Source of the DNA: Blasia pusilla
Lineage: Eukaryota
Length of the DNA: 64,000 nt
Reading direction: 5' to 3'
NCBI GenBank assembly: GCA_050084515.1
Contig: CM114271.1
Span: forward strand, 20,956,001-21,020,000
In this document: piece by piece, positions 1 to 64,000 of the stretch
How positions within the stretch are numbered: position 1 is the first letter of the stretch
How the letters are laid out: every line of letters begins with the position of its first letter
The notes under the pieces: model-generated
Database searches by the model: none
The model's input: only the letters and a program-made list of their open reading frames with translations
Told to the model about the DNA's origin: nothing
Position numbers and translations under genes: made by a program

Positions 1-737
1 TCACCAACGTAGGTAAGGCTGCCCTCAACTCCCCCACCCTATTGGTCATGGCCAACGTTGGTCTATCATCCCGTGTCACCACCTACGATCGACGCCCTGA
101 GCCCAAAATAGCATCCATTGTGAGATGTGGTGCTCTCTGGACTCCATCGTATGCTCGACTGAGTACCTCTGATGGTATCAGGTTTGTCCACCACAATCGT
201 GGATGATGAGCACGTGATCCAACTCTCGCCGCATCTAATAACACAGTAGGTCCCAACTAGGACCTCATCTGATACACATTCGTCATTACACGTGCACGAG
301 TGTCTCCCAACAATGACACGTTCTCCAAGATGTAGGTTGGAGAACATGTCTGACTCTCCTGCAAGTGTTGTACTACTCGTAGCATCTCCCAAAACATCCA
401 TGAACTCGGATCCTGCAATCCAAATCCTCAGTCAGCTGATGAATGACCCTGACATAGCCATCCAGCAATCACCAAATGAATGGTGCCAACTCTATCCAGA
501 TCCTGCGCCCCCACCAAAGAGATGTCGGCGGGTAGTGTATGCTGATATCCCCGTACTGCAGATACCGGAAACAACTCAGGGTACCTCTGGACCAATCGCG
601 CCACGTGACGTAATGATACTCGCCACGCGGTCTCATCTCTCTCCACATAAAGGTACTGATGCACCCTTATGCCCGCCTGCAATACTGCAGCCAATCCGGT
701 GCGAATCCCTCCGAAGAGATCTAACACCCTAACACCC
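1..737 (-). pseudogene. DNMT3-like methyltransferase domain of outer element (partial)
   Basis: VRVLDLFGGIRTGL, IHLVIAGWLCQGHS (PC changed to LC), YILENV (~334-317), LDAARVGSRAHHPRLWWTNL (~239-180). Confidence 0.88.
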
Positions 738-1032
738 TTCTCTGGGCACTGCCACACAACGGGTGTGGTGTCCAGTGGGGTCAACGTCTCCACTCCAAGA
801 GCCCGATCGCCACGTGACTCTCGCTGCTCCGGGATAAAAACATGACTCCACGCCTACCTCACGAGGTCGTCGGCACTCCTCTGTAGCTCTCGAGTCGTAC
901 CCCACAATGGTGAAGAGGTCTCGCCAACATGGGAAGAGACACCCGCCATGGCTTGTCTCTCCGTGGGACTATCCGCCAGGGACATCCTCCGCATGTGCGT
1001 TCCCCTCCAACAACTCTCCTGGTCCGCTAACA

Positions 1033-3308
1033 CTACCTGTGAAATCCGCCAACGTGGTCATTGACTCGCCTCGTGATCGACCACCTCGTCCCGCAAACTG
1101 CACGGGTAACTGACTCATCTAGCCGATAAGCAACGGTCTCCTCCCACAAGTCTAGGATGAATCCTAGAGGATATAACACTATACTCCCCACCAACACATC
1201 GTACGACTCAGCTGGTGTCGTAATCGCACGTGTGTGCACCATAGCACTATCCGTCGCATGCTCTGGCTGGACTCTCACAACTTTCTCCTGTCGAGTCATA
1301 TACTGCATGGGTGACACGCCCCCAATTGAGTTCCGTATCAGGAAGGGACAAGGCTCAATATCGGCCTTCCGTAACCCCAAGGCTAAACACGCCGCCTTCC
1401 CTAACATCAAGGGTTGCGCTCCCGAATCAAGTAGGACGCGCTGCAGGTGGTATATTGTCCTCGTTGGATTAACCAAGTGAAATACTCCAGCTCGGTTATC
1501 CAGTAACACTACTCCAAATGTCACCACTGCTCACTCTATGGCCGGTCAAGCTAGCATATCTACCAACTTGGCCGCCGCCGCATGCCATGACTATGTGGGG
1601 AACGTCCCGAGCACCGGCTCTGAGGGCAAGTCCACCACATCCTCAACTACCTCTGAACAAGAAGCAATCATCTCTCCACGCTCACACAACGTGGCGGCCA
1701 GCCGGAACACCTCAATTGGTCGCCAACTCTATGGCGGAAAATAGTGGAGTCTGACTCACTCTGGTGGCCACCTCCAACACTATGGTCGACACTGACTCCA
1801 CTCGAGCCGGCGTAGGAGTTGTCACTCCAACTCCTCGTGACGTCGACGTAGGTGCTTGAGCTGTAGGCACCGCTGGTTGTCGAGGCACCATCGATGGTGT
1901 GTGTAGTGCCTCGGACAATGTGAATGACTGTGGAACCCTGGCGTGCCGCCCATCCGTCCTCTCTGGTGGGTCAATCTCAACTCCACCTCTCGGTGCCTCT
2001 CGCAACACCCCGAGTCACCACTGCAGCTGCCTCAACCTCGGCTGCACTACACATAAACCCTGTACTGGTGAGATCCTCACCGGGGTCAGGGTAAGAGGTA
2101 GAAGTTGAAGTCACACTAGCTACTCGCAGCTCCGTGCCTTCCCTAAGCTGCATCATCGTCATGGCATCAATCCTCTGCTCCAACAGATCGATGCGTGAGA
2201 GAAGTGTCGGCTCTGGTGCTCCTGCTCCATCTCCTCTGGCTGGTGGTGGTCCTCTACCGCTACGTCTAGGAAGGACTCCCCGACCTCCTCCAGGATGACC
2301 GGCCCCAGGCCCTCGGCCTACCTTTGGACATGCCTCTCGGCGAAGGTCAAAACACCTATCCCTAGTGTGACCATATCTGTGGCAATAGTCACACTGGTGC
2401 TGTGGTGGGGCCATCCTCTATGGCTCCTTAGCAATCGGAGGCGCTCGTGGTCCTCTCCCATGCTGTGGATAGTCTCTCTGCCTATGGGCCCCTCCACACG
2501 TCCAACAAGACCACATCGATCCCTGTTGGGCAACATATGTAGGTACGGGTCGTTGCCTCATAGGCTCACGGTACCCGCCCTGCTCTCTGGGCACACCGGC
2601 CCGCTCTCGTGGTACTGGTGCTCGCTGTGGCACCTGTGGGGTCACCGTCGCTCGTGGACCTGTCGACTCTCGAGAAAATCCAATGGTCACTACCTGCTCC
2701 TCACTCATGTTGAGCTCAATACGCTCAGAAAACTCTAAGGCCAACTTCAATGTGGGCTTCACTGTGTGAATCAACACTGCATCTCGGACTCTCCTCCGTA
2801 GTTCTCGGTCCAGAACCCCGAACCAATACTGGACTGATTGTGTCTCAGTCACTCCATATGTAGCAATGATCAGCCTCCTCATGCGTGTGAATGCCTCTCT
2901 TAGACTCTCACCCGACCATCGCTCAAAATCCCGTAGACTCTTCAGCTTGTCGGTCCGTACGCCCTGGTAGCTCTTCCCCAACTGTCGGAAGAACTCCACA
3001 ATGGGGATGAAGCTGGGTGGCCCTCTACCACCAAAGGTCTTTGCCACATCGCCTATCTCACTGCCCTCCTCTCCATCTAGTCTCCGGGCTGATGGTGTGG
3101 GTCTCTCTCCTCTCACAATCCCATCATATGCCTCGCGACCACTAGTGGACACATACCCTAGAGTCCAATACATCCTCATGGCATCGATCTCTACCAAATA
3201 TAGTGATCAAAACTCCATGTAATCATCCATCGGAGAACCCTCCAAGTGCTGGAACAACCCCTTCCATGCCATGAAAGGGTTGAACCGTATCGGGGTCGAT
3301 ATCTCTTG
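1033..3308 (-). pseudogene. Gag (C-terminal part) and protease of outer element
   Basis: ORFs 2418-3197, 1977-2414 (CDYCHRYGHTRDRC) and 1033-1527 (VLLDSGAQ), with stops and frameshifts between them. Confidence 0.85.
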
Positions 3309-3446
3309 TGTCGTGCGCATACATATCGCTACACAACATACATCGCTGGTCACATCTACACCATACAACACCGATCTTCCCCACACACGGGTTGATCCAC
3401 ACATGTACAAAAATCAACTCATACATATACATGGAGATCACTCAAC
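3309..3446 (-). repeat. Terminal repeat A, outermost 3' copy (138 bp), ending in CA
   Basis: Direct repeat of 3928-4065. It joins B at 3446/3447 with no spacer and is followed by the TSD. Confidence 0.93.
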
Positions 3447-3925
3447 AAAAATAAAGAGTAGTAAAAACGGCACACCGGGCCTAAAACTCCACTCCTCAAT
3501 CTACATCGGCATATCGAGCCTCGTCCACCCTGTGCTATCAAGGAATCCGGACGCTAGCACCCTAGTCCTAGCTCACACACATACAAGGGAGGTGCTCCAA
3601 CGGCCCAACATGAGAAAGATGGCTTAGGAAAGCCATCTTCCTCTCTTATATAGGTTGGGAAGAGCCAAAAGGCTCAAACCCTAGAAATAGCCCTTCCCTT
3701 GATAACCTGCGCGCACAGGTTACCAGAGGCAGGTGACCTGGTCAACAAGTCACATGGCTATAAAAGACCTCAACATAAAAGTCGTCAGAAACAACGTTCC
3801 TGACGCAATGGACCTATCCTCAACCTCATCCGACACTGTGGGACAAAGTTACACTCAAGATAGTCCGCTGGCTCCTACGCCCTATCCACGATAGATCTCA
3901 GCCTATCGGTTACTCAGATGTGACA
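3447..3925 (-). repeat. Terminal repeat B, 3' copy of inner element (479 bp)
   Basis: Direct repeat of 12137-12613, sandwiched between two A repeats. Confidence 0.93.
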
Positions 3926-3927
3926 GT

Positions 3928-4065
3928 TGTCGTGCGCAAACATATCGCTACACAACATACATCGCTGGTCACATCTACACCACACAACACCGATCTTCCC
4001 CACACACGGGTCGATCCACACATGTACAAAAATCAACTCATACATATACATGGAGATCACTCAAC
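3928..4065 (-). repeat. Terminal repeat A, copy adjacent to the PPT (138 bp)
   Basis: + strand tgtcgtgcgc...gatcactcaac. Three substitutions relative to 3309-3446. Separated from B by a 2-bp spacer (3926-3927). Confidence 0.93.
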
Positions 4066-4075
4066 TGCCCCCCTA
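4066..4075 (-). other. Polypurine tract-like motif (TAGGGGGGCA)
   Basis: G-run about 70 nt after the pol stop codon, directly abutting repeat A. Confidence 0.7.
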
Positions 4076-4141
4076 GCTGGCAGTTGGATCCCCCTAACTC
4101 CAGATAGAAAATATCACATCTCTCTAACATGACCTACTACC

Positions 4142-4282
4142 CTATACACATCTCGGACACACCCATCGTCCCGTGGGAACCACATCAAGAGGGGGGGTCA
4201 GACATGACATATGCCACCCTCGAGAACAACCATCACATACCAACATGGTGGCTGCACCCCTCGCATATCCGCACAACATACA
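4142..4282 (-). CDS. PHD finger at the C-terminus of the integrase/pol
   Basis: CMLC-x11-CDGC-x4-HMSC-LTPPLDVVPTGRW-VCPRC, an intact C4HC3 pattern, followed by a stop codon. Confidence 0.92.
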   Translation of the reverse strand, partial: CMLCGYARGAATMLVCDGCSRGWHMSCLTPPLDVVPTGRWVCPRCV

Positions 4283-4499
4283 CCTCAAGCCTGGAGGTAC
4301 CACTGCCAAGCTTGGATCCACCGTCCCATCTACGTTCGGAAGATGACATGGCGCACAATTGCGCACATGATCCTTCCAAACCATACCATCTCGTCCCTCC
4401 AACATGAGGACTCCGGTCGGTAATACTTCGCGCACACGTAGGATAGTGCGCTCTGCAGTGACATCTAGCGTCGTGGGTGCCGCCTGCTGTAAATACACG

Positions 4500-5400
4500 T
4501 AATCTCCAGGATGAAACCTCCTAATCCCTGGAGGATAACCTCCTCCATGAATGGTCGCTACCTCAATGTATCTCTATCTCGGGCAATAGCTAAGTTCTCA
4601 AAGGCCATAGGCATAACTCTATGAAAAACTTCTGCCCTCTAAGAACATGCTTGCACCCACACATCTGGATCATCACGATCTAACACCTCCGCCATGTCAC
4701 GTCGAATCGCTGCATGTAACTCTGGCTCTCTCCCAAAGAGCAAAAAGTACGGTGAAAATGACGCCAAGGATGCTGCCGACTAAAGCGATAACCCATAGCC
4801 AACCATGGCAATCAGAGGTCCCACTCCCTCAATCGCCCCTGCTGCAAGCCATACTTGCGCAATCCTCTCTTCACCGTCTGTACCACTCTCTCCACCAATC
4901 CATCCGCCTCAGGATGATCCCTGGACGTGGTGCGGTGATCTATCGGCGCTGATCACACAAGGCCTGAAACTCTCCCTCGAACTCGGTACTGGTCGGTCAA
5001 CACCTCCGCGGTGCACCAAAGTGACTAAGCACACGATCTAGAAACGCATAAGCTTTTTCCTCGCCGCTTTGTCGGTAGTGCCACCAACTCTATCCACTTG
5101 GAGAAATGCTCCACCATGACCAACACGTACCTATGATGACGCCCTGTCAATGGCAAAGGTCCCGCAAAGTCTAAACTCCACCGATAACCTAAACCCATAA
5201 TCTCAAAAGGATGTAATTGCGGAGTGGGAGCATTGAAGGATGCTCGCACTCTGTCACATACCATACATCTGGCCACAAACTGTTGTACCCTAGTATGCAT
5301 GCCGCGCCACCAATACTGAACCTGGAGTAAGCTGTAAGTACGCTTTACTCCAAAATGTCCCAACTCCTCATCGGCATGTCGCACTACACGTGCTCGCTGG
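4500..5400 (-). pseudogene. DDE integrase (HHCC zinc-binding domain + rve core), frameshifted
   Basis: GHFGVKRTY...YWWRGM...CMVCDR, followed by RWSLDFAGPLP...YVLVMVEHFSKWIE. Confidence 0.9.
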
Positions 5401-5749
5401 GAAGGATGAGGTACCACTTGTATCCTACCATCTCCCCATACCCGCAAAATGTGAGTCCCCTCCCACCTGAACCTCTTGGCTCTCTGTAAGATCCAATCCC
5501 GCTCCCTAGCACTCATTGAACTCGCAATGACGCCAGTGCGCAAGAAGTCCACAACCTCCACGTCGTCATGGATATCACGACCACCTGTCGCCTCCTCACT
5601 AACCTCCGGATCCAAAGACTCATCATCCAACCCCACCACTCGAGTCATCACTGTGGCGACCGCCATAGTCAACCAACAAAGATAGGCGGATGCATGCCAA
5701 CCGGGCACCATCTCCTCATCACTCTCTCGTGCCATTGAGCTCGTGGACG

Positions 5750-6120
5750 TCTCTCGACTCGGACATGGGTTACGACTCGGCCCATCCGCATCCTGGTTCA
5801 GCCGACTGGGCCTATGAACCACCTCAAACTCATACTCTGTAGTAATAGAGCCCACCTGGTAAGCTTTCCATAAGCTTGTCGGACTCCATCAACCACTTCA
5901 ACGGTGATGATCGTGATAAGTGTGAAAGGGTTGCCAAATAAATAGCACCTAAAATATGCCACGGCCCCACCGCAGCCAAGCACTCTCCCTCAAGGAGTCA
6001 GATGCCGCCCTCTGCAATGTTGTTCGATCGCTCGCGTAAGCCACAACGAACTCCCTCTCCTCGTCATCCCTCCGAGTAAGCACCGCTCCTAGACCCAACA
6101 TGCTCCAACCGTATGTAATG
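5750..6120 (-). pseudogene. RNase H domain, frameshifted
   Basis: GLGAVLT...VVAYAS, AVAYFRCYLFGNPFTLIT, KLTRWALLLQ, EYEFEVVHRP...NQDADG.SR. Confidence 0.88.
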
Positions 6121-6379
6121 GAATGGGCGACCCCTAACCGGTCTCTCAAAATGGGTGAGGCGTCAACTTTGTCCTTGAGCTCTGAAATGCTCGCCTCGAT
6201 CATCTCCCCACAACCACACGATCAAGTTTTGTCAACAAGGTCAAAGAACGCACTAAAACCCTTGACATACAAGTCGATAGAAGTTCGCCATCAAGAAATG
6301 CTCGGACTGACTCACATCCAGAGGGCGTGGAATCTGCGCAGAATAGCCTCTACCTTGCCAAATCTGCTGAACGCCTAAC

Positions 6380-7050
6380 CCACTCGGGTATATGGTGTGT
6401 CCCAAGTACTCAATCTGCTCTTGAAAGAATCTGCACTTGCACGGATGTAACCGGTCCATGAAACGCAATCGCTGAAACACCTCCTCCAAGTGTCGCTCAT
6501 GCTCCTCAACCGTGGAATCAAGATAAGAATATCATCTATGTAACATCGCAAAATCTAAGCCAGCCAAAATCCTATCCATCACTGAAACTCCAGCGAGCGC
6601 GTTCTTCAACCCAAATGGTAAGAACCGCCATTGATACAAGCAATCTCTCCCGAACTGATCTATCCCCCGAGAATGTTGTCTTCTCCTGGCCTCCAACCTG
6701 ATAGGAGGCGATGATAGCCAGGACGGAGATCTAAATCTTGAAGATCTTTGCATGCCCTACGCATCAAAGATCTCCTCAGAGTAGGCATGGCATACCGATC
6801 TGACCTCGTCTGTCGGTTGATAGGACGGTAATCTCCACACATCCGCCTATCCGTCCAATTGCCATACATATCCTTCTTTGCCGGCATGACTGTGGCAGAT
6901 GCATACTCCCCATGTGACAACTCCACAAGTCCTGCCTCCAACAAGTCCTGACTCCTGCTCTGAATCAAGGCTCGCTCCATATCAGAATACCTGTAGGATC
7001 GACAAAAGATCGGCGTATCACTAGCCAACTCAATCCGTATCCCGGGACCC
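6380..7050 (-). pseudogene. Reverse transcriptase (Ty3/Gypsy type), frameshifted
   Basis: RMCGDYRPINRQT, DLRPGYH, LPFGLKNA, YIDDIL (~6543-6526), KCRFFQEQIEYLGH. Confidence 0.92.
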
Positions 7051-7500
7051 TTCAACGTACCCAAGTCTCTCATATCAAGGCAAAACAACCGACATGCCCT
7101 CTCGAGAAACCTATGAACTCACCGTCGCTCTCCTCCTATCAACTTGAGACCTATCACAGGCTCCCAAGTCTCCATCATGATCTCACTCGGAGAGGACGCA
7201 ACCTCCGGCTTTGGTTGCTATGTAGCAACCCTAGCCACCTCCGCAACAGCCACTCCACTATGACCTCCTACACCATGCTCCACATCCGAAAAATGAACAT
7301 GTGCTACTCTAGCCGCCTTCGCACTCTCTGCTCAAACGACGTCCCAAGAAGTCCATGGGTGCCTATCTCTCCTCATCTTGCCTGACCAATGCCTGTGACA
7401 GACCTCAGAGGCGTGGTCCAACTCGTGGACGTGGCGGCATGGATGACACTCGCATCCATCTCGCTTCGAGCCATACCTAGGTGACTATCCATGTGAGACA

Positions 7501-8408
7501 GTTGAGGTCCATCGCCCCTAACACTGTCTCCGTGATGCCTCAGTCATCCCTGGCACCGCCGTAGTACCGGTAGTGAACCCCATGGCGCGCTCACGCTCAT
7601 ATGCTGTAGGCTCCTCCAATGCGCCGGTCACCTCATCCCAAATCATGCGTGGCCCTCCATGACGAAAAGCATGGGATGCTGGGAAGCTCACCAACGTAGG
7701 TAAGGCTGCCCTCAACTCCCCCACCCTATTGGTCATGGCCAACGGTGGTCTATCATCGCGTGTCACCACTTGAGATCGACGCCCGAGTCCAAAATAGCAT
7801 CCACCGTGAGATGTGGTGCTCGACTCCATCATGCTTGACTCAGTACCTCGATGGTATCAGGTTTGTCCACCACGATCGTGGGACGATGGGCACGTGACCC
7901 AACTCGCTGCATCTAACAACACGGTCCCGGTCCCAACCAGGACTCACCGATGTACACTCGTCATCACATGTGCACAGTATCTCCCAACAACGGCACGTTC
8001 TCCAAAATGTAGGTTGGAGAACATATCCGACTCTCTGCAAGTGTCGTACTACTCGCAAACATCTCCCAAAACATCCACGACCTCGATCGTGCAATCCAAA
8101 TCCTCGGCCGGTTGATGAATGACCGACATGGCCATCCAAAGCAATCACCAAATGAATGGTGCCAACTCTATCAGATCGTGCGCCCCACCAAAGATATGTC
8201 GGCGGGTAGCGTATGCTGGTATCCCCGTACTGCAGATACCGACAACAACTCAGGATACCTCTGGACCAATCTCGCCACGTGATGTAATGATACTCGCCGC
8301 GCGGTCTCATCTCTCTCCACATAAAGGTACTGATGCACCCGTATGCCCCCCTGCAATACTGCAGCCAATCCGGTGCTAATCCCTCCAAAGAGATCTAACA
8401 CCCTAACA
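7501..8408 (-). pseudogene. C5 cytosine DNA methyltransferase domain (DNMT3-like) within pol of inner element, frameshifted
   Basis: Motifs occur in canonical order: I VRVLDLFGGISTG; II YVERD; IV GWPC (PC at 8131-8126); VI YILENV (~8011-7994); VIII-like DAA..G..AHRP..WWTNL; IX ERERAMGF; X RRQ.LG.AMD. Confidence 0.88.
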
Positions 8409-8829
8409 CCCTCCTCTAGGCACTGCCACACAACAGGTGTGGTATCTAGTGGGGTCATCGTCTCCACTCCAAGAGCCCGATCGCCATGTGACTCTCGCTG
8501 CTCTGGGATAAAAACATGACTCCACGCCTGCCTCACGAGGTCGTCGGCACTCCTCTGTAGCTCTCGAGTCGTACCCCATAATGGTGAAGAGGCATTGCTA
8601 ACATGGGAAGAGACACCCGCCATGGCCTGTCTCTCCGTGGGACTATCCGCTACTGGGACATCCTCCGCATGTGCGTTCCCCTCCAACAACTCTCCTGGCC
8701 AGCTAACACTACCTATGAAAGTCGCCAACGTGGTCATAGACTCGCCTCGTGATCGACCATCTCGTCCCGCTAACTGCACGGGTAACTGACTCATCCGACC
8801 GTCACCTGACCGCCATCCTGGCCGATAAG

Positions 8830-9150
8830 CAACGGTCTCCTCCCAGAAGTCAAGGATACATCCTAGGGGATATAACACTATACTCCCCACCAACACATCG
8901 TACGACTCAGCTGATGTCGTAATCGCACGTGAACGCACCATAGCACTATCCGTCGCATGCTTTGGCTGGACTCTCACAACAATCTCCTGTCGAGTCATAT
9001 ACTGAGTGGGTGATACGCCCCCAATCGAGGTCTGTATCGGAAGGGACAAGGCTCAATGTCGGCCTTCCGTAGCCCCAACGCTAAACACGCCGCCTTCCCT
9101 AACATCAAGGGTTGCGCTCCCGAATCAAGTAGGACGCGCTGCGGGTAGTA
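8830..9150 (-). pseudogene. Retropepsin-like aspartic protease domain of inner element
   Basis: RVLLDSGAQPLMLG (D-S-G active site) and downstream YDVLVG motif. One frameshift near 9045. Confidence 0.85.
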
Positions 9151-9949
9151 AACTATCCCCGTCGGACTAACCAAGCAAAATACTCCAGCTCGGTTATCAG
9201 TAACACTACTCCAAATGTCACCACTGCTCACTCTATGGCCGGTCGAGCTAGCATATCTACCAACTTGGCCGCCGCCGCATGCCATGACTCTGTGGGGAAC
9301 GTCCCGAGCACCGGCTCTGAGGGCAAGTCCACCACATCCTCAACTACCTCTGAACAAGAAGCAATCATCTCTCCACGCTCACACAACGTGGCGGCCAGCC
9401 GGAACACCTCAATTGGTCCAACTTCCAACGTCGCCAACTCTATGGCGGAAAATAGTGGAGTCTGACTCACTCTGGTGGCCACCTCCAACACTATGGTCGA
9501 CATTGACTCCACTCGAGCCGGCGTAGGAGTTGTCACTCCAACTCCTCGTGACGTCGACGTAGGTGCTTGAGCTGTAGGCACCGCTGGTTGTCGAGGCACC
9601 ATCGATGGTGTGTGTAGTGCCTCGGACAATGTGAATGACTGTGGAACCCTGGCGTGCCGCCCATCCGCCTCTCTCTGGTGGGTCAATCTCAACTCCACCT
9701 CTCGGTGCCTCTCGCAACACCCCGAGTCACCACTGCAGCTGCCTCAACCTCGGCTGCACTACACATAAACCCTGTACTGGTGAGATCCTCACCGGGGTCA
9801 GGGTAAGAGGTAGAAGTTGAAGTCACACTAGCTGCTCGCAGCTCCGTGCCTTCCCTAAGCTGCATCATCGTCATGGCAGCAATCCTCTGCTCCAACTGAT
9901 CGATGCGTGAGAGAAGAGCCGGCTCTGGTGCTCCTGCTCCATCTCCTCT

Positions 9950-11250
9950 GGCTGGTGGTGGTCCTCTACCACCACGTCTAGGAAGAACTCCCCGACCTCC
10001 TCCAAGACGACCGCCCCCAGGCCCTCGGCCTACCTCTGGACGTGCCCCTCGGCGAAGGTCAAAACATCTATCCCTAGTGTGACCATATCTGTGGCAATGG
10101 TCACACTGGTGTTGTGGTGGGGCCATCCTCTGTGGCTCTTGCGCAATCGGAGGCGCTGGTGGTCCTCTCCCATGCTGTGGATAGTCTCTCTGCCTATGGG
10201 CCCCTCCACACGTCCAACAAGACCACATCGGTCCGTGTTGGGCAACATATGTAGGTGCGGGTGGTTGCCTCATAGGCTCACGGTACCCGCCCTGGTCTCT
10301 AGGCACACTGGCCCGCTCCCGTGGTACTGGTGCTCGCTGTGGCACCGGTGGGGTCACCGCCGCTCGTGGACCCGTCGACTCTCGTGAAAATCCAGCGGTC
10401 ACTACCTGCTCCTCACTCATACGCTCAGACAACTCAAAGACCACCTTCAATGTGGGCTTCGCTGTGTGAATCAGCACCGCATCTCGGACTCTCCTCCGTA
10501 GTTCTCGGTCCGAACCAGACCAATCTTTGGACTAAGCTGCGCCTCGTCACTCCAACGTAGCAATGATCAGCCTCCTCATGCGTGTGAAGGCCTCTCTCGA
10601 CTCTCACCCGATCGTCGCTGAAAATCCTCAGAGACTCTTCAACTTGTCGGTGCGTACACCCTGGTAGCTCTTCCCCAACCGTCGGAAGAACTTCACCTTT
10701 GTGGGGTGTCAAGCAGGTGGACCTCTACCACCAGAGGTCTCGCCACATCGCTGTGTCCTTTGTCCTCCTCTCTATCTAGTCTCCGGGCTGATGGTGTGGG
10801 TCTCTCTCCTCTCACAATCCTAATCATATGCCTCGCGACCACTAGTGGACACATACCCGGAGCCCAAAACATCCTCCAGGCATCGATCTCTTTGAATATA
10901 GTGATCAAAACTCCATGTAGTCATCCATCGGAGGACCCTCCAAATCTTTGGAACAACCCCTTCCATGCCATGAAAGGGTTGAACCGTGTCGGGTTCAGAT
11001 ATCTCTGGAAGTCGCACCATGTGTCGAACTCCTGGATGAAATCATCTAAGTCGATGGTGCCCATCGCACCGAGAAACGACGCATGCCCCGATGGCCCATG
11101 TCGCCCATCTCCCGCCAAGTACTATGTCTCTCTCATTTCACGATCTCGTCACCAGACCGGTGTCTAGTGATGACGATCGATCCACGGATGGATGTCGAGG
11201 TAGCTCCTAATTGGTAACCCCTCGATATCTCACTCCACTCCGTGTCACAC
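9950..11250 (-). pseudogene. gag: Gag of inner element (frameshifted) with two zinc knuckles
   Basis: Fragments IDLDDFIQEFDTWCDFQ, CWTCGGAHRQRDY (degenerate knuckle) and CDHCHRYGHTRDRC (CCHC), spread over several frames. Boundaries approximate. Confidence 0.8.
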
Positions 11251-12123
11251 CACTACCACTGCTCGCACTGCCCCGTTCTTCCGAACCCTGGAAGAACGCC
11301 GTGATGACAAACCCTGTCTCACCCACTCAAGCACTCAGACTCACCGAAAGTCTCCCACACGCCTCACTAGCTCACCTATGCTAACATCAATCCCATGATG
11401 ACATACCCGCCTCACGACGCTCAACACTCGGGCTCACCATGAGCCTCCCAACCGACTCACCTAACCTAGCGACACACTCTCGGGTCATACACGCGACCCT
11501 ACTTCGGCAACCGTCGTATATCCACCAACATGCTACACATGAAAAGAATCTACACTCGTCACCATCTAGCACCAGCTACTACCCGATACCCAACACTCTC
11601 AATCACACACGACAAGTGCGAGAAAAGGGACTCGAATGGGTAACCTGATCACGCCCTCCAACCTCCTGCACCGTCAATATGCACTCCTCCACATGATATG
11701 ACAATCTCCGCCACATAACACTCCCCTCGACCAACACGCCGATCCTCCCACAATCAACAGATCACGGACAACCCGTCGGCATCATGCACACTGCCCCTCC
11801 ATCGTAAACTCTCGCAACGCCCTATGCGCGCCTCACAAACAACATGTCATGCAAACCCCTCTGTCCAACTTGTCGATCACTCAACACGTCGACATCCTCC
11901 CTGCCCTCACGTTGACCATGCGCACCGCGTTCGCCGGACCGACCTCGTCCGTCCTACCACGTTCGCTACGACTGTCCGACCGCCGTCGGTGCTACCACGT
12001 CGGAGAGGGGGAAAGAAATTGGACCGCGGCCCTATGCGGGCCCCTTGGGCCCTAAATGCGGGGGAACGCTTTAGCAACTCGCTTGCCTACCTGCAAACAA
12101 CGAATTCCCACCAGCCCCTTGAC

Positions 12124-12136
12124 ATCTTTCTCATGT
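12124..12136 (-). other. Putative self-priming primer-binding site (ACATGAGAAAGAT)
   Basis: Lies immediately inside repeat B, lacks the TGG of tRNA-primed PBSs, and is the exact reverse complement of 12298-12310. The same site is present at 13836-13848. Confidence 0.75.
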
Positions 12137-12613
12137 AAAAATAAAGAGTAGTAAAAACGGCACACCCGGCCTAAAACTCCACTCCTCAATCTACATCGGC
12201 ATATCGAGCCTCGTCCACCTTGTGCTATCAAGGAATCCGGACGCTAGCACCCTAGTCCTAGCTCACACACATACAAGGGAGGTGCTCCAACGGCCCAACA
12301 TGAGAAAGATGGCTTAGGAAAGCCATCTTCCTCTCTTATATAGGTTGGGAAGAGCCAAAAGGCTCAAACCCTAGAAATAGCCCTTCCTTGGTAACTGCGC
12401 AAGACAGGTTACCAAAGGCAGTGACCTGGTCAACAAGTCACCCGGCTGTAAAAGACCTCAACATGAAAGTCGTCAGAAACAACGTTCCTGATGCAATGGA
12501 CCTATCCTTAACCTCATCCGACACTGTGGGACAAAGTTACACTCAAGATAGTCCGTTGGCTCCTACGCCCTATCCACGATAGATCTCAGCCTATCGGTTA
12601 CTCAGATGTGACA
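12137..12613 (-). repeat. Terminal repeat B, 5' end of inner element (477 bp; contains TATA and predicted TSS)
   Basis: Near-identical to 3447-3925 (roughly 15-20 differences counted by eye) and similar to 13849-14327. Starts TGTCAC on the minus strand. Confidence 0.93.
12310..12342 (-). promoter_or_regulatory. LTR promoter: TATATAA box and predicted transcription start (C|A)
   Basis: Minus-strand TATATAA at 12342-12336, with a YR initiator 32 nt downstream (12310). Conserved in all three B copies. Confidence 0.65.
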
Positions 12614-13848
12614 CCTGGAAGTTGCACCATGTGTCAAACTCCTGGATAAAATCATCTAAGTTGATGGTGCCCACTGCACCCGAGAAACGACGCATGCCTT
12701 GATGGCCCATGTCGTCCATCTCTTGCCAAGTACTACTGTCTCTGTCTGCGATCTCGTCACCAGACCCAATGTCTAGTGATGACGATCTAGCCACGGATGG
12801 ATGTCGAGGTAGCTCCTCACTGGTAACCCCTCGGTATCTCACTCCACTCCGTGTCACACCACTACCACTACTAGCACTACCCCGCTCTTCCGAACCCTGG
12901 AAGAACGCCGTGATGACAAACCCTGTCTCACCCGCTCAAGCACTCAGACTCACGAAGAGTCTCCCACACTCCTCACTAGCTCACCTATGCTAATGTCAAT
13001 CCCGTGATGACACATCCGGCCTCACGCATACTCAACACTCGGGCTCACCACGAGCCTCCCAACTGACTCACCTAACCTAGCGACACTCTCAGTTCATACA
13101 TGCGACCCCTACGCGGCAACCGCCGTATATCCACCAACATGCTACATATGAACAGAATCTACACTCGTCACCATCGCTGCACCCACCTAGCACCAGCTAC
13201 TACCCGATACCCAACACTCTCAATCACACATGACAAGTGTGGGAAAAGGGACTCGAATGGGTAACCTGATCACAGCCTCCAACCTGCTGCTCCGTCAACA
13301 TGCATTCCCCCATGGGACACGGCAACCTCTACAACACAACACTCTCCTAGACCAACACGTCGATCCTCCCGTCAACAGATGCGGACAACCCGTCGGCATC
13401 ATACGCACTGACCCTCCATCTAAACTCTAAAAAACTTAGTACAAGCCCGCTCAACCACGTAGCGCTCATAACCATGTAAGTAGTTCCACCCGGATAGCCT
13501 GGTCACCACATCCTGAACCCTACCACATTGCCATCCAACCACGTTGATGGGGGGGGCGGCGGCGCACCGTCGCCGTCCGCCCATGCGACCTAAACGCCTG
13601 CTCTTTCTTGACAATCTCGCTGATAAACTCGCTGCCCCACTCTGTACTACACTGTGCCACTGTCCTCAATCCCTGTGCACCACCAAATTCTGAGAAAAAT
13701 GGACAGCGCTTCCGCCCACGGCCTTCTGACCAGAAAAATGAAAAACACCCACAACACACGCGTCTCCAAGGGCTCCCGACCAAGGCAACTTGCTTGCCTA
13801 CTTGCAAACAACGAATTCCCACCAGCCCCCTTGGCATCTTTCTCATGT

Positions 13849-14327
13849 AAAAATAAATAGTAGTAAAAATGGCACACCCGCCCTAAAACTCCACTCCTCA
13901 ATCTACATCGGCATATCGAGCTTCGTCCACCCTGTGCTATCAAGGAATCCGGACGCTAGCACCCTAGTCCTATCTCACACACATACAAGAGAGGTGCTCC
14001 AATGGCCCAACTTGAGAAAGATGGCTTAGGAAAGCCACCTTACTCTCTTATATAGGGTTGAGAAGAGCCAAAAGGCTCTTCCCTAAAAATAGCCCTCCCT
14101 TTGGTAACCTGCGCGCATAGGTTATCAGGGGCGGGTGATCTGGTCAACAAGTCACCCGGCTGTGAAAGACCTCAACATGAGAGTTGTGAGAAACGACGTT
14201 CGTGACACAATGGACCTATCCTCAACCTCATCCGACACCGTGGGACAAAGTTACACTCAAGATAGTCCGCTCGCTCCTACGCCCTATCCACGATAGATCT
14301 CGGCCTATCGGCTACTCAGATGTGACA
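13849..14327 (-). repeat. Terminal repeat B, 5' end of outer element (479 bp)
   Basis: Diverged direct repeat of 12137-12613 with the same boundaries. It is followed by the same PBS-like site (13836-13848) and likewise has no A segment. Confidence 0.9.
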
Positions 14328-14332
14328 GGCTT

Positions 14333-14927
14333 TGTGAGTAGTAGAGGATAGGCTGAGTAGGTCGAGGATGACCCGTTGAGGCCCCTGGAAACCTGAGAGA
14401 GCAGGTTTCCCCTTCGTTTCGGCTCATTTGGAGCCATATTGAAGAACTTAATATTCTAGGTAATTACCATTTTGAGTATATGATCGACTTTCTATTTTTG
14501 GTTAGTGGCCCTTGACCTCCTACATCAGGTCAAGAGTCAAGGAGGTGACTTGGGAGAATAGGTTACCATGGTGAGAGCTTGAGAGAGGGGAGGGGTATAC
14601 CTCAAGGAGAGAGAGCTTGAAAGCTCATTGTCTCTTTGTTGAACCTCTTGGCATGAGGCGACGGAGCTATGGTTCCTTGCCTTGTGAGTGTAACCCAAGC
14701 CTCTCATTAGGAGAGTGGGTTTGGTTTGACATGAGAGAGAGTGCACAACTTTGAGAGCTATGGTGTGAGATGGTGTAGAGAGAGATTGGATCTTACTTTA
14801 TTGGAGATATTTTGGTACTTCTTGCGTCTGTGTATGCATGCCATGAGTTAGCATGGGATACTGTGTGTTTGTGTGTGTGTTCGATGACAGCGATGTATAT
14901 TGTGTAGCGATGTTTATGCGCACGACA
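14333..14927 (+). mobile_element. Solo-LTR-like remnant of a related retroelement family
   Basis: Starts TG and shares gataggctgag with the start of B. Its last ~43 bp (tgacagcgatgtatattgtgtagcgatgtttatgcgcacgaca) match the end of repeat A, ending in CA. No TSD found, so the left boundary is uncertain. Confidence 0.6.
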
Positions 14928-15182
14928 AGTGGTTTCGATCCCCCATAATTCGAAAAATTACCAAACCATAAGATCAAATATCTCTTAATATTCTTCTAGT
15001 TCCTACATACTAGAATTCAATGGTTGATGGATTAATTTTGGAAATTTTACGTCTCGGGACACTACAATAACTATAAATCCATATGATTTTTGTTCAATCC
15101 TAGATTCCTTCAATAATTCATCAAAATGCAAGAAGATACACTTTATGGACTTGTGTTTGAGGTTCTTCCTTAGATAATAAAG

Positions 15183-15186
<4 letters not shown>

Positions 15187-15218
<32 letters not shown>

Positions 15219-15231
15219 TATAGATATATAT
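15187..15231. repeat. (TA)n microsatellite
   Basis: Visible TA run with a few GA interruptions. Confidence 0.9.
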
Positions 15232-16012
15232 AATATTCTTCTATTAACGAAAAGTGCCTCTGTACCATGATGAACTCATTGAATGACACATGCCATAGGC
15301 TTCAAAATAAATCACTTCTCTTGGATTTATGTTATAATGTACTAGCTCAAGTCTTTTGAATTTATAAAGTTTTAGTTTGAAATATTTATATTTTATGAAA
15401 AAATTTCCAAGAATCAAGAAATACTCCTAAATCTCCCTCATATTCATTACTATACTCATATTAAAATTAAAGATTCATTTTTTAAAGTTTAAAAGTAAAA
15501 TTTAAATTTTATAAGGAGGAATAAGTGTTTGTATTCAAAATTAAAAAAAAAAAAGGATCCAATATTCAAGAAATTTTCTTAAGCATACTTTGTATTCATT
15601 ACCTTTTTTGCATTTAAAATATTTTTTTATGATCAAGTAGCAAAAATAATTAAAAATTCCTTTCAAGTTTAGTTTGGGGGAAAAATTAAGTAGTACTTTA
15701 GGGAAAATAATAATTATAGGATGGTGAGACAAGAATTATTGTTTAAGATGAGAAAGTGATTTCCTTCCTAAATTAGTTTAATTTTCCAGCTTGGTTGGGA
15801 GAATAATTTGAATTAAATTTTTGACAAAAAATTGATTTAAAAATTTCTGATGAATTGAGGGATGGGGAGTGTAAAAGGAAATGATAGAGTTTTTTCCCCA
15901 ACTTACAAGGAAAAGTAAAGGTAGATATTCATTAATATTAAAGCAGGAATATTTTTTTCCTAGTTTTTTGATTAAAGAATTTTTGCGGATACAATATGCA
16001 GACATGTACTAA

Positions 16013-16245
16013 TCTATACTAGCATAATGCCCGTACTATGGATGGGTGAAAATCATCCGCGACGAAAGACATCTCATTAATTTAGCTCTTTTGTTAGGTT
16101 AGTTTAACTCTTTTGTTACAAGTGTCATCACCGAAGGAAGGCAAAAATACACGTGTCAACAACGGAGGAAGGGATCCTTAAATAGATAATTAAAATAGGA
16201 TGGGGTTAGAGAAAAGCCTCCTCCGATGTTGACATATGTCCTTTC
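16013..16245. mobile_element. Degenerate Helitron fragments
   Basis: CTAG plus a decayed hairpin at 16019-16046. 16188-16242 resembles the reverse complement of 59796-59850. Confidence 0.45.
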
Positions 16246-16257
16246 AAATCTATATTA

Positions 16258-16584
16258 CTAGTATGTTGCCCGTGCGATGCACGGATGACCAAGTTTCTTA
16301 TAAGACAACCCACTCCTCACTGTGTGTATAAATTCCCCACTTCACTCTTCCCACATATAAATTCTCCACTACTCTCACTCCTTGTTAACTATCCACTACT
16401 CCCACTACTAAATAAAACAGTCACTATTAACACCTACACTATCCCCTTCCCAAAAAATACGTGACCATGGACATAATATTCCCTCCCAAATAAATTTCCA
16501 CCAAAATAAGACAATGTTGCTATTTTGTCTTTTTCTTGGACTATTGTCTTATTATGCATGTGGTGTTGTCCATAATAGTATAGA
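16258..16584 (-). mobile_element. Small non-autonomous Helitron (~327 bp)
   Basis: Minus strand reads A|TCTATACTATTA ... CCGTGCatcGCACGG (hairpin) GCAACATA CTAG|T: 5' TC, 3' hairpin + CTAG, AT target, no TSD. Confidence 0.72.
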
Positions 16585-18451
16585 TTACAGCCCCTACATA
16601 CGGTCGCTATTTTCTTTTCTCACTATCTAACCTATCCACGTGTCCTTCACATTAATGTAATAACTAACTCTCAAATTCCCCTCTCTCAATGTTGCAGATG
16701 GGTTACGGGAGAGTGCCTTCTTGATTTGCAAACACTTTTCAGTTTGACATGTGGCAACTGGGCAATAAAAAAGTGTTTCACATGCTACGGGAAGCAAAAA
16801 TGTTGGAATTTGTATGCATCATCATTAATCCCTTCCCTTTACAGATTATACACTATCGAAAACTCTTCAAATACTTTTTTATTTCCTGTTCATCACACAG
16901 GCACCCTACTAATCTCTTGTGCTATCGACACATGTCAAATTCAAAAAATAACTAAATTAACTAGACCAAATATGTAACAAATTCCAAAAAAAGCTTCACT
17001 CACCCTATAACGATATTTTCTAACCCCTCTATCTAGCTGTCCTTTCATTTTCTAACACCTCTCTCTCTCTCTAGCACCCTCTTCATTAATAAGATCACTA
17101 GACCTCCCAACCAATAAGATCATCAGAAATTAGAATATACCATATTACCAATCAACTAAAATTTTTGAAAATTAATGGAAGTCACACTATCATTATACTT
17201 CTTTAAATTACCAAGAAGTGAAGTGAGACTAAAGTGATCTTCTAGTGCTTTAATGGCAGATCCATTCTGCAATCATTAGCCCTTTTGAATTTGATATTCA
17301 AAAGAAGCGAATTCGGATCACACGGCTGAAATTCATGCACCGAAGTGTACTCCCACACAAGTGAGTAGCCCTATCCACTCCCTTTGCTTCGCTGTTATGG
17401 AGAGAACGGGAGCGTGTCTATTGTCTTCTCTTCCTTCAGCGATGTCGACGTATTGTCTAGAGGTATTCGTCAGAGCGCGAATACGTTGTTTCCACACGTA
17501 GCAGCACGTTCCATCGAATTTCGGTGTTTGAGCAGCGCGAGGTTGAGGTTGGGCCCTAACGATTCCAATTTTCGGTCGATTTCTCCTGCCACGTAGTTCA
17601 CGAGTTTCTGACAATTCTCTTCTTCCTGATGATATCACTACTCAGCAAGATTGGGCGTGGAACTCTCTGGGTACGTAATTTCACTCAGGTTTCTCCTTTC
17701 GTGTCCTAGTCTTGAACGTAAATTTCTCGAATTCATGCCCTTTGAGAAATATGAGGTCTGCCAATGCGGTGCACGTTGGCAGATTCGAACTTCAATTGAG
17801 TGAATCGGATGAAATCTTCACACAATTTGACTATGAGCCTCAATCAGGTCTCTTTTAGAAAACGATGACGGTTTTCTAAATTTGATTTCCTGCAGCGGTA
17901 GTCGATTGCTGCGTTTGGGCTGAACGCAAGGCTGCGCCAGACTTGCCACTCCACTCACTCCTTTCCCTCGCGGATTCCAAAGATGCCATTCTAGCTGCAG
18001 AGGCGCTCTTACGTCTGTGCATAAGCTAGCTCTCATAGCATCTTAGAAAAACAACGATCACAATCGCAGAGACAATATGAGAATCGAGAGAGACAAATTC
18101 AGGATATGAATTGAGTGAATGTGCTGGCACGATCATTCCTCGTAGGTTGTAAGCTCTGTACACTTCTAATAGTTTATAGATTTGGAATGATAGCGGATAT
18201 GCCGTCCACGCCCTCATGAAACTTACTGCTGTTGTCGTCACTAGTCCTAAAATGCGGTGATAGGTTTCTTGCAGCGAGGAGCTGGAAATTGGATCAATGT
18301 GAAGGGTCAGAGTTGCAAACAAACATCTCACTTCCTACATTACCGCCGAAAAGGCAGGGAACACAACCAAATTTATTCTATCTCCACATTTGGAGCCACC
18401 AATCAGATATCTCAAGGGAGGGCTGTAGAAGGCCGAGCAGCTAAGGGTACC

Positions 18452-21400
18452 ATGGCAGATACTGCACAGCCCTTGGCTGGTCCGGATACAAGCTTTTACC
18501 TTTCACAAGCAGCTGCTGTAGCCATCGATGAGGAGCTCATGGGACCTTTGGGATTCAGCATTGATCAACTAATGGTACCCTCTCTCGCTTTCTGTTATTT
18601 TCTACTCTGTGTTGTATGAGTTCACTTACGAAACTTCATCCGAAAAATCTGGTTCGGCAAAGATCTATTGTTACTTAAATCTTTGTAGGTGAACCTTAGC
18701 AGCTGTTCCAGGATATGGTAAGTAGAGAGCATGATGGTTGAAGTGCCATCAAATTGTGGAAAGAAAGTTTCGATGTCTCTCCCTTCCAACTGCTCGTCCG
18801 TTGGTATAGTGGCTATTAATGCACTGGTTGAATATGTTGCAGGAACTGGCTGGACTGAGTGTTGCGTCAGCGATTGCAGAGGTAGCCAACTTGTCCACGA
18901 AGAGCAATTTTGTAGCAATCATCCAATGCCTGGCATTCCTTTTCTTCACTTGAGGTGATATTAATTGTACACATATTCTCCGTGTATTAAGCTAAGCTTC
19001 AAACGTGTCACCTTTCCCATGGCCTCCTTCTGAGGAAAAGCATTATGAGGCACAAGGAGTTTTGTGTTCTCTGGAAGGCAAGTGTGATTCCTTAATTTCA
19101 ATTGATTAGCCAACTGTTAGCCCAATGCAATGCAATGTATTTGATACAGCTCACAAATAGATGGTAAATGCAGGTGTATGGAGTTCAAGGACATTCTCGT
19201 GTTCTTGTCATATGTGGACCGGGAAATAATGGTGGTGATGGCCTAGTTGCCGCTCGTCATCTCCATCACTTTGGTTACAAGCTTTCAGTTTGCTATCCCA
19301 AGCGCACGGACAAGCCATTGTACCATGGGCTAGTAACCCAGGTTTGTTTCTCTGACATCCTTGTTGACAAACTAGTACATTACACTAGGCATCTAGGTCT
19401 TTTTGAAATTATGCTATTGTGTGACCAGGGTAATTCTGCTCAATTTTTTTTTGGATTTGATGTCCACTTAAAGTTGAATGGACTTTATTTACTTCTTTCC
19501 AATTCACAGCCTGAGCAGTGTATTGTTTGTCGATCTGCTTACAGTTGGAGAGTCTCTCTGTGCCATTTTTGTCAGTGGCGGACTTGCCTTCCCGAATTGC
19601 TGATGACTTTGATGTGGTGGTGGATGCTATGTTTGGGTTCTCATTCAAAGGTAAAGCCTCTTTGGACCATACTTGACCTGTGAAATACCCCAAGTTTGAT
19701 TCTCGAGTCCATCTTTGGCTCACAATTAGAATCTCTTGTTGTGCCGTGGAATGTTATAGACCTAAGTAAACACATTTGTTAATTTTACATGGAGGAGATT
19801 CATATCATCAGTTTCTGCAGGGAAACCTCGTGTTCCATTTGATACGCTTCTGCAGCAACTTGCAGTGCCGAGTGGTTCTACTGCGGAAGATATTGGATTA
19901 CCTATTGTGGTGTCTATAGACATTCCGTCTGGTTGGCATGTTGAAGAGGGTGATGTAGAGGGGACAGGATTTGCGCCTGATATGCTGGTATATGTCCGTT
20001 CACTTCTTTGCCCCTGATTTGTAACCAGCTTCTGCTGATCCTCATGTTTTCGCTTGCTTCTTATGAGGATCCAAGGTCTAAACATGGGTTATTTCAACTT
20101 TTCAGGTTTGCAATGCTGTAGTTGTCATTTGCCCCCTTATTCTGTCTTGTAAACGAGTATTGTCAAATTGGGAATTCTTATAATGGTAAAAGCAATGCGG
20201 CTTGTTATTTGGGTGTTTTGGTGTCAGGTTTGGGTTCTGAAGGGAGGAGACATACCTCTGACTTGCCAAATGTAGACTTGAATTGACATGGTATCTTATC
20301 ATTTAGTTTGAAGTTTGTAACTGTTATTGGCTTGGTGTTGGTATTTCTGAAAAACCTGTGCTGCTTGCACTCAAATTTTGCTTCCATCTGTCTTGTTGTA
20401 GGTATCACTTACTGCACCTAAGTTGGGTGTAAAAAAGTTCAAGGGAGTCCATCACTTTCTTGGGGGCAGATTCGTTCCCCCAGCTGTGCTTCAAAAGTAT
20501 GGGTTACGGCTACCAGCATATCCTGGTTCGTCAATGTGTGTACGAATTGGAAAACTTCCAGCTATAGATGTGGCAGCACTTCGTGAAAACTATGTGGGTT
20601 ATGAGCTGTCAGAGCAACAAGCAAACCCTGACCCTATAAAGCAGGTGCTTGGGCTCATGCCTCCTATTACTGCTCAATTGCCTGCTGGGATTAAATTTGC
20701 AAGGAATGAGATTGATTCCTGGATTTCATCTTGTAGTGGGAGGAAAGGCTGTTTAGGGTTTCTAGGCTTGGATTCTTCAAGAAAGAGATTTCTTTTAGTG
20801 AGGATCTTGGGATTTTCTTAGTGTTCATCTGAGAGCCTCTCTAAAGTTTTTATGTATTGGGGTATCTTCCTTGAACATAAGTTTCCCCTCCAAGAACACC
20901 ACCCACCAGGCGACCAGTATCAGTAGCAGGCATTGAACTCATGACAAGCACTGAGCTCTTTGTGCAATCATATCTTTTTTGGACCAGGGTGACAATATGA
21001 TGGGTTCACAGTAGTTTGGGTTGGGTCGTGTTGAAGGTTCACCATTATTCCAAGCTCACACCATGAGATGAATTATGCAGTTTAAAGAGTGGTTTGGAGA
21101 CGCGGTATCAGCTGGAGTCCATGAACCAAATGCCATGTGCCTAGCAACAGCAGATGACCATGGCAGACCGTAAGTGTCCCTCCTTCATGGTTTACATCAC
21201 AAGGTGATGTTTATAATTAAATTGTGCATTCTGACTTCTTTTGATGTTTTGTTCACCACTGACATATCTTCACTTAAAAGCCAGTTTCTCAATCTAAAAG
21301 CAGATCCCCTCATCATATCAATGCTTACAAGCATATTGGAGGAAATCCCATGCACGTCTTCAGCCAGGACCACGGCGTATTAAAGAATTTAATGCATCCA

Positions 21401-24035
21401 AGAATTTTTTCTTCATTAGCCCAAGTGGACGGGAATGAGACCATTGTCTGAGCTTTGCATTCACTTCACATGCTAGGCACATGGCATTTGTTTGTGACAA
21501 GAAGTATTGGATAGTAATGTTTCTTCAAGATTGTTACGGTCATTTTCTGTGTCCTAGTTTGTAGTCAACTATCCAAATCCATCTGCAGAAGTCCTAAGAG
21601 AGGTTGGCTGTGTTGATTCTGTGTTTTAAAATCTCTCAAAACGGTCAGTCTTCGTGTGTGTTTTTCCTGGACTGTACTTGCTGTAAATATTCTGGCTTTG
21701 ACCACAATTATCTTCTGTTGAAGCTCAGTAGAACTTAACAAAAAATCAAAGAAACATGTTCAAACATTGAGTGAAGGAGGTGTTCATCGTTTCTTTTGCA
21801 TTGGACCCAACTGAGTAAGTTATGGGACAGCACTTGGTTTTACTAGGAGGACAGTATCATTTATCTCTCCAGATTTCTAATTGACCGCTTGGTTTTACAT
21901 TACAGATCAGCCCGTATGGTGTTACTAAAAGGTTATGATGAACGAGGATTTGTGTGGTGAGATTACAATTTCAGACAATCCTTTTTTATGTCCTTACCCT
22001 CATGATAGAAACAGTGTTGAGTATGTCTTATTACAGCAAAATAAGATGTTAAGTTCGCTTCATTGTACTATTCTGTGGATGGTTAGTATTGTGTTTTAAT
22101 TTGGTCTGTCATCTTGTCTCCTTCATTCCTTTCTCATCCCTCAGTGTTGATGAAAGTGCAATCAGTTGTTTGCTACAAGGATCACTGCCATGCAAAATAG
22201 TGAAGAAGTTCTGATTGCATATTTCCATGTTTCTCCACAATCTTGCTGCAGAGCTCAATACTCAGTCGCTCTTCAAGATAGATTTAGAAGTGTCATTCCT
22301 TGGTTAATCGTCCATGCCATGATGTTGGAATGCACAAAAAATTCAGGTATACAAACTACAAAAGCAGAAAAGCTGGCGACATTGCTACGAATCCTCAGGC
22401 TGCACTTGTCTTTCTTTGGGATCGTTTCAGTCGCTCGGTATGGAACACGTCTTTTTCTTCCTTCCACTTTTGGTCTCCTTTTCTTTGCATGTGGTTCATT
22501 GTAATGAAGATAATTAAATGTCGACAGACTTCTCATAGAATGCCAGAGCATGTGGGAAGTCTGTCGGCACTCCAATCCAATGTTTGTTCAAGAAGGTTTC
22601 TCTCTTGATGAGAATAGAACTAGTGTCTTGCCCAGATTCTATATTGTATCTCCTGCTGCTCAGCATACGTTTCTCTTAACTTGTCTCCCAGTGTGGAAAT
22701 GAATGTAGTTCTCCTGGAATCACCAGGAGAACTACACTTTTGCACCGTCTTAAACTTCGCAGCTTGCGTTGTTCTCCATTTCCAACAGATGACGGCTGAT
22801 CAAAAGTTAGATAGTCAGGCTGAATAGTCTATGGTGGAACTGGTGGAGGATAGCTGTATTTAACTAACACGGTGTGCAACGCAGGTCCGCATTGAGGGGT
22901 CTGTGGAAAGCGTCCCGAGAGAAGAGTCTGAAGAATACTTCCATAGTCGCCCTCATGGAAGCCAAATTGGGGCTATGGTCAGTTCGCAGGTATCTTCCAA
23001 CTCCTCAATCAAAGGCCGGTGGTATTCACCATATTTGAGTAATTTGGACTTGGGTTCAATGTATTGCTTCAGAAAGTGTTTTTGTTTCGGCGATCACTGA
23101 TTCCATCTTCATGCACAGAGCTCTGTTATTGCTGGTCGCCATGTGCTTGATGACAAGTATAAGGAGTTGGTGGACAAGTATCCTGACGGGTATGTAGCTT
23201 CTCGCATATGCATTCAGAGTTCATAGGTAGAATTCAGGCAACGGTCGTGCCATCTACCCCCATTGGACCTATTTGTCCAATCCATAACTTTGGTTTCATG
23301 AAAATGGGTTCCCGTGGCACCCCTGCCAAAGTAGAGTCGAAATACTGGAAGGCATTTGGCTTTAGTCTCCATGCACTCCCGTGCGTTGGTGTTGCAATGC
23401 TGCTCCTGGGCTCTCTGAGATGGGTACTATTGAACAAGTGGGGAACCCTGTTTAGGTTTCATGGTGCATAGCGACACTCCAGGTTTGAAGTTCATGACTC
23501 CCCGAAGTACTCTAGAAATGACTCAAGGGGTTTGACAGTTTTGAATTTCGGTTTTTCGTATGGGTGAAATGACGAGGACCATGTGCTGGCGATTAACCGC
23601 CCGAAGAACTCAGAACGTCCTTGAATCGAAACGGATTGCTTTAGCCTTGTCCATTAGGATCTAAGAGAGGGACTGTCCTTCCACTTTGGCTTTGCACAGC
23701 AAGGGGATGTTGGTTGAAATGGCTTGGCGATGTGCAGGTCAATCATACCTCTGCCAGACTTCTGGGGTGGGTTCAGATTGCGCCCCGTGCAAATCGAATT
23801 TTGGCAGGGTCGACAATCACGGCTTCATGATAGGTAAAGACTTCGAAGTCACTCGGATTGCTCCTCGGATCTGATTAAATCTTAAAGCCCTTGCAGGGTT
23901 GGTTCGTTGAGCTTTCGCCCTGTGGCTGATGAGGACGTTCTCTTGAATCGCGTGGGATGCAGGCTGAGGTACACTCTGAGCAATCAAGATGGCGGCGACA
24001 AGCCTTCATGGGTCATCGAAAGATTAGCACCTTGA
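18452..24035 (+). CDS. PPOX1: Bifunctional NAD(P)HX epimerase (YjeF_N) / pyridoxine-pyridoxamine 5'-phosphate oxidase; 13 coding exons traced, N-terminus may extend upstream
   Basis: In-phase GT-AG exons: 18452-18574, 18843-18881, 19174-19341, 19545-19650, 19821-19987, 20402-20644, 21081-21169, 21906-21956, 22347-22437, 22885-22989, 23119-23189, 23738-23833, 23963-24035. Motifs: [81 protein letters not shown]. Confidence 0.95.
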
Positions 24036-27000
24036 TCCAATCGAGTGGCTATGCAGCTGGAGGAGTGATGGCCTCAGTCGAAAATGAGCTGAACCTTCTG
24101 AAGCCACAGATATTTGTAGCACAGTAGCCACCACCTCGTTTCTGCAGTAGTGCTGTCTATTACAAGTCCGGAATGTACTCGGAATTGCATTTCGAAACGG
24201 TCCGATCACTGCGAAGGTCTGATCTGGGTGTCACCCCAATCTGCAAGCCATTATTATGACATCAGGATATCCTGACTTTCGCTGAATAAGAGGACCTGCC
24301 ATGAAATCTATTGCCAGAGTCGTGTAACCACAAGTCGATTTTTGACCTGATAATTCGACGAGTCTCAAAGTCGGTCTCGGATTCTGAAATGCGTGCGTGT
24401 TACGTCACACCCCTCGAATTGTCCGTGGGTGGTGCAAGCTCTATTCGACATTGTAGTCCAAACGCCGAGTTGACTGCCTGCCTGCCTGCCCATCGAAAGG
24501 TAGGGCTTTCTACATGAAGCTAGTGTCATAGAGCAAACTCGTGCCGAGTATTCGTGGTCCTCCTCGCTGGCAGGGGAAACTTGTTGCACCATTTCTTCTC
24601 CAGAATTCTCTCCTCCGCGACTGCGATATACCCTGTCACTGCTTGTCCATGTTTCCATAGTGTTGTTTGGTTGATCAAACCACACCAGTAAGTGGCTAAT
24701 TCCATGTGGGCATTGCGCACTGGGTGCCGCGCCTGCGACCTCTCCACTTCCGCACAGCAGATGTTGCCTGGGGGAATAGTTTACTGCCTGGACTGGCGTG
24801 CAGCGAGTAAAACGACGTTTCAGGGACAGGTACGCCTCAATTACATGCGGCTGCACAAAGATTTCGCGCTTTTGGCGTTGTCTTCCAATTCCATTTTATT
24901 TGCTTTTATTTTTCGCGTTTAAGCGTGTGCACCGCCAGTAAGGTGCTCCTAAGGGGGCGCGCTTTTGGCGTAGTCTTCCGATCACATTTTATTCGCTTTT
25001 ATTTTTTCTCGTTTGGGATGCGTTTGGGATGTTAAAAGAGGATCGGTCCCCTCTTAGGTACACCTCTTTTAACAAATCCTTCTTTAATAACCTAGAGCCA
25101 AGTTTTCATGGGTCCATGATTTAAAATCTATATTATTATTAGAAAATATAATTTAAATATAAATTTGTATATATTCATTCTTTTGACGCATGGCATTCGA
25201 GCGACAAGAAATATTTTTCATATTACAGACAATAAGAAAAAATTTAGTCACTTCATTCCCGTATGGGCTATATACTAATATATTTTGAGGACACGATGTG
25301 ATAGTCTAATAAAATATTTGAAAACTCAATCCTCTTGTCAGTATGTAGAAACATTTTCATGGAAGTTTATGTATCTCCTTGTTGATATATCTCAAGTTCT
25401 TCAAGGGAAAAGAGTTGTGGAATAGTAGATCATTATCGTACGAGACCTAGGAAATTGAGGGAGAATGACGGACTAAACTCAGCGTTGCCTTTGAATTCAT
25501 ACTTCTTTTTGAGTTTGCCAAAGGCCCACATCTGTGCTACAAATAAAAAACGCAATGGTTTCAATTTTGGAATGGCAATAAACTTCTAGTTTAATGAGAA
25601 GCATGAAGTGCTATTTACTCCAAGCGTAAAAAAAAGGATTGTCTTTAGATCTCATGCGAGACTTCCAATTTTTCAAACATTCTAGGAGGCAACTATGCGT
25701 CACAAAAGAGAGAGGAAGTGAATGAGTGAAGAAATAAAATTCAAAAGTGGATAGTCTCCTCTTCCTAAAAGAAAAGATGTATAGAACAAGTGTCCATACC
25801 TAAAGTACTATCTATGAAGGACTTTCAGCACAATTCTTTAAGAGAAAAAAAAAAAAGTCACACAAGTTTCCTTAGTCTCCTTTCCATGGACTATATTTAA
25901 AGAAGTCCATAAAGACTCTCAATAAGATATTCAAATTAAAGAAAAGAAAGATCAAACCACAAGTGGCCGAAACAAGTTTCAATTTTCCATAGCCATCTCG
26001 TTTTATTGTTGAGTTAATGCATCACCATCCTTTTATATGTGTTGTAATGGGTTTGTCCTCTCCAAAAAATCTAATTTTGTAATTTAAGATACATTAAGAG
26101 GATAACTAACAATGTTATGAAATTCAAAATTATCCGTCAACGTCTCTTAAAGAATTGTGTTGAAAGTCCTTCTTAGATAGTACTTCAGAAAGTAGCAAAT
26201 CAAAGATAGCATTTTAGAACTGAAACTATAGAGTGTATCGAAAAGAAACTAATAAAGCACTACAAGGACACGCAGTTTCTGTGCTCTCCACGTGTACGTA
26301 GTAATAATTAGCTCCTTTTCTCATTCTTCCCTCCCGAGAACTGACTTGAAGAACGAAACCGGATTCCGAAACAATATCGCAATGAATATCTGGATGGGGC
26401 CCACCACCGGTGTAGATTCACAGCCACGCACGCGAGCAACTTGCAGGGAACGAAAGTTGTGCCCTTCGTTCAGTACGATGTAACGTTCCTTCGGGGGGCC
26501 TGTCTCGGGAGGTTTTGACGTTGACGTGCGTTTCCCCGGTCAATAGAGGCCGGACGGTCTCGACGGTCCGGAAGCGACAAACCTGCCCTTCCTCATCCGC
26601 AGACCTGTGACTCATCGCTACCCGGTCTTGATAGGACCTTTCAGCTTGCCTCTAGCCTCCAGGGTCAAGACGAAATCTTGAGTGACGAGGACCGCACCCT
26701 TCACAATCGAATCAAACACGTGTCACGGTGTCAGCAAAGGTGTTTATTTCGCATTTCGTCTCACTACCGTACGGCGCATGAGCTCTCCTCAGACGTGTGA
26801 CCCCGCCAGTTTTATATATATAGGTTTCGACCATCCATTTATTTTGTTAGAATTATATATTTGATTAAAAATCGTTATTTTGGAAGGATGTTGAGAAAAT
26901 ATCCACCATGTTCTGCGACCTTTAGATGAACTAATTAGTGCTAAAAAAATGAAAGATAGCTATCGTTTACTTATTTTATTCTACATGAACAAAATTCAAC

Positions 27001-29475
27001 ACCGTCGATAAATCATCACTATAAATGATGAAAATCCTTCTCAATTAACTAAGTTAGGACAAAAGAATGTAAATTGTGATCGTCATTAGTCCCCGGATGG
27101 TACAAGCATTCACTAGTACATTTTTCAGGGAGATTTTTTTGTTTGGAAATTTCTAGAATAGAAGATGTAATTCTCCTATTAAAGTGTGTTTATTAATGGA
27201 GTCTCCTAGGTCTAGAGTTGGAAAGGAAAAACATTCTTAATCTCTTCTTCATATTGGCCATGGTGAAAAAAAAATTTAAAAATAAAATGCAAAAGAAAGT
27301 TATACAATAAACTCAAACTTCTTGCTTATTTTTGTAAATGATCTAGATAGACATAGTGGATATATGTCCAACCTCAAGATAATTCCTCTACATTAATGTT
27401 AAGAGAGACAGGTCCAAAGCTAATTAAGGGATGTGTGTGTATAAATCACCATTTGCGATGGATTTTTGTTTTTTGGATTCCATGCATAGTGAGGGATGAG
27501 GTTCTCTCCTTGTCTTTGTGATTATTGGCACTCTTCATGTTTATGCAAGCTACCACTCTCTTTTGTATGTGTAAATGAGAGAATGTAGGTCCTAGAAGTT
27601 TAGTAGTCTCTAGACATACTAGGCTCGATATTTCTCTACACTTGCTATAATAAATAACAGCAAGGATCAATATTTTCCTTACACTTGTAGAGTGATAGGA
27701 TGAAAATGAAAAGTCTTAGCATAAGGTCCCACCAATATGAATGCTAGAAATAGAAAAAAATAGTTGGTTAATTATTTTGGATGAAATATTTCTGGCCACG
27801 AATTTAGGAGTTAAAAAACCTTTCCGAGTTAGATATTTGCAGAAAATCTTGGACGAGAGATGAAGTTGAGAAATAGAGTGGAAGAAGAAAAAGACAACTT
27901 TTCAACGAGAAAGGGATTATAAGGGGTTTATTCGTTTCTAGTATTAGAGGAGGTTTCTCCTTCTCTCCTCGGGAAGAAAGAATGGGCCTTCCTTCGGGGA
28001 TTTAAGAAGAGCTAGTTAACTCCTATTCATTATGAAGGAGAAAGGAATAATATAAGCGTCAATGCGTCATCTTCATCAATAGCCTTTCATCGAGAAATGA
28101 GGTAGACAATGGAAGAAGAGGGAAGGGATAGATGAACAAAGAGAGGGTCCCTTGTCCCCCAAGTCTTTCCACCTAAGGCCATCCTCGTTGAAACCCAAAA
28201 TGAGTTTAATAAAGTTCGGTCTTTGGGGGAGAGGCGTGAAACAAGTGAGGAAGGAGAAAATTAATCCGTTTGGCGTAGGGTTTGAAAAATTATGTCTTCG
28301 TTATGAAATAATATTTTTTAATAATTTAATTTGATGTGATAGAAAATACAGAAACATACGACATCTTACATTCACCCCAAACTAATAACTTACTTTTAGC
28401 AACTAGAAATTTTCTATTCTTTTTGAATTTTCACAAAGCACATGGGAACTTATTTAAGAGCTTTTCTATTTTCTAGCTCTCAAAACATGATCATCATTAG
28501 AAAAGAAAATTATTTGAAAACTTAAATAAGTTTTATTATCTAGTTTTTGAGATAAATTGATACAGAAATTCATGTCAAATGGAGAATACATGAGAATAGT
28601 AGTGCATTACCTTCTTGAATTTGCCATTAACCCTCGTTGGATTTAAAGAAACCAATTACTTGGCCCTCATTTGTTAAGTTAACACTGTCTTCTTTTTTTC
28701 CTCTCCATCTAATCTATGTTTTACAATTAATTTATCTCTCTTTCAGCCCCCGAAGAGTTTTTTTTTCCATTTTCAAGCATAAAATCATTTAAAATATTAA
28801 TATTTTTATAAATGAAAATAGAAAAAAAAAAACTTCAAAAGAAATAATATGACTATGAGAAACATGATTAAGAAAAAACTTCAAAAGAAATAATATGAGT
28901 ATTTGCTTCCAGCTTTTATGACCTTGAAGATTTGTATCTTTGCTTCTATCTCCAATTACTCTGGTTATCTGGTTATAAAACCATAAAAAGTTGGACGAAA
29001 TCACGTTAGTGGCCGTAAATTCAAACTGGTTTAATAAACATGATTTTTAAAAATAGAAAAAAATTCAAAAAGAAATAAGAAATCATGGAAATATGAGCTT
29101 ACCACGGCTAACTCTGGCTTTTTTCGGTTCTTACGAGCAGCGGAGGACATCAGGAAAGAAGCAAGAAAGACGCAAAAGGAGTGGTTGTGCGGTATTCACC
29201 CCCCTTCTCTCTTCCTTTCTTTCTTGGAGAGACCTCCCGAGAACTTGTCAGCTGCAGCCGCTGCAGTGCCCCGTCGGTTATTAGGATTCCCATCTCTGCA
29301 ATTCTATTCCAGAGGATGCGCTGCGCTTGGTGCCGTGGTCTGCTGCCGAGGTCGAGCGGAGGTGGTGTGCATCGAATGCGGAGTCGACTGAGTTGAAGAC
29401 GGACATCGGATCGGCGGGGGCTGCAAACGAGATTGTTGTTGCGTTGGGTGCCGGGAGCGCTTTCGGGCATCGGCT

Positions 29476-30072
29476 ATGGCCGCAGTGGTTTCTGCTTTTC
29501 CCAGCACGACTCCGACGCCCTTGCGCGAAAGCGTGCTGCAGCGGTCGCCCGCGTCGAGAAGGGTGAGGTGCGGAGCGCGGTGCGGTCCTGTGAGCGAAGA
29601 GGCTGGGAAGGTCGGGGAGGTTTTGGGTGGAAGCTTGTACGGGTTGTTAGGCGTGGAGCAGAACGTGAGCCTTACTGATATCAAGAGCGCTTACAGGCAG
29701 ATGGCGCGCCGCTACCATCCGGATGTGTGCGCGCCTTCCCGGCGAGAGGAGTGCACCCGATTGTTTTTGCAGGTGCAAGATGCGTATGAGATTTTGTCCG
29801 ATCCTGAGCAGAGGGCGGCGTATGACTATCATTTGATGCATCCGCTGAGCGCGAATGCTCTGGGATTCGGAAGGATGGTCAGGAACAAGAGGAGAGAAAG
29901 AGAGAATGCTTCGGATGCCTGGAGACTGCAGTGGCAGGCTCAGCTGTCGAGAATTGGAATGAGGGCACGAACGGAGCAGAACCAGACTGAAGGAGAGTCG
30001 TGGGGTGCGCGCATGCGCCGGCGCTCGTCGCAGGAGAGGCAGTCCGGATCATGCGATGCTGGGAAGCTTTGA
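29476..30072 (+). CDS. Small type-C J-domain (DnaJ) protein, probably plastid-targeted (DnaJ11/DJC-like)
   Basis: 198-aa intronless ORF with an S/R-rich N-terminus, the J domain SLYGLLGV...IKSAYRQMARRYHPD...FLQVQDAYEILSDPEQRAAYD, and a C-terminal WQAQL...SWGARMR segment. Confidence 0.93.
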   Translation: MAAVVSAFPSTTPTPLRESVLQRSPASRRVRCGARCGPVSEEAGKVGEVLGGSLYGLLGVEQNVSLTDIKSAYRQMARRYHPDVCAPSRREECTRLFLQVQDAYEILSDPEQRAAYDYHLMHPLSANALGFGRMVRNKRRERENASDAWRLQWQAQLSRIGMRARTEQNQTEGESWGARMRRRSSQERQSGSCDAGKL

Positions 30073-31059
30073 TTGACACCGCATCCATGGAGATTTTAGC
30101 TCTTTTCTCGAGCATTCTAGCGGTCTCCCTGATTCTCTAAGAAGACGGAAGGTCTGTTTCGTGAAGGTTACGAGAACGGCTCGATTGTACCAAGGAATGC
30201 TTCGTTCGTGTACAAATAGTGGGGAACCGGTGAAGCGTAGGAGCTGTTTACGGTCGTAAGGCGATTGGCGGTGAGCAAAACTCGCCTGTTGTAGAAATGG
30301 TAGAGGAATTGAAGATCTCCGCCTTCATCCGATAACATTGTACATAGTGCTGTTGAGGACTGTAATCTCCTGTTCATTGGAGCGGCATAGTAGGGCACTG
30401 GCAAACCTTTGGGAAGTATAGAGTGTGGAACGGCACTCCGGGAGTGGATTACTCGCAAAGCTTAGCGTGCGTGTCAGTCTGGTTAGTTTCGGAAAAAATT
30501 GCTTTGATTTATAATCGAGCTCCAGTCCGATGTACAGTTATTCAGGATCGCACAAAACCCTCGTATCCGGCAGCCCACCGTATACGCGCATGGGAGACAT
30601 CGCATATGTCAAGAATGGGATACAGCGTACGACTATTTCAGAAACGTCGCGGCTGATCTCTCTATGTACATGAATCATCTCAAGATTTGTTCCATTGATG
30701 TCGGTTTCTGTCATCAAGGCTTTGATCACGTCCACTTTGTCCTGCCGATTTACTTGATGTGCATGCACTTCATTGAGTGATTGTTCGTTCTACCTGGTGT
30801 TGCAAGCAAATCATCTTTCAGTTTGCGGCGTCGTAACCTCCGCACGACGCAACTCTGATGGCGTCCCCATTTCCTCGGACAGCAGAAGAAGCGTTATGGA
30901 GCAGTGCCCTGGGCGTAAACGGCGAAAAGCTAGTAGTTTATAGCAATCGTCCTTGAGGTCCATTTATGTGACATATCGATAGAGGGAGATCAGTTCTCGC
31001 GTCAGTTTCTTGGAAGTTACTATCGCTGCCTTCGACGCGAAGTCTGGTGGAGGTCTGAT

Positions 31060-31580
31060 AGACGGAGATCATCTCATCTCTGGATGCGCGCAAATCTGAA
31101 AAATATGAAGGAGTGAAGCATCTCAAGTCGGAATGCGTGCAAATCTAAAGTGCATAGAGATCTCATGTCTGAACGCGTGCATTTTGGATGTCGGATTTCT
31201 AAAGTGCATAGAGGACGTCTCATGTCTGAGTGTGTGGAATTGGAGGCCGGATTTCTGAACTGCAGGGAGGACATGTCACGTCTGAATGTGTGCAAGTGGA
31301 GGTCGGACTTCTAAAATGCATAGAGGGCATTTCATGTCTGAATGTGTGGAATTAGAGGTCAGATTCCTGAAATGTAGAGAGATCTTCTCGTCTCTTGATG
31401 CGGGGAATCGGTGGAGGTGGCACTTCTGAAATGCACGGAGGAGATCGTCTCATGTGTAAATGCGCGCAATCGGTGGAGGTGGGACATTTGAAATTTACAA
31501 AGGAGCGTCTCATATCTGAGTGCGTGCAATCGGTGGAGTTCGGATGTAGGAAATGCGAAGGAGATCATCTCAAGTCTTTA
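31060..31580. repeat. Degenerate minisatellite, ~55-65 bp unit, about 8-9 copies
   Basis: Recurring (t)ctcatgtctga(a/g)tg(c/t)gtg...ggaggtcggatttctgaa(a)tgca(t)agagg units. Confidence 0.7.
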
Positions 31581-32301
31581 GATTCCTGAACCGATTGTGC
31601 TCGTCCTCGTAAACACGAGCGTTGGCACCATCTTACGCCCATCCATTGGAGTGTAGTAATCTTTGTACTACGTGGGAGTATCCATTATGGTTTCAATCCA
31701 TCCGCCTTCCGTCAAAGGAGAGGTCGGGGAGTTGTAATACATGAAATGTGGAACGGGGGTTTAGGGGGGTCGGTTTAAGTGGGGAACAATGATAATTGGG
31801 ATCACTTATATATACATTTTTGATTTGTGAATATTTTTTTATTTGATATATTGCAATTAGACAGCGAGAAAATGTCTTATTGATATGTGACAACCAGGCA
31901 ATAAAAAAATACTTTTCAGATTATAAGAAAACAAATTGATTGCGACACGGCTAGTCCTACGTTTGGGATCCGGGATAGATGAAAAATTTTCTTTCGAGTA
32001 AATAGGATAGTTAAAAGGAGCCAGTAGCTCATTTGAAATGAATCTGAACTGATATTTAAAATTTATGAAATTAATTATGGAAGACAGTTATGGAATTAAT
32101 TTTCATCCGTTCAATTTTTCAAGCAATAAGATTATTTGAAACTGACTTAAGATGTTATTTAAGGAATTCGGAGTTTGTTAGACATCTATTGTAACAATAA
32201 ACAATTTAACTTTGTGCATTGTGGACGTATATTATATTTTTGGAGAGTGTTTTTTAAATTTTAGAACACCTTCCTTTCGACACTTGATTTGAAAAATCAA
32301 C

Positions 32302-32511
32302 TTGAGATTTAGGATTAGTTAGATTATTAGTGACGGGTAAGTTTACTAATTAATTTACATTTTTTGTGCATCGTACAAACCTCCACTAGTGACATTTATA
32401 ACGATTGAGATTTAGGATTAGTTAGATTATTAGTGACGGGTAAGTTTACTAATTAATTTACATTTTTTGTCCATCGTACAAACCTCCACTAGTGACATTT
32501 ATAACGATTGA
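32302..32511. repeat. 103-bp tandem duplication (2 copies)
   Basis: ttgagatttaggattag... starts at both 32302 and 32405; one mismatch seen. Confidence 0.92.
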
Positions 32512-33979
32512 TATAAAATCATCTAAGATAGTAATTTTGGATGAAGGAAAAGTGTACGGGAGATCGAATGAAAGATTCAAAAAATTATAATGAAAATATT
32601 GATATAAAAAATTTTATATTATAAAATTATACTAACAGGGATAGGCAAGAGGATAATCCTAAGAGGGTGGATATGAAGTATTAAGGTCCCGTGCATAAGG
32701 AAATATGTTTTGACCAAATCCCGTTGTGAGTTTTTTACAATGGAATTAGATGGAAGACAAAAAAATGTGTTATGATCATAAGTAAGTCCGGAAATTATGA
32801 ACTATTAATAGGGTCAGTAGAAAGAGATTGTCCATGACAAATGCATCAAAAGGCAGGTACAAAATAATTCCCCAAATAATGGTTAAATTCCTACTTCTTA
32901 GATTAGAAATAATGGGTAATTTGAAAGTAAGTGATTGGGAAATTATGGAATTATGCTTATGTGTGTAGACTAGTCCAAGCTTTTCTATTAGTTAAAAATG
33001 CAAGATTTGGAACGCGAGATGGAAAATTCAAATACTAGTGTAAATACGAGATTATTTACTTTTGGATAAATATAACTCGAACTTTTTACATATCAGTGGA
33101 TTGTATTTATAAACTTTACAATTGTATTGAAATAGAAGTGATATAAGTTCTCCAAGTATAGAAAATCTCAAACTCAACTCACAATTGTAAAACGTGGAAT
33201 GTGTGTGATAACCTCCACCTTTATCTATCACACATCTAACCCATCTAGGTATATGGTAAGATCCAAATATTCAATATGATCTTCAAAGAATCTTTATTAG
33301 CTCCGATGCGACTTTAGTTCATGTAATTGTAACTTTCAAAAACATTTCTTTAAAGTGTGCTAATGCTTCTTGACCAAAGAATTGAAGATGATCATATATA
33401 TATATAGAGTATGGTAGATTCTACCATTATGACAAAATAGCATTTTTCACTTTGTCTAATATTCAGTTAAACATCTATCTATCTTGCTTGTCACTAAGTT
33501 TGGTATTGTGAAGAATTGTAAACTCCATGGTATAACAAGGGGGACAAAACTCAAACTAGAGAAGGAGATAAATTCTAAAGGAAATGAGGATACCACCTAA
33601 CCAAAGTGTTGTAGATGCTATGCACAAGGTTACATAAAGTCTTATATTGATTAGGTTTTATACAAATTCATGCATAATCTTTGCTTGCCACATTGAATCG
33701 AACTCGAGAGAGCAATTAGGTAGCTATATAGGACAATTAAGTCAATGATGATCTATATCAAAGAAATTTCGTCAATTTTGGTTAGACACTCAATATCTAA
33801 AATATCAATATCTATCTTTTTTGCTTGTATTGGAGGAGCAAGTAACGATAGTTCAACAGAGTTATGACTAAGACTACAAGCCAACAACTATATTTTCCTC
33901 TTAAGATAATGTTAGCGAAATGCATCTCTCTTCAAGAAACGTAATTTCTATCTCATGGTTTTTGGTAAAAGATCATCGG

Positions 33980-34860
33980 GTGCAGGCATGGTGGATCCGG
34001 TTCCAATTCCCCAAGTTGCACGGAAATGGAAAACTCCATGGACCTGCCCAACGGGTCCCACGTAACCTAGACCCGGGCTCGGCCAGCCTGCACCCATTTT
34101 ATAGTCCGCATAAAGCCTGCGTGTGGTCTGCAGCATGCCCTTAGGGCACGCTTAGCTCCCATTGGGCGGGTTGAGGCCCAATGTAACTCTCCAGCTCACG
34201 GAACCACTCTAGAGTTGCTCAAAGGTAGAATGCCCTCAAGGCCTCTCCTCTTCCTTTATATACTTAAAGATAGGTACAATGAAGACAAATTAGCTCTACC
34301 TATCCTTATGCCACATGTCCTACTCTCATAGCATGAGAGAATCTCCTTTGGAGTCTAATGTCCCAACCTCATCTTCCTCAACCTCATCCTTATCTCCCTT
34401 TTCACCAACCTATGGCCCCACTCTCATCTTTATCTCATGTATCTTGTCTTTTTTCTTTTTGGTTAATTCTTTCCCACTTATGCGCTTCATGTCATAGATT
34501 CTAACTTAACTATGACTAACAAAGGATGGTTACACCCAAGCAGGGCATGCACCCTCTGGCGACTGAGCGCAGTGCGCGGGCCTGAACTCAATTTCCAGCC
34601 ATGCAAGGGCCACGCCCGGGCTTCATGCAGGCTACAAAATGGGTGTGGGCTAGCCGAGCCCGAGTCTACGGGCTCAGCGGGCACCGATGCGAGCCGTGGG
34701 TACTGGATACTCGTGCCTGCATGGACATGTCCGTCCTCGGGACAGACATGAGTCCGCGAACATGGACTCCGTCTGCGTGCAATCTTGGAATTCCCCTCCA
34801 AGCTCATCCTTTGGTTTCTCCGATGGGTTGGACTGCCCATGCTTAGGTTGCTCCTGCATG
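33980..34860. repeat. GC-rich degenerate repeat/TE relic with internal inverted arms
   Basis: 34068-34128 and 34608-34668 are imperfect reverse complements; no coding homology recognised. Confidence 0.45.
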
Positions 34861-36639
34861 TAATAAATGTCTGCAGTTGGATTTTATGACTCTTGGATTT
34901 ATTGGAGAGATTTTGATACACAATAGTCTTTATGTCCAAATATCACGAGGGAATATGATATCTAGTGTTTATGAATTTGGAATTAGTGATATCCGCAAAT
35001 ATTATGTATGGACGTGTATACGTAGGACATTTTTGAACTGAGTATACCTTTCGCGCATGAAGAATTCGTGTGGGCGACCCAAGTTCTCTTGCCAATTCCA
35101 TTATAAGTGTCTCTTTTGGGCTTGAGGCTATATGATGTTGGTGATACTAACCCTCTACCATGGCAAGAACTTCTTTTGGGCTTGTTACCATGTTAGTACC
35201 GCCTTTGATATTTTTGCCACCACGAAACAATTGCTCGTGTTGGTTTGGTTAAAACCTACTAGAGTTATAAATGATATCTTTCGGTCAGCTTTCAGTTTTT
35301 TTTTTACATATGAACCTATATTGCATTCAACCTGTTCCAACTCAAGATTTGGTTTGGGACTTTTGTAATATGGGCATTTGTGCATTCGAAAGTTGTGAAG
35401 GATGATCTATGCAAGAAGTTAACCTAGACATGTCCCTCTATCTCCATCTCTAGTTCAGAGCCTACATTGTTGGGAGATGTTGCTAAAGCCTCCTCTCTCT
35501 GACCGACTTTATCATGGCAGAGAATGCTTTAATAGGTTCCAACCATAGCCTAAACATTACTGCCGAAATAAACTTCCATGTCATGCCATCATTTGAGGGA
35601 TACGATAGTGCAATTTGGGATGCTAACTCCAACCAAGGAGCTCACTCGAAAATGGGTTGATAGAAGCATTTGAGGTATTGGATTGGAACGAGATTTTACT
35701 TCAGAGTTCCCCCGGAGGAACATTGCCAAGTTGAAGTATCACAAGTAATGGAATCCCATCACTACCCAGAAATATTGGTGTGGTGACCACTTGGTACCCA
35801 AGGGAAGCTCCTGATGCAAGCCAAGTTTGGATGAAAAAGGCTGAGATATGAAAATATGACAAGGGTCCCAGGGAGCAAGATGATAAATCCTTTGTGAATA
35901 CCTTAACCGAAGCACTTCAAGGGATCTTCAACGACACATCATCGAAGAGGCAACTGAAAGTCAGAACTTTCTCTCTTGAATGGGTATTTTGAACCGGCAG
36001 AACTTGAGAACTATTTGCGGAGACTTACTTTGTTGGAACCCAGCTCAAGTTCAAGTTCCAGCCCAGGACAGGGAAAGTCCCCTTGAACCAACACAGAAAG
36101 AGCAGGATCGCAACACAATCAGAATCCTGCACCTCATGTGATAGCGGAGATGACACCTCGTCACTAACTGGTCACTTGTGCAAAATTTACATGACAAGGA
36201 GCAACAATCTAATCTGAAATGGCTAACCTAGTATGATCAGAGCTGCTTGTCAAGTTCAGTAGCCTAGCACTACACAAAGTCGTTGCACTGGTAAGTGACA
36301 TCTTTTGGAGACAACAATCAGGCAGGGTTGATGGTATTGGAGAAAATTTCTTGGATGATACCTAGAAGCTTTGCCCCGAAACTCTCTCTCCCATATAGTT
36401 CGATTCTTCACTTCTTCCCCACTCCCCATAAATCCCAGTCTTCAGAATTGTCCAACCAGAGCATGGAATCTACGGTCATGAGAGTATGAAAGGCACTACT
36501 TAATGACTACAGTCTCTCTCACTCTCTCTTCTTCTACTTGTGTATACTCTATTAGGGGATTTTTGTAACCTCATGTCAGCCCTCTACTGTGGCCAAGTAA
36601 AAAACCTGTAATATCATACATGTGATGTGATTCCTGTGC

Positions 36640-39600
36640 TTATCTATTGTACAAAAAAGAATGAATCTCTCTACCTAATGCAGATCTGCAACCAATGATG
36701 ATATCCTGGTTCTTCTGATTCAATTCCCTCAGGGGAATCAAGTCTTCCCGGCTGTCTGGGAAAAAGGAGAGGAAGTGACTCAATTGTCCAGTCCACTCCT
36801 GAAGAAATTTGAGGCTCTGCTCGGGGGGCGCAATTGCATCAGCATTTCCCAGATCTGAATAAGTGCGGGATTGATGGTCCACATTTCTAGCACGGTCCTC
36901 AACCTCAGAGCTATACAGTTCAGTGACGACCCTGCTGTCTTCATGGATTTGATCTTCTGGAGTCGGACTGCGTGCCTTCCCAAGAGAGGAGAAGTACTGG
37001 CAACTATCCAGACATACCTGGAAAATCTGCATGTAGAACGATGTTAGTGGAGTTTCTCAAGTGCAAGAATCGTTTCTTGTCCAGGAATGTTTAAGAGAAT
37101 GGTTGGTCCAAAACAGCGTACCTCACATCGATGAAGTGCACAATAAAGGAGTTTGGATAGCTGCACCGTTGCTAGTTCTAAAGTTGCAGCACCTCTACTC
37201 CAGCGTTCTTTGAGGCAATAGAATACAAGCTCATCTGCATCCAAAGCCCAACCAAAGGCTAGGGATTAGATATTTATGGAAAATGGGTCTCCCTGGCACC
37301 AACGAAAATTTACAGCAATGGCTAGAGGTCGAATATGTATGGTCAGAGATTAAAAATGAACGTTAAAAGAGTCATTAACGAAACAAACAAGTTGGTGGGA
37401 TTTCAAAATCTACATGACAAGAAGGGTTTGCGATTATAAGTTGGTCTGTATTCCAGTTTGTTGTAGACCGACACGCAATAAGGGGAGGAGGGCACCAGCA
37501 GGCAGCGGCACTATGACAACAACAGGGAAGAGGATAAACCTAACGCCAAGATCTATATATGGAATGATTGCATGACCCTCACTGAAGACTAAAACCTGGA
37601 TAAATGCAAAACAAAAAAACCTGCGTGAATGGACCAGATGACACCTTGCAGTAGAAAGTAATTTAAAGTGTTGCACGTGGGTTACAGAGAAAAGTTTTAT
37701 TCAGAGAAAAGGATATATCATATTGTGAGAGACTCAACTCATTTCAGTGGTGCCTTGTGACCACAAACCCTGCACCAAGTTCAACAGTGCTAGACACCAG
37801 GATGGATGCAGGGATTTTTTTTTTGGGGGGGGGGAAGTATCATTTGGGAGGAGGGCAACGCTCTATGGAAGGTACCTGTGTAGATTTTACATTGGTGCCA
37901 TATGAGAGGAGGGAGACTCCCTCATATAGTTTGAGTGTCGACCATACAGAGTGCTCGTTCAGGGCTTCTAAGCACCTCTTTACAACACTTTCTGCTAAGC
38001 CTGATAGGGCTTTGGGCAGTGAAACTTGGCTATTGAACAGTTTGGGTATTACCAGCGCAGCAATATCAGCATACACTGTTGCTCTTAGAGTTGTGAATTT
38101 GTTACAGGTGACCAGGTGGTGGCTTGAGGCTTCATCCCCATCATCACACAAGGTGAGGGACTTGAGTTGTGTTCCCATCCTGTTGACAGAGAGAACCTTT
38201 GGTAGTCTTGTGGAAAATTGAGAACACACGTAGTGGAATTAAGAGGCAGAATTAGAGTGGTGTCGTCAGTTTGGCAAGGTCATTATGTCTTCTTCATATT
38301 AGTGAGATGTGTTCAAAATCCAAGTCCAACTATAATATGCCTCTATACAGCATTTAAGAGTTCAATGGTTACAGGTCAAGCTCCTCATACCAGTTAAGTA
38401 GTGAAATTCGAAGTATAGGGTCTCATAGTCTGTAGAAGCGTGATTGGAGGTGCGTAAACATTGTAGGCATTCCTCAAGAGCGTGGAACTTTGCTTCGTTC
38501 AATCTATTCCGCACCTGCTGCCTTACTAATGGGCGAGGCCCCAAACCCCCATCCTCAGTCCTACCCTTGCCTTTCTTCATATCAACTTGCATTCCTGTCT
38601 GAAAGTTTCCAGAGGTCAGTCCAGCCAGCACATGACTTGTCAGAGAGTAGAAGCTACTCAAGAAGCAAGTAATCAAAAGCTCCAGGCGATTGAATGGATA
38701 TGAATTTTTTCGCCTGCACAGTCCAGTTAAAAGAGTCTTAGCACAACAGTCCAGCACAAGATCAATGACCTTAAATTGCTATCCAGCTTACAAAATGAAC
38801 AATGATGCTTTTGTTCAAAGAAGACCTTTAAGATAACCATATCAAAATTCAAATGAACATTGTGCTCTTTACTACTTCTACTTTCCTGAACTTGCTGGCT
38901 GACTAACCTCAGCATAGAATGGCACATCACATCTAGAACAACGAGCTACGTCTTACCCTGGTGCAGCAAAGAAGTTGCGTAAATGCCCCGCTGTGATGCG
39001 CAAGCTAACCGTGTATTTCTCTCGAGGGTTGGAGAGGTTGTAGATAGTAAGGTGCTCTTCAACGTACTTTTGCTTTAAAATCGTCTTTTGGTGTACACGA
39101 AGGCTTTCCAGGTTTGGTCTGACAACAATCACGTGGAATGATTCACTAAGGTTATTTTTGTCTCCAGTTTCTTCTCTGATTAGATTTTGAGAATTGAAAG
39201 AAGCGCAGGGTACAATCTGTGCTTCTGGGTAATCTGCAGCAAAGAATTGAGAATCGTTCTTTACTACGTATTGAAGTGAACGATGTGCGTAGAGGTTTCT
39301 TATAACCAACATCTGAAGCGGGGGAAGAAGCTCAATATCATCGTCCCGGTGCAACTTTCCTACGGGTCCGGTCAGGGATGCAGATTTCATAGCCTTGATA
39401 GGAGGGTCTTCATTCACTTTCCCACACCCAGAATGGTTTGCTATCTCTTCTGGAATGGGCATAAAATTTTGTACTCCTGTCGACCCAACCACAGCTACAC
39501 TTTCAATCAGAGGGGCATTGACGGGACCATTGTCAGCAGCGCAATCTCCATTTAATTCCGGTGCCCAATTGAAATTTATGCCTTGCGCTTGCCGGCGTGC

Positions 39601-42600
39601 TGAGAAGACAATATCTGTTGTTGATATACCAATCTGTGGGTACCGGCACTTCGCCCTGAACGGTATGCACTGTTGATAATCCTGCAGACACGAACCAAAA
39701 GTCCAAATCCTTTTTTCTTGAGTACTATTGCAACTACCGACTCATATGGGTGGAAATGGAAGCTGACTTATACGGAGGACGATACTATTACGCTAGTTCA
39801 AAAGGTCTACACAAAGAGGTGATATGGTGTTGATTGGCGACTTTAGTGGAAAACAGAATCGGAGCAACCTTTGACCTGCTCGTAGAAATTACGAACGAAT
39901 TAGATCGTGTCCAAGTATCTCGCCATTTTCTTCCCACTCTCCACCAGAATATGAAAGGATATCTACATGAACAAAGAATCGGACCTACATAACAGAAATA
40001 GTTTCTTCACCAGGCAATAGCAATCTTTGTTTGAGCCCTGACTTACAGATAGTCTGGTTTAAGAGATGTTGATAATTCGGTCCTATGGGGTGTTTGTCAT
40101 GGTGTTCTTTCACCTGGGACAAAGATTTCTGGAAGAAACCAGCTAAAATATGAAATTCTACACAGCTAATGAATTCATGTTGGTATATCACTAGAAAAGC
40201 GCACACACCTTAATAAGACGACAATTGACAAATATATTTGCTGACATCTCATCGCAAGTGTCTTCTGTAATGGGCCTTTTCTTTGCAGGGCCTGGGCAAA
40301 AGTGAATCCAAATGCGTAGACTGCAACGCAAATAAAGTATGATGAATAGACAGTAATCAAAGCGGCTTGCCGATCTTAGTGTGGAATAGAAGTAAAGTGC
40401 TATCACTCATCTTTTTTGATGGCCATTATTTGAGGTTGAAATCTACTAACCAGAGGTGCGCAACTTATTATAGACAGTCTGCTACAATGAGACTCACCTG
40501 CTCTTAGCTCCAAGCGTAATAGAACTGAAACGCTTCAAAGACGTATTCGCAAGGGAGAAGTTGAGCTCTGTTGATTCATTGTGGTCCAAGCTGGAAGATA
40601 GAAGAAACTCCATGGCAACTGGAGCCTCGTTCACCACTGCAAATGAACGATTTCGATACCAGAAGTTGTAATAGACCTCTCCCATGTCTATGATCTTCAC
40701 CTCTGACCTGGCAAGTTGTAATGGAATCATCAAACAGAATACTCAAGTCAGCACCATCTTCCTTGCATGGCACATATGATGTTGGGCTTCTTACATCATG
40801 CATAGAAGTTTCAAGATGCTGAACGCACACAAAACCTGAACGAATCTCATCAAACCGACATTACACATGCTGCATCAGTAAAATTCATCGGCAGATCCAT
40901 CAATTGCTTACATACCTGTCACCTTGCACAAGGACGTGAAAAAATGTCAGAGATGGTGCCTCCGGGCGGGCATTGCGGGGAGCTACCACTTCCAGGCTGA
41001 GATGGACAGTTTTCAAATCAGCTGGATTCTCCAGGTTTTCCACCACCAAGTACGTAGAATACACACCTGCCAAGGAGAATGAATGAATGAATGAATATTA
41101 GCTCCAAAAGCTTAACAAACAGGACAAATTACACCACAAACACATGTTTAAGTCACAATTGCAGTAGTTGGACAGATGAGAAGCCTTGGTTCACCGGCTG
41201 GTTCCCTCCATAGTTACATGCAGACTTGTATTCTAATGTCATTTTTCTGTTGCATCAACTTTGTTTGGATTCCTTCGATGGAGTGATCACTAACTTCAGA
41301 GGCTACAAACCTGTGTATTTAACGAGGAGAAGCTCTTCAACATCGTTGAATCCATTATTATGATCATTTACTTCATCACATATCTTCTCATAATTGATCT
41401 ACTTCTCTGGTATTGGTCTTTGTAATATTTATCGATGTTGTATTAAATACACTGTTTGTAAATAACTCTGCTCATTCTCTACGGGTGCAATCAGATGTTA
41501 GAAGACTGGCAACCTCTCTTGGTGACTCGCACATACTCAGCCTCACAGAGAATCAACAGGAGCGATTAATGTATCTCACCCATTGCTTTCGTGGAAAACG
41601 AAAGTTGTACTATTTTCTGCTGTGCTGCCTCCACAAGTCCACTTGGACTGCTTATGCTTAGCCAGCTCGCATCTCCTCCAGTAATGGTGCACAACCGATA
41701 ATGTATTGGCCACGCTTTGTCTCCCACAAGAGTCAAGTCCCAATTCAGATGTCCTCCTGATGAAATGTTTTGTTGGCCAAGATTAAACTCGTAACAAAGG
41801 AGACTGCCCCCCACTGGAGTGCAACCCCGCAGTCCAAGAACAAGGGGGAACCCTTGCCCTGCTCGGGAAGCTTCCTTCACAACCTTTTCATCAAATGACA
41901 GTTCCCTGAACCGAACCTCGGATGATTTTTTACCACCTTCTAATGTAAGCTCCTGACTCTTTGCAGGAGGTCGGATTCTGACAACTATGCGCTCAGAACT
42001 CCTATCAGGCTTCTGACTTTCAACATCATGGACAACTAGTATGATAGCCAAAGGTTCAGGGTCAAGATCATCTCCTCCTGAAGCCCCTAGGACACTGTCA
42101 TACACATCTCTAGACCAAGGTCGTGATTTGACGAGAATTTCAACACTTCCATGAGGTGGAATTGAGCCCTCCAAAGGCTGTACAACAACATAATCAAAAG
42201 GAAGTTTTGCCTGAGGATCTTGATGGAGGCCACTTGGAAGTACAGAGAATTGCAGCGACTGAAATGCTCTAAAGTTCCTGATCACAACAATTTGTGACGA
42301 TCCTACTAAGTCATGTCTGCCCTCCCATCCTATAGTCAATTTGTTAGCGTGTTCTGTGTCGTCTGGGTTTCCTGTTCTAGGTCGGATCTCCTCGTCTGCC
42401 ATTCGCGCCTGCGATGAACTTCTAGTGTCACCAAAAAGCAAGAAAAAAGTAGAATTGAAAAAGCAGAGACTGAGCTAATCTCAATAATTTTTCCAGTGGT
42501 TGTAATTGCTGTTTCAGCTTCCAAAAAAGCAAGATGACTGCACAGAAGTTCCTAATTTGAAACACCGACGACACGGAACTAAACTTCGAGAATGACTGAA

Positions 42601-45600
42601 CAAAAATCTTAGTCTATATTCATATAGCTGGGATACCGAGTCACCGACCTGAAGATGAAGAGTACGAGGAGATACATCGAAGGGTGAACCTTGTAAGAGT
42701 GCTCCATGGATAGGAATGCAATCCGGTAAATGTGGAGATGAAAACAGGTACAACTGTCCCATGCAAACTGTATTTGCAATCTCAGAACCCCCATGTGATA
42801 TGTGATCTGCGTCCAGATCTGGATACATACGCCCGTTTGCGAGTCCAATCTCTTGGCAATTGATACCTGCCTCATCGATATCCTTCACTATGTCAGGCAC
42901 GATTTTATCCGAACACTTGATGTTTATTGCATCTTCACTCCCTACACGAGAAGGTCTCCTGTATGTCACATGCTGCACGAGAAAGTGGGAGGGTAAATTG
43001 TCAGAAATAGGACGTGCACATATACGCAGCTCAGTTTTTTCCCCTGGCTCTAAAGTCAGCTCCCCAATAGTTGTATTTGTCGGTGACACGACCTCCAACA
43101 TAACCTGCAGTCATAGCAGTATTGGAATTTAGTCATTGATTAAGAATAGGTGAGGGTGAGTTTTAGCTGTTGAATTTAACAGTCAAATTTTTCATGCAGA
43201 TGTCACTTTAGCTCTACTGCTCCAGTTCTAAGTTCAGGTATTAAATTCTTTTAGTTAGATCTAATTTAAGTAGCTCTAATGTGTTGTGCTGCTTTGTTGT
43301 GCTGTCAAATCCACCAGATGCTTTATTATGATGTGCTATCCACTACACCTACTGTTCTGCTGTACTACTCTGTTGTGCTGTCCTTCCTGATTCATGCTCA
43401 TGGTTTGATGTGGTGTTCATCCTTATCCCATGCGTACTTCCTTCATAGTCTCATCCCTCTACATAAGAGCCCCAAACCCTATAGGATTCCCGTGGACAGT
43501 AACTCACGTCATTCATTCATCCATTCTGTCCCCAGCCTCATTCTCCTCCATCGTATCTTGAGATCGAGATTGGTTCATGCACATCTGACTTGCTAGTGTC
43601 TGGGTTAACCAAGAAGGAAATGTGAAGCTGTACTGCTAAATACTCCTGTCATTGCCTTTGTGTTCTCTAATAAGTTGTTGCTTCAACTTGGAGCAAACAA
43701 TTTGAAAGAGGAGTTCCATAACAGCCCTGTATTCAATCCGTTGTATTCTCTTTCACATGTGAGCAAACTGATTTTATAGATGCACGTTTGCTAATTACTG
43801 GAAGATTCTGTCGAGATCTAATTCCTTTTTTGATTTTGAATTCTTGAAAGTTACATCTGAGAGGAACTGAGTATTGATTTCAACATTCAGGACAGGAACA
43901 CTGTCACACAGAGTTGATGGTCAAGTACTATATACCAATGACTCTGTTTCTTCAGCTTGCTGCAGTTGTAGAGCCACACCCAATGGCTCCAGAGACAAAT
44001 TCTCCACCTGTTGTGGGCATGCAAACACGAACGGTCACTCTTTCATACATGTCCATAACTGTTGATTTATTTCCCCTCAGTTTGAAGGTGAACAAGCCAA
44101 AGAAATAGCCAATCCATCTTTTCATAGTTCATTGAAGTGCACACATACCACAAACTGCGTGATGCAGGGTGGAGCGTTCGGTAGAGGAGGTAATGTAAGA
44201 GGTGGTAACAACAATGTAGACTCTGTCAAGCCCCCCAAGCGAAGAGTGCACACAGTTAATTCCGCTTCGACTACTAGCTCCATCAGGTTGTTGGGATTGT
44301 TGCAATTACGCAGACAAATCTGCCATGTGCAAAGTCCAGCTTCCTTCACATGTTCCAGCTTTGAAGTACATAGAGTGATGCTCAATGTCCTGGAACTCCT
44401 GGCAGGCACATAGCTTCTCTTTTCATTCTCTTGAAATCCCTTGTGCAGCTCCTTCGTGGATATTGAGAAGAATTCTGGAACATCGACTAGCTGATAAACT
44501 AGAATTGCGTCACTAGTATTCTCCACAGTAATCTCAAACTCAACATCCGCCCACCTGTTTGCATATCCAACCTTACCCAGTTCTACATGACGCTTTGCAA
44601 GCTTCCCTCTTGAAACACAGATTGAAGCCATGATATTTAACACTTCCACAGTGTCATGAGCAATATTGACCTGATCAGATGGGTGTGTGGCAAGTAAAAT
44701 GTCTTTACTTCTTCCTGTAGAAGAACTCTGTACTTTTACAAATGTCAGCAATCCTTCAATTTTAGACAATTTACCAGCACTAAGACGATCAATATCTGAC
44801 ACCCACAATCGACCAAGATCCAAGAAAGATACGAAGATTCTGGTTATAGAAAAAGGCTCCACGACAAATCCTCCTCCACAAGGTGCAAGGTTGGTGACGA
44901 GCTCAGACAAATCTCCTCTGATCAACTCCTCATATACCTTGTCCCCAAACTGAGACTTATTATATGCCTCCACAACCTCAATCCCTCCAAGTGTTTCATC
45001 ACGTACTGTAGACATAGCAATCTGAGAGACGTTGGCAGAGTATTCCTCTTTTCTCCCTACTTCATATGCGGCACTGAGGTTGTTCTGTGTATCTACAAGC
45101 ACTGGTAGGTTACTGAAAGGCTGCAAATAAATGCGCTCTTGCAAATGATTTCTGATGACCAGTGAAGAGTGATAAGGACGAAGGTCAGAGATTGAATAAT
45201 CAGAAACCTCTAAGCTCTCCAAAGTAGAGGAGCCAGCTGATATTGTTCGTTTGTGGACTGGTGAGATAAAAACGGTTCCCAGGTCAAGAACAGAATTTGG
45301 TTCCAGCAGCACACCATCTTCACACCCAAAACCTCCGAACCTCTTCACCTGCCTGTCAGTCAATCCATCCGTTTTGCCGAATGATCTGGTCAAACTTGCA
45401 CAAAAGAAATCTCCAGCAGACAGTGTCTTCCGAATTTGTCTACTAACCGCCTGTTCGATTCCTGCTTCATTTGTAGGTGATAATGGTAGAACATGAACAC
45501 TACTTTCTAAATTAGTACTTATTTTTCCGTTCGTAAGCCTAGATTTTTCTGCTGGATGAGAATCTAGACCCGGGAGGGTAAAGGTACTATCTTGCTTGTA

Positions 45601-48600
45601 GTGGCAATGAGACAGCGATGGCTCTGGATTAGATTCGACTAGACCTCCATCCACAAATAGGCGGAGTACTACCTCTGCAGTCTGTCCCAAACAAGAAAGA
45701 TTTTGAACAACCACCTTGTCTTCGATAAGACCATAGGCAATCACTGGCAAGGAGAACTTCACAGTCATATCTGACTTTCCAAAACTTCCATTAATGCGCG
45801 CAGCCTCCTTGCCAACCAAGCGTCCTTCAGGAACAGAAAGCACTGCTTTCTTTGAGGTCAAAGAAAAATGCAAGGGCATCTGGGTACTAGGATTGGAAAC
45901 CAGGAAATCACCCGTCACAAATCCCCCGACTTCTGTCACACGGCCCAAATCGATCATTGGTGTTGAAACTTGCAAGAGGCTCCTACCAACTACTGCTCGA
46001 AACTTCACCATGATTTCATCCACAGCTTTCTCTTGGCTCGAACTTCCAACCCCTCCCACATCTGTACGTATTGAACGTGCAGTAATCCTCATTCCACCAA
46101 TAATTTCTCTGCACTGCCCTCCTTCAAAGGCTGTTGCATCCCCGCTAGGTCGTAAGCACATAAAGACAGTCGTGTGTGCACGACCAGTCAAGTGCAACTC
46201 ATCTGTTCGCTTCAGACCTTGTGAACTAGTCGAAATATATACCTGCTTTGCCAGATTGGATCGAAATGACAGGAGCAGCGACTCAGATGCAAGGTTTTGC
46301 AGCCTCAGTGGGACAACCTTTTCACAAGAGGGAGCGTTTATGAAGCAAAAGCCCATATCTAGAGCACTTCCATCTGGCAGGTCAGGCAAATGCAGACAAA
46401 GAACCCTTGTTGGCAACATTGATATACCAACGTGGGTTTCAGAGAGGCATGATGAACTTTGTAGATGAACCGAATACATCTGCTTTCCAGGCTTCACTGG
46501 TCGACCAGTGACTTTCATAGTTACAGATGCATGGCCTTCAATCTGTCCACAAACAGGACTCACACACATAACTGAATCATTAGAAGCCGGAACAAGACCT
46601 TCCGCCATAATTTCACCAGACGAGGCACTTGAAAGGTCGGTGAGTCTAACGATATTATCAGATGAGAGCTTCTTCTTCCATCCTGTCACTCTTGCAGTGA
46701 AAGTCAGAGTTGATCCTGTCCTGTTTTTTATGATCAAATCTTGAATAAGTACAGTGTTAAGGTCCGACTCGGGGAAAACTATACTGGATGGAACCACTTT
46801 GATGCATCTTTCGAGTTGCTTCACGTGAACGAGCAACTGTTGTGACAACCCATCATCAGGCCGTGCCTGCATGGTTAGCACCCCTGTAGCTTGCGTCTTC
46901 CGCTCATATGCTCCAGGTACTCTACTGCCTTCAACGCCACTAAGATTTGAATGGCATGCCAGCATATTGAGCTCCAGAGATTCATCTGGACGAGTAAGTG
47001 TCACCACTGAGACTGTGCCACTTTTCAGTAACAACGATGACACGAATATATTGTCCACAGTCGAATAGTCAGAAGCCTCAGGTTTTTCCCAACGTAATTT
47101 TCTGGGATTCAAATGCGCAGAAAAGATGGCCAAATTTCCACCTTCCACGTACGATCCTATACCGTCATCAAGATTGCCTACCCACAAGTCCACAGAATCG
47201 GGCTCGCCGTCCCACGCAAGGTGTAACTGGATCCAAATGTCTTGGGGTGCAACTGACCTGATTGCAAAAGATCCCTCCCTTCTATCATGGTCGGGTGAAT
47301 CTTCTAGAATCAATTCCCCTACAAAGAACGCCTTGGCTAACTCTTGGTCTTTGTGAGAAGCTAAACTTCTAGCCAGAGCTGCAGCGGATGACAAATCCAT
47401 TCCCATATCATCATCACCATCTCTTTGTTCAAGTAACCTTACTGCTTGATCTTGTGACGATTGCAGGAGGTCTATCTTGAAGAGTGGCTCGAGCCCAAAG
47501 AGACCACTATAACTTTCAGATCTGCTGCCATCATCTTCATCCAAACCAATTCCTTCAGATACATTGTCCGTGGGAGTAAGTCCCTCTCCCTCTTCACCCC
47601 ACTGTAGAATATGGTTCTTTGAACCCCATTGATCTCCACTCAATACATGATTAAAGCTGGTAGCTAAGTTACGTGAGGCAGAGGAACCCCCACCTACCTG
47701 GTCCCTAGTCAAAATTGAACCATCAAAAGGAGATGCAGATGAGCATAGATCAGGTGATGAACTTCTGAAAAGACTCTGTATTGCAGCTGATTGAGGGGTG
47801 TCACCCGCCAGCGGAGAAGTAGGAGTTGAACTTTCAGGAGACAAACTTGGGGACGGTGCCATCAGGGGATGGCAGGACACTCCTGGAGTCATGGTTTGCT
47901 GTTCAATCTCAAAAGCGTAAGATCAGAAAAAGGAAGGAAGGCACAACACGGATGAACATCCGCAACAAATCTGAAGATTCCATATCATTCATAAACATAG
48001 TAATTCAATCATTGAGAAATAAAGAAAACGGTTATTTCTCCTTCACATCTCTACAGTCGAAACACTCCTATTTATGGACTACATTCAGATCTTTATGCTT
48101 GTTCATCTCGCTGTGATTTACATCTACTGGTACTGCAAAAGTACGCGGCAATAGATTAGTGCAGATTCAAAACACTGCTTACCAGCTTCAAGTTAAAAGG
48201 CTTTGAATGAAGTGTCACAGGCATATCTTCAAGGGCAGCATCCTGGAGCAAAGTCGCTTCATAGTGCACTTTCTTCACATTATCCTGAAATTTTTCACCC
48301 ATGATGACTGCTCAATAAACTTATGTCATCTACGCCTGATTCCTTACCACAACCAGTTCCTTTTTTCTTTACCAAGGTCCTAATTTGAGATCCAGGAATT
48401 CCTGACCAACGTTAAAATGATTATTGTGATACTCTGCCGGCCACTCAACGTCTACTTCAAGCTAACTCAGCTGCTGGATAACTCCAGAGCTTGATATAAG
48501 ATACTGCTGGCTCCCCCAAACAGATTGCATGAGATAGAACAGCAACTGAATGACTTGAAAGAATCAGAGAATTGTTACCTGGTTTTTACTCTCATAAGCA

Positions 48601-51600
48601 ACGAGAGTTCCTCCAATTCTTTGATTCATAGGAGTTGGTGCTGACGATGACATAAGAATGCTGACAAGAACAGTCTTCACAAAAGGATGGAAACAAGCAC
48701 CTGATAGTTAGCCGACTGTAGTCACACATTAAGTGATTCGAGCTAGTTGGCTCTCAAGACTCGAAACAAATGAAAAACGTTTTGGCCATATTCAGATGAG
48801 ATTCCTCAGACTTGAGATTCACTCACAAGGGAAAACACATTGGAGAATTTGCAATTCAGTAGAAATTGAAAATGAAGAGAACTTCCATGAGAACAGGTGT
48901 GACTTGGAAGGGAATGATAAAAAACGGGGTGGAATTTGAAGGGCTATGACATCCCACAGAGGTAGGACTCCAAGAAGGCTCCAACCTAGCTTGGAATCTG
49001 ACTAATTCTTTTGTGTTTCTCTGCGTAGGGGGCCATGGCGGTTAGACCCAAGGTGCATTTGGTTCAGTAAGATGAATAAAAGCTTGTGATGAGCCGGTTC
49101 CTGACAAATCCACAAACAGAAATCCTGAAACATCCACGGTACCTGAATATGGAACCTGTCATGTCCAGTGGAACCCGGTCCCAATAACTAAGTTTTTACA
49201 TTACTAGGGGAAGTCAAAGACACTTCCCATAGAAGGATCTATGCAGACTCGTTCTGCATGCAAAATGGATATCTCCTCAGGTCCTCGTTTCATCCATACA
49301 AAGAAAGCTGTTTCCTCGGGATGTTCACTAGCTCCATTTATTTGCCACTAGAACAGAATTCAGTATTATTTGCACTTCTTCTATGCAGGCCTTTTCTTAA
49401 TGACATGCGGATGTTTTAGTCTTCCCCGGGTAACTTCTACGTGGGGAGTATTTGACTTCCCCTATTGTGACTGAAAGACTAGACGATTGGGCTTCTAAGG
49501 ACACCGTAGCCTTCTACTACTATCAATTACCTTGTCTCGGATGGTTTAGCCTACCTAACTACTACAAATCTTGTAATTTCAAGTGCGGTGGTCCTCTTCT
49601 GTCCCCATGAACAATAAAGCACTTCGATCATTTGTACCAGATGCATGAAATACAGGAAGAATCAGTATCAAATAGTTTAACCTCACAGTACCTTAGAATC
49701 GCCACCTTTCAAGCTGAGACTGACATGTCCAACTGACGCTTTGGATAGAGAAGATGATTTTCTCCCCAAGTCTTGACCTGTTCCTTGAAAATTGACATCC
49801 AACCGACTGTGATTCAATCGAGAAGCAGTATCACTGGTACTGTGGCCGTTCTCCTCCTTGTGGATCTCCGCACTGGTCGATTCGATTTCTTTTCCAGTTG
49901 AGACTGCAGATGAAATTTGCGCCCTGAGCTCATTGATTTGCTTACGCACCTTTGCTGCCTTGTCTGCCTTGCCCTTCCGCTCAAAGGCTAATCCCTTCCT
50001 CTCCAGAGAATCGATAAGCTCTTGCTCTGGTGCAAGGGTCCCCTGTGAGGAGCGCTTACGTTTCTCCTCCACCACAAACCTCAGAACAGGTAGGGATGCT
50101 TCACTTAAATTATTCATGGACTTGGACATTCTTTCATCACATCCAGAGTCGGCTACCTTTAATGTGAATGTTCGAGATTGCTTGCTATTGTTCACAATGA
50201 CAACGCTTTCTGGTGTTGACCAGATGCCTGCCTGCACTGCCCCAAAATCAATGCTGGATGTGTTGAGCCAAAATGTATCAGCTCGGCTGATAGTTGCCTT
50301 AAGAGTAACCACCTGATCATTGCCAGGATCATACACATTACTCACAACAAGTGTCTCACGAAAGGAACCTCCAAGGGAAGGTTGGAACACGAAATTCACT
50401 TCTCGACCAGAGTGAGGTTGTAAGACACCGGAACGTCCATTGAGTATGTGCAAGTCACCAGACGCAATAGATCCTGTCCACATTTATATAAAGAAAATTA
50501 AAAAAACCATGCCACACTTACAGACGACATCATTTCCTAGCGATCATTATTGAATGTAGAAAAATCAATGCTGACACAATGATCATCACACATTGGGGAC
50601 AAATATAATACATATTGAAAGACCACAAGATGTAGTGTAATACCAGTCTTTTTCAGTTTGTACAGCAATGGAACATCTGAATGGTTCATCAGCACCAGAG
50701 TTTTTGCACGATGCTCATTCGTAAGAAGTTTCCCAAAACTTATATTTTTCTGTGCCAAAGAGAGGAGAGCTCGACATATCTAGAATACAGCCAGTAAACT
50801 ATTTTAGATGAGTTTGTTGTTGGTTAAACTAGCTCTCACGTTGGTAAAATTGCATTGATAGTCGAAGGTACTCGGATGCACTCTTCAAAGCTAGATAAAC
50901 ATATAAATATATGACTTTTCTTGAGAGTTCAACAATGTAAGGTCTGCAAATAAAGCTGCTCCAGGAAGGCTGATGAACTTGAAGAAATGTAAAACAGATA
51001 TCACATGTATACCCTGAAATGAACAGGTAGCTCTCGAGTAAGAAGATCCTCGTCCATTATGTGTTCAAGAAATCCGCCTTCAAGAAGTTCCTGACGTTCC
51101 TTGTCCCACTCCAAGAGTTGTATGTTAACCTGACAAGCCTCTCAAGTGTAAGTAAGATAGCAAATTTAGACTAAAATGAAGAAAAGTAGGCATGGCGTGA
51201 GAACCACACCATATCCATTCAAGTTGCATCAGTTCACATTCAACTTTTAAGGAAAAAATATTTCGGCCCTTGAAAGTACGACCAGGTCAGTCCACAAGGG
51301 ACTCGGAGGACCAAGGTCTTAAGAGGAAATCACAGACAGGAGGCATCTACATCTCGTTCAAAAGTCCAAATATTACCTTTGCTGTAAGTTGCTGAAGCTT
51401 CCCTTGCAGAGAAGAACGAGTTTGACCGTTTACATTCAGCAGGACATACAGCATCTTCGTTTCCCCAGGAAGAAGCTCAAGTTTCCTTACTGGGGTCAAA
51501 GTCCTAGGGAGGTCTTCCAAGACATGCATGAGTAAATCACGATCCTTTATCTGATTCTCAACATACTGATGACAGAATAACAAGAAACTTGCGTTAGAGA

Positions 51601-54600
51601 AAGGATTGTTATCGAGACATCCCAAGAACTAATGCTCTTGCCGTTTCACAGCTGAAATATCTGTGCTTGGCTAGGACACACTTGATCTCCACGCTGCTAT
51701 TGGTTGTCTGTGTTGCTGGAGGTACCTCCGAGGGGACATCAGAGAAAAAGCACTGACCTTCTACTTGAGTCTACTTGAAGAGCAAAACGTGCATGTAAAT
51801 TGAACTCGTACCTGCTTCTCACCCTCTTCATCTGAAAATGAACTGTTCGAAATAACATGATTCCCCAGCCGCATGAGTACCTCCTCTATACCCTCATGCG
51901 ATACTTCTTCCTGGCCTGTTTCTGACACAACATTCTGTCCTTCCTCAATTGCACTCAGCAGCGCACTGCTTTGTACTCTTTTCAAAAAGCGAGGTGCATG
52001 GTCTTCCCCTGAAACACCAAATGGCTTTGCAGCAACAAGTGATTCGCTGTTCAATTCACCTTCCCCAGTCATAGACCTGGGAACAGATTGACCAAGTCCT
52101 GGTGTTTTATCCCCACCATTGCTTGTAAAGGAACTGGTAGCAAGATCTAGACACATTCTGACAGAACATAACAAAAGCTGGTCAGTTGCGCAGTACTTGA
52201 CCCTGTGCTTCATGGATTAATCACCTTCACAAGTTTTTAGAACATTCCATCACGGATTGAAATTGGGAGTACTCTGATATCCCATGTTAGTTTACCCTTT
52301 CCTAACAGCTTCAAATTTTCATACGTCCCTACACATGTTTTAATCGTGGATATGATCTCCCCAGTAATAACTTCAGTGCTACTAGCATTACGTCCACTTT
52401 TCAGCTGAGCTCTTCCTAGGGACAAGGAAACATCCACAACTCCAAAATAATTCTTAGATGTGGTTTTGCAGGTTTACCAACCTCATTCTTGTCTTCTTTT
52501 CAGATGTGGTGAAAGGTCGTTTCGGGGGCATTGCCCTTTTCTGGCCCTGCTGCACAAGAAATGGAGCTGAGTCGACGATTGCCTTGCTCAGACGTGGTTG
52601 TGATTCTTCAAGAGTTTCAAGAATTTTCTCCTTGTTCACCAACGCAGCATAGGCTCTTCATATGCAACCAACAAGCCCAGAAAAGGAAATTGAGCTAAGC
52701 ATATAGAATATTGGCTCTGTCATACCACACACCATAGATTCGGAACAATGCTCTTAGGTTGCCAGGGCCTAGAACGACACGGAAACTGGTGTGAAAATAA
52801 TCAGTTGGCATAAAAATGCAAGCAACATGTTACATGCAAGGACCTCGACGACTGGAGACAGCTACAAAATATAAGAGTGCGCACACAAGGTACAAGTTTA
52901 GTACCACCTTCTCCTGCTCTCGTGACCATCTTCCTCACTTCCCTCGCTGAGTGTGCTCGATGTGTCATCTCCGGCTTCGGACTGTAATTCATCTCGTAGC
53001 TGATAGATTCCCAGCTCCTCCAGCATAGATGTATTGAAACCAAGCACTAAGGACTTACCTGTGATATTCTCAATGGATAGAGTTCGTATGCTCGGGTTGT
53101 TGACAATGACACTGTGGCATCCCAATACGCCATGTCAACTTTCCAGACAACCTATGGAGCAACCAGAATCTATAGCAAACTCAGTTTGATTCTGAAAGAA
53201 CTATTGTGTGTTCGCCAATCTTCACAGATATCCATACATTATTCACCACCCAAGACTACAAGGTACCTACGTAATCATCTCAAAAGTAGTGCGCAGAATG
53301 ATGTAAGTCGTATCAGAACAGATGCTTAGCAAAGCAAAAAAAATAATACCCAGCCAGAGATAGTATAGTTCCAAACTCACCAATCAAAATTTAGGAAGTT
53401 GTCTGTAGAGGGTGTTCGTAGCTTGTAAAACAGAGAGTGAAGGAGAACATGATGTCGATCCATGATCTTGGCTCGAGCTTCCAGAGTCTGCTGATTGTTC
53501 TTGTTGTAAAAATTATTAATTGTGATTTGTTTGCGGTACGTTAAGTTGATCTTGAGGGGTACTAATTCGATGTCCAAGCTATATGATTGTCGAGGAGCAA
53601 TTGGCACTCTACCTTCCTTTTTCTTAAAGCTCAGTACCGTAGATGAAACATATAAGGCCACAAGAGCAGGGAGATCGGAAAGATTCATGATTTCAACAGT
53701 AGCCAATTTGTGGGATCCGATGTTGCAGTCGCCAAAATTTAGCTCTGGAGTGGACAGCTTCACAATCGAGGTGCACACACGAGCCTTGCACTAATTTCAC
53801 CAAAGAGAGAAAATTAAACACAATATTCATGTCATTGTAATATTTTTGTTATTGTAAAATCACCACCAACAGATTCAAAAGGAAAAAACAATGGTCGGAG
53901 GAAACCCATTCCTCAACCACCAGACCAGACAAACAGTGCTAATAATCAATAGATGCTGTAAAATGCAGTTGGAATGTGGTTTTTTCCAACTTTACAGAGG
54001 TGTGTTTCAGAGAAGACAGAATGCCTTGAGGTGTTAGCGACATGATACCCAGCAGACGGAAAGGTTTTACATCTGAAGTAATTGCACACCCACAAGGTGA
54101 AGTGTATGTACCTGAATAATGTTGGAGAACCGTTGCTTGCTACGACCTTTCTTCTCCTCGCACTTTAAGGCAAGACGGAAGGTACGTCTTTGCAGTCTCA
54201 CTGCCTTCGTTTCGTCTGATGCACCATCTGCGCAGAACCACACTAGTAGATTCTTCCCTTCACCACGTCCAAGTGACAATTCTTCGATCCTGTTCTTCTC
54301 ATCAAATTTGATACTTGTACCAACAGAATCCTCCTGCAGAACAGAGGTCTGAAGGTTCAAAGAAAATGACCATAACAAGAAGGAAAGTCCTCATGATTCT
54401 ATCTCAAGGAGTTTACTTCAAATGGAAACCAAACATTATAGAGCCATACAAATCATACACAGCTACCAATTGGAAGCATCTTAATAACAGAGCAAGAAAG
54501 AAGCTGCATGCACTGACCAATTTGTGACTTGGTGCGGTAGAATCTATTTCATCTTCGGTAGCTGGCAGGATGTCTTCAAGAAGCTTTGTATCATGCTCAT

Positions 54601-57600
54601 AATTATTCGTAGGAGCACTTGACATGTCCAGCTCTGTCTGCAGGTAAAAGTTGACCTTATCACCTGGAGCATGATCGGTACCCAGATTCACTACCAAAGC
54701 CTGCAAATTCAAACCTCTCATCAGGACCGAAAAAAAAATAGCTTTTCCTGGCTTCCTAGAATAGTTGAAACTCCTGCGAATTCCTCCAGCTCTCATAATG
54801 GCCAAACATCTTGGATAGACCCCAACAAACCTCTGTCCCTCAATGCAATTTGGCCCAACAAAACAAAACCTCTAGATTTCGGGTATACTGGTGATATCTG
54901 CGCTTATAGTATTGTTCAAGTTTCACAGTTCATATGTGGCTTATGAAGACGTGGTCTTGAAATGGAAAAACTTTTCACTCACAGAAGGGAAGACGGACTA
55001 TGTAGACATCACAGTATGGAATGACTTGAAGATAGACAACACTATTTGCTCAGTGCAGCTCCCATGAGATAATGAGAAGGAAATTCCTTAAACTATTCGA
55101 GGACCTTTTCTTAAGAGTGAAACGCTTCAGGGATAGTGTGAGCGAGGTTCAAATTGCATGACTTTGTCTTGGTGATAGACTACAACATCCAGGGCACTAA
55201 ACTTCCTGGGACACCACAGGCTTCTAGTTGTAACTTCCCTAGTCTGCAAGAATTATAAGTGAAGCAAAGATAGTGAATTGTAAGTCTCATCATCCTCTTG
55301 GATCTCCATAGACAAGAGATCGGTACATTGTTCGTTCTAGTAAAGAGATGATTCGAAACCATGACTTGTACCTCTTGAGTGATATTTCGCAGAGTCAGCA
55401 TCTGGCAGGTCCCATTACATGAATAACAATCACCAAAATCCAAGACACCATCCTCACCGACACCAGTGACAAGAAGCCCCTCTTGTCTGTGCTCAGCATT
55501 GACCTGCATTGAGCATACAGTCAGGACATACTTTCTTCACATGAGAATTGGAAGAATAGGCTGAGTGTGGGGGATACGTACGATACATTGTACAGGAATG
55601 CAAGTTGAGTTCCGCTCGTCAAAAGTATTTTCCAGCTGTATTGAGTACGAGAAATCTCCCACATCTCTGGGCTTGTACATCACTCTGATGCGTCGGTGAG
55701 CACAGCTTTTAATATCACCACTTGCAACAGATAGTCCAGTGTCATAGTCTTTAAGATCCAAAGCCTGCAAACAGAAACACTTACTGTCAACTTCACAACT
55801 CTAAGCCTCGGTGAGAATAAAACAACCGAATCCTCATGAAGGACGCCGTCATGCACGCATGCCAAGTCAACAGCTGTACTGTAGATTGTGAATAGACGTC
55901 TTACAGGTTGGTCAGCCTGACCGCTCTTGACGTGGAGCTGAAACGCACAAGGAATTTCGGACAAGTTCCAGATGCTGAAATCTTTCACGAATACTCCACC
56001 AGGGACACAGTCATCAAAGACAATATCTTGAACATCTGCCTTTAAATTTGACCTGAATACTGTTGAGTGAAAATGAATCACGATATCTTGACGATTATCA
56101 AGAATGTTTTCGCCAGCTGAACCCAATTGAGTCTGCATATTGTCATTGAGTAATGACGCTGAGAGAAAGATCATTCCATTGACCTTGAAAGTTTGGTCTG
56201 TAAGAGGATAGACGACCTTGGAGGAAGGTTCGGTAGAGACATTTTCATAGACATTCTGTAAAAAAAAGTCAAGATAGAAAGATTTTAGCAATGGCGGCGA
56301 GCGGCGACGCCACTGGGCATGGCATTTACAGTTCTGCATAATGCCACACTAAGCGTGGAAACAAGGTCACAAGGAGTAAAAAATAACATAACTTTCTCGC
56401 ATTTCGTCTCCGGGATTGATAGTTACAGTACTTGATACCGTTGATGAAGTACCTCTACAGAATCTCTTTCAGACACTGGAGAACAATCTCCAGTGCTATA
56501 AAGCAGGACATGTCATTTGCCATCCACTTCCTAAAAATGTCTGTGGATTCAAACAGGAAATGCTCGAATTTGCCTCCATGAAAGAGTTGACTTTTATTCC
56601 ATCAGAGCTTTTCCGGCATCGCACAATGAATGAACGAAGTACTGTACATTTTGCTTTTGGGTTCATGTGCAAAAATAAACGTAAAATGTGTAAGATTGAA
56701 CCTAAAGAAAAAAAACAGAAATTTTCCAGCCTTGTAGACATATGGTGTTAGAAACACCTACTCCATCCGATGCCAGTTGTATATCTTGTTGCGCCTCCTT
56801 GAAATCTCCTCCATGATCAGAAGCATCCTTTGGTAATTCGGAAGGTCGGAATGTTATGATGATTTGCTGGACCTGCCTTGGTTGTAGGATGACCTCAGTG
56901 ACTAAATTCACAGTATTGAATAACTGTATCAGACATGCAGTGTTCATGGTAAGTTGATCAGACCTGTCTAAGGAAAGTGGTCAAAGCAATAGAAACCAAT
57001 TCACATTGAAACCTGATTGGTCGTGACACACGAGGTTCAAATTTAGCTGAATCCCGGAAAATCTCAATTATTGACCTACATCTCCAGCCCGCCGTTGCCA
57101 CCAATCTAACTACTTGTGAGCTGTAGAGGCATGTCGCACTCAGTTCCTGTCAGGGTGAGTAATTCACGCTCCCCAAAGACTCTCAAACATAGCTCCTACC
57201 TTGACCAACAGTAGTCGAGCTTACACGACAGAATGTCATGTCCCCCATGCCCTCAGGTATTGTCAATACAACCAAATAAACTGTCTTCGATCGTCTAGAA
57301 ATTCTACTACTCCCAAGTGCGATCCACTTCAAATTACACTGAAACGATTTAGATCTGAAGATTCAACATCTGTACCGAAGGTTTTTCCCACAGCGCGCAA
57401 TTAAATAAGCAAATCATGGTAATCTTGCCTCGCTAAAGTCGTTTGACATAAATGTCGCGACCGTCGGCTCGGAGCCGTTGCTTTCATCTGTATTGTCGAT
57501 ATTCTCATTGTTCAGCTGGAAACCAATCTGCGAGCTCAAGTCGCTGTCCAAAGTCAACCGCAATGCCTGGTCGCACAAACTGTTCAGAGCGAGTACAATC

Positions 57601-58267
57601 CACATGTGAGGCGCTCCCAGAAGCAATTCGAATTATGATCCGCACAAATTTCTCTTCAATGTGTGAGAGTGAGATAAGCATCGGGTAAATTACGGAAACT
57701 CATGCAGATTTCCTCTATCAATCTGCTTGAGAATAGCTGACGCCATTTCACCCTCCCGGCGAAACGCAAGTACAGAGCTGAACTGCAACAGAGACTCAGA
57801 GGCACTTGGCATAGAACTTTTGTTTTAATGAGGCTTGCTCCAAATTTTCGGGCGAACAGATGATCGACCTATCAGCTTCACCGGATACCCCGGTTCGAAG
57901 TCCAACTCGCATACGGAACAATTTCCGCAAAATCGCCCCCGCGACAGGAAAATTACCAGCACTTTATCTAATGACAATTCAGAAGAATCAGCCTCACCAC
58001 AGGCCTGAGACATAAGCCAATCCTGCAAATACGAGTGCCCAGACTCGAATGACCCGGAAATCAGTGGGGAGAAAGGCAGAGAGCGCACCTGATGAGCAAG
58101 AACTTGCGTAGCACATGGAATTCATTGAGAATCACATTCCTCAGCTCCACAGTGTTGCTGGCAATGTCCGTGGCAAACAGCGCGGGGGAGGACGAGGACG
58201 GGTTGTTGTTGTTGTTGTTGCTGTTGGGACTACCGCCTGTTCCGGCCATGGAGGCAAAGTCCTGCAT
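36640..58267 (-). CDS. Very large multi-exon uncharacterised protein with tandem ASH/PapD-like Ig-fold repeats (Hydin/CFAP-like architecture)
   Basis: Many minus-strand ORF blocks bounded by GT-AG, including one of 1256 aa (44122-47892). Recurrent motif [LI]xFG...xxLxNxS: LDFGDCY..LTLRNIT, IVFDDC..FSIWNLSEIP, LNFGDCNIG..EIMNLSDLP, ISFGKL..LVLMNHSDVP, IDFGAVQ..VIVNNSK, LDMGFC..LRLQNLAS, VELGKVGY..ITVENTSD. Start is ATG 58267 or 58249; the last exon and full exon chain are not verified. Confidence 0.8.
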
Positions 58268-59655
58268 GACGAGCAGGTGCCCCGCTGCTGCTGCTGCTGA
58301 TGCTGATGCTGTGCACTGAACAACAGGCAGGAGATGCAGGGCCTGCCTACCATGTCCACTCGGCACCGTCCAGCACTCGCAGCCCGCAAATCTTTTCCCC
58401 ACTAAATTCCTCCCTTCTCCACCCCCGACTCAATTCCCCCACCCTCTCTCACTCTCCCTCTCCCTATGCCCGTCACTGCTCAGATTTCCCCGATTGCAGA
58501 TTCTACGGGCTGAATACAGACTGATGTGGATGGAGTGAATGGTCGTGAACGGTCACCAATCCTCCTGAGCTAAGATTACCTCCGCGGCCGCCCTCGCGAC
58601 GGGTCATGCGGAGGCAAATTGCCTTAATTCTCCCCATCCGCGCTCCCGTCTCTCCCTCTTAAGCGATTGCGGAGATTGTGGAGCGCACAGCATCTTCTTC
58701 CGCCCTTGCATCCCCATCGCTCGTCGTCAAACGCCCGTATAAACAGTGAATCGACGACCTCCTTCTCCTCCTCCCCCTTTCGTGCTCCTCCTTTGCCTCA
58801 TTCCACACGCAATTACTCCCTTCCCTTCCACTCTTCTCCTCCTCTTCTCCTCTCTCTGCTCTTTACTCTACCGTCTCTGCGTTTGCGTTCTGCTCTGCTC
58901 GGCGCACACAGTTCTCGGTACAGTGCTGGGAGATCGCGGGCCTATGGGAGGCGGCGACGGTTGACGATGGCGCTGCCTTGCGGGGGCAGACACGCTGCGG
59001 AGTGGTAATATTATTATTATTACATTTTGTTTGTTGGCTTGCTTTTGTTTGTTTGTTGTTTTTCTTTTTCTTTTTTAAGTTTCGTTTCGATGGGGTCTGG
59101 AATTGATGCCTTGGATTTGTCGATTCATAAGGGGCAGTGGGGGGATCGCGGGCCAGCGCGACGGTTGATAAGGGCATGGTAGGCAGGCCCTGCGCGGCCC
59201 GCTCGTTGCGGCGGGTGCGCATAGCATGAGTTAATATAATATTCGTAGTGTATTTCTTTTCTTTTCTTTATTTACGCTGGTTTGTCGGATTTCGAGGAGA
59301 ATGCATCGAGTATTATTATTACTAGTAGCTGTCCGTGAAAGAAACTTTCCTTTTTAATCGGGACATATGAATAGAGCAGAGATGTTTGTTATAATATTAT
59401 TATTATTATATTATAGATTATCTGGGTGCTCACTTTTTAGTAAAATAATTCCCACTCCCGTCTTGAACCCGCTTCCCTTTCTCATGGTGGTAATCTCTTA
59501 GTATTTCTCTTGGATTTAATTTCTAATTTTAGAGACTCACATGAAAATTCAACTAGTGGATAAATAGTTGGGAAACTAAATTTATATGCTTTTCAAGGAA
59601 TTCTCATGGTGTGTGTGTGTGATATTTATATCATCGAGGAATCTCTTTGTACATA

Positions 59656-59856
59656 CTAGCTGTGCCCGTGTCATATACGGGGTGATGCCCCATTTTTTTA
59701 TTATCTCTCCTTATTTCAACTCCCTCTCTCAAAGTGACATGCGTGATTTTTTAAAAATGATTAGTGATGTACGTCGATACCATAGGAGACCTTAGAGGAC
59801 AAGTGTTAACACCTGAGGAGGGTTTTTTCAAACCCATCCTCTTTTCATTATATAGA
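59656..59856 (-). mobile_element. Small non-autonomous Helitron (~201 bp)
   Basis: Minus strand reads A|TCTATATAATG ... CCCGTATatgACACGGG (hairpin, one mismatch) CACAG CTAG|T. Confidence 0.7.
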
Positions 59857-60280
59857 TTTCATGTATGATCTCCTCCTTCAATTGAATATGTATCACTGTT
59901 AATCATAATCTCCGTCGAACTCTTGTATTGTGCTCTCCATCATGCTACAAATAATTGCTATGAGAAAATATATGCGTACATAATTGATTACAATCTTTCG
60001 CAAAATTTGACTTTGCAACTTATTAAAAGACATGATCAAATTAGAATGCAAATTAAGATCTATGCTAACCAAAAGATAAATCCAAGTCGGAAGCAATAAA
60101 AGAGTTGTTTAGAATGAAAATTAAATCTTGAATGATCTTTTCCCTAATAATTTCGATATTTGGAATAGACGGTTAGAATCCACAAATCACCAAGTGAGTG
60201 TCATTTACTTTTAATTCAAACCAAATTCCGTTTCATTTCATAAGAACTTCATTAGTGCATCTTGAACTATATATATGAAG

Positions 60281-60281
<1 letters not shown>

Positions 60282-60329
<48 letters not shown>
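60282..60329. repeat. (TA)n microsatellite
   Basis: Pure TA run of about 24 units. Confidence 0.95.
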
Positions 60330-60334
<5 letters not shown>

Positions 60335-63300
60335 CTCCATTAATAATGCTATCCATTCATATACTCTCGTGAACGTCTCATTTAGACTCTCACCCGTTCT
60401 TTGTTGAAAATCCTATAGACTCTTTAGCTTATTGGTCCACACAAGAAAAAATTGTTGAAGTAGAAAAAGTTTTAAAATCATCCCATGGTTAAAATAATTC
60501 TCTAAATTCATTTTTTACCCATATATACGCTATAACTAATCAATAATTTAATCTTAATTAGTTTAATGTGGATATTTCCTCTTTGTAAAGCTCAAATTTC
60601 TAAAAATAAATTTTCAAAGAAATTCAAGAAGTTCATGAATGAATGGGGTATGGAAATGCCAAAATTTTCCTCCAAGAAAATGGAGCTCCCAATCCAAAAA
60701 TTAAAATCAAAATCCATCAAGGATAGTTTTTTTTTCAAAATTTCTTTAACTCAAGTTACAATTTTTTGAATATATGAAGTTTTCCTATAATTCAACAAAA
60801 TTTGGGTGAAATATGCTTATTTTCAAAGCTATTGTACTATAATCAACAAGTCTCCATTTCTTTGCAATATGTCCAAGCTAGTGGGCTTGTGAGCATCATT
60901 GCCTAAAAACAGACAAGTTTGTCCTTAGAACGGACATGGATTGTAAAAGGTGGAGCCAACACTTATAGTTCATAGTGGAAGGCAAGGCAGGACGGACAAG
61001 GCAATAAGGTGGGGGGGGAGGGGAGGTAGAGGTGGGAGGAATCGAGGAGGAAGAAACGAGAAAGTGCGGATCACGAAGGTAAGTGGGGGGATGAGAAAAA
61101 AGGGGAGGATGAGGCCCACATGGACAAGTCCTTCTATTGGACTGACGTAAGTCTACGAACATGGACATATCCACAGATATGAACTTTTTCCTTTCTTTTG
61201 AGGTGTGCTCGAGATGTGAAAGATATGAATGTTGTAGGCCCCCTCACTAGTAATCATGTTTATTACTTGTTAGTTATATTATTTGTAATCTTAATTTCTA
61301 GGGAATTCCTTCTTTTCTATTCCCTCTAGTAGGATACGACTTAAGAGTTCCTTGGCTCTTGGAGTTCCTCTCTCCCTTTTCTTAAACTTTATGTGCATCC
61401 TCCTAAGCTCTTTAATTCCAATTTTCTTTTTTATTTCTTTCCAAAGCCATCAAAAGTTTTAAGAAAATCATAACTCAATTTATTTTTGAAACATATGCAT
61501 CCAGTTTATAGCATGATTTCAATTGTAATGTTCCTAGTGGATATTTCCTCAAAATTTCTAACTAAAAACTATGAAGAAAGTCAACATTTACATAAACGAA
61601 GGATAGAACTCATTTGGAAGTATGTGAAAGTTTATGGGAAGAAAATCAATGAGTTTACATGCAAAGATAAAATAAGTTTCTTCTTATAAAATTAGATTAA
61701 GTTTCAACACCATTGATCTCTAGGTTGAGAGTAAGTCCCTCAATTTATAATCATGAATTTATTTATTTTTAACTTCATTTGATGGCTTATGGTCATGGAA
61801 GTAAAATGTAGTAATACCCCTTAAGACTGATTTATGTCATAAAATCTTGTTCATCTATGTAAACGCATGTGACGATATTATGATTTGTAGATGACTTCTA
61901 CATATTCATTACCAGTTGTATCATATTCAATGACCACCGGGGTTTTATAGATTATGAATATCCATACACCCTTAATCAACAAAGTCATTATTTGAGTTTC
62001 TTTTTTAGTCTTTTTGAGTCCAATCATAAAAAAATATGACAATCACACTTTACTTTCCTAATAAGTATTACAATATCAATAAAGATCTCGTGAACAATGA
62101 CCATCCCTTTGAGAAGCAAGGCACAACTAATGATTGGAAATCAAAAAATGGATATTCTATGTGGAGGAAAATAAGAAAAGAGGAAAGTCATTTTACCAAT
62201 GGGCAAACTTAAAAAAATCTTGTCATCCATGAAATCGAAAGATTCCACCACTACTAGGGATGAGATGATAGATAACGCTAACATTCTATCTCTTTTCAAA
62301 CTTTGTCTAGATCCAAAGTTGGTAGGATGGATGAATTTCCTTACCACAAGAAATTTGAACATGTGAAGGATTACATATTGCCCATTTTAAGGAGCACATT
62401 GGTACCCGAAAATATGAGTATAATCATGATGCTTTACATACTTTGAATTAGGCTAAATGAGAGTGTAGAAAACGCTTTACCAATCGTACATGTCTGTTGC
62501 ATACTAAATGCTGAGTATATTTATCCAAATGGGGGAAGATGAAAGAAGGTAAGGCCCATATGGACAATTCCTCCCATACGATGGACGTAAGTTCACAGAC
62601 ATGGACATGGACTTTTCCACATGCAACCTTCTTCTTTTGTAGGAATGTAGGCCATGTTCAAAGAGAATATCCAACATTTCCTTGTCTAATATGTCAATAA
62701 ATACCCACACCACAAGAATGTGTCAAAATTCTAGGAGGAATCAAAGAGAAGGAGATGGACGACGACGAGGATATGTTCCTTATCCAGACCAATACCAATC
62801 ACAATCCTTGGAGGCAATTCTGTTTGCGCATCTGCAAAAAAAATTTCTAAGGCCGTCGCATCTAGTATGGTATCCACCACTGAGAGCTTGTGTAAAGGGG
62901 ATTTTCCCACGAGTATCAAGATAGTAGAAACCACTTGGCTATTAAATGGGATTACCCGTCCAACTATAGGGGGTACTATTATAGAAGAAGTACCTCCCTC
63001 TTCCACATCGATCTTCCATGTACAGATAATATTAAGATATCATTACTTTCAAATGAAGACCAAAAAATATTGAGAATCATTGAGATACCTGGAAGGATCT
63101 CATGGAAGCAACTATCATAGAGATTAAGGCAAATCAAGCTTGATCACTAAAATAGAAATAGAAATTTGTTTTGAAGGTTGCCGAGGGGTTTTAATATAAA
63201 ATCTAGTAGGTTTAAATAAGCTGGAAAAAAATTGGAGGGGAGGAGGGGGACGGGGGGAGAAGGGGGGGACATATTCACATCAATCATTGAAACTCCTTTA

Positions 63301-64000
63301 CACATCAAGTCAACAAAAGCACTTCCAAGAAATGCAACGATTGTTTGAGAAAGTCCTCTTATCCAACCTTCAAGTATCTAAACGAGACTTATACATTCTA
63401 GATAAGTTCAAAGAGGTATTATGTAAATGCGCCCTATAAATGGAGGATTAACTATTCTTTAACTTATCCAACACTTAAAATATTAATAATCTTGTTTTGG
63501 CTTTCAAAATTTATAGAATTTGAAAGCCAAAATTTATGTAGTGGTTGGATCGAATATCATGCCCTTCCATACCTACGAATGGTTAGGCCTTAAAGGTATG
63601 ATGCCAACTCAATGCTTGTTGGAGATGGTTGATGGCCTTTGAGTCAAATCAAAAGGTATCATTTATTGAATGCAAATGCAAATGAGAAAACACTCGTATA
63701 CATCATAAACCTTTTTTATATTATGAATATGAAGTAAAAAAGGATTTAGGTTACCCTTTGCTTTTGGTTTGGTGTTGGCTATCATCAATAGGAGTACATT
63801 TGGATCTATTCCAAATGTAGATGGACAGTGCATCAACTTACCATCTATTCTAGAGAAGGAAGCATGAAAATAGTGGATACTTAATATGTTGCTTAACTTA
63901 TACCGCCTCAATTGATGCACCAAAGATGTCCATACATGAGAAGATGAACTTGGATCATCTCTTCAAACAACTTGGAGCCTTTAGTTTTGCAACAATCAAG

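Follow-up and report, generated by a model that had tools for sequence, protein, structure and literature searches.

The element described here is a dead copy, nested in another, of a Ty3/Gypsy lineage that reaches high copy number in bryophyte-type plants. It occupies positions 3309..12613, on the minus strand, of a 64,000-nucleotide stretch of Blasia pusilla DNA (GCA_050084515.1 CM114271.1:20956001-21020000), called the window below. The usual integrated form of this lineage, B-PBS-genes-PPT-A-x-B-A, amounts to the cDNA that its PBS and polypurine tract (PPT) predict, circularly permuted. Because inserted copies are built B-genes-A-B-A and not LTR-genes-LTR, the cDNA would first have its ends joined and be cut again inside, at a palindrome; an otherwise ordinary integrase would then insert it. 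We regard this reading as a whole, a permuted Gypsy lineage with joined cDNA ends and an integrase that cuts an internal palindrome, as rather probable.

Structure of the window copy

Along the minus strand the window copy reads B, PBS, genes, PPT, A, AC, B, A (Table 1), and self-comparison of the window bears out the repeat order and coordinates given in a preliminary description of this DNA. Two identical complete LTRs, with a PBS after the 5' one and a PPT before the 3' one, are not found: the 5' end is B alone and the 3' end is A-x-B-A. B2 joins A2 directly at 3447/3446 (...TATTTTT|GTTGAG...), and the outer ends of the element are TGTCAC... and ...CGACA. The inner copy interrupts an older member of its own family, so that the uninterrupted target can be read from the inner copy itself. 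Window positions 1-3306 match 7688-11006 at ~91% identity, and the outer copy, whose B (14327-13849) shows 91.7% identity, resumes at 12615-14328. In both 5' B copies, inner and outer, ACATGAGAAAGATG follows B directly. The TG/CA ends reported earlier stand, while the 4-bp target-site duplication (TSD) reported with them is not clean, as CAGG (12617-12614) and CAAG (3308-3305) match at 3/4 bases.

Table 1. Features of the inner copy and of the outer copy that it interrupts
Feature	Position	Strand	Basis or remark
Target-site duplication, 5' copy, CAGG	12614..12617	-	flank ..cttccagg|TGTCAC; uninterrupted target in inner copy ..cttccagagatatc
B1, 5' repeat (U3-like part, TATA, R/U5); TGTCAC start, TATTTTT end	12137..12613	-	96.5% identical to 3447-3925
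TATA box (TATATAA) inside B1	12336..12342	-	TATA at B position 272
Predicted RNA 5' end, CATCTTTCTCATGT	12298..12311	-	exact reverse complement of PBS; B positions 303-316, 31 nt past TATA
Predicted self-priming PBS, ACATGAGAAAGATG	12123..12136	-	sequence; adjoins last base of B1; same PBS after outer B, 13848-13835
gag, broken, two CCHC-like knuckles	9689..11121	-	translations, by eye
Protease (LLDSGAQ), then degenerate C5 DNA methyltransferase domain	7518..9339	-	motifs DLFGGIS, GWPCR, ILENV, ERERAMGF over three frames
Reverse transcriptase and RNase H, broken	5949..7118	-	RVT_1 and RT_RNaseH_2, both weak (one search); RVT_1 also by three-frame read-through
Integrase (H2C2 zinc finger, DDE core start, broken middle, C-terminal module), PHD finger at end	4142..5888	-	Integrase_H2C2 1.1e-14, rve 0.0011, PHD 5e-11
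Polypurine tract, AGCTAGGGGGGCA	4066..4078	-	same motif conserved in relatives
A1, GTTGAG start directly after PPT, CGACA end	3928..4065	-	138 nt, 97.8% identical to A2
Spacer x, 2 nt (AC), within GACA-AC-TGTC junction	3926..3927	-	sequence; separates A1 from B2
B2	3447..3925	-	96.5% identical to B1
A2, 3' terminal repeat	3309..3446	-	138 nt, 97.8% identical to A1; raw reads leave the reference at 3309
Target-site duplication, 3' copy, CAAG	3305..3308	-	one transition from CAGG; flank and uninterrupted target
Outer copy, 5' part (B 14327-13849, PBS, leader), interrupted by inner copy	12615..14328	-	window self-comparison
Outer copy continuation, gag to DNMT region; 3' end beyond window	1..3306	-	90.7% identical to 7688-11006

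The gene order is gag-PR-DNMT-RT-RH-IN-PHD, every frame being broken, and it includes the PR-RT-RNase H-IN order and the DDE integrase of a Metaviridae Pol. In Pfam searches of the window Integrase_H2C2 scored 54.8 bits and rve a weak 19.7 bits, below its cut-off; PHD, RVT_1 and RNase H were detected, the window translations gave no match for gag, and Pfam reported no chromodomain, a PHD finger being found instead. In the relative L050 rve reaches 36.9 bits against a cut-off of 32.6, and the domains lie at residues 1392 (DNMT), 2109 (RVT_1), 2356 (RT_RNaseH), 2605 (H2C2), 2676 (rve) and 3270 (PHD). A Pfam search of the window's DNMT region gave no match because its frames are broken. PF00145 is present in homologues of up to 55% identity, alongside RVT, RNase H, PHD or rve (in L050 and L032 PF00145 is weak, below the cut-off), and DNMT motifs I, IV and VI are visible in the alignment with homologues. 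Homologues and motifs together place a C5-DNMT domain inside the Gypsy Pol.

The PBS forms a 14-nt perfect complement with B positions 303-316, 31 nt past the TATA box (11 nt in the outer copy). In the relatives the PBS is a different sequence, CTCAAAGAACT, complementary to GTTCTTTGAG, which lies some 30 nt past TATAAA. The pairing between PBS and 5' end is thus kept across families though the sequence differs. The complementarity of the B-adjoining PBS suggests Tf1-like self-priming from the predicted RNA 5' end; a PBS complementary to that predicted end inside B, with covariation between families, is new here.

Relatives and raw reads

Relatives were taken from metagenome contigs at 35-50% protein identity. 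The 74 loci yielded, after removal of six duplicate pairs, 12 independent readable 3' ends, and every copy examined was degenerate. Four of these ends have the order PPT-A-x-B-A (L015, L032, L038, L050) and one has PPT-A-x-B, at which point its contig stops (L012). Six run from PPT-A into flanking DNA, the short form B-genes-A (L007, L020, L021, L026, L033, L054), and one is aberrant (L055). No canonical LTR arrangement was found among the metagenome relatives examined. The PBS motif directly follows the B end at 19 loci (17 independent) and follows A at none; regex matches to the PPT motif have the start of A next to them in 9 of 10 cases and the start of B in none. The relatives end in T(G/A)TCATG...ACA, and perfect 4-bp TSDs (TCTC, AAGG, AATC, TGTT, ATTA, CACA) flank six of the eight that have both ends, the other two having a TSD with 3/4 bases and a damaged 5' end, respectively. 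These are the TG...CA termini and 4-5 bp duplications of Metaviridae, with 3/4 bases matching in the window. Among the best 120 of 206 protein matches, the named ones come from Marchantia, Calypogeia and Sphagnum only.

The preliminary description is upheld in part by these data. A DDE-integrase Gypsy element with a circularly permuted genomic form agrees with the domains and with the positions of PBS and PPT. The missing 5' A, proposed as a family trait, recurs wherever a PBS was found and in the outer copy, where B is directly followed by the PBS. The B-int-A-x-B-A copies, short B-int-A copies and ~4-bp TSDs that it predicted were all found in independent relatives, and no relative has the arrangement that it named as contrary, a PPT abutting TG or an A abutting the PBS. 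The short forms could equally stem from recombination between A1 and A2 after integration, and are therefore no proof that B-int-A is integrated directly.

In about 1% of one raw WGS run, 68,298 reads fall on the stretch. About 900 reads per run span PPT|A1 (positions 4061 and 4066), and about 1,500 per run stop matching at 3309, beyond which their flanks are unlike one another (agreement 0.34). The family is hugely repeated, with the same 3' terminus at many sites. For the window's own family, the boundaries that reads document individually are the best-supported ones, PPT|A1 and the 3' end, rather than B|PBS, A|x|B or B|A. Since reads span PPT|A1 and leave 3309 into unlike flanks, and the relatives share the order, the artefact or one-off rearrangement considered in the preliminary description does not apply: the layout is neither chance nor an assembly artefact.

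A proposed route from cDNA to integrated copy

A and B meet at a CA-NN-TG palindrome. Its spacer in the relatives is AT, GC or AC. AT and GC give the perfect palindromes ACA-AT-TGT and ACA-GC-TGT, and L038 has a 16-nt perfect palindrome at the junction; the AC of the window and L032 is not self-complementary. The B|A joint is made of the predicted cDNA ends, U5 end and U3 start, with no base changed in the window, as had been claimed, or in L032 and L050, and with one transition in L038. Other joints are aberrant. That of L055 consists of the B end, 11 nt of PBS, GCT and A, retaining PBS and PPT remnants; that of L015 has 19 extra nt; and in one contig of run X1, A is joined to B via about 9 nt of PBS and five other letters. 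These joints resemble products of faulty end-joining.

We infer the following course. Transcription would start about 30 nt past the TATA box in B1, and the RNA 5' end would fold back onto the B-adjoining PBS and prime the minus strand, as in Tf1. Standard strand transfers, with the plus strand primed at the conserved PPT, would then produce a synthesised LTR of the form A-x-B and a cDNA with the ends GTTG... (U3 start) and ...TATTTTT (U5 end; ...TTTTCA in relatives). Both ends would be joined, in a 2-LTR circle, end to end or in a template-switched tandem, giving the B|A joint. The integrase would ignore the tips of the cDNA and cut 3' of each CA in the palindrome ...GACA-NN-TGTC..., which lies midway along each LTR as synthesised. 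The resulting TGTC...GACA molecule would be inserted with a 4-bp staggered cut. A cut in the PBS-adjacent LTR would yield the replication-competent B-int-A-x-B-A, and cuts in both palindromes, or a 1-LTR circle, the dead-end form B-int-A. This route, joined cDNA ends and a palindrome cut by the integrase, is inferred but well supported.

The preliminary description had proposed a 2-LTR circle reopened at A|B. Its joined ends are kept in our proposed course, in which the free circle is only one of several ways to make the B|A joint. If a free 2-LTR circle were cut singly at random, B-A-x-B-PBS-int-A should arise as often as the observed form, yet this opposite permutation was seen at none of 17 independent 5' ends, versus five full forms of the observed type. 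It may decay faster by B x B recombination, or the joint may form only at the right end. The same asymmetry is accounted for by an alternative that keeps the architecture and the integration at palindromes, but in which the B|A joint does not come from ligation of a free 2-LTR circle. Either an end-to-end template switch of the RT at the right end would give a linear tandem-LTR cDNA, or an episomal 1-LTR circle would be transcribed for more than one round, pararetrovirus-like; in both variants the integrase would make its cuts at two palindromes, in a molecule that is linear or concatemeric. In the L055 joint, what resembles the 3' end of a plus-strand strong-stop (B and PBS) runs into what resembles the beginning of a second one (PPT remnant and A), and short and full forms are similarly frequent (6 versus 5), as such an origin would have it. 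The precise joints in four of the five full relatives and the window are, however, equally compatible with blunt ligation, and an encoded integrase and TSDs make a purely episomal life style unnecessary. We consider this origin of the joint unlikely, if well worth keeping in mind.

That most copies share one precise B|A sequence would also fit a joint that is inherited. A full-length RNA, primed at A2 or past it, would then be the template for the entire integrated form, A2 included, and the PBS-like complementarity would have another role, e.g. in packaging or translation control. This is quite improbable: the host DNA after A2 differs at every site, so there is no fixed primer site there, the L055 and L015 joints differ as newly made joints typically do, and the conserved PPT adjoins A1, not B. 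Even less credit can be given to a canonical element with B-A as its LTR, in which rearrangement or mis-assembly, in this copy or in its family, would have removed the 5' A and placed an additional A ahead of the 3' LTR. B-A does resemble a normal LTR (TGTC...GACA, internal TATA) and the copies seen are all old and mutated, but the permuted order recurs in two window copies and, in another host, in five independent relatives, A is never found ahead of the 5' B or the PBS, and the PBS complementarity needs B and PBS to be adjacent. The order in relatives, the PBS and PPT positions (9 of 10 PPT matches adjoining A) and the reads across PPT|A1 led us to reject it as a general explanation. Integration by a tyrosine recombinase, in trans or overlooked, as in Ngaro, PAT and DIRS, is every bit as implausible. 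The repeat topology is identical to the A1-int-B1-A2-B2 of Ngaro/PAT, but three-frame read-through yielded no PF00589 in the window, in L050 or in L032 (E<=0.001), and DDE integrase domains, rve and H2C2, do occur. The ends are TG...CA, and six of eight relatives have perfect 4-bp TSDs. Tyrosine-recombinase insertion makes no TSD. Integrase cleavage of joined cDNA ends remains the preferred reading.

Comparison with known systems

Goodwin and Poulter reportedly described, in 2004, Ngaro, PAT, TOC1 and DIRS as elements with split direct repeats and a tyrosine recombinase that make no TSD. The present family shares with them the split direct repeats and the logic by which a joined or circular cDNA is invoked, and differs in its DDE integrase, TG...CA ends and 4-bp TSDs; a tyrosine recombinase in place of a DDE integrase, and absence of TSDs, were not what we found. 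The DIRS-class A1-int-B1-A2-B2 topology also appears in figure legends of PMC5890265. There, the Fig. 4c legend gives KnitGypsy-Dnmt3 of Klebsormidium nitens DIRS-type repeats (A-coding-B-A-B) and Gypsy domains (de Mendoza et al. 2018, PMC5890265). The architecture is therefore not unknown, having this one printed precedent, and the earlier statement that no Ty3/Gypsy element is built this way is contradicted. Both have a Gypsy-type Pol that includes a DNMT domain, a streptophyte host and DIRS-like terminal repeats, whereas bryophyte-type hosts and a terminal PHD finger set the present element apart; PBS, PPT, TSD, junction and mechanism are not given in section 9 and the Fig. 4c legend of that paper. 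The likeness is one of architecture and domains, no Klebsormidium protein being among the best 120 of 206 matches.

Plant members of the Tcn1 clade are reported from early-diverging land plants. The Tf1/sushi group, with this clade, appears in the relevant part of Neumann et al. 2019 (PMC6317226) as self-priming LTR elements. Our element likewise has a PBS complementary to its own predicted RNA 5' end and not to a tRNA; unlike their canonical LTRs and chromodomain, it has permuted repeats and a PHD finger in place of the chromodomain.

The integrases of PFV (PMC1180852) and HIV-1 (PMC1905944) are described, in the passages concerned, as cutting a palindromic LTR-LTR junction. The present case would be alike in that a DDE integrase cuts within a palindromic CA...TG junction and leaves 3'-processed ends. 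In the retroviruses only the circle contains the palindrome, and the pathway counts as accessory or debated, whereas here each LTR has the palindrome built in when it is synthesised, and the arrangement in the genome seems to call for a cut inside it.

Anatomy and coding content of the inner element

Read on the minus strand, the inner copy begins with the first of its two B repeats (B1), which is immediately followed by the primer-binding site (PBS, ACATGAGAAAGATG), about 8 kb of coding sequence and a polypurine tract (PPT, AGCTAGGGGGGCA). Downstream of the PPT lie the first A repeat (A1, starting with GTTGAG), an AC dinucleotide, the second B (B2, starting with TGTCAC) and the second A (A2), which ends in CGACA and abuts the last T of B2 with zero intervening nucleotides. 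A tRNA-type PBS at TGGTGGGAATTCG was rejected, since it lies 23 nt past B rather than next to it and was judged by eye too short for a tRNA 3' end. The inner copy is inserted in an older member of the same family, the outer copy, which resumes on the other side and reaches its own B, with the same PBS directly after it. Because the two copies are nested, the sequence of the inner copy reveals the uninterrupted target site. The 4-bp target site duplication (TSD) noted in the preliminary description is present but is not clean, as the flanks read CAGG and CAAG, one transition apart.

Coordinates of features in the window
Feature	Positions	Strand	Remarks
B1	12613-12137	minus	96.5% identity to B2
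B2	3925-3447	minus	
A1	4065-3928	minus	138 nt; 97.8% identity to A2
A2	3446-3309	minus	138 nt
Outer copy, first part	1-3306		91% match to 7688-11006
Outer copy, resumed	12615-14328		
B of outer copy	14327-13849		
Hairpin with predicted transcription start	12350-12298	minus	GAAGATGGCTT..AAGCCATCTTTC
C5-methyltransferase motifs	9050-7500		between protease and RT; three frames, by eye
Open frame with homologues	8171-9052		293 aa
Methyltransferase motif IV	8100-8170	minus	GWPCR
Divergent B'-A'-like unit	14329-14927	plus	599 nt
Host-like sequence	44122-47922	minus	
Host-like sequence	49683-50483	minus	
Host-like sequence	29392-30072	plus	

The coding part matches the Pfam families Integrase_H2C2, rve (weakly), PHD finger, RVT_1 and RNase H, and every reading frame of the inner copy is broken. 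In the region of the DNA methyltransferase (DNMT) motifs, Pfam recognised no family in single ORFs or in stop-read-through frames (E up to 1), because the domain is spread across three frames, and its identity was established via homologues only. Longer homologues of the 293-aa open frame number 26, at identities of up to 55%, and those with a named source are from Marchantia polymorpha, Calypogeia fissa and Sphagnum species; most are annotated with PF00145, some additionally with RVT_1, RNase H, PHD or rve, and their alignment contains a protease and DNMT motifs I, IV and VI. Among the 120 listed of 206 matches in a profile search, the named ones were again from Marchantia, Calypogeia and Sphagnum only, and a search limited to proteins of 2238-5000 aa gave no match. 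Together, the annotation of the homologues, their alignment and the profile matches place the element in a Gypsy+DNMT+PHD lineage of bryophyte-type plants. In motif IV the homologues read GWPCQ where the window has GWPCR. With this motif altered and the domain distributed over three frames, the methyltransferase of the window copy is dead.

Elsewhere in the window, the host-like sequence (∼42% GC) includes a 1266-aa open frame with a weak match to the Ig-like domain of CFAP65, another with a weak Cep192 match and another with a clear DnaJ domain. CFAP65 and Cep192 are cilium- or centrosome-type proteins.

The family in other genomes and in raw reads

A protein-profile scan of metagenome contigs yielded 74 related loci (35-50% identity), six pairs of which represent one locus in two samples. 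Every copy among them is degenerate, with no open frame longer than 957 aa. Three-frame read-through of two of them, L050 and L032, recovered RVT_1, RNase H, H2C2, rve, PHD and a weak DNA_methylase, and no tyrosine recombinase family was reported there. A 24-letter IUPAC pattern of the conserved A terminus gave no match in metagenome contigs or in viral contigs. Self-comparison of 23 of the 74 loci (all of at least 8 kb) revealed both repeat pairs in only two; the rest emerged when A and B of two loci were used as queries over all 74, with matches in 27.

Among these relatives, 12 independent 3' ends were readable. In four (L015, L032, L038, L050) the PPT is followed by A, a 2-nt spacer, B and A and then by flanking sequence, and in a fifth (L012) the contig ends after B. 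In six (L007, L020, L021, L026, L033, L054) the PPT is followed by a single A and flank, and the last (L055) is rearranged. Thus both forms predicted in the preliminary description, the full form (B, internal region, A, spacer, B, A) and the short form (B, internal region, A), exist in relatives, and in no case does a PPT abut B. Consistently, A starts after the PPT motif in nine of ten regular-expression matches and B in none, the tenth match being unrelated. At the other end, the PBS motif directly follows the end of B in 19 loci (17 independent), and A was never found ahead of a 5' B or a PBS among the relatives. The lack of A at the 5' end, which the outer copy shares, is thereby upheld as a family trait.

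Two of these loci contain internal direct repeats of 69-76% identity (L050, 6476-7282/10286-11076; L032, 824-1543/5387-6106). Another repeat has probably inserted there in nested fashion, which would account for the 11-kb length of L050. In L055 (13182-13960, the same as L035) the coding sequence stops in RNase H. Next come a fragment of B in inverted orientation, unrelated sequence, the part of B that runs from roughly the RNA start to the B end, and a PBS. This locus resembles a product of faulty reverse transcription that nonetheless became integrated, its TSD being perfect.

For the window's own host, reads of two raw WGS runs (a sample of about 1 in 100 from each) were aligned to 3150-12800. 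About 68,000 reads per run fell on this interval, mostly 90-95% alike, at a depth of ∼400-1,400; the window sequence also occurs in coded sequencing runs of one organism and in some air metagenomes. The boundary between the PPT and A1 is spanned by ∼900 reads per run (positions 4061 and 4066, majority variant at each). About 1,500 reads per run lose their match exactly at 3309 and enter unlike sequence (agreement 0.34), indicating that at many insertion sites the element truly ends at 3309. A further ∼1,000 per run branch off at 3348 into a single common sequence; a larger sub-family thus has no more than the final 40 nt of A in common. No canonical joint (A end to PBS, or PPT to B start) was present among the 15 joints listed of 267. 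The B bin is about 1.5 times as deep as neighbouring internal sequence, a depth too divergence-dependent to interpret.

Differences between the reference and the reads of one run (X17) over the same interval are mostly C>T (800 places) and G>A (707 places), the pattern expected from methylcytosine deamination in a silenced repeat, here one with a DNMT of its own. The divergent unit listed in the table belongs to a related family and stands head-to-head with the 5' end of the outer copy at 14328. Two parts of this unit recur in the inner B-A, a block close to its beginning and the terminal 40 nt (..GCGCACGACA), and it is of the sequence type entered by the reads that diverge at 3348. The unit, which may be what is left of a solo B-A, was discarded for checking TSDs because the outer copy takes up its left side.

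Predicted self-priming, the joint and a proposed route of integration

Directly downstream of B1, 14 nt form a perfect reverse complement to B 303-316, a stretch that starts 31 nt past the TATA box; the outer copy retains 11 of the 14. The relatives have a different PBS, CTCAAAGAACT, and a different partner, which forms the second arm of a hairpin, CTCAAAGAAC-ATA-GTTCTTTGAG, ∼30 nt past TATAAA. The sequences of PBS and partner change between families while complementarity and position are kept. Such predicted self-priming from the element's own RNA follows the manner of Tf1/Tcn1, as described in parts of PMC6317226. In the window the predicted transcription start also falls within a hairpin, of which the first arm repeats the PBS and the second complements it, and an equivalent hairpin occurs in B of the metagenome loci; it may regulate self-priming. 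A self-priming PBS that abuts B sets the end of U5 at the last base of B, and the conserved PPT sets the start of U3 at the first base of A. The synthesised LTR is thus A-x-B, where x is the 2-nt spacer, and the predicted cDNA tips are GTTG... and ...TATTTTT (or ...TTTTCA).

These two tips are exactly what is fused at the boundary of B2 and A2 in the window, as had been noted, and also in L032 and L050, and L038 is one transition off. At the same joint L015 has 19 additional nt, the defective L055 has the B end, 11 nt of PBS, GCT and A, and one contig of raw run X1 joins B to A via ∼9 nt of PBS and 5 other letters. Retroviral 2-LTR junctions show comparable kinds of faults.

The integrated ends of the relatives read TGTCATG...ACA, and the expectation of ∼4-bp TSDs at other copies held, with perfect duplications in six of the eight two-ended relatives, full forms (TCTC, AAGG, AATC) and short forms (TGTT, ATTA) alike, as well as L055 (CACA). 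Of the remaining two, one has GGTA/AGTA and the other a damaged 5' end. The spacer is AT in L015 and L050, GC in L038 and L012, and AC in L032 and the window. With AT or GC, ACA-NN-TGT is perfectly palindromic, AC being one transition from either; in L038 the junction of A, spacer and B forms a perfect 16-nt palindrome.

The ends of the integrated element are not the predicted linear cDNA tips; they sit next to each other, as CA-NN-TG, halfway along each LTR as synthesised. The additional A at the 3' end would derive from the opposite cDNA tip; as it is attributable only to that tip, the tips would have been joined and the internal palindrome cut. Integrase would cut the palindrome 3' of each CA, leaving 2-nt 5' overhangs, the usual integrase-processed ends, and strand insertion with a 4-bp stagger would follow. 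The PFV and HIV-1 integrases can make such a cut on LTR-LTR junctions (PMC1180852 and PMC1905944). Only the full form has the promoter part of B 3' of the PPT and so can regenerate itself, and the short copies are dead ends, which could arise from a double palindrome cut, from 1-LTR circles or from later recombination between two A repeats.

The preliminary description had a 2-LTR circle reopened at the internal junction of A and B. The joint, formed of the two tips, agrees with this; the data do not fit a free circle opened at random, for which the other permutation (B-A-x-B-PBS, internal region, A) should be equally frequent. It was found at none of 17 independent 5' ends, as against five full forms. 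Faster loss of that permutation by recombination between two B repeats could explain its absence. The main rival is that the joint is made solely at the right end, by template switching, which could likewise explain the 0 of 17. We give roughly even chances to the stronger form of the joined-tip model, namely that in this DDE-integrase LTR lineage a joined-end (2-LTR-circle-like) cDNA is obligatory and the internal CA-NN-TG palindromes are its only att sites, cut in a restriction-enzyme-like manner before strand transfer.

Significance and comparison with known elements

To our knowledge, linear cDNA has been held for 40 years to be the sole real substrate of integrase, with circles regarded as dead ends. 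The biological role of circle-junction cleavage by integrase is disputed. Such cleavage is known for PFV (PMC1180852) and HIV-1 (PMC1905944), for the latter in vitro. The genomic arrangement of the present plant retrotransposon, which is abundant and clade-wide, cannot be derived from its predicted linear cDNA tips, yet the element bears the full marks of DDE integration, and the question of circle-junction integration thereby becomes testable in a natural system. If true, the stronger form of the model would provide a natural, fixed version of this long-disputed retroviral pathway, and possibly a stepping stone to circular, terminally redundant replication as in pararetroviruses. In practice, LTR finders that require two identical LTRs will mis-annotate the family, which amounts to thousands of reads per 1% of a run.

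The repeat topology of the window element is that of Ngaro, PAT and DIRS, whereas its enzyme and footprints are those of Gypsy. The preliminary description knew of no Ty3/Gypsy element of this construction; against this stands KnitGypsy-Dnmt3, a Gypsy element with a DIRS-like repeat arrangement according to a figure legend (PMC5890265, Fig. 4c). This was the only source on the mechanism or on other such Gypsy elements in the literature covered, with subscription journals, Repbase and supplements outside that scope. We therefore regard the element as a barely described known kind in new host lineages, with a fuller anatomy and a testable integration model. The relevant passages of PMC5890265, which record the Gypsy+DNMT+split-repeat type once, in a charophyte alga, give no PBS, PPT, TSD or mechanism for it. 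Our analysis extends the type to liverwort- and moss-type hosts and adds its PBS, PPT, TSD and junction anatomy.

Follow-up and report, generated by a model that had tools for sequence, protein, structure and literature searches.

The minus strand of the 64,000-nucleotide stretch of DNA analysed here (the window) reads, from 3936 to 3918, CGCACGACA-AC-TGTCACAT: GACA ends at 3928, a spacer AC occupies 3927-3926, and TGTC starts at 3925. The locus raises the question of why two such ends, of the kind an inserted element presents to its host, should lie head to head inside the element's own long terminal repeat (LTR), and whether an integrase might act on them there. That TGTC and GACA ends abut across 2 bp, as claimed in an earlier account made from the letters of this DNA (the sequence-only reading), can be read directly at these positions. 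Taken alone, the motif GACANNTGTC is not unusual, occurring three times in the window against 1.52 expected and at least three times in 15 of 100 shuffles; it is the position and the conservation of the junction that carry weight.

Self-comparison places the junction spacer at the exact boundary between two repeat families, B and A, within a nested element (E2) that interrupts an older copy (E1). The features of the two copies, with their primer-binding sites (PBS) and polypurine tract (PPT), are:

1 to 3308, minus strand: rest of E1, a gag-protease-DNMT-like region that matches 7688-11006 of E2 at 90.7% identity; it leaves the window.
3309 to 12613, minus strand: E2, nested element of 9305 bp, TGTCACATC...GCGCACGACA, arranged A1-internal-B1-AC-A2-B2 (from self-BLAST and flank reading).
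3309 to 3446, minus strand: B2, terminal copy of B; at the A2/B2 joint (3447/3446) the end of U5 stands on the start of U3.
3447 to 3925, minus strand: A2, second part of the RT-defined LTR, with the end CTTTATTTTT; 96.5% identical to A1; within it TATA at 3652 to 3641 and the primer site at 3621 to 3608.
3922 to 3931, no strand assigned: head-to-head ends GACA-AC-TGTC, proposed internal attachment site, spacer at 3926-3927.
3928 to 4065, minus strand: B1, first part of the RT-defined LTR, with the end GCGCACGACA; 97.8% identical to B2 over 138 bp.
4066 to 4074, minus strand: polypurine-tract-like AGGGGGGCA, directly upstream of B1.
4142 to 7118, minus strand: decayed pol remnants (RT, RNase H, integrase with H2C2 and DDE core, C-terminal PHD finger), with stops and frameshifts.
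8171 to 9052, minus strand: protease / DNMT-like region of E2 with DLFGG...ERDE motifs, from the ORF text; E1 counterpart at 428-853.
12123 to 12136, minus strand: primer-binding site ACATGAGAAAGATG, beginning at the first base after A1 and a perfect reverse complement, over 14 nt, of 12311 to 12298.
12137 to 12613, minus strand: A1, 5' terminal repeat of E2, with TATATAAG at 12342 to 12335 and the predicted transcript start.
12298 to 12311, minus strand: CATCTTTCTCATGT in A1, predicted RNA 5' end and self-primer, about 31 nt past the TATA motif TATATAAG.
12614 to 14327, minus strand: 5' part of E1, with the host/TGTCACATC boundary at 14327, a third copy of A at 14327 to 13849 (91.7% in the self-comparison) and the PBS at 13848 to 13835.

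The sequence from 1 to 14327 is GC-rich (52-56%), and the rest of the window has about 42% GC. After the low-GC host DNA the first sequence of E1, at 14327, is TGTCACATC, which also opens E2 at 12613, right after the interrupted older copy; GCGCACGACA closes E2 at 3309, immediately before the remainder of E1. The break in E1 at 12614 and its resumption at 3308 are the same point approached from either side, and the flanks of E2, CAGG and CAAG, form a 4-bp duplication with one transition. Since host or interrupted sequence abuts both TGTC and GACA, the two halves of the junction are real insertion ends. The 2-bp AC spacer is missing from the integrated ends, at the boundaries 14327, 12613 and 3309 alike, which bears out what the sequence-only reading had said of the spacer. 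An interpretation of the locus as a tandem array of two elements with a common LTR was replaced by nesting, E1 being broken at one point.

The two window copies have in common A, the PBS and about 63 nt past A; 12073-11813 of E2 and 13784-13429 of E1 (minus strand) are then unrelated stretches of 261 and 356 bp, after which homology returns, and their sequences look like a variable leader segment. In the host DNA, a 103-bp unit stands twice in tandem at 32302-32507 (copies 99% identical) in a stretch of 31% GC, and the host ORFs at 29392-30072, 19168-19683 and 44122-47922 comprise DnaJ and YjeF_N fragments and one long ORF carrying a weak Ig domain of CFAP65 type; the host is a eukaryote, probably one with cilia.

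The limits of the LTR were sought in the priming sites. In the window AGGGGGGCA (4074 to 4066) abuts B1 at the position expected of a polypurine tract, and in the related loci described below every B start is preceded either by ...CTAGGGGGGCGAG (B1 position) or by the end of A (B2 position). On the other side of the LTR, the PBS of E2 is the unique maximum among 8046 start positions, and in all five elements tested the site is the single best among about 7,000-8,800. The complementarity to A that follows A1 extends over 11 nt in E1 and, with a different sequence, over 17 nt in loci L019 and L015; L053 has a third pair of about 15 nt, and three families carry three different covarying pairs. 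A match of at least 10 nt was present in 14 of 17 copies, in 12 of them past the TATA-like motif and in two at a second copy of the motif; the weak copies are L014, with 7 nt, and L034 and L042, with none. In the RNA predicted from start to PBS the 5' end folds onto the PBS (z = -2.9 in both cases), a result that adds little because the ends of the folded stretch were picked by hand. Neither the window nor the 80 loci yielded a tRNA gene. The pattern of these matches is that of Tf1-type self-priming, with the transcript start predicted. With the polypurine tract abutting B and the PBS abutting A, the LTR made by reverse transcription is B-NN-A, and the ends of the insertion therefore lie inside it; the order polypurine tract, B-NN-A, primer-binding site is in line with the earlier claim that the junction is buried within the LTR.

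Two further observations concern these sites. The sequence TGGTTTCGATCCCCC, past a B fragment at 14928, was considered as a tRNA-type PBS and dropped, read tails after B being heterogeneous. Locus L070 (3246-3880) reads PPT-B-GC-A, after which the first 180 nt of A return in inverted orientation from the PBS on, and the copy closes with the inverted start of A, ...TCATGACA, beside an AT-rich flank; eight reads of the window family join 3447 to 3608 on opposite strands, and a joint of the L070 type fits a snap-back of plus-strand strong-stop DNA ending at the PBS.

Reads and contigs of four runs were mapped onto 3440-4300 (run X22 contributing 16,031 raw reads), and metagenome contigs were searched with the integrase ORF, yielding 80 loci; in the metagenome search 153 of 339 candidate stretches encode a relative, at 48-78% identity. 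Three organism labels contribute about 16,000 reads and contigs with the layout, and the junction is bridged by contigs of labels B (record 21) and D (record 12). In run X22, depth is about 2000-2200 over A, 1900-2050 over B and 950-1150 over the end of pol, a ratio A:B:pol of about 2:2:1 that is compatible with every model considered. Just past ...GACA, 698 + 1303 read tails of that run are heterogeneous and AT-rich, with an agreement of 0.33; the heterogeneity of these 2001 tails indicates that B ends the element family-wide, without a common downstream sequence such as a PBS. The joint between A end and B start appears in the reads as joints that go "back about 619", the main form in 335 reads, with minor variants.

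The spacer is constant in length and variable in letters. Among the 65 B ends in the 80 loci, 20 are followed by an A start, each time across exactly 2 nt (17 were retrieved by a strict pattern, and L026, L053 and L071 were added by eye), and these 20 junctions represent about 16 distinct sites once loci with common flanks are merged. The check on conservation of CA-NN-TG and of spacer length that the sequence-only reading had proposed thus gave a 2-nt spacer in 20 of 20 related junctions, and it did so in the family reads as well. The spacers are GC, AC, AT, GT and a single TC (L074, whose matching locus L077 has GC), those other than TC being GC or one or two transitions away from it; differences within the family are likewise mostly transitions (C>T at 88 places, G>A at 61). 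In run X22 the spacer letters vary, with T>C at 3927 in 781 of 1888 reads and G>A at 3926 in 429 of 1876, and no insertion or deletion at the junction was found among 12 of the 15 indel entries. In several copies the junction is a perfect palindrome, GACAGCTGTC.

Target duplications are perfect over 4 bp in nine of 11 complete related elements (AAGG, TCTC, AATC, CATA, TACA, ATTA, TGTG, TACA and ATGC) and carry one mismatch in the other two; duplications of 4 bp point to staggered integration of the DDE type. In 625 reads B-NN-TGTCACATCT is kept and a different A body follows (3916), and 800 reads diverge upstream of 4107, which indicates subfamilies with a common junction and different surroundings. 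A 40-bp fragment at 14888-14927 (plus strand) resembles the last 40 bp of B and adjoins a (CA)n-like tract; a separate abundant repeat has only those 40 bp in common with the family (817 + 1351 tails with one consensus) and gives a depth peak of 5311 at 3933-3961.

The window ORFs, although decayed, still match Pfam PHD (5e-11) and Integrase_H2C2 (1.1e-14), with rve, RVT_1 and RT_RNaseH_2 below the cut-offs, in the same order as in the intact relative L053; the DNMT-like ORFs of the window gave no Pfam match, and their resemblance consists of motif-level remnants. In L053, ORF1 (1369 aa) encodes an aspartic protease and a C5 DNA methylase (PF00145, 1.8e-13), the methylase, within the 976-5082 region of L053, having DNMT3A/3B/3C as best PDB matches (about 2e-7), and ORF2 (1047 aa) encodes RVT_1, RNase H, Integrase_H2C2, rve and PHD, its best PDB match being the Ty3 Gag-Pol polyprotein (4.4e-98). 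The integrase of L053 has the D, D-35-E residues. Neither 15 window ORFs nor the intact frames of L053, L054 and L001 gave a tyrosine recombinase (Phage_integrase) match. L053 and L054 have long uninterrupted frames with one stop codon between ORF1 and ORF2, and in the polyprotein order, intact in L053, a DNMT3-like C5 cytosine methyltransferase lies between protease and RT.

These features assign the element, by its sequence, to the plant-type Ty3/gypsy retrotransposons and probably to their DNMT-carrying lineage; the window holds a decayed member with the order gag-protease-DNMT3-like, RT-RNase H-DDE integrase-PHD. The RT-RNase H-integrase order, Ty3-like RT, DDE integrase, TG...CA ends and short duplication are those of Ty3/gypsy elements; two complete LTRs at the integrated ends are missing, the complete B-NN-A occurring once, internally. 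The split direct repeats A1...B1A2B2 are those of the DIRS order, with a DDE integrase instead of the tyrosine recombinase. As in Gypsy-DNMT3 elements, A-coding-B-A-B repeats occur together with Gypsy domains, and where a Tf1/sushi element would have a chromodomain, a PHD finger stands at the C-terminus of the integrase.

The integrated form corresponds to a two-LTR circle opened at the CA-NN-TG of its PBS-side LTR. A linear copy, [B-NN-A]-PBS...PPT-[B-NN-A], gives A1...B1-NN-A2-B2 only if the end of A joins the start of B; A2 being joined to B2 in the integrated copy, the DNA that integrated would have had its LTR tips joined. The A2/B2 joint usually contains two PPT-proximal nucleotides (AG or AA), three in L002, and in L028/L034 about five (CGAG) together with a 16-nt filler that duplicates a piece of the A end; minor variants of the joint and inserted letters occur among the window family's reads. 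To judge from these sequences it behaves like a fresh tip-to-tip joint.

We consider it reasonably probable that the element integrates via the internal CA-NN-TG site, from joined-tip DNA, after Tf1-type reverse transcription. Minus-strand synthesis would start from the PBS abutting the A end, where the element's own RNA would pair by its 5' end, and plus-strand synthesis from the G-rich polypurine tract abutting B, so placing the integrase recognition ends head to head within the LTR (...GACA-NN-TGTC...), away from the LTR tips. Each strand would then be nicked after CA, 2 bp apart, giving two recessed CA-3'OH ends with 2-nt 5' overhangs. Recessed CA-3'OH ends with such overhangs are the usual substrate of strand transfer, and here they would join the target with a 4-bp stagger. 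The tips would be joined either in a two-LTR circle or through ligation of loose tips once the site in the PBS-side LTR had been cut and inserted, and the product would be A1-PBS-internal-PPT-B1-NN-A2-B2. We infer the nicks after CA, the joined-tip or circular intermediate and the transcript start; the arrangement suggests that the integrase cuts the internal site rather than the tips of a linear DNA copy. Of the sequence-only reading, the structural claims are well supported, and the enzymatic ones, nicking after CA on both strands of a junction carried by a circle, are plausible. That a whole lineage of DDE-integrase retrotransposons in streptophyte-type genomes normally integrates through an internal palindromic CA-NN-TG with LTR tips joined is a more tentative proposition, to which we give somewhat less than even credence.

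Some observations fit this route poorly. A free two-LTR circle has two identical sites, yet the alternative permutation, A-B-NN-A-PBS...B, was seen at none of 17 5'-terminal A copies (about 14 distinct) and in neither window copy, and the observed permutation occurs at 13 distinct sites; on a rough estimate, random choice between the sites would yield zero alternative permutations with P of about 0.01. Only the site in the PBS-side LTR seems to be used, an asymmetry that the circle model leaves unexplained. Timing offers a speculative account: the PBS-side LTR might become double-stranded long before the other, and so be cut and inserted first, the two loose tips being joined later. One contig, L053, reads PPT-B-GT-A-PBS; it may be unintegrated DNA, a tandem array or the result of a collapsed assembly, and was not counted as evidence for circles. 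The metagenome contigs were assembled from short reads through repeats. The window copy itself is decayed, and its own target duplication has one mismatch.

Among other explanations the one that survives best, although we regard it as improbable, gives the junction the part that it would have in a DIRS-like element: B1-NN-A2 would be a stored internal template of the joined termini, with which RT template switching rebuilds or circularises the ends that the RNA lacks, the A2/B2 joint being inherited and the integrase inserting the product. The strict conservation of the junction would suit such a template, and the layout matches the A-coding-B-A-B given for DIRS-order elements in the legends to Fig 1e and Fig 4c of PMC5890265. 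This account has to contend with a polypurine tract abutting B and a self-priming site abutting A, which already make up a complete standard LTR logic, with a left edge of B2 that extends variably into PPT-proximal bases, as fits a fresh joint, and with 4-bp duplications in elements where a tyrosine recombinase was not found.

An unlikely second possibility dispenses with the circle. Deep internal cuts in both LTRs of a linear cDNA would take away B-NN on the left and NN-A on the right, with A...B copies as the direct products and B1-NN-A2-B2 as a minority by-product. Single-B copies (PPT-B-flank) are indeed the more numerous, at about 21 distinct sites against 13 for the full form, and five of them (L010, L029, L042, L043 and L080) have perfect 4-bp duplications; single-B copies may have formed directly, from one-LTR circles or from cuts in both LTRs. 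However, only the full form keeps a downstream U3-R and so only it can give a replicating RNA; single-B copies, which have none, should be unable to replicate and cannot carry the lineage, and each of the families examined has the full form. Moreover, L042 (12707-12819, single B) and L046 (7600-8171, B1-AT-A2-B2) are one insertion site, with the TGTG duplication in common and flanks 92-95% identical, so that loss by recombination between B1 and B2 does happen. On the route through joined tips, single-B copies (A1...PPT-B) would arise at least sometimes in this way.

It is very improbable that A+B is a canonical LTR integrated in the ordinary linear manner, with B1 an internal duplication and the 5' B lost. 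At 618 bp, with a TG start and a CA end, A+B does resemble a normal LTR, but B follows none of the 17 5' copies of A, the primer-binding site follows A and not B, the flank past B ends is heterogeneous in 2001 reads, and A2 has no polypurine tract before it. That the junction arose by chance as a palindrome, through faulty assembly or by a single rearrangement in this window is scarcely credible, for although the bare motif is no rarer than chance, the junction recurs in the raw reads of one independent run, in contigs that carry three organism labels and at the roughly 16 distinct sites in metagenome contigs.

If integration via the internal site is true, retroviral-type integrases are not confined in nature to linear DNA tips: in one lineage the attachment sites would have shifted into the LTR, and that lineage would rely on an intermediate with joined tips. 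For retroviruses the circle-junction pathway was put forward and later abandoned; here it would exist in a natural and obligatory form, so that the old question of whether the circle junction is a productive substrate of integrase could be tested in a natural system. Integration of this kind would also link LTR elements mechanistically with the split-repeat elements of DIRS type, and explain the DIRS-like repeats of Gypsy-DNMT3 elements. LTR finders that expect two full LTRs and a target duplication will mis-annotate these abundant elements.

The arrangement A1-internal-B1-A2-B2, with its internal copy of the joined termini, is that of the PAT-like/Ngaro elements of the DIRS order, which are unlike the present family in having a tyrosine recombinase where we find a DDE integrase, TG...CA ends and 4-bp duplications; PAT-like/Ngaro elements are not known to make a target duplication. 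Among DNA transposons, the DDE enzymes of IS3/IS911 and IS30 integrate circles whose abutted ends lie a few bp apart, and these elements move without reverse transcription and are unrelated in sequence to the family described here.

Integrase of PFV reportedly cleaves a palindromic junction in vitro. HIV-1 integrase tetramers are described as cutting the palindromic two-LTR junction in vitro (PMC1905944), and a published passage recounts both the SNV construct with an internal circle junction of Panganiban and Temin (1984) and the refutation of the retroviral circle-junction model in favour of linear DNA (PMC11054761). As portrayed in these passages, the retroviral junction resembles ours in being an abutted CA...TG palindrome that can be cut internally, and a provirus integrated from an internal site is permuted; the retroviral junction lies between two LTRs, its ends are 4 bp apart and it serves as a dead-end or artificial substrate, whereas the present junction is internal to the LTR, has a 2-bp spacer and appears to act as the regular site. 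In Tf1/sushi elements and Tcn1 a PBS next to U5 is complementary to the element's own transcript start, and the Tcn1 clade occurs in mosses and club-mosses, where self-priming is predicted (PMC6317226, in the passages on these elements); with canonical LTRs and a chromodomain as described there, they differ from the present family, which has permuted termini and a PHD finger.

The closest known system is described for a charophyte alga. KnitGypsy-Dnmt3 of Klebsormidium nitens has Gypsy domains, DNMT3 in Pol and the order A-coding-B-A-B (de Mendoza et al. 2018, PMC5890265), and the figure legends of that paper state that the repeats of KnitGypsy-Dnmt3 and SymbioDIRS are "the same as that of a DIRS retrotransposon"; a passage of a 2026 preprint mentions "streptophytes (Gypsy-DNMT3)". 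Section 9 and the legends of PMC5890265 give no account of ends, spacer, target duplication, PPT, PBS or integration route, and, supplements aside, the legend remark of 2018 is all that was found in the literature on DDE-integrase elements with split repeats or an internal attachment site. The layout is therefore already in print (2018), and a mechanistic reading of it was not found in print. Compared by their published description, in the section and legends cited, KnitGypsy-Dnmt3 and the present family are alike in their Gypsy pol domains, in the order A-coding-B-A-B and, to judge from L053, in a DNMT3-like methyltransferase within the polyprotein; in the present family a PHD finger follows the integrase.

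Follow-up and report, generated by a model that had tools for sequence, protein, structure and literature searches.

Two decayed copies of a gypsy-type retrotransposon with a DNMT3-like methyltransferase domain in DNA of a liverwort-like plant

The left 14.3 kb of the window (the whole stretch of 64,000 nucleotides analysed here) most probably comprises two decayed copies of a single Ty3/gypsy family, which would belong to a streptophyte lineage of gypsy elements bearing a DNMT3 domain, of the KnitGypsy-Dnmt3 kind, in a liverwort-like host. This block is GC-rich (52-56% GC), the host DNA that adjoins it is AT-rich (36-45% GC), and every one of its long frames lies on the minus strand. As judged by motifs and by alignment to relatives, the element appears to be of Ty3/gypsy type and to encode a gag with CCHC knuckles, a protease, a cytosine methyltransferase (DNMT), a reverse transcriptase (RT), an RNase H, an integrase and a PHD finger (Table 1). 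The order of gypsy elements, with the CCHC of gag followed by the D-S-G of the protease, the YxDD of the RT, RNase H and a DDE integrase, is found here as well. An earlier note on this DNA, made from its letters, had proposed that the methyltransferase is carried inside the retrotransposon polyprotein, and this is borne out both by an open reading frame of the inner copy (8171-9052) and by relatives in which CCHC, protease, DNMT and RT are united in one predicted protein (P0298, P0155; also P0210 and P0213 of Marchantia).

The arrangement of the two copies can be read from a self-comparison of the window, in which 1-3306 aligns with 7688-11006 at 90.7% identity and 12615-13428 with 11005-11812 at 87% identity. 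The path of the outer copy runs from 14328 to 12615 and resumes from 3306 to 1, and it is split by the inner copy, which runs from 12613 to 3309. Because the outer sequence runs on uninterrupted on either side of the inner one, the inner copy is an insertion in the outer copy; a younger copy of 9.3 kb thus sits in the leader of an older one. A simple tandem array of LTRs was also considered and is ruled out by the continuity of the outer sequence across the inner copy. Both copies open with TGTCAC, the inner one closes with CGACA(C), and the inner copy is flanked by CAGG and CAAG, which may represent a target duplication of 4 bp in which one position differs.

No ordinary paired LTRs were found flanking the coding part of the inner copy, the repeats of which are split direct repeats in the arrangement A-coding-B-A-B. 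The outer copy also opens with A (13849-14328, with 91.7% identity to 3447-3926), and its 3' end falls beyond the window. The junction of B1 and A2 (CGACA-AC-TGTCAC) is a palindrome that resembles two joined element ends. No standard primer site was found adjoining A1, a candidate (TGGTGGG) lying 23-24 nt downstream, and ARAGORN reported no tRNA genes in the window.

Table 1. Repeats and predicted coding features of the inner and outer element copies, in window coordinates
Feature	Position	Strand	Basis or remark
Inner copy, whole element (9.3 kb)	3309..12613	-	outer sequence continuous across it; junctions read
Inner repeat A1 (5')	12137..12613	-	96.5% identity over 480 bp to 3447-3925
Inner gag, two CCHC knuckles (10202-10219, 10079-10105)	9701..11109	-	tblastn of Marchantia P0203 residues 2-452, and motifs
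Inner aspartic protease region (LLDSGAQ 9112-9132; YDVLVGS 8882-8902)	8881..9686	-	tblastn of P0203, P0021
Inner DNMT3-like domain, motifs I-X	7495..8488	-	interrupted by stop codons and 16 frameshifting indels
Inner motif I, LDLFGGI	8378-8398	-	
Inner motif II, YVERDE	8306-8323	-	
Inner motif IV, GWPC	8126-8137	-	
Inner motif VI, ILENV	7994-8008	-	
Inner motif VIII, SRAHRP	7880-7897	-	
Inner motif IX, ERERAMGF	7575-7598	-	
Inner motif X, AMDLNCL	7495-7515	-	
Inner reverse transcriptase (YIDD 6531-6542)	6250..7166	-	Pfam RVT_1 weak; tblastn of P0210, P0021
Inner RNase H	5949..6221	-	Pfam RT_RNaseH_2, E 9.8e-5
Inner integrase (H2C2 zinc finger and DDE core)	4770..5888	-	Integrase_H2C2 1.1e-14, rve 0.0011; tblastn of P0021
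Inner PHD finger, integrase C-terminus	4148..4282	-	Pfam PHD 5e-11
Purine-rich, polypurine-like tract immediately upstream of B1	4066..4078	-	read from sequence
Inner repeat B1	3928..4065	-	97.8% identity over 138 bp to 3309-3446
Inner repeat A2	3447..3925	-	96.5% identity to A1
Inner repeat B2 (element 3' end)	3309..3446	-	97.8% identity to B1
Outer 5' part: repeat A1 (13849-14328) and leader	12615..14328	-	starts TGTCAC at 14328, beside AT-rich host DNA
Outer gag, protease (DSG 1414-1434) and DNMT, to left edge of window	1..3306	-	90.7% identity to 7688-11006; tblastn of P0203
Outer DNMT3-like domain, motifs I-VIII	2..898	-	one frame with 4 stops; motif IV LCQ
Outer motif I	704-724	-	
Outer motif IV, GWLCQG	446-463	-	
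Outer motif VI	317-331	-	
Outer motif VIII	179-217	-	

The span from gag to integrase is aligned in both copies by tblastn of Marchantia and other polyproteins. The protease of the window has no Pfam match, even at E<=5, and is assigned by its D-S-G motif and by alignment to relatives; the aligned segment of P0021 and P0155 is a weak match to Asp_protease_2, and the Closterium protein P0298 passes the cut-off of that model. For the PHD finger, the closest solved chains are those of CHD4, PHF12, KDM5 (PHD1), PHF21A, DPF3, AIRE and UHRF1. Most of these fingers recognise histone H3 with an unmodified K4, or the H3 tail lacking methylation at this residue.

The motifs characteristic of C5 methyltransferases occur in canonical order in both copies and in their relatives. 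All of those that the earlier note had listed as unpermuted in the inner copy (I, II, IV, VI, VIII, IX and X) were located on the minus strand between 7495 and 8398, and those listed for the outer copy (I-VIII) lie on the same strand from 724 down to 179, the left edge of the window cutting this copy ahead of motifs IX and X. The C-terminus of the protease and motif I do share one open reading frame (8171-9052, 293 aa), which holds YDVLVGS (8882-8902) as well as motif I. The integrity of the motifs is another matter, since their order stands but motif IV of the inner copy is frameshifted on both sides, and in the outer copy the PCQ of relatives is replaced by LCQ. Recognition of the domain by Pfam PF00145, suggested as a check, was likewise obtained in part. 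When the DNMT region was submitted as its six separate ORF pieces, no match at E<=0.01 resulted; these pieces are too short for the model, and a read-through with X at stops was therefore used. The outer frame 898-2, with X at its 4 stops (P0001), passes with an E of 2.7e-5 and 24.2 bits against a cut-off of 22, and the relatives score 23.5-51.3 bits.

Sequence, profile and fold scores concur in placing the domain as DNMT3-like. Among the distinct PDB sequences that match the outer-copy domain at E<=1, 29 of 30 are DNMT3A, 3B or 3C (best 3.4e-7), the remaining one being a rubredoxin. A profile built from the domain of the window and 15 short relatives was searched against PDB chains, and it matches DNMT3A at 1.8e-23, DNMT3B at 5.6e-22 and DNMT3C at 8.8e-21, all colinearly; in the alignment to DNMT3A, profile positions 27-278 face chain residues 348-573. 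Chains of DRM score between 3.8e-12 and 4.9e-9 over profile positions 25-159 only, and against C-terminal residues 222-350; the register is thus permuted, because the first half of the profile aligns to the C-terminal part of DRM. M.HhaI (1.6e-8) and DNMT2 (1.4e-4) follow, and no DNMT1 occurs in the best 60 of the 63 profile matches. An AlphaFold model of the domain (mean pLDDT 78.2, pTM 0.75) yields DNMT3A/3B throughout among the Foldseek matches listed, with a best E of 5.8e-10 and a TM of 0.55. The circular permutation of DRM, in which motifs VI-X precede I-IV, was not found, the motif order being canonical. The colinear match to DNMT3A, the partial and permuted match to DRM and the fold comparison hence all agree with the initial assignment to DNMT3 rather than to the permuted DRM type.

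Cellular DNMT3A and DNMT3B provide the best sequence, profile and fold matches and would share their catalytic fold and motif order with the element domain, although identity to human DNMT3A in the fold alignment is only about 23%. As opposed to these enzymes and to plant DNMT3, the domain of the element comes without PWWP/ADD or the N-terminal region of plant DNMT3, because protease and RT flank it. DRM2, on the other hand, is permuted and matches the element domain only in part.

Relatives of the domain are numerous. The cluster representatives recovered by an exhaustive HMMER search number 1345 with an E-value limit of 1e-3, of which 467 also pass a limit of 1e-10 and 67 one of 1e-30. Twenty-four longer proteins match the domain of the window at E<=1e-5, with identities of 31-65%, and they comprise 14 from Marchantia polymorpha, 2 from Calypogeia fissa, 2 from Sphagnum and 6 without a species name; PF00145 is present in 18 of them. 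The relatives in Marchantia polymorpha, like those with intact catalytic motifs in Calypogeia, Sphagnum and Closterium, are annotated as 'hypothetical proteins', and two of the Marchantia proteins (P0210 and P0213) carry the DNMT followed by RVT_1 and RNase H. The family is thus already present, unremarked, in the public annotations of Marchantia, Calypogeia and Sphagnum. Its motifs are well kept there, with GWPCQG in 17 and ILENV also in 17 of 19 bryophyte proteins. Four more relatives with the same domain order come from Closterium, a streptophyte (charophyte) alga, and one of these (P0298) presents CCHC, protease, DNMT and RVT_1 within a single protein. No protein named as Klebsormidium was found among the relatives.

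The comparison with these relatives also shows that the methyltransferase occupies two fixed placements, before the RT in streptophytes and after RNase H in chlorophytes. Among 252 DNMT-bearing proteins, the RT lies upstream of the DNMT in 119, the DNMT lies directly before the integrase in 26 and upstream of the RT in 10, and 97 are fragments with the DNMT only. The named proteins with an upstream RT are from Scenedesmus and Haematococcus, and relatives from Cymbomonas tetramitiformis are also among the matches. A maximum-likelihood tree restricted to DNMT domains of retroelements was computed from 77 rows out of 203 eligible ones, namely every named row, every row in which the DNMT precedes the RT and 60 more drawn at random, after removal of one long row. 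It splits into 21 and 56 rows with a support of 100/99; the bootstrap had not fully settled, and a quick tree agrees with the split. The smaller side contains the window, Marchantia, Calypogeia and Closterium, together with all 7 rows that have the DNMT before the RT; the 49 rows that have it after the RT all fall on the larger side.

The chlorophyte elements of gypsy type, such as the 'pol' protein KAF8056149.1 of Scenedesmus sp. PABB004 and QJQ45_005505 of Haematococcus lacustris, thus form a sister clade in the DNMT tree. They resemble the element of the window in carrying a homologous DNMT (33-43% identity), the same integrase and a PHD finger at the C-terminus, but their order is RT, RNase H, DNMT, integrase and PHD, rather than one with the DNMT before the RT, and most of them read ECQ and ENT instead of PCQ and ENV.

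That the DNA comes from a land plant, as the earlier note had supposed, is supported by the position of its DNMT, which falls within the liverwort set in the tree, and by one host gene. Relatives of this single-exon DnaJ gene (29476-30069) number 44 at E<=1e-10, and the three best among them belong to liverworts (Marchantia polymorpha, 55% identity; M. paleacea, 60%; Riccia fluitans, 64%), with mosses next. On these two grounds, the host is most probably a liverwort of some other genus than Marchantia and Riccia.

Related copies of the element are transcribed, to all appearance in the sense orientation. Two RNA-seq runs (X20 and X21), bearing the same species label as the best DNA run, were aligned to the inner copy at a likeness of at least 88%, and they contributed 1241 reads of about 10.1 million records and 1367 of about 12.0 million, respectively. 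First mates lie overwhelmingly on the plus strand in both runs, which in the usual stranded libraries implies RNA from the minus strand, that is, sense to the element. Most reads are 90-95% alike to the inner copy, with only 10 (X20) and 5 (X21) reaching at least 99%, and the fit is only partial for 928 of the 1241 and for 1067 of the 1367. Depth ranges from 9 to 29 (X20) and from 5 to 30 (X21) in the bins from integrase to RT (4240-7349), and is lowest over the DNMT bins (1.8-10.6). Taken with the likeness of 90-95% and the partial fits, this low depth means that the reads may derive in part from relatives that lack a DNMT. The element is matched by 139,342 contig pieces of one DNA run, a figure that is not a copy number but that points to an abundant family.

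Both copies in the window are pseudogenes, so that neither can encode a methyltransferase. In the outer DNMT, each of the 4 stops corresponds to a C>T or G>A difference from the inner copy, the catalytic Pro-Cys has suffered a change of Pro to Leu, and motif VIII one of Arg to His. The inner frame from RT to integrase (7166-4770) holds 15 stops in 799 codons. Over 3266 aligned positions the copies differ by 233 substitutions (155 transitions and 78 transversions, with 42 at CpG), and they also differ by 34 indel runs, 32 of which have a length that is not a multiple of three; 16 of the 34 cluster in 403 bp of the inner DNMT (7785-8187; binomial p 5.6e-7). The CpG observed/expected ratio is 0.72-0.82 in the element as compared to 0.59-0.68 in the flanks, and CpG depletion is hence no mark of the element. 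As a separate observation, 9226-9825 is nearly identical between the two copies, a pattern that suggests gene conversion.

Retrotransposons bearing a DNMT are documented in Symbiodinium and in the charophyte alga Klebsormidium (PMC5890265), in line with what the earlier note had stated. The closest published counterpart is KnitGypsy-Dnmt3 of Klebsormidium nitens, which de Mendoza et al. (2018; PMC5890265) describe as combining DIRS-like repeats with the domain set of gypsy elements, the layout 'A-coding region-B-A-B' being the one given for DIRS elements in the legends to Figs. 1e and 4c of that paper. As described there, it shares with the element of the window a gypsy-type build without introns, a Pol ORF that includes an unpermuted domain of DNMT3 type, the A-coding-B-A-B repeats and a streptophyte host; it differs in that its host is an alga, whereas the element of the window sits, as dead copies, in a liverwort-like land plant. 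The likeness is one of shared architecture and not of sequence or tree, and it is on that footing that the element of the window can be considered one of the KnitGypsy-Dnmt3 kind. SymbioDIRS-Dnmt3 of Symbiodinium (PMC5890265) is also described with a DNMT3-type domain in Pol and A-coding-B-A-B repeats, but it is a tyrosine-recombinase DIRS of dinoflagellates, whereas the element of the window has a DDE integrase with an H2C2 finger. A histone reader on the C-terminus of the integrase is likewise reported for chromoviruses, which carry a chromodomain, and for PHD elements of Chlamydomonas (PMC8557442). As opposed to chromoviruses, the reader of the element in the window is a predicted PHD finger, and a methyltransferase is carried as well.

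More recent work refers to DNMT-bearing gypsy elements 'as previously reported in streptophytes' (Sarre et al. 2025) and to 'streptophytes (Gypsy-DNMT3)' (a 2026 preprint). No land plant is mentioned in the passages on DNMT-bearing gypsy elements available from these two sources and from de Mendoza et al. (2018), and a full-text search limited to open-licence PMC papers and bioRxiv turned up such elements in these three sources alone, with nothing to place a DNMT-bearing retrotransposon in any land plant. The type of element is known, but its occurrence in liverworts and mosses and the split in domain order between streptophytes and chlorophytes appear to be unreported.

What such a domain might do can be considered only for intact copies. 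In these, the methyltransferase would be translated together with protease, RT and integrase, and the predicted enzyme would act at CG sites, either on new cDNA of the element or on the DNA of the insertion site, while the PHD finger would tether the integrase to chromatin in which H3 is unmethylated at K4. This last step is suggested by the solved fingers closest to that of the element, because these mostly read H3 unmethylated at K4. Methylation of their own cDNA by such elements was put forward by de Mendoza et al., who left the role open (PMC5890265). We advance this combined scheme tentatively, as a possibility that falls well short of an even chance. The same PHD finger, the nearest counterparts of which read H3K4me0 or the H3 tail, would also fit an enzyme whose target is not its own cDNA but host chromatin, at the insertion or close to it, or other elements, and which in concert with the finger either curbs copy number or hides the element in silent chromatin. 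Such a role is compatible with what de Mendoza et al. left open, but it is in tension with the position of the DNMT, which adjoins the RT in the polyprotein and not the integrase, and we regard it as unlikely.

It is also conceivable, if distinctly improbable, that the domain has been kept for purposes other than DNA methylation, such as the methylation of RNA in the manner of DNMT2 or a structural or DNA-binding role in the particle. The yeast assays of de Mendoza et al. (PMC5890265) speak to this point in both directions. The domains of KnitGypsy-Dnmt3 and of SymbioLINE-Dnmt yielded no DNA methylation in yeast, a result that the authors call inconclusive for KnitGypsy-Dnmt3, the only gypsy-borne DNMT3 known to have been assayed for activity; in the same host, on the other hand, CG methylation was shown for the domains of SymbioDIRS-Dnmt3. 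The residue that precedes the catalytic Cys varies. In rows of chlorophyte type it is Glu in 91 of 137 and Pro in 33 of 137, and it is Glu in 5 of 7 other rows, but the Cys itself and the Glu-Asn of motif VI are invariant across all 137 rows of chlorophyte type, and the bryophyte proteins retain the canonical PCQ and ENV. The profile, moreover, favours DNMT3A (1.8e-23) over DNMT2 (1.4e-4). Least probable of all, to the point of being negligible, is the notion that the DNMT stretch derives from a DNMT3 gene or pseudogene of the host into which retrotransposons inserted by chance, or from a one-off capture by one copy. Nothing besides the similarity to DNMT3 speaks for it, and it is refuted by the layout of both copies, in which the DNMT has the same position between protease and RT, and by single proteins of Marchantia, Closterium and metagenomes that unite CCHC, protease, DNMT and RT; the stretch has no introns either, and hundreds of its relatives lie within polyproteins.

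The reading that we prefer, a DNMT3-bearing gypsy lineage of streptophytes with two dead copies in the window, bears on the standing question of how a DNA methyltransferase of its own benefits a retrotransposon. The contribution of the window itself is limited to these two copies, but annotated relatives with intact motifs exist in Marchantia polymorpha, Calypogeia and Sphagnum, and the finding that elements of the KnitGypsy-Dnmt3 kind, unusual repeats included, also occur in land plants moves the question to organisms with genetics and methylome data. The different placement of the domain in streptophytes and chlorophytes bears, in turn, on whether the DNMT was captured once or twice. More generally, and as a rather doubtful proposal, the family might represent an old lineage of green plants that reached land with the streptophytes and that is abundant and transcribed in liverworts, in which a DNMT3-like writer and a PHD reader of the H3 tail would make up a self-contained epigenetic kit, methylating the cDNA or the insertion site and thereby shaping the methylomes of bryophytes. 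Because the family occurs in Marchantia polymorpha, this proposal could be put to the test in a genetic model.

In the inner of the two nested copies, the junction between the B1 and A2 units of the split direct repeats (3926-3927) forms a palindrome, CGACA-AC-TGTCAC, which is identical to the two ends of the element joined together, and a purine-rich tract lies directly ahead of B1 (region 3309-4078). The layout of the inner copy is that of a two-repeat circle opened at this palindrome.

Almost half of the indel runs separating the inner and outer copies (16 of 34, p 5.6e-7) fall in a 403-bp stretch of the inner-copy methyltransferase core (7785-8187), and none of these 16 runs is a multiple of three in length. 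A 2-base difference at 8138 is common to part of the DNA contigs aligned to the element. The segments at 9226-9825 and 1520-2110 differ by only 4 substitutions in some 585 bp, while elsewhere the copies diverge by 6-15%, and the similarity of these segments may reflect gene conversion between the nested copies. Beyond the nested pair, the window contains the features listed below, of which the two short fragments are pieces of other retroelements.

Other features of the window (window positions)
Feature	Position	Strand	Remarks
Retroelement fragment, RT part	33099-33395	minus	short tblastn match to Marchantia polyprotein P0210, 37% identity, E 1e-10
Retroelement fragment, gag part	60344-60463	minus	short tblastn match to Marchantia polyprotein P0203, 45%, E 8e-5
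Large multi-exon host gene	41566-56348	minus	one open exon of 1266 codons at 44122-47922
Exons of presumably YjeF_N / NAD(P)HX-epimerase-like sequence	19168-20821	plus	putative identity

Among the relatives of the element, a large clade (including proteins P0010, P0032 and P0131) consists of gypsy-type polyproteins with the order RT, RNase H, DNMT, integrase and PHD finger, for which no description was found in the literature searched. Those of its members that carry an organism name come from Scenedesmus and Haematococcus, the remainder being mostly metagenomic. Apart from these, Cymbomonas relatives are named among the matches. P0259, a 1974-aa polyprotein of the same eukaryotic family, carries the NCBI title 'MAG: reverse transcriptase domain-containing protein [Minisyncoccia bacterium]' and probably stems from a mis-binned algal contig.

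Motif residues were read from an alignment of 203 DNMT domains. In this alignment, a glutamate precedes the catalytic cysteine (ECQ) in 91 of the 137 chlorophyte-type rows and in 5 of a further 7 rows in which DNMT precedes RT, ENT being the prevailing form of motif VI. The bryophyte proteins have retained PCQ and ENV.

Follow-up and report, generated by a model that had tools for sequence, protein, structure and literature searches.

How does a retroelement whose terminal repeats are split, with one part standing alone at its 5' end, begin to copy its RNA into DNA? The question is raised by two nested elements on contig CM114271.1 of the liverwort Blasia pusilla, in a stretch of 64,000 nucleotides (positions 20,956,001 to 21,020,000 of the forward strand) that we refer to as the window, and in which all coordinates below are counted from the first letter. 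The primer of the fission yeast retrotransposon Tf1 is constituted by the first 11 nt of its own mRNA, and the original prediction for this locus had proposed that the inner of the two elements, hereafter E1, uses the same device with a primer of ~13 nt. Having examined the repeats, the coding region, the candidate priming site, and its potential for RNA folding, we consider the best reading to be that E1 probably starts reverse transcription from its own RNA. This reading is supported in silico by the complementarity itself and its statistics, its distance from the TATA box, its recurrence in a second copy, and the point at which the homology between the repeats ends. We consider these below, along with the competing explanations and the implications of the priming site for the unusual structure of the element.

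Two nested elements with split repeats

Self-comparison of the window revealed three copies of a repeat of ~480 nt, termed B, all on the minus strand. B1 (13849..14328) is the 5' terminal repeat of an outer, older element, E0. B2 (12137..12613; 477 nt) is the 5' terminal repeat of E1 and carries its promoter and R region. B3 (3447..3925), the 3' copy, is 96.5% identical to B2 and 91.7% identical to B1. A second, shorter repeat flanks B3 on both sides: its internal copy, a (3928..4065; 138 nt, GTTGAG...CGACA), precedes B3, and its terminal copy, a' (3309..3446), which is 97.8% identical to a and likewise ends in CGACA, follows the last base of B3 with no intervening nucleotide. On the other side, a ends in GACA and B3 opens with TGTC, and the dinucleotide AC (3926..3927) separates the two in a palindrome-like junction; directly upstream of a there is a polypurine-like tract, AGGGGGGCA (4066..4074).

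Read along the minus strand, the window thus presents B1 with a putative primer-binding site (PBS) and leader; then B2 with its PBS and leader, followed by gag and the remaining coding region up to a PHD finger, AGGGGGGCA, a, AC, B3, and a'; and then the continuation of E0 past the insertion (1..3306), which is 90.8% identical to positions 7688-11006 of E1 and runs out of the window. E1 itself (12613-3309, minus strand) accordingly has the layout B-coding-a-AC-B-a, with the termini TGTC...GACA. It was inserted into E0 at one point, where a degenerate duplication of 5 bp reads CCAGG on one side of it (12618-12614) and CAAGA on the other (3308-3304); the uninterrupted counterpart of this target site, present in E1's own copy of the region, reads CCAGA. 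We rejected a simple tandem duplication or rearrangement as the origin of this arrangement in view of the single-point insertion with its duplication, and also because the same layout has been described for the element KnitGypsy-Dnmt3 (de Mendoza 2018). A canonical LTR consisting of a+B or B+a at both ends was also rejected, as B1 and B2 are followed by a common 14-mer and not by a. B1 and B2 both start with TGTCAC, and three different sequences stand upstream.

Next to E0, in the opposite orientation and head-to-head with it, lies a solo repeat of a related family (14334..14928, plus strand), which is a contiguous B'-a unit (TGTGAG...CGACA). Only its start and its a-like end align with B and a. 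A solo unit of this form is what would remain if the two B copies of an element of this kind had recombined with each other. The remaining part of the window harbors host genes, namely those with YjeF_N and DnaJ domains and a giant HYDIN/CFAP-like gene, whose best homologues are all from liverworts (51-59% identity).

A decayed Ty3/gypsy element with a PHD finger

The degenerate coding region of E1 (4145..11121, minus strand) comprises gag (CCHC), protease, a DNMT-like region, RT, RNase H, integrase, and a PHD finger. The gag (10531-9692), which has two CCHC knuckles, and the DSG motif of the protease were both recognized by eye, while profile matches in the minus-strand frames identified fragments of the RT (RVT_1, E 2.3e-4) and RNase H (RT_RNaseH_2, E 9.8e-5), an integrase (Integrase_H2C2, E 1.1e-14, together with rve), and, C-terminal to the integrase, the PHD finger (PF00628, E 5e-11). 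No chromodomain was matched in the translated frames scanned, and scans of 16+18+21 translated frames gave no match to a tyrosine recombinase domain. Since the frames are interrupted by numerous frameshifts and stops, this copy of E1 is dead; E0 has decayed as well, and we count the decay of both copies against the self-priming reading.

E1 may also have encoded a DNMT, now probably decayed. PF00145 has no match in the window frames. The ORF at 9052-8174 aligns at 55% identity with a Marchantia protein over residues 543-830 of the latter, whose PF00145 match begins at residue 839, and motifs of the form DLFGG and ENVP can be seen by eye. In a wider comparison, the integrase frame recovered 47 homologous proteins at E <=1e-5 from 1664 candidates, with sources that include the liverworts Calypogeia fissa, Riccia sorocarpa, and Marchantia polymorpha, as well as Sphagnum and Klebsormidium nitens. 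The PHD finger (PF00628) is present in 29 of these 47 proteins and PF00145 in four, one of which is a K. nitens protein with the order DNMT, RT, RNase H, integrase that is 40% identical to the window integrase (E 1.1e-44). An intact relative, P0007, matches the Ty3 Gag-Pol (7q5b) with an E of 4.1e-101. Judged by these domains and homologues, E1 is a degenerate liverwort element of the Ty3/gypsy type and is related to KnitGypsy-Dnmt3.

A complement of the predicted transcript start adjoins the 5' repeat

On the minus strand, B2 ends in ...CTCTTTATTTTT at 12137 and is followed, with a gap of 0 nt, by the 14-mer ACATGAGAAAGATG (12136-12123), the putative PBS of E1. It is exactly here, at 12137/3447, that the homology between B2 and B3 stops. 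In retroelements, copying begins with the base that immediately precedes the PBS, and the end of the B2/B3 homology therefore fixes the predicted start of the minus strand: whatever the primer, it should anneal from 12136 onward. The sequence at the boundary reads ACATGAG, and, as the PBS begins with ACA rather than TGG, a CCA-ended tRNA is excluded at this position; the nearest TGG is 24 nt away, in TGGTGGG (12113-12107).

The only partner that we found for the PBS is the element's own RNA, at the point where a TATA-driven transcript should begin. The two arms, 12123-12136 (CATCTTTCTCATGT on the forward strand) and 12298-12311 (ACATGAGAAAGATG on the same strand), are 100% complementary over 14 nt and lie 161 nt apart. 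The second arm, which reads CATCTTTCTCATGT in the direction of the element, lies within B2 and is the putative self-primer, corresponding to the 13-14 nt with which the transcript is predicted to begin. A TATATAA box (12336..12342), the only one found in B2, stands 31 nt upstream of it: counted from the first T of the box, the start of the arm at 12311 is 31 nt downstream, and ATCTTT..., starting at 12310, is 32 nt downstream. A spacing of 31-32 nt between the TATA box and the transcription start site (TSS) is usual in plants. The criterion published for the in-silico recognition of plant self-primers is a complement of at least 10 bp to the 5' LTR that starts 0-5 bp after the LTR (Neumann 2019), and the E1 site, with 14 bp at a distance of 0, falls inside it.

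The same arrangement is seen in the outer element. The putative PBS of E0 (13835..13848, minus strand) is a 14-mer identical to that of E1, and its self-primer arm, CATCTTTCTCAAGT (14010..14023), pairs with it at 13 of 14 positions (93%, one mismatch). E0 is ~9% diverged from E1; its PBS is the same and the pairing at 13/14 positions is kept. The single difference between the arms of the two copies breaks a pair, and no compensatory change between PBS and arm was seen in E0 and E1, the two copies that have a PBS. The solo repeat has no internal region, and its predicted primer arm has no complement elsewhere in the window: the sole exact match is the arm itself, and with up to three mismatches there are 4 matches against 3.06 expected. 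The original prediction had noted the perfect complement directly after B, its place ~32 nt downstream of TATATAA, and the outer copy with its one mismatch, all of which we recovered. It had further stated that a PBS of the TGG type is absent, which holds at the boundary itself and not for the sequence 24 nt further on.

To measure the complementarity, we counted how many consecutive nucleotides, starting with the one that follows B2, find a perfect complement within the repeat. None of 5000 dinucleotide-preserving shuffles of the 477-nt B2 gave 12 nt or more, against the 14 nt observed; the maximum among these shuffles was 11 nt, reached in 2/5000. The analytic expectation for an anchored complement of 14 nt is ~1.7e-6. 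When the whole window was searched with the 14-mer, allowing up to two mismatches, there were 6 occurrences against 1.03 expected, and 6 was reached in 0/100 shuffles. Five of the six correspond to the arms in the three B repeats (that of B3 being at 3608-3621) and the two post-repeat sites, and the sixth (1278-1291, two mismatches) is unrelated.

Folding of the leader and other roles for the duplex

In minimum free energy folds of an RNA begun at 12311, both copies pair the first 14 nt with the PBS and form a stem-loop just inside. The whole-R folds have energies no better than those of shuffles (z of -1.39 and -0.39 for the two copies), and for this reason we give them little weight and use the 14-bp duplex alone as evidence. 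A second structure is a strong hairpin between the TATA box and the predicted TSS (12302..12333, minus strand), with 14-nt arms paired at 13/14 positions and a 4-nt loop. The self-primer shares positions with the 3' arm of this hairpin, whose 5' arm is similar in sequence to the PBS (GAGGAAGATGGC against GAGAAAGATGTC, alike at 10/12 positions by eye). The same hairpin is present in B3 (-22.4 kcal/mol, z -5.6) and in B1 (z -4.7), and the diverged solo repeat has a differently spelled hairpin at the same place (z -2.6). The hairpin could be an alternative reason for the conservation of the primer arm, and to that extent it counts against the self-priming reading. It may act as a switch or keep the 3' copy of the primer sequence masked within the RNA; neither role, however, explains the exact placement of the complement at the priming position.

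A broader form of this objection would hold that the 14-bp duplex is a leader stem, concerned with packaging, dimerization, translation control, or masking of the PBS, and that some other primer is used at the same spot. Stems formed by U5 and the leader around the PBS do occur in retroviral leaders, and the participation of the R arm in the second, very stable hairpin suggests a structural switch. The DIRS-1 paper states, in addition, that the primer of split-repeat retroelements is not known in general. Against this, the 3' arm of the duplex sits exactly where a primer must anneal, the 5' arm lies at the predicted 5' end of the RNA, and no other candidate primer was found; we regard this alternative as unlikely.

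Alternatively, priming at 12136-12123 might fall to a small RNA of the host, for instance a tRNA half or a fragment from within a tRNA, with the match to the LTR being secondary. The PBS complement contains CTCAT, which would presumably recall a CAU anticodon loop, but the would-be anticodon stem is A/U-rich, unlike what we take to be the case in Met tRNAs. Half-tRNA primers have been reported in ~2% of plant elements (Neumann 2019), and, were such a primer used here, it would be a coincidence, at the level of the analytic expectation given above, that the same LTR matches perfectly over 14 nt at TATA+31. Moreover, an Rfam scan of 11900-12700 yielded three weak matches (all E >=0.94), none of them tRNA-like, and ARAGORN predicted 0 tRNA genes in the window. 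Priming by a host small RNA is, in our estimate, very unlikely.

The resemblance between the hairpin and the PBS raises the further prospect, a slim one, that the PBS-like 14-mer arose by duplication of the 5' arm of the promoter hairpin, in which case its complementarity to R would be a by-product with no priming role. Such a history would accord with the presence of the motif three times in related form, at 12333-12320, at 12136-12123, and, as its complement, at 12315-12302. Against it, the pairing of the R arm is perfect with the PBS (14/14) and one position short of this with the hairpin arm (13/14), and in E0 as well as in E1 the duplicate would need to have landed precisely where the repeat ends. 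That a tRNA primes at TGGTGGGAATTCG (12113-12101), which begins with TGG and lies 24 nt after the repeat, is scarcely credible: the intervening 24 nt would enter U5 and follow B3, where they are absent, and the published window for a PBS is 0-5 nt (Neumann 2019). Chance has a negligible claim on the complementarity, with no point in its favor and both the repeat and the window shuffles against it.

From the priming site to the B|a joint

Self-priming from the arm at 12298-12311 would entail the following course of events. Transcription would start at 12311/12310, ~31 nt downstream of the TATA box, and the first 13-14 nt of the RNA would loop back across the R region of 161 nt to pair with the 14-mer after B. 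The element's RNase H would then cleave after the paired stretch, i.e., after nt 13-14, and the freed 3' OH would be extended from 12137 to 12297 to give a minus-strand strong-stop DNA of ~161 nt, which would be transferred to the copy of R in B3. Plus-strand synthesis would begin after the polypurine-like tract (4074-4066), such that the LTR as synthesized would be a-AC-B. The TSS, the cleavage, and all the strand transfers in E1 are steps that we infer.

This course makes a specific prediction regarding the structure of the integrated element. At the B3|a' joint (3447|3446), the predicted start of the minus strand is bluntly joined to the base that immediately follows the polypurine tract, with 0 bases lost or added. 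Taken together, the positions of the PBS and the polypurine tract suggest that the joint was formed by blunt joining of cDNA ends, and the joint serves, at the level of the sequence, as an independent pointer to the same priming site. The joint between B and a that the earlier proposal matched with a cDNA end at TATTTTT lies at this position. The internal junction, GACA-AC-TGTC, in turn consists of the two integrated termini of E1 with a dinucleotide.

The simplest account of these two joints, though one that we consider rather doubtful, is a permuted mode of integration. A linear cDNA with a-AC-B LTRs would begin with GTTGAG... and end with ...TATTTTT, and the joining of these ends, either by ligation or by end-to-end template switching, would generate the B|a joint. 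The integrase would then open the resulting circle or concatemer at the palindromic GACA-AC-TGTC junction, and E1 would be inserted in a circularly permuted form, B...a-AC-B-a. Retroviral integrases are able to cut LTR-LTR junctions. As a tentative and at present rather doubtful generalization, the liverwort/Klebsormidium Gypsy lineage as a whole might make a self-primed linear cDNA that is end-joined, opened by the integrase at a-AC-B, and inserted permuted. If this were true, permuted integration would explain DIRS-like split direct repeats without a tyrosine recombinase, and the end-joined cDNA would be an obligatory integration intermediate, not a dead end.

Relationship to known self-primed and split-repeat elements

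Self-priming has been shown for Tf1 and inferred for Tj1 and other Tf1/Sushi elements, as stated in the Tj1 paper. In Tf1, Tf2, and Tj1, which are self-primed Ty3/gypsy chromoviruses of fission yeasts, the PBS directly after the 5' LTR is complementary to the stretch with which the mRNA of the element itself begins, and a tRNA plays no part, as the Tj1 paper describes. E1 shares this configuration, with the complementary arm in the same LTR and the mRNA 5' end being a predicted one. It differs in the length of the duplex (13-14 nt against 11 nt in Tf1), in having a PHD finger in place of the chromodomain along with a DNMT-like region in pol, and in its split repeats (B...a-B-a), which contrast with two identical LTRs. 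Since the PHD finger replaces the chromodomain and the repeats are split, E1 falls, by these two tested sequence features, outside the Tf1/Sushi group and would be Tf1-like at the priming step only. Accordingly, the description of the system as Tf1-like in the original prediction remains apt for the mechanism and not for the element. Should relatedness to Tf1/Sushi be excluded, the locus would represent an independent origin of self-priming in a Gypsy lineage without chromodomains.

In plants, self-priming has been predicted for 12% of the LTR retrotransposons surveyed, in the Tcn1 and TAR lineages (Neumann 2019). This lowers the novelty that the original prediction had implied for the mechanism, which is not new. 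Tcn1, the chromoviruses of mosses and clubmosses, and TAR, a Ty1/copia lineage that includes Houba and Osr-1, resemble E1 in their in-silico self-primer signature (Neumann 2019), and one of the two lineages occurs, like E1, in non-seed plants. They differ from it in having ordinary LTRs and a chromodomain or copia architecture. The main text of Neumann 2019 does not mention liverworts, Marchantia, or Klebsormidium. An earlier paper identified no tRNA site in SM-Tcn1 and no site for self-priming either, and Skipper has no complementary region in its LTR. What is new here is the context, i.e., putative self-priming in a split-repeat, integrase-encoding lineage, and the account that it gives of the B|a joint.

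The closest parallel to E1 is KnitGypsy-Dnmt3 of Klebsormidium nitens (de Mendoza 2018). Both have the Gypsy domain set with an integrase, and the DNMT that lies in pol upstream of the RT in KnitGypsy-Dnmt3 has a possible counterpart in the DNMT-like region of E1. The legend of Fig. 4c equates the repeat structure of KnitGypsy-Dnmt3 with that of a DIRS retrotransposon, and the legend of Fig. 1 calls the A-coding-B-A-B layout typical of DIRS elements (de Mendoza 2018); compared with these legends, E1 has the same DIRS-like repeats. The differences are that the host of E1 is a liverwort and that its copy is decayed, with a putative DNMT that has no Pfam match. The main text of de Mendoza 2018 does not discuss the PBS or priming of KnitGypsy-Dnmt3, the word 'primer' occurring once, in the context of PCR, and in the open-access literature we found no published work on priming in this liverwort/Klebsormidium Gypsy family. 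The locus thus provides a concrete candidate priming site for a family whose layout had been noted yet left unexplained.

Split direct repeats are a layout that lacks a known primer even in DIRS-1, for which the introduction of the DIRS-1 paper describes the primer as not known. As the priming site and the polypurine tract of E1 together predict the B|a joint to the base, the rebuilding of the ends of split-repeat retroelements becomes a testable model. The elements of the DIRS order with split direct repeats (PAT-like, Ngaro, and VIPER) share with E1 the A1-coding-B1-A2-B2 layout; they differ from it in their use of a tyrosine recombinase, in the place of which E1 has a DDE integrase (H2C2 and rve).

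Nested elements and their repeat layout

The inner, younger element E1 is 9.3 kb long (12613-3309, minus strand) and is nested within E0, an older copy from its own family, the parts of which lie on either side of it on the minus strand (14328-12614 and 3308-1). The borders of E1 carry a degenerate 5-bp duplication, CCAGG / CAAGA, and its repeats are split direct repeats, with the ~480-nt repeat B and the 138-nt repeat a arranged in the order B - coding - a - AC - B - a. KnitGypsy-Dnmt3, the Klebsormidium nitens Gypsy element with a DNMT in pol (de Mendoza et al. 2018), is reported to have this same layout. A related family has left a solo B'-a repeat beside the outer element (14334-14928, plus strand), placed head-to-head with E0 across a 5-bp spacer, GGCTT; alignment of this repeat to B and a is limited to about 30 nt at its start and about 45 nt at its end.

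Promoter hairpin and short motifs

A very stable hairpin spans the interval from the TATA box to the predicted TSS in the 5' repeat of E1 (B2, 12333-12302), its 3' repeat (B3, 3643-3612; z -5.6) and the 5' repeat of E0 (B1, 14045-14014; z -4.7). Its 5' arm is similar to the putative primer-binding site that directly follows the 5' repeat B, and its 3' arm is the putative self-primer. The diverged solo repeat retains the hairpin in another spelling at about 14603-14638 (z -2.6).

Past repeat B, at 24-25 nt, TGGTGGGAATTCG is kept in both E1 and E0 (12113-12101 and 13824-13812, minus strand); its start resembles a tRNA-type primer-binding site, but its distance from the repeat end is too great for that role. 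Both copies of a contain AGATGTGAC (3976-3968 and 3357-3349), which complements the start of B, GTCACATCT (3924-3916); this 9-nt complementarity is at roughly chance level for about 800 nt.

Coding region

Between the protease and RT lies a DNMT-like region (9052-7900, minus strand), recognized by eye from its DLFGG... and ENVP motifs; it has no Pfam match here. The region is 55% identical to a segment of a Marchantia protein immediately N-terminal of the C5 methylase domain. Should this sequence-based assignment be true, it would represent a land-plant DNA methyltransferase carried by a retrotransposon. Whereas chromoviruses have a chromodomain on the C-terminal side of the integrase, E1 has in that place a PHD finger (4573-4145, minus strand; E 5e-11), common to 29 of the 47 homologues.

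Host gene and other repeats

A giant flagellar gene of the HYDIN/CFAP65/CFAP74-like type has its exons at 41566-56348 on the minus strand; its full-length homologues (about 3700 aa) are liverwort only, at 51-59% identity, which puts the host in the group of liverworts whose sperm are motile. The host part of the window also contains two short tandem duplications, at 31144-31538 (76% identity over about 340 nt) and 32302-32511 (99% over 107 nt). AT-rich host DNA adjoining the element includes a (TA)n / (TATAGA)n microsatellite (15186-15230). Far from the element, near 60.4 kb, the site 60369-60438 resembles a 57-70-nt gag stretch at 79-81% identity, the matching gag-region stretches being 2887-2956 and 10584-10639.
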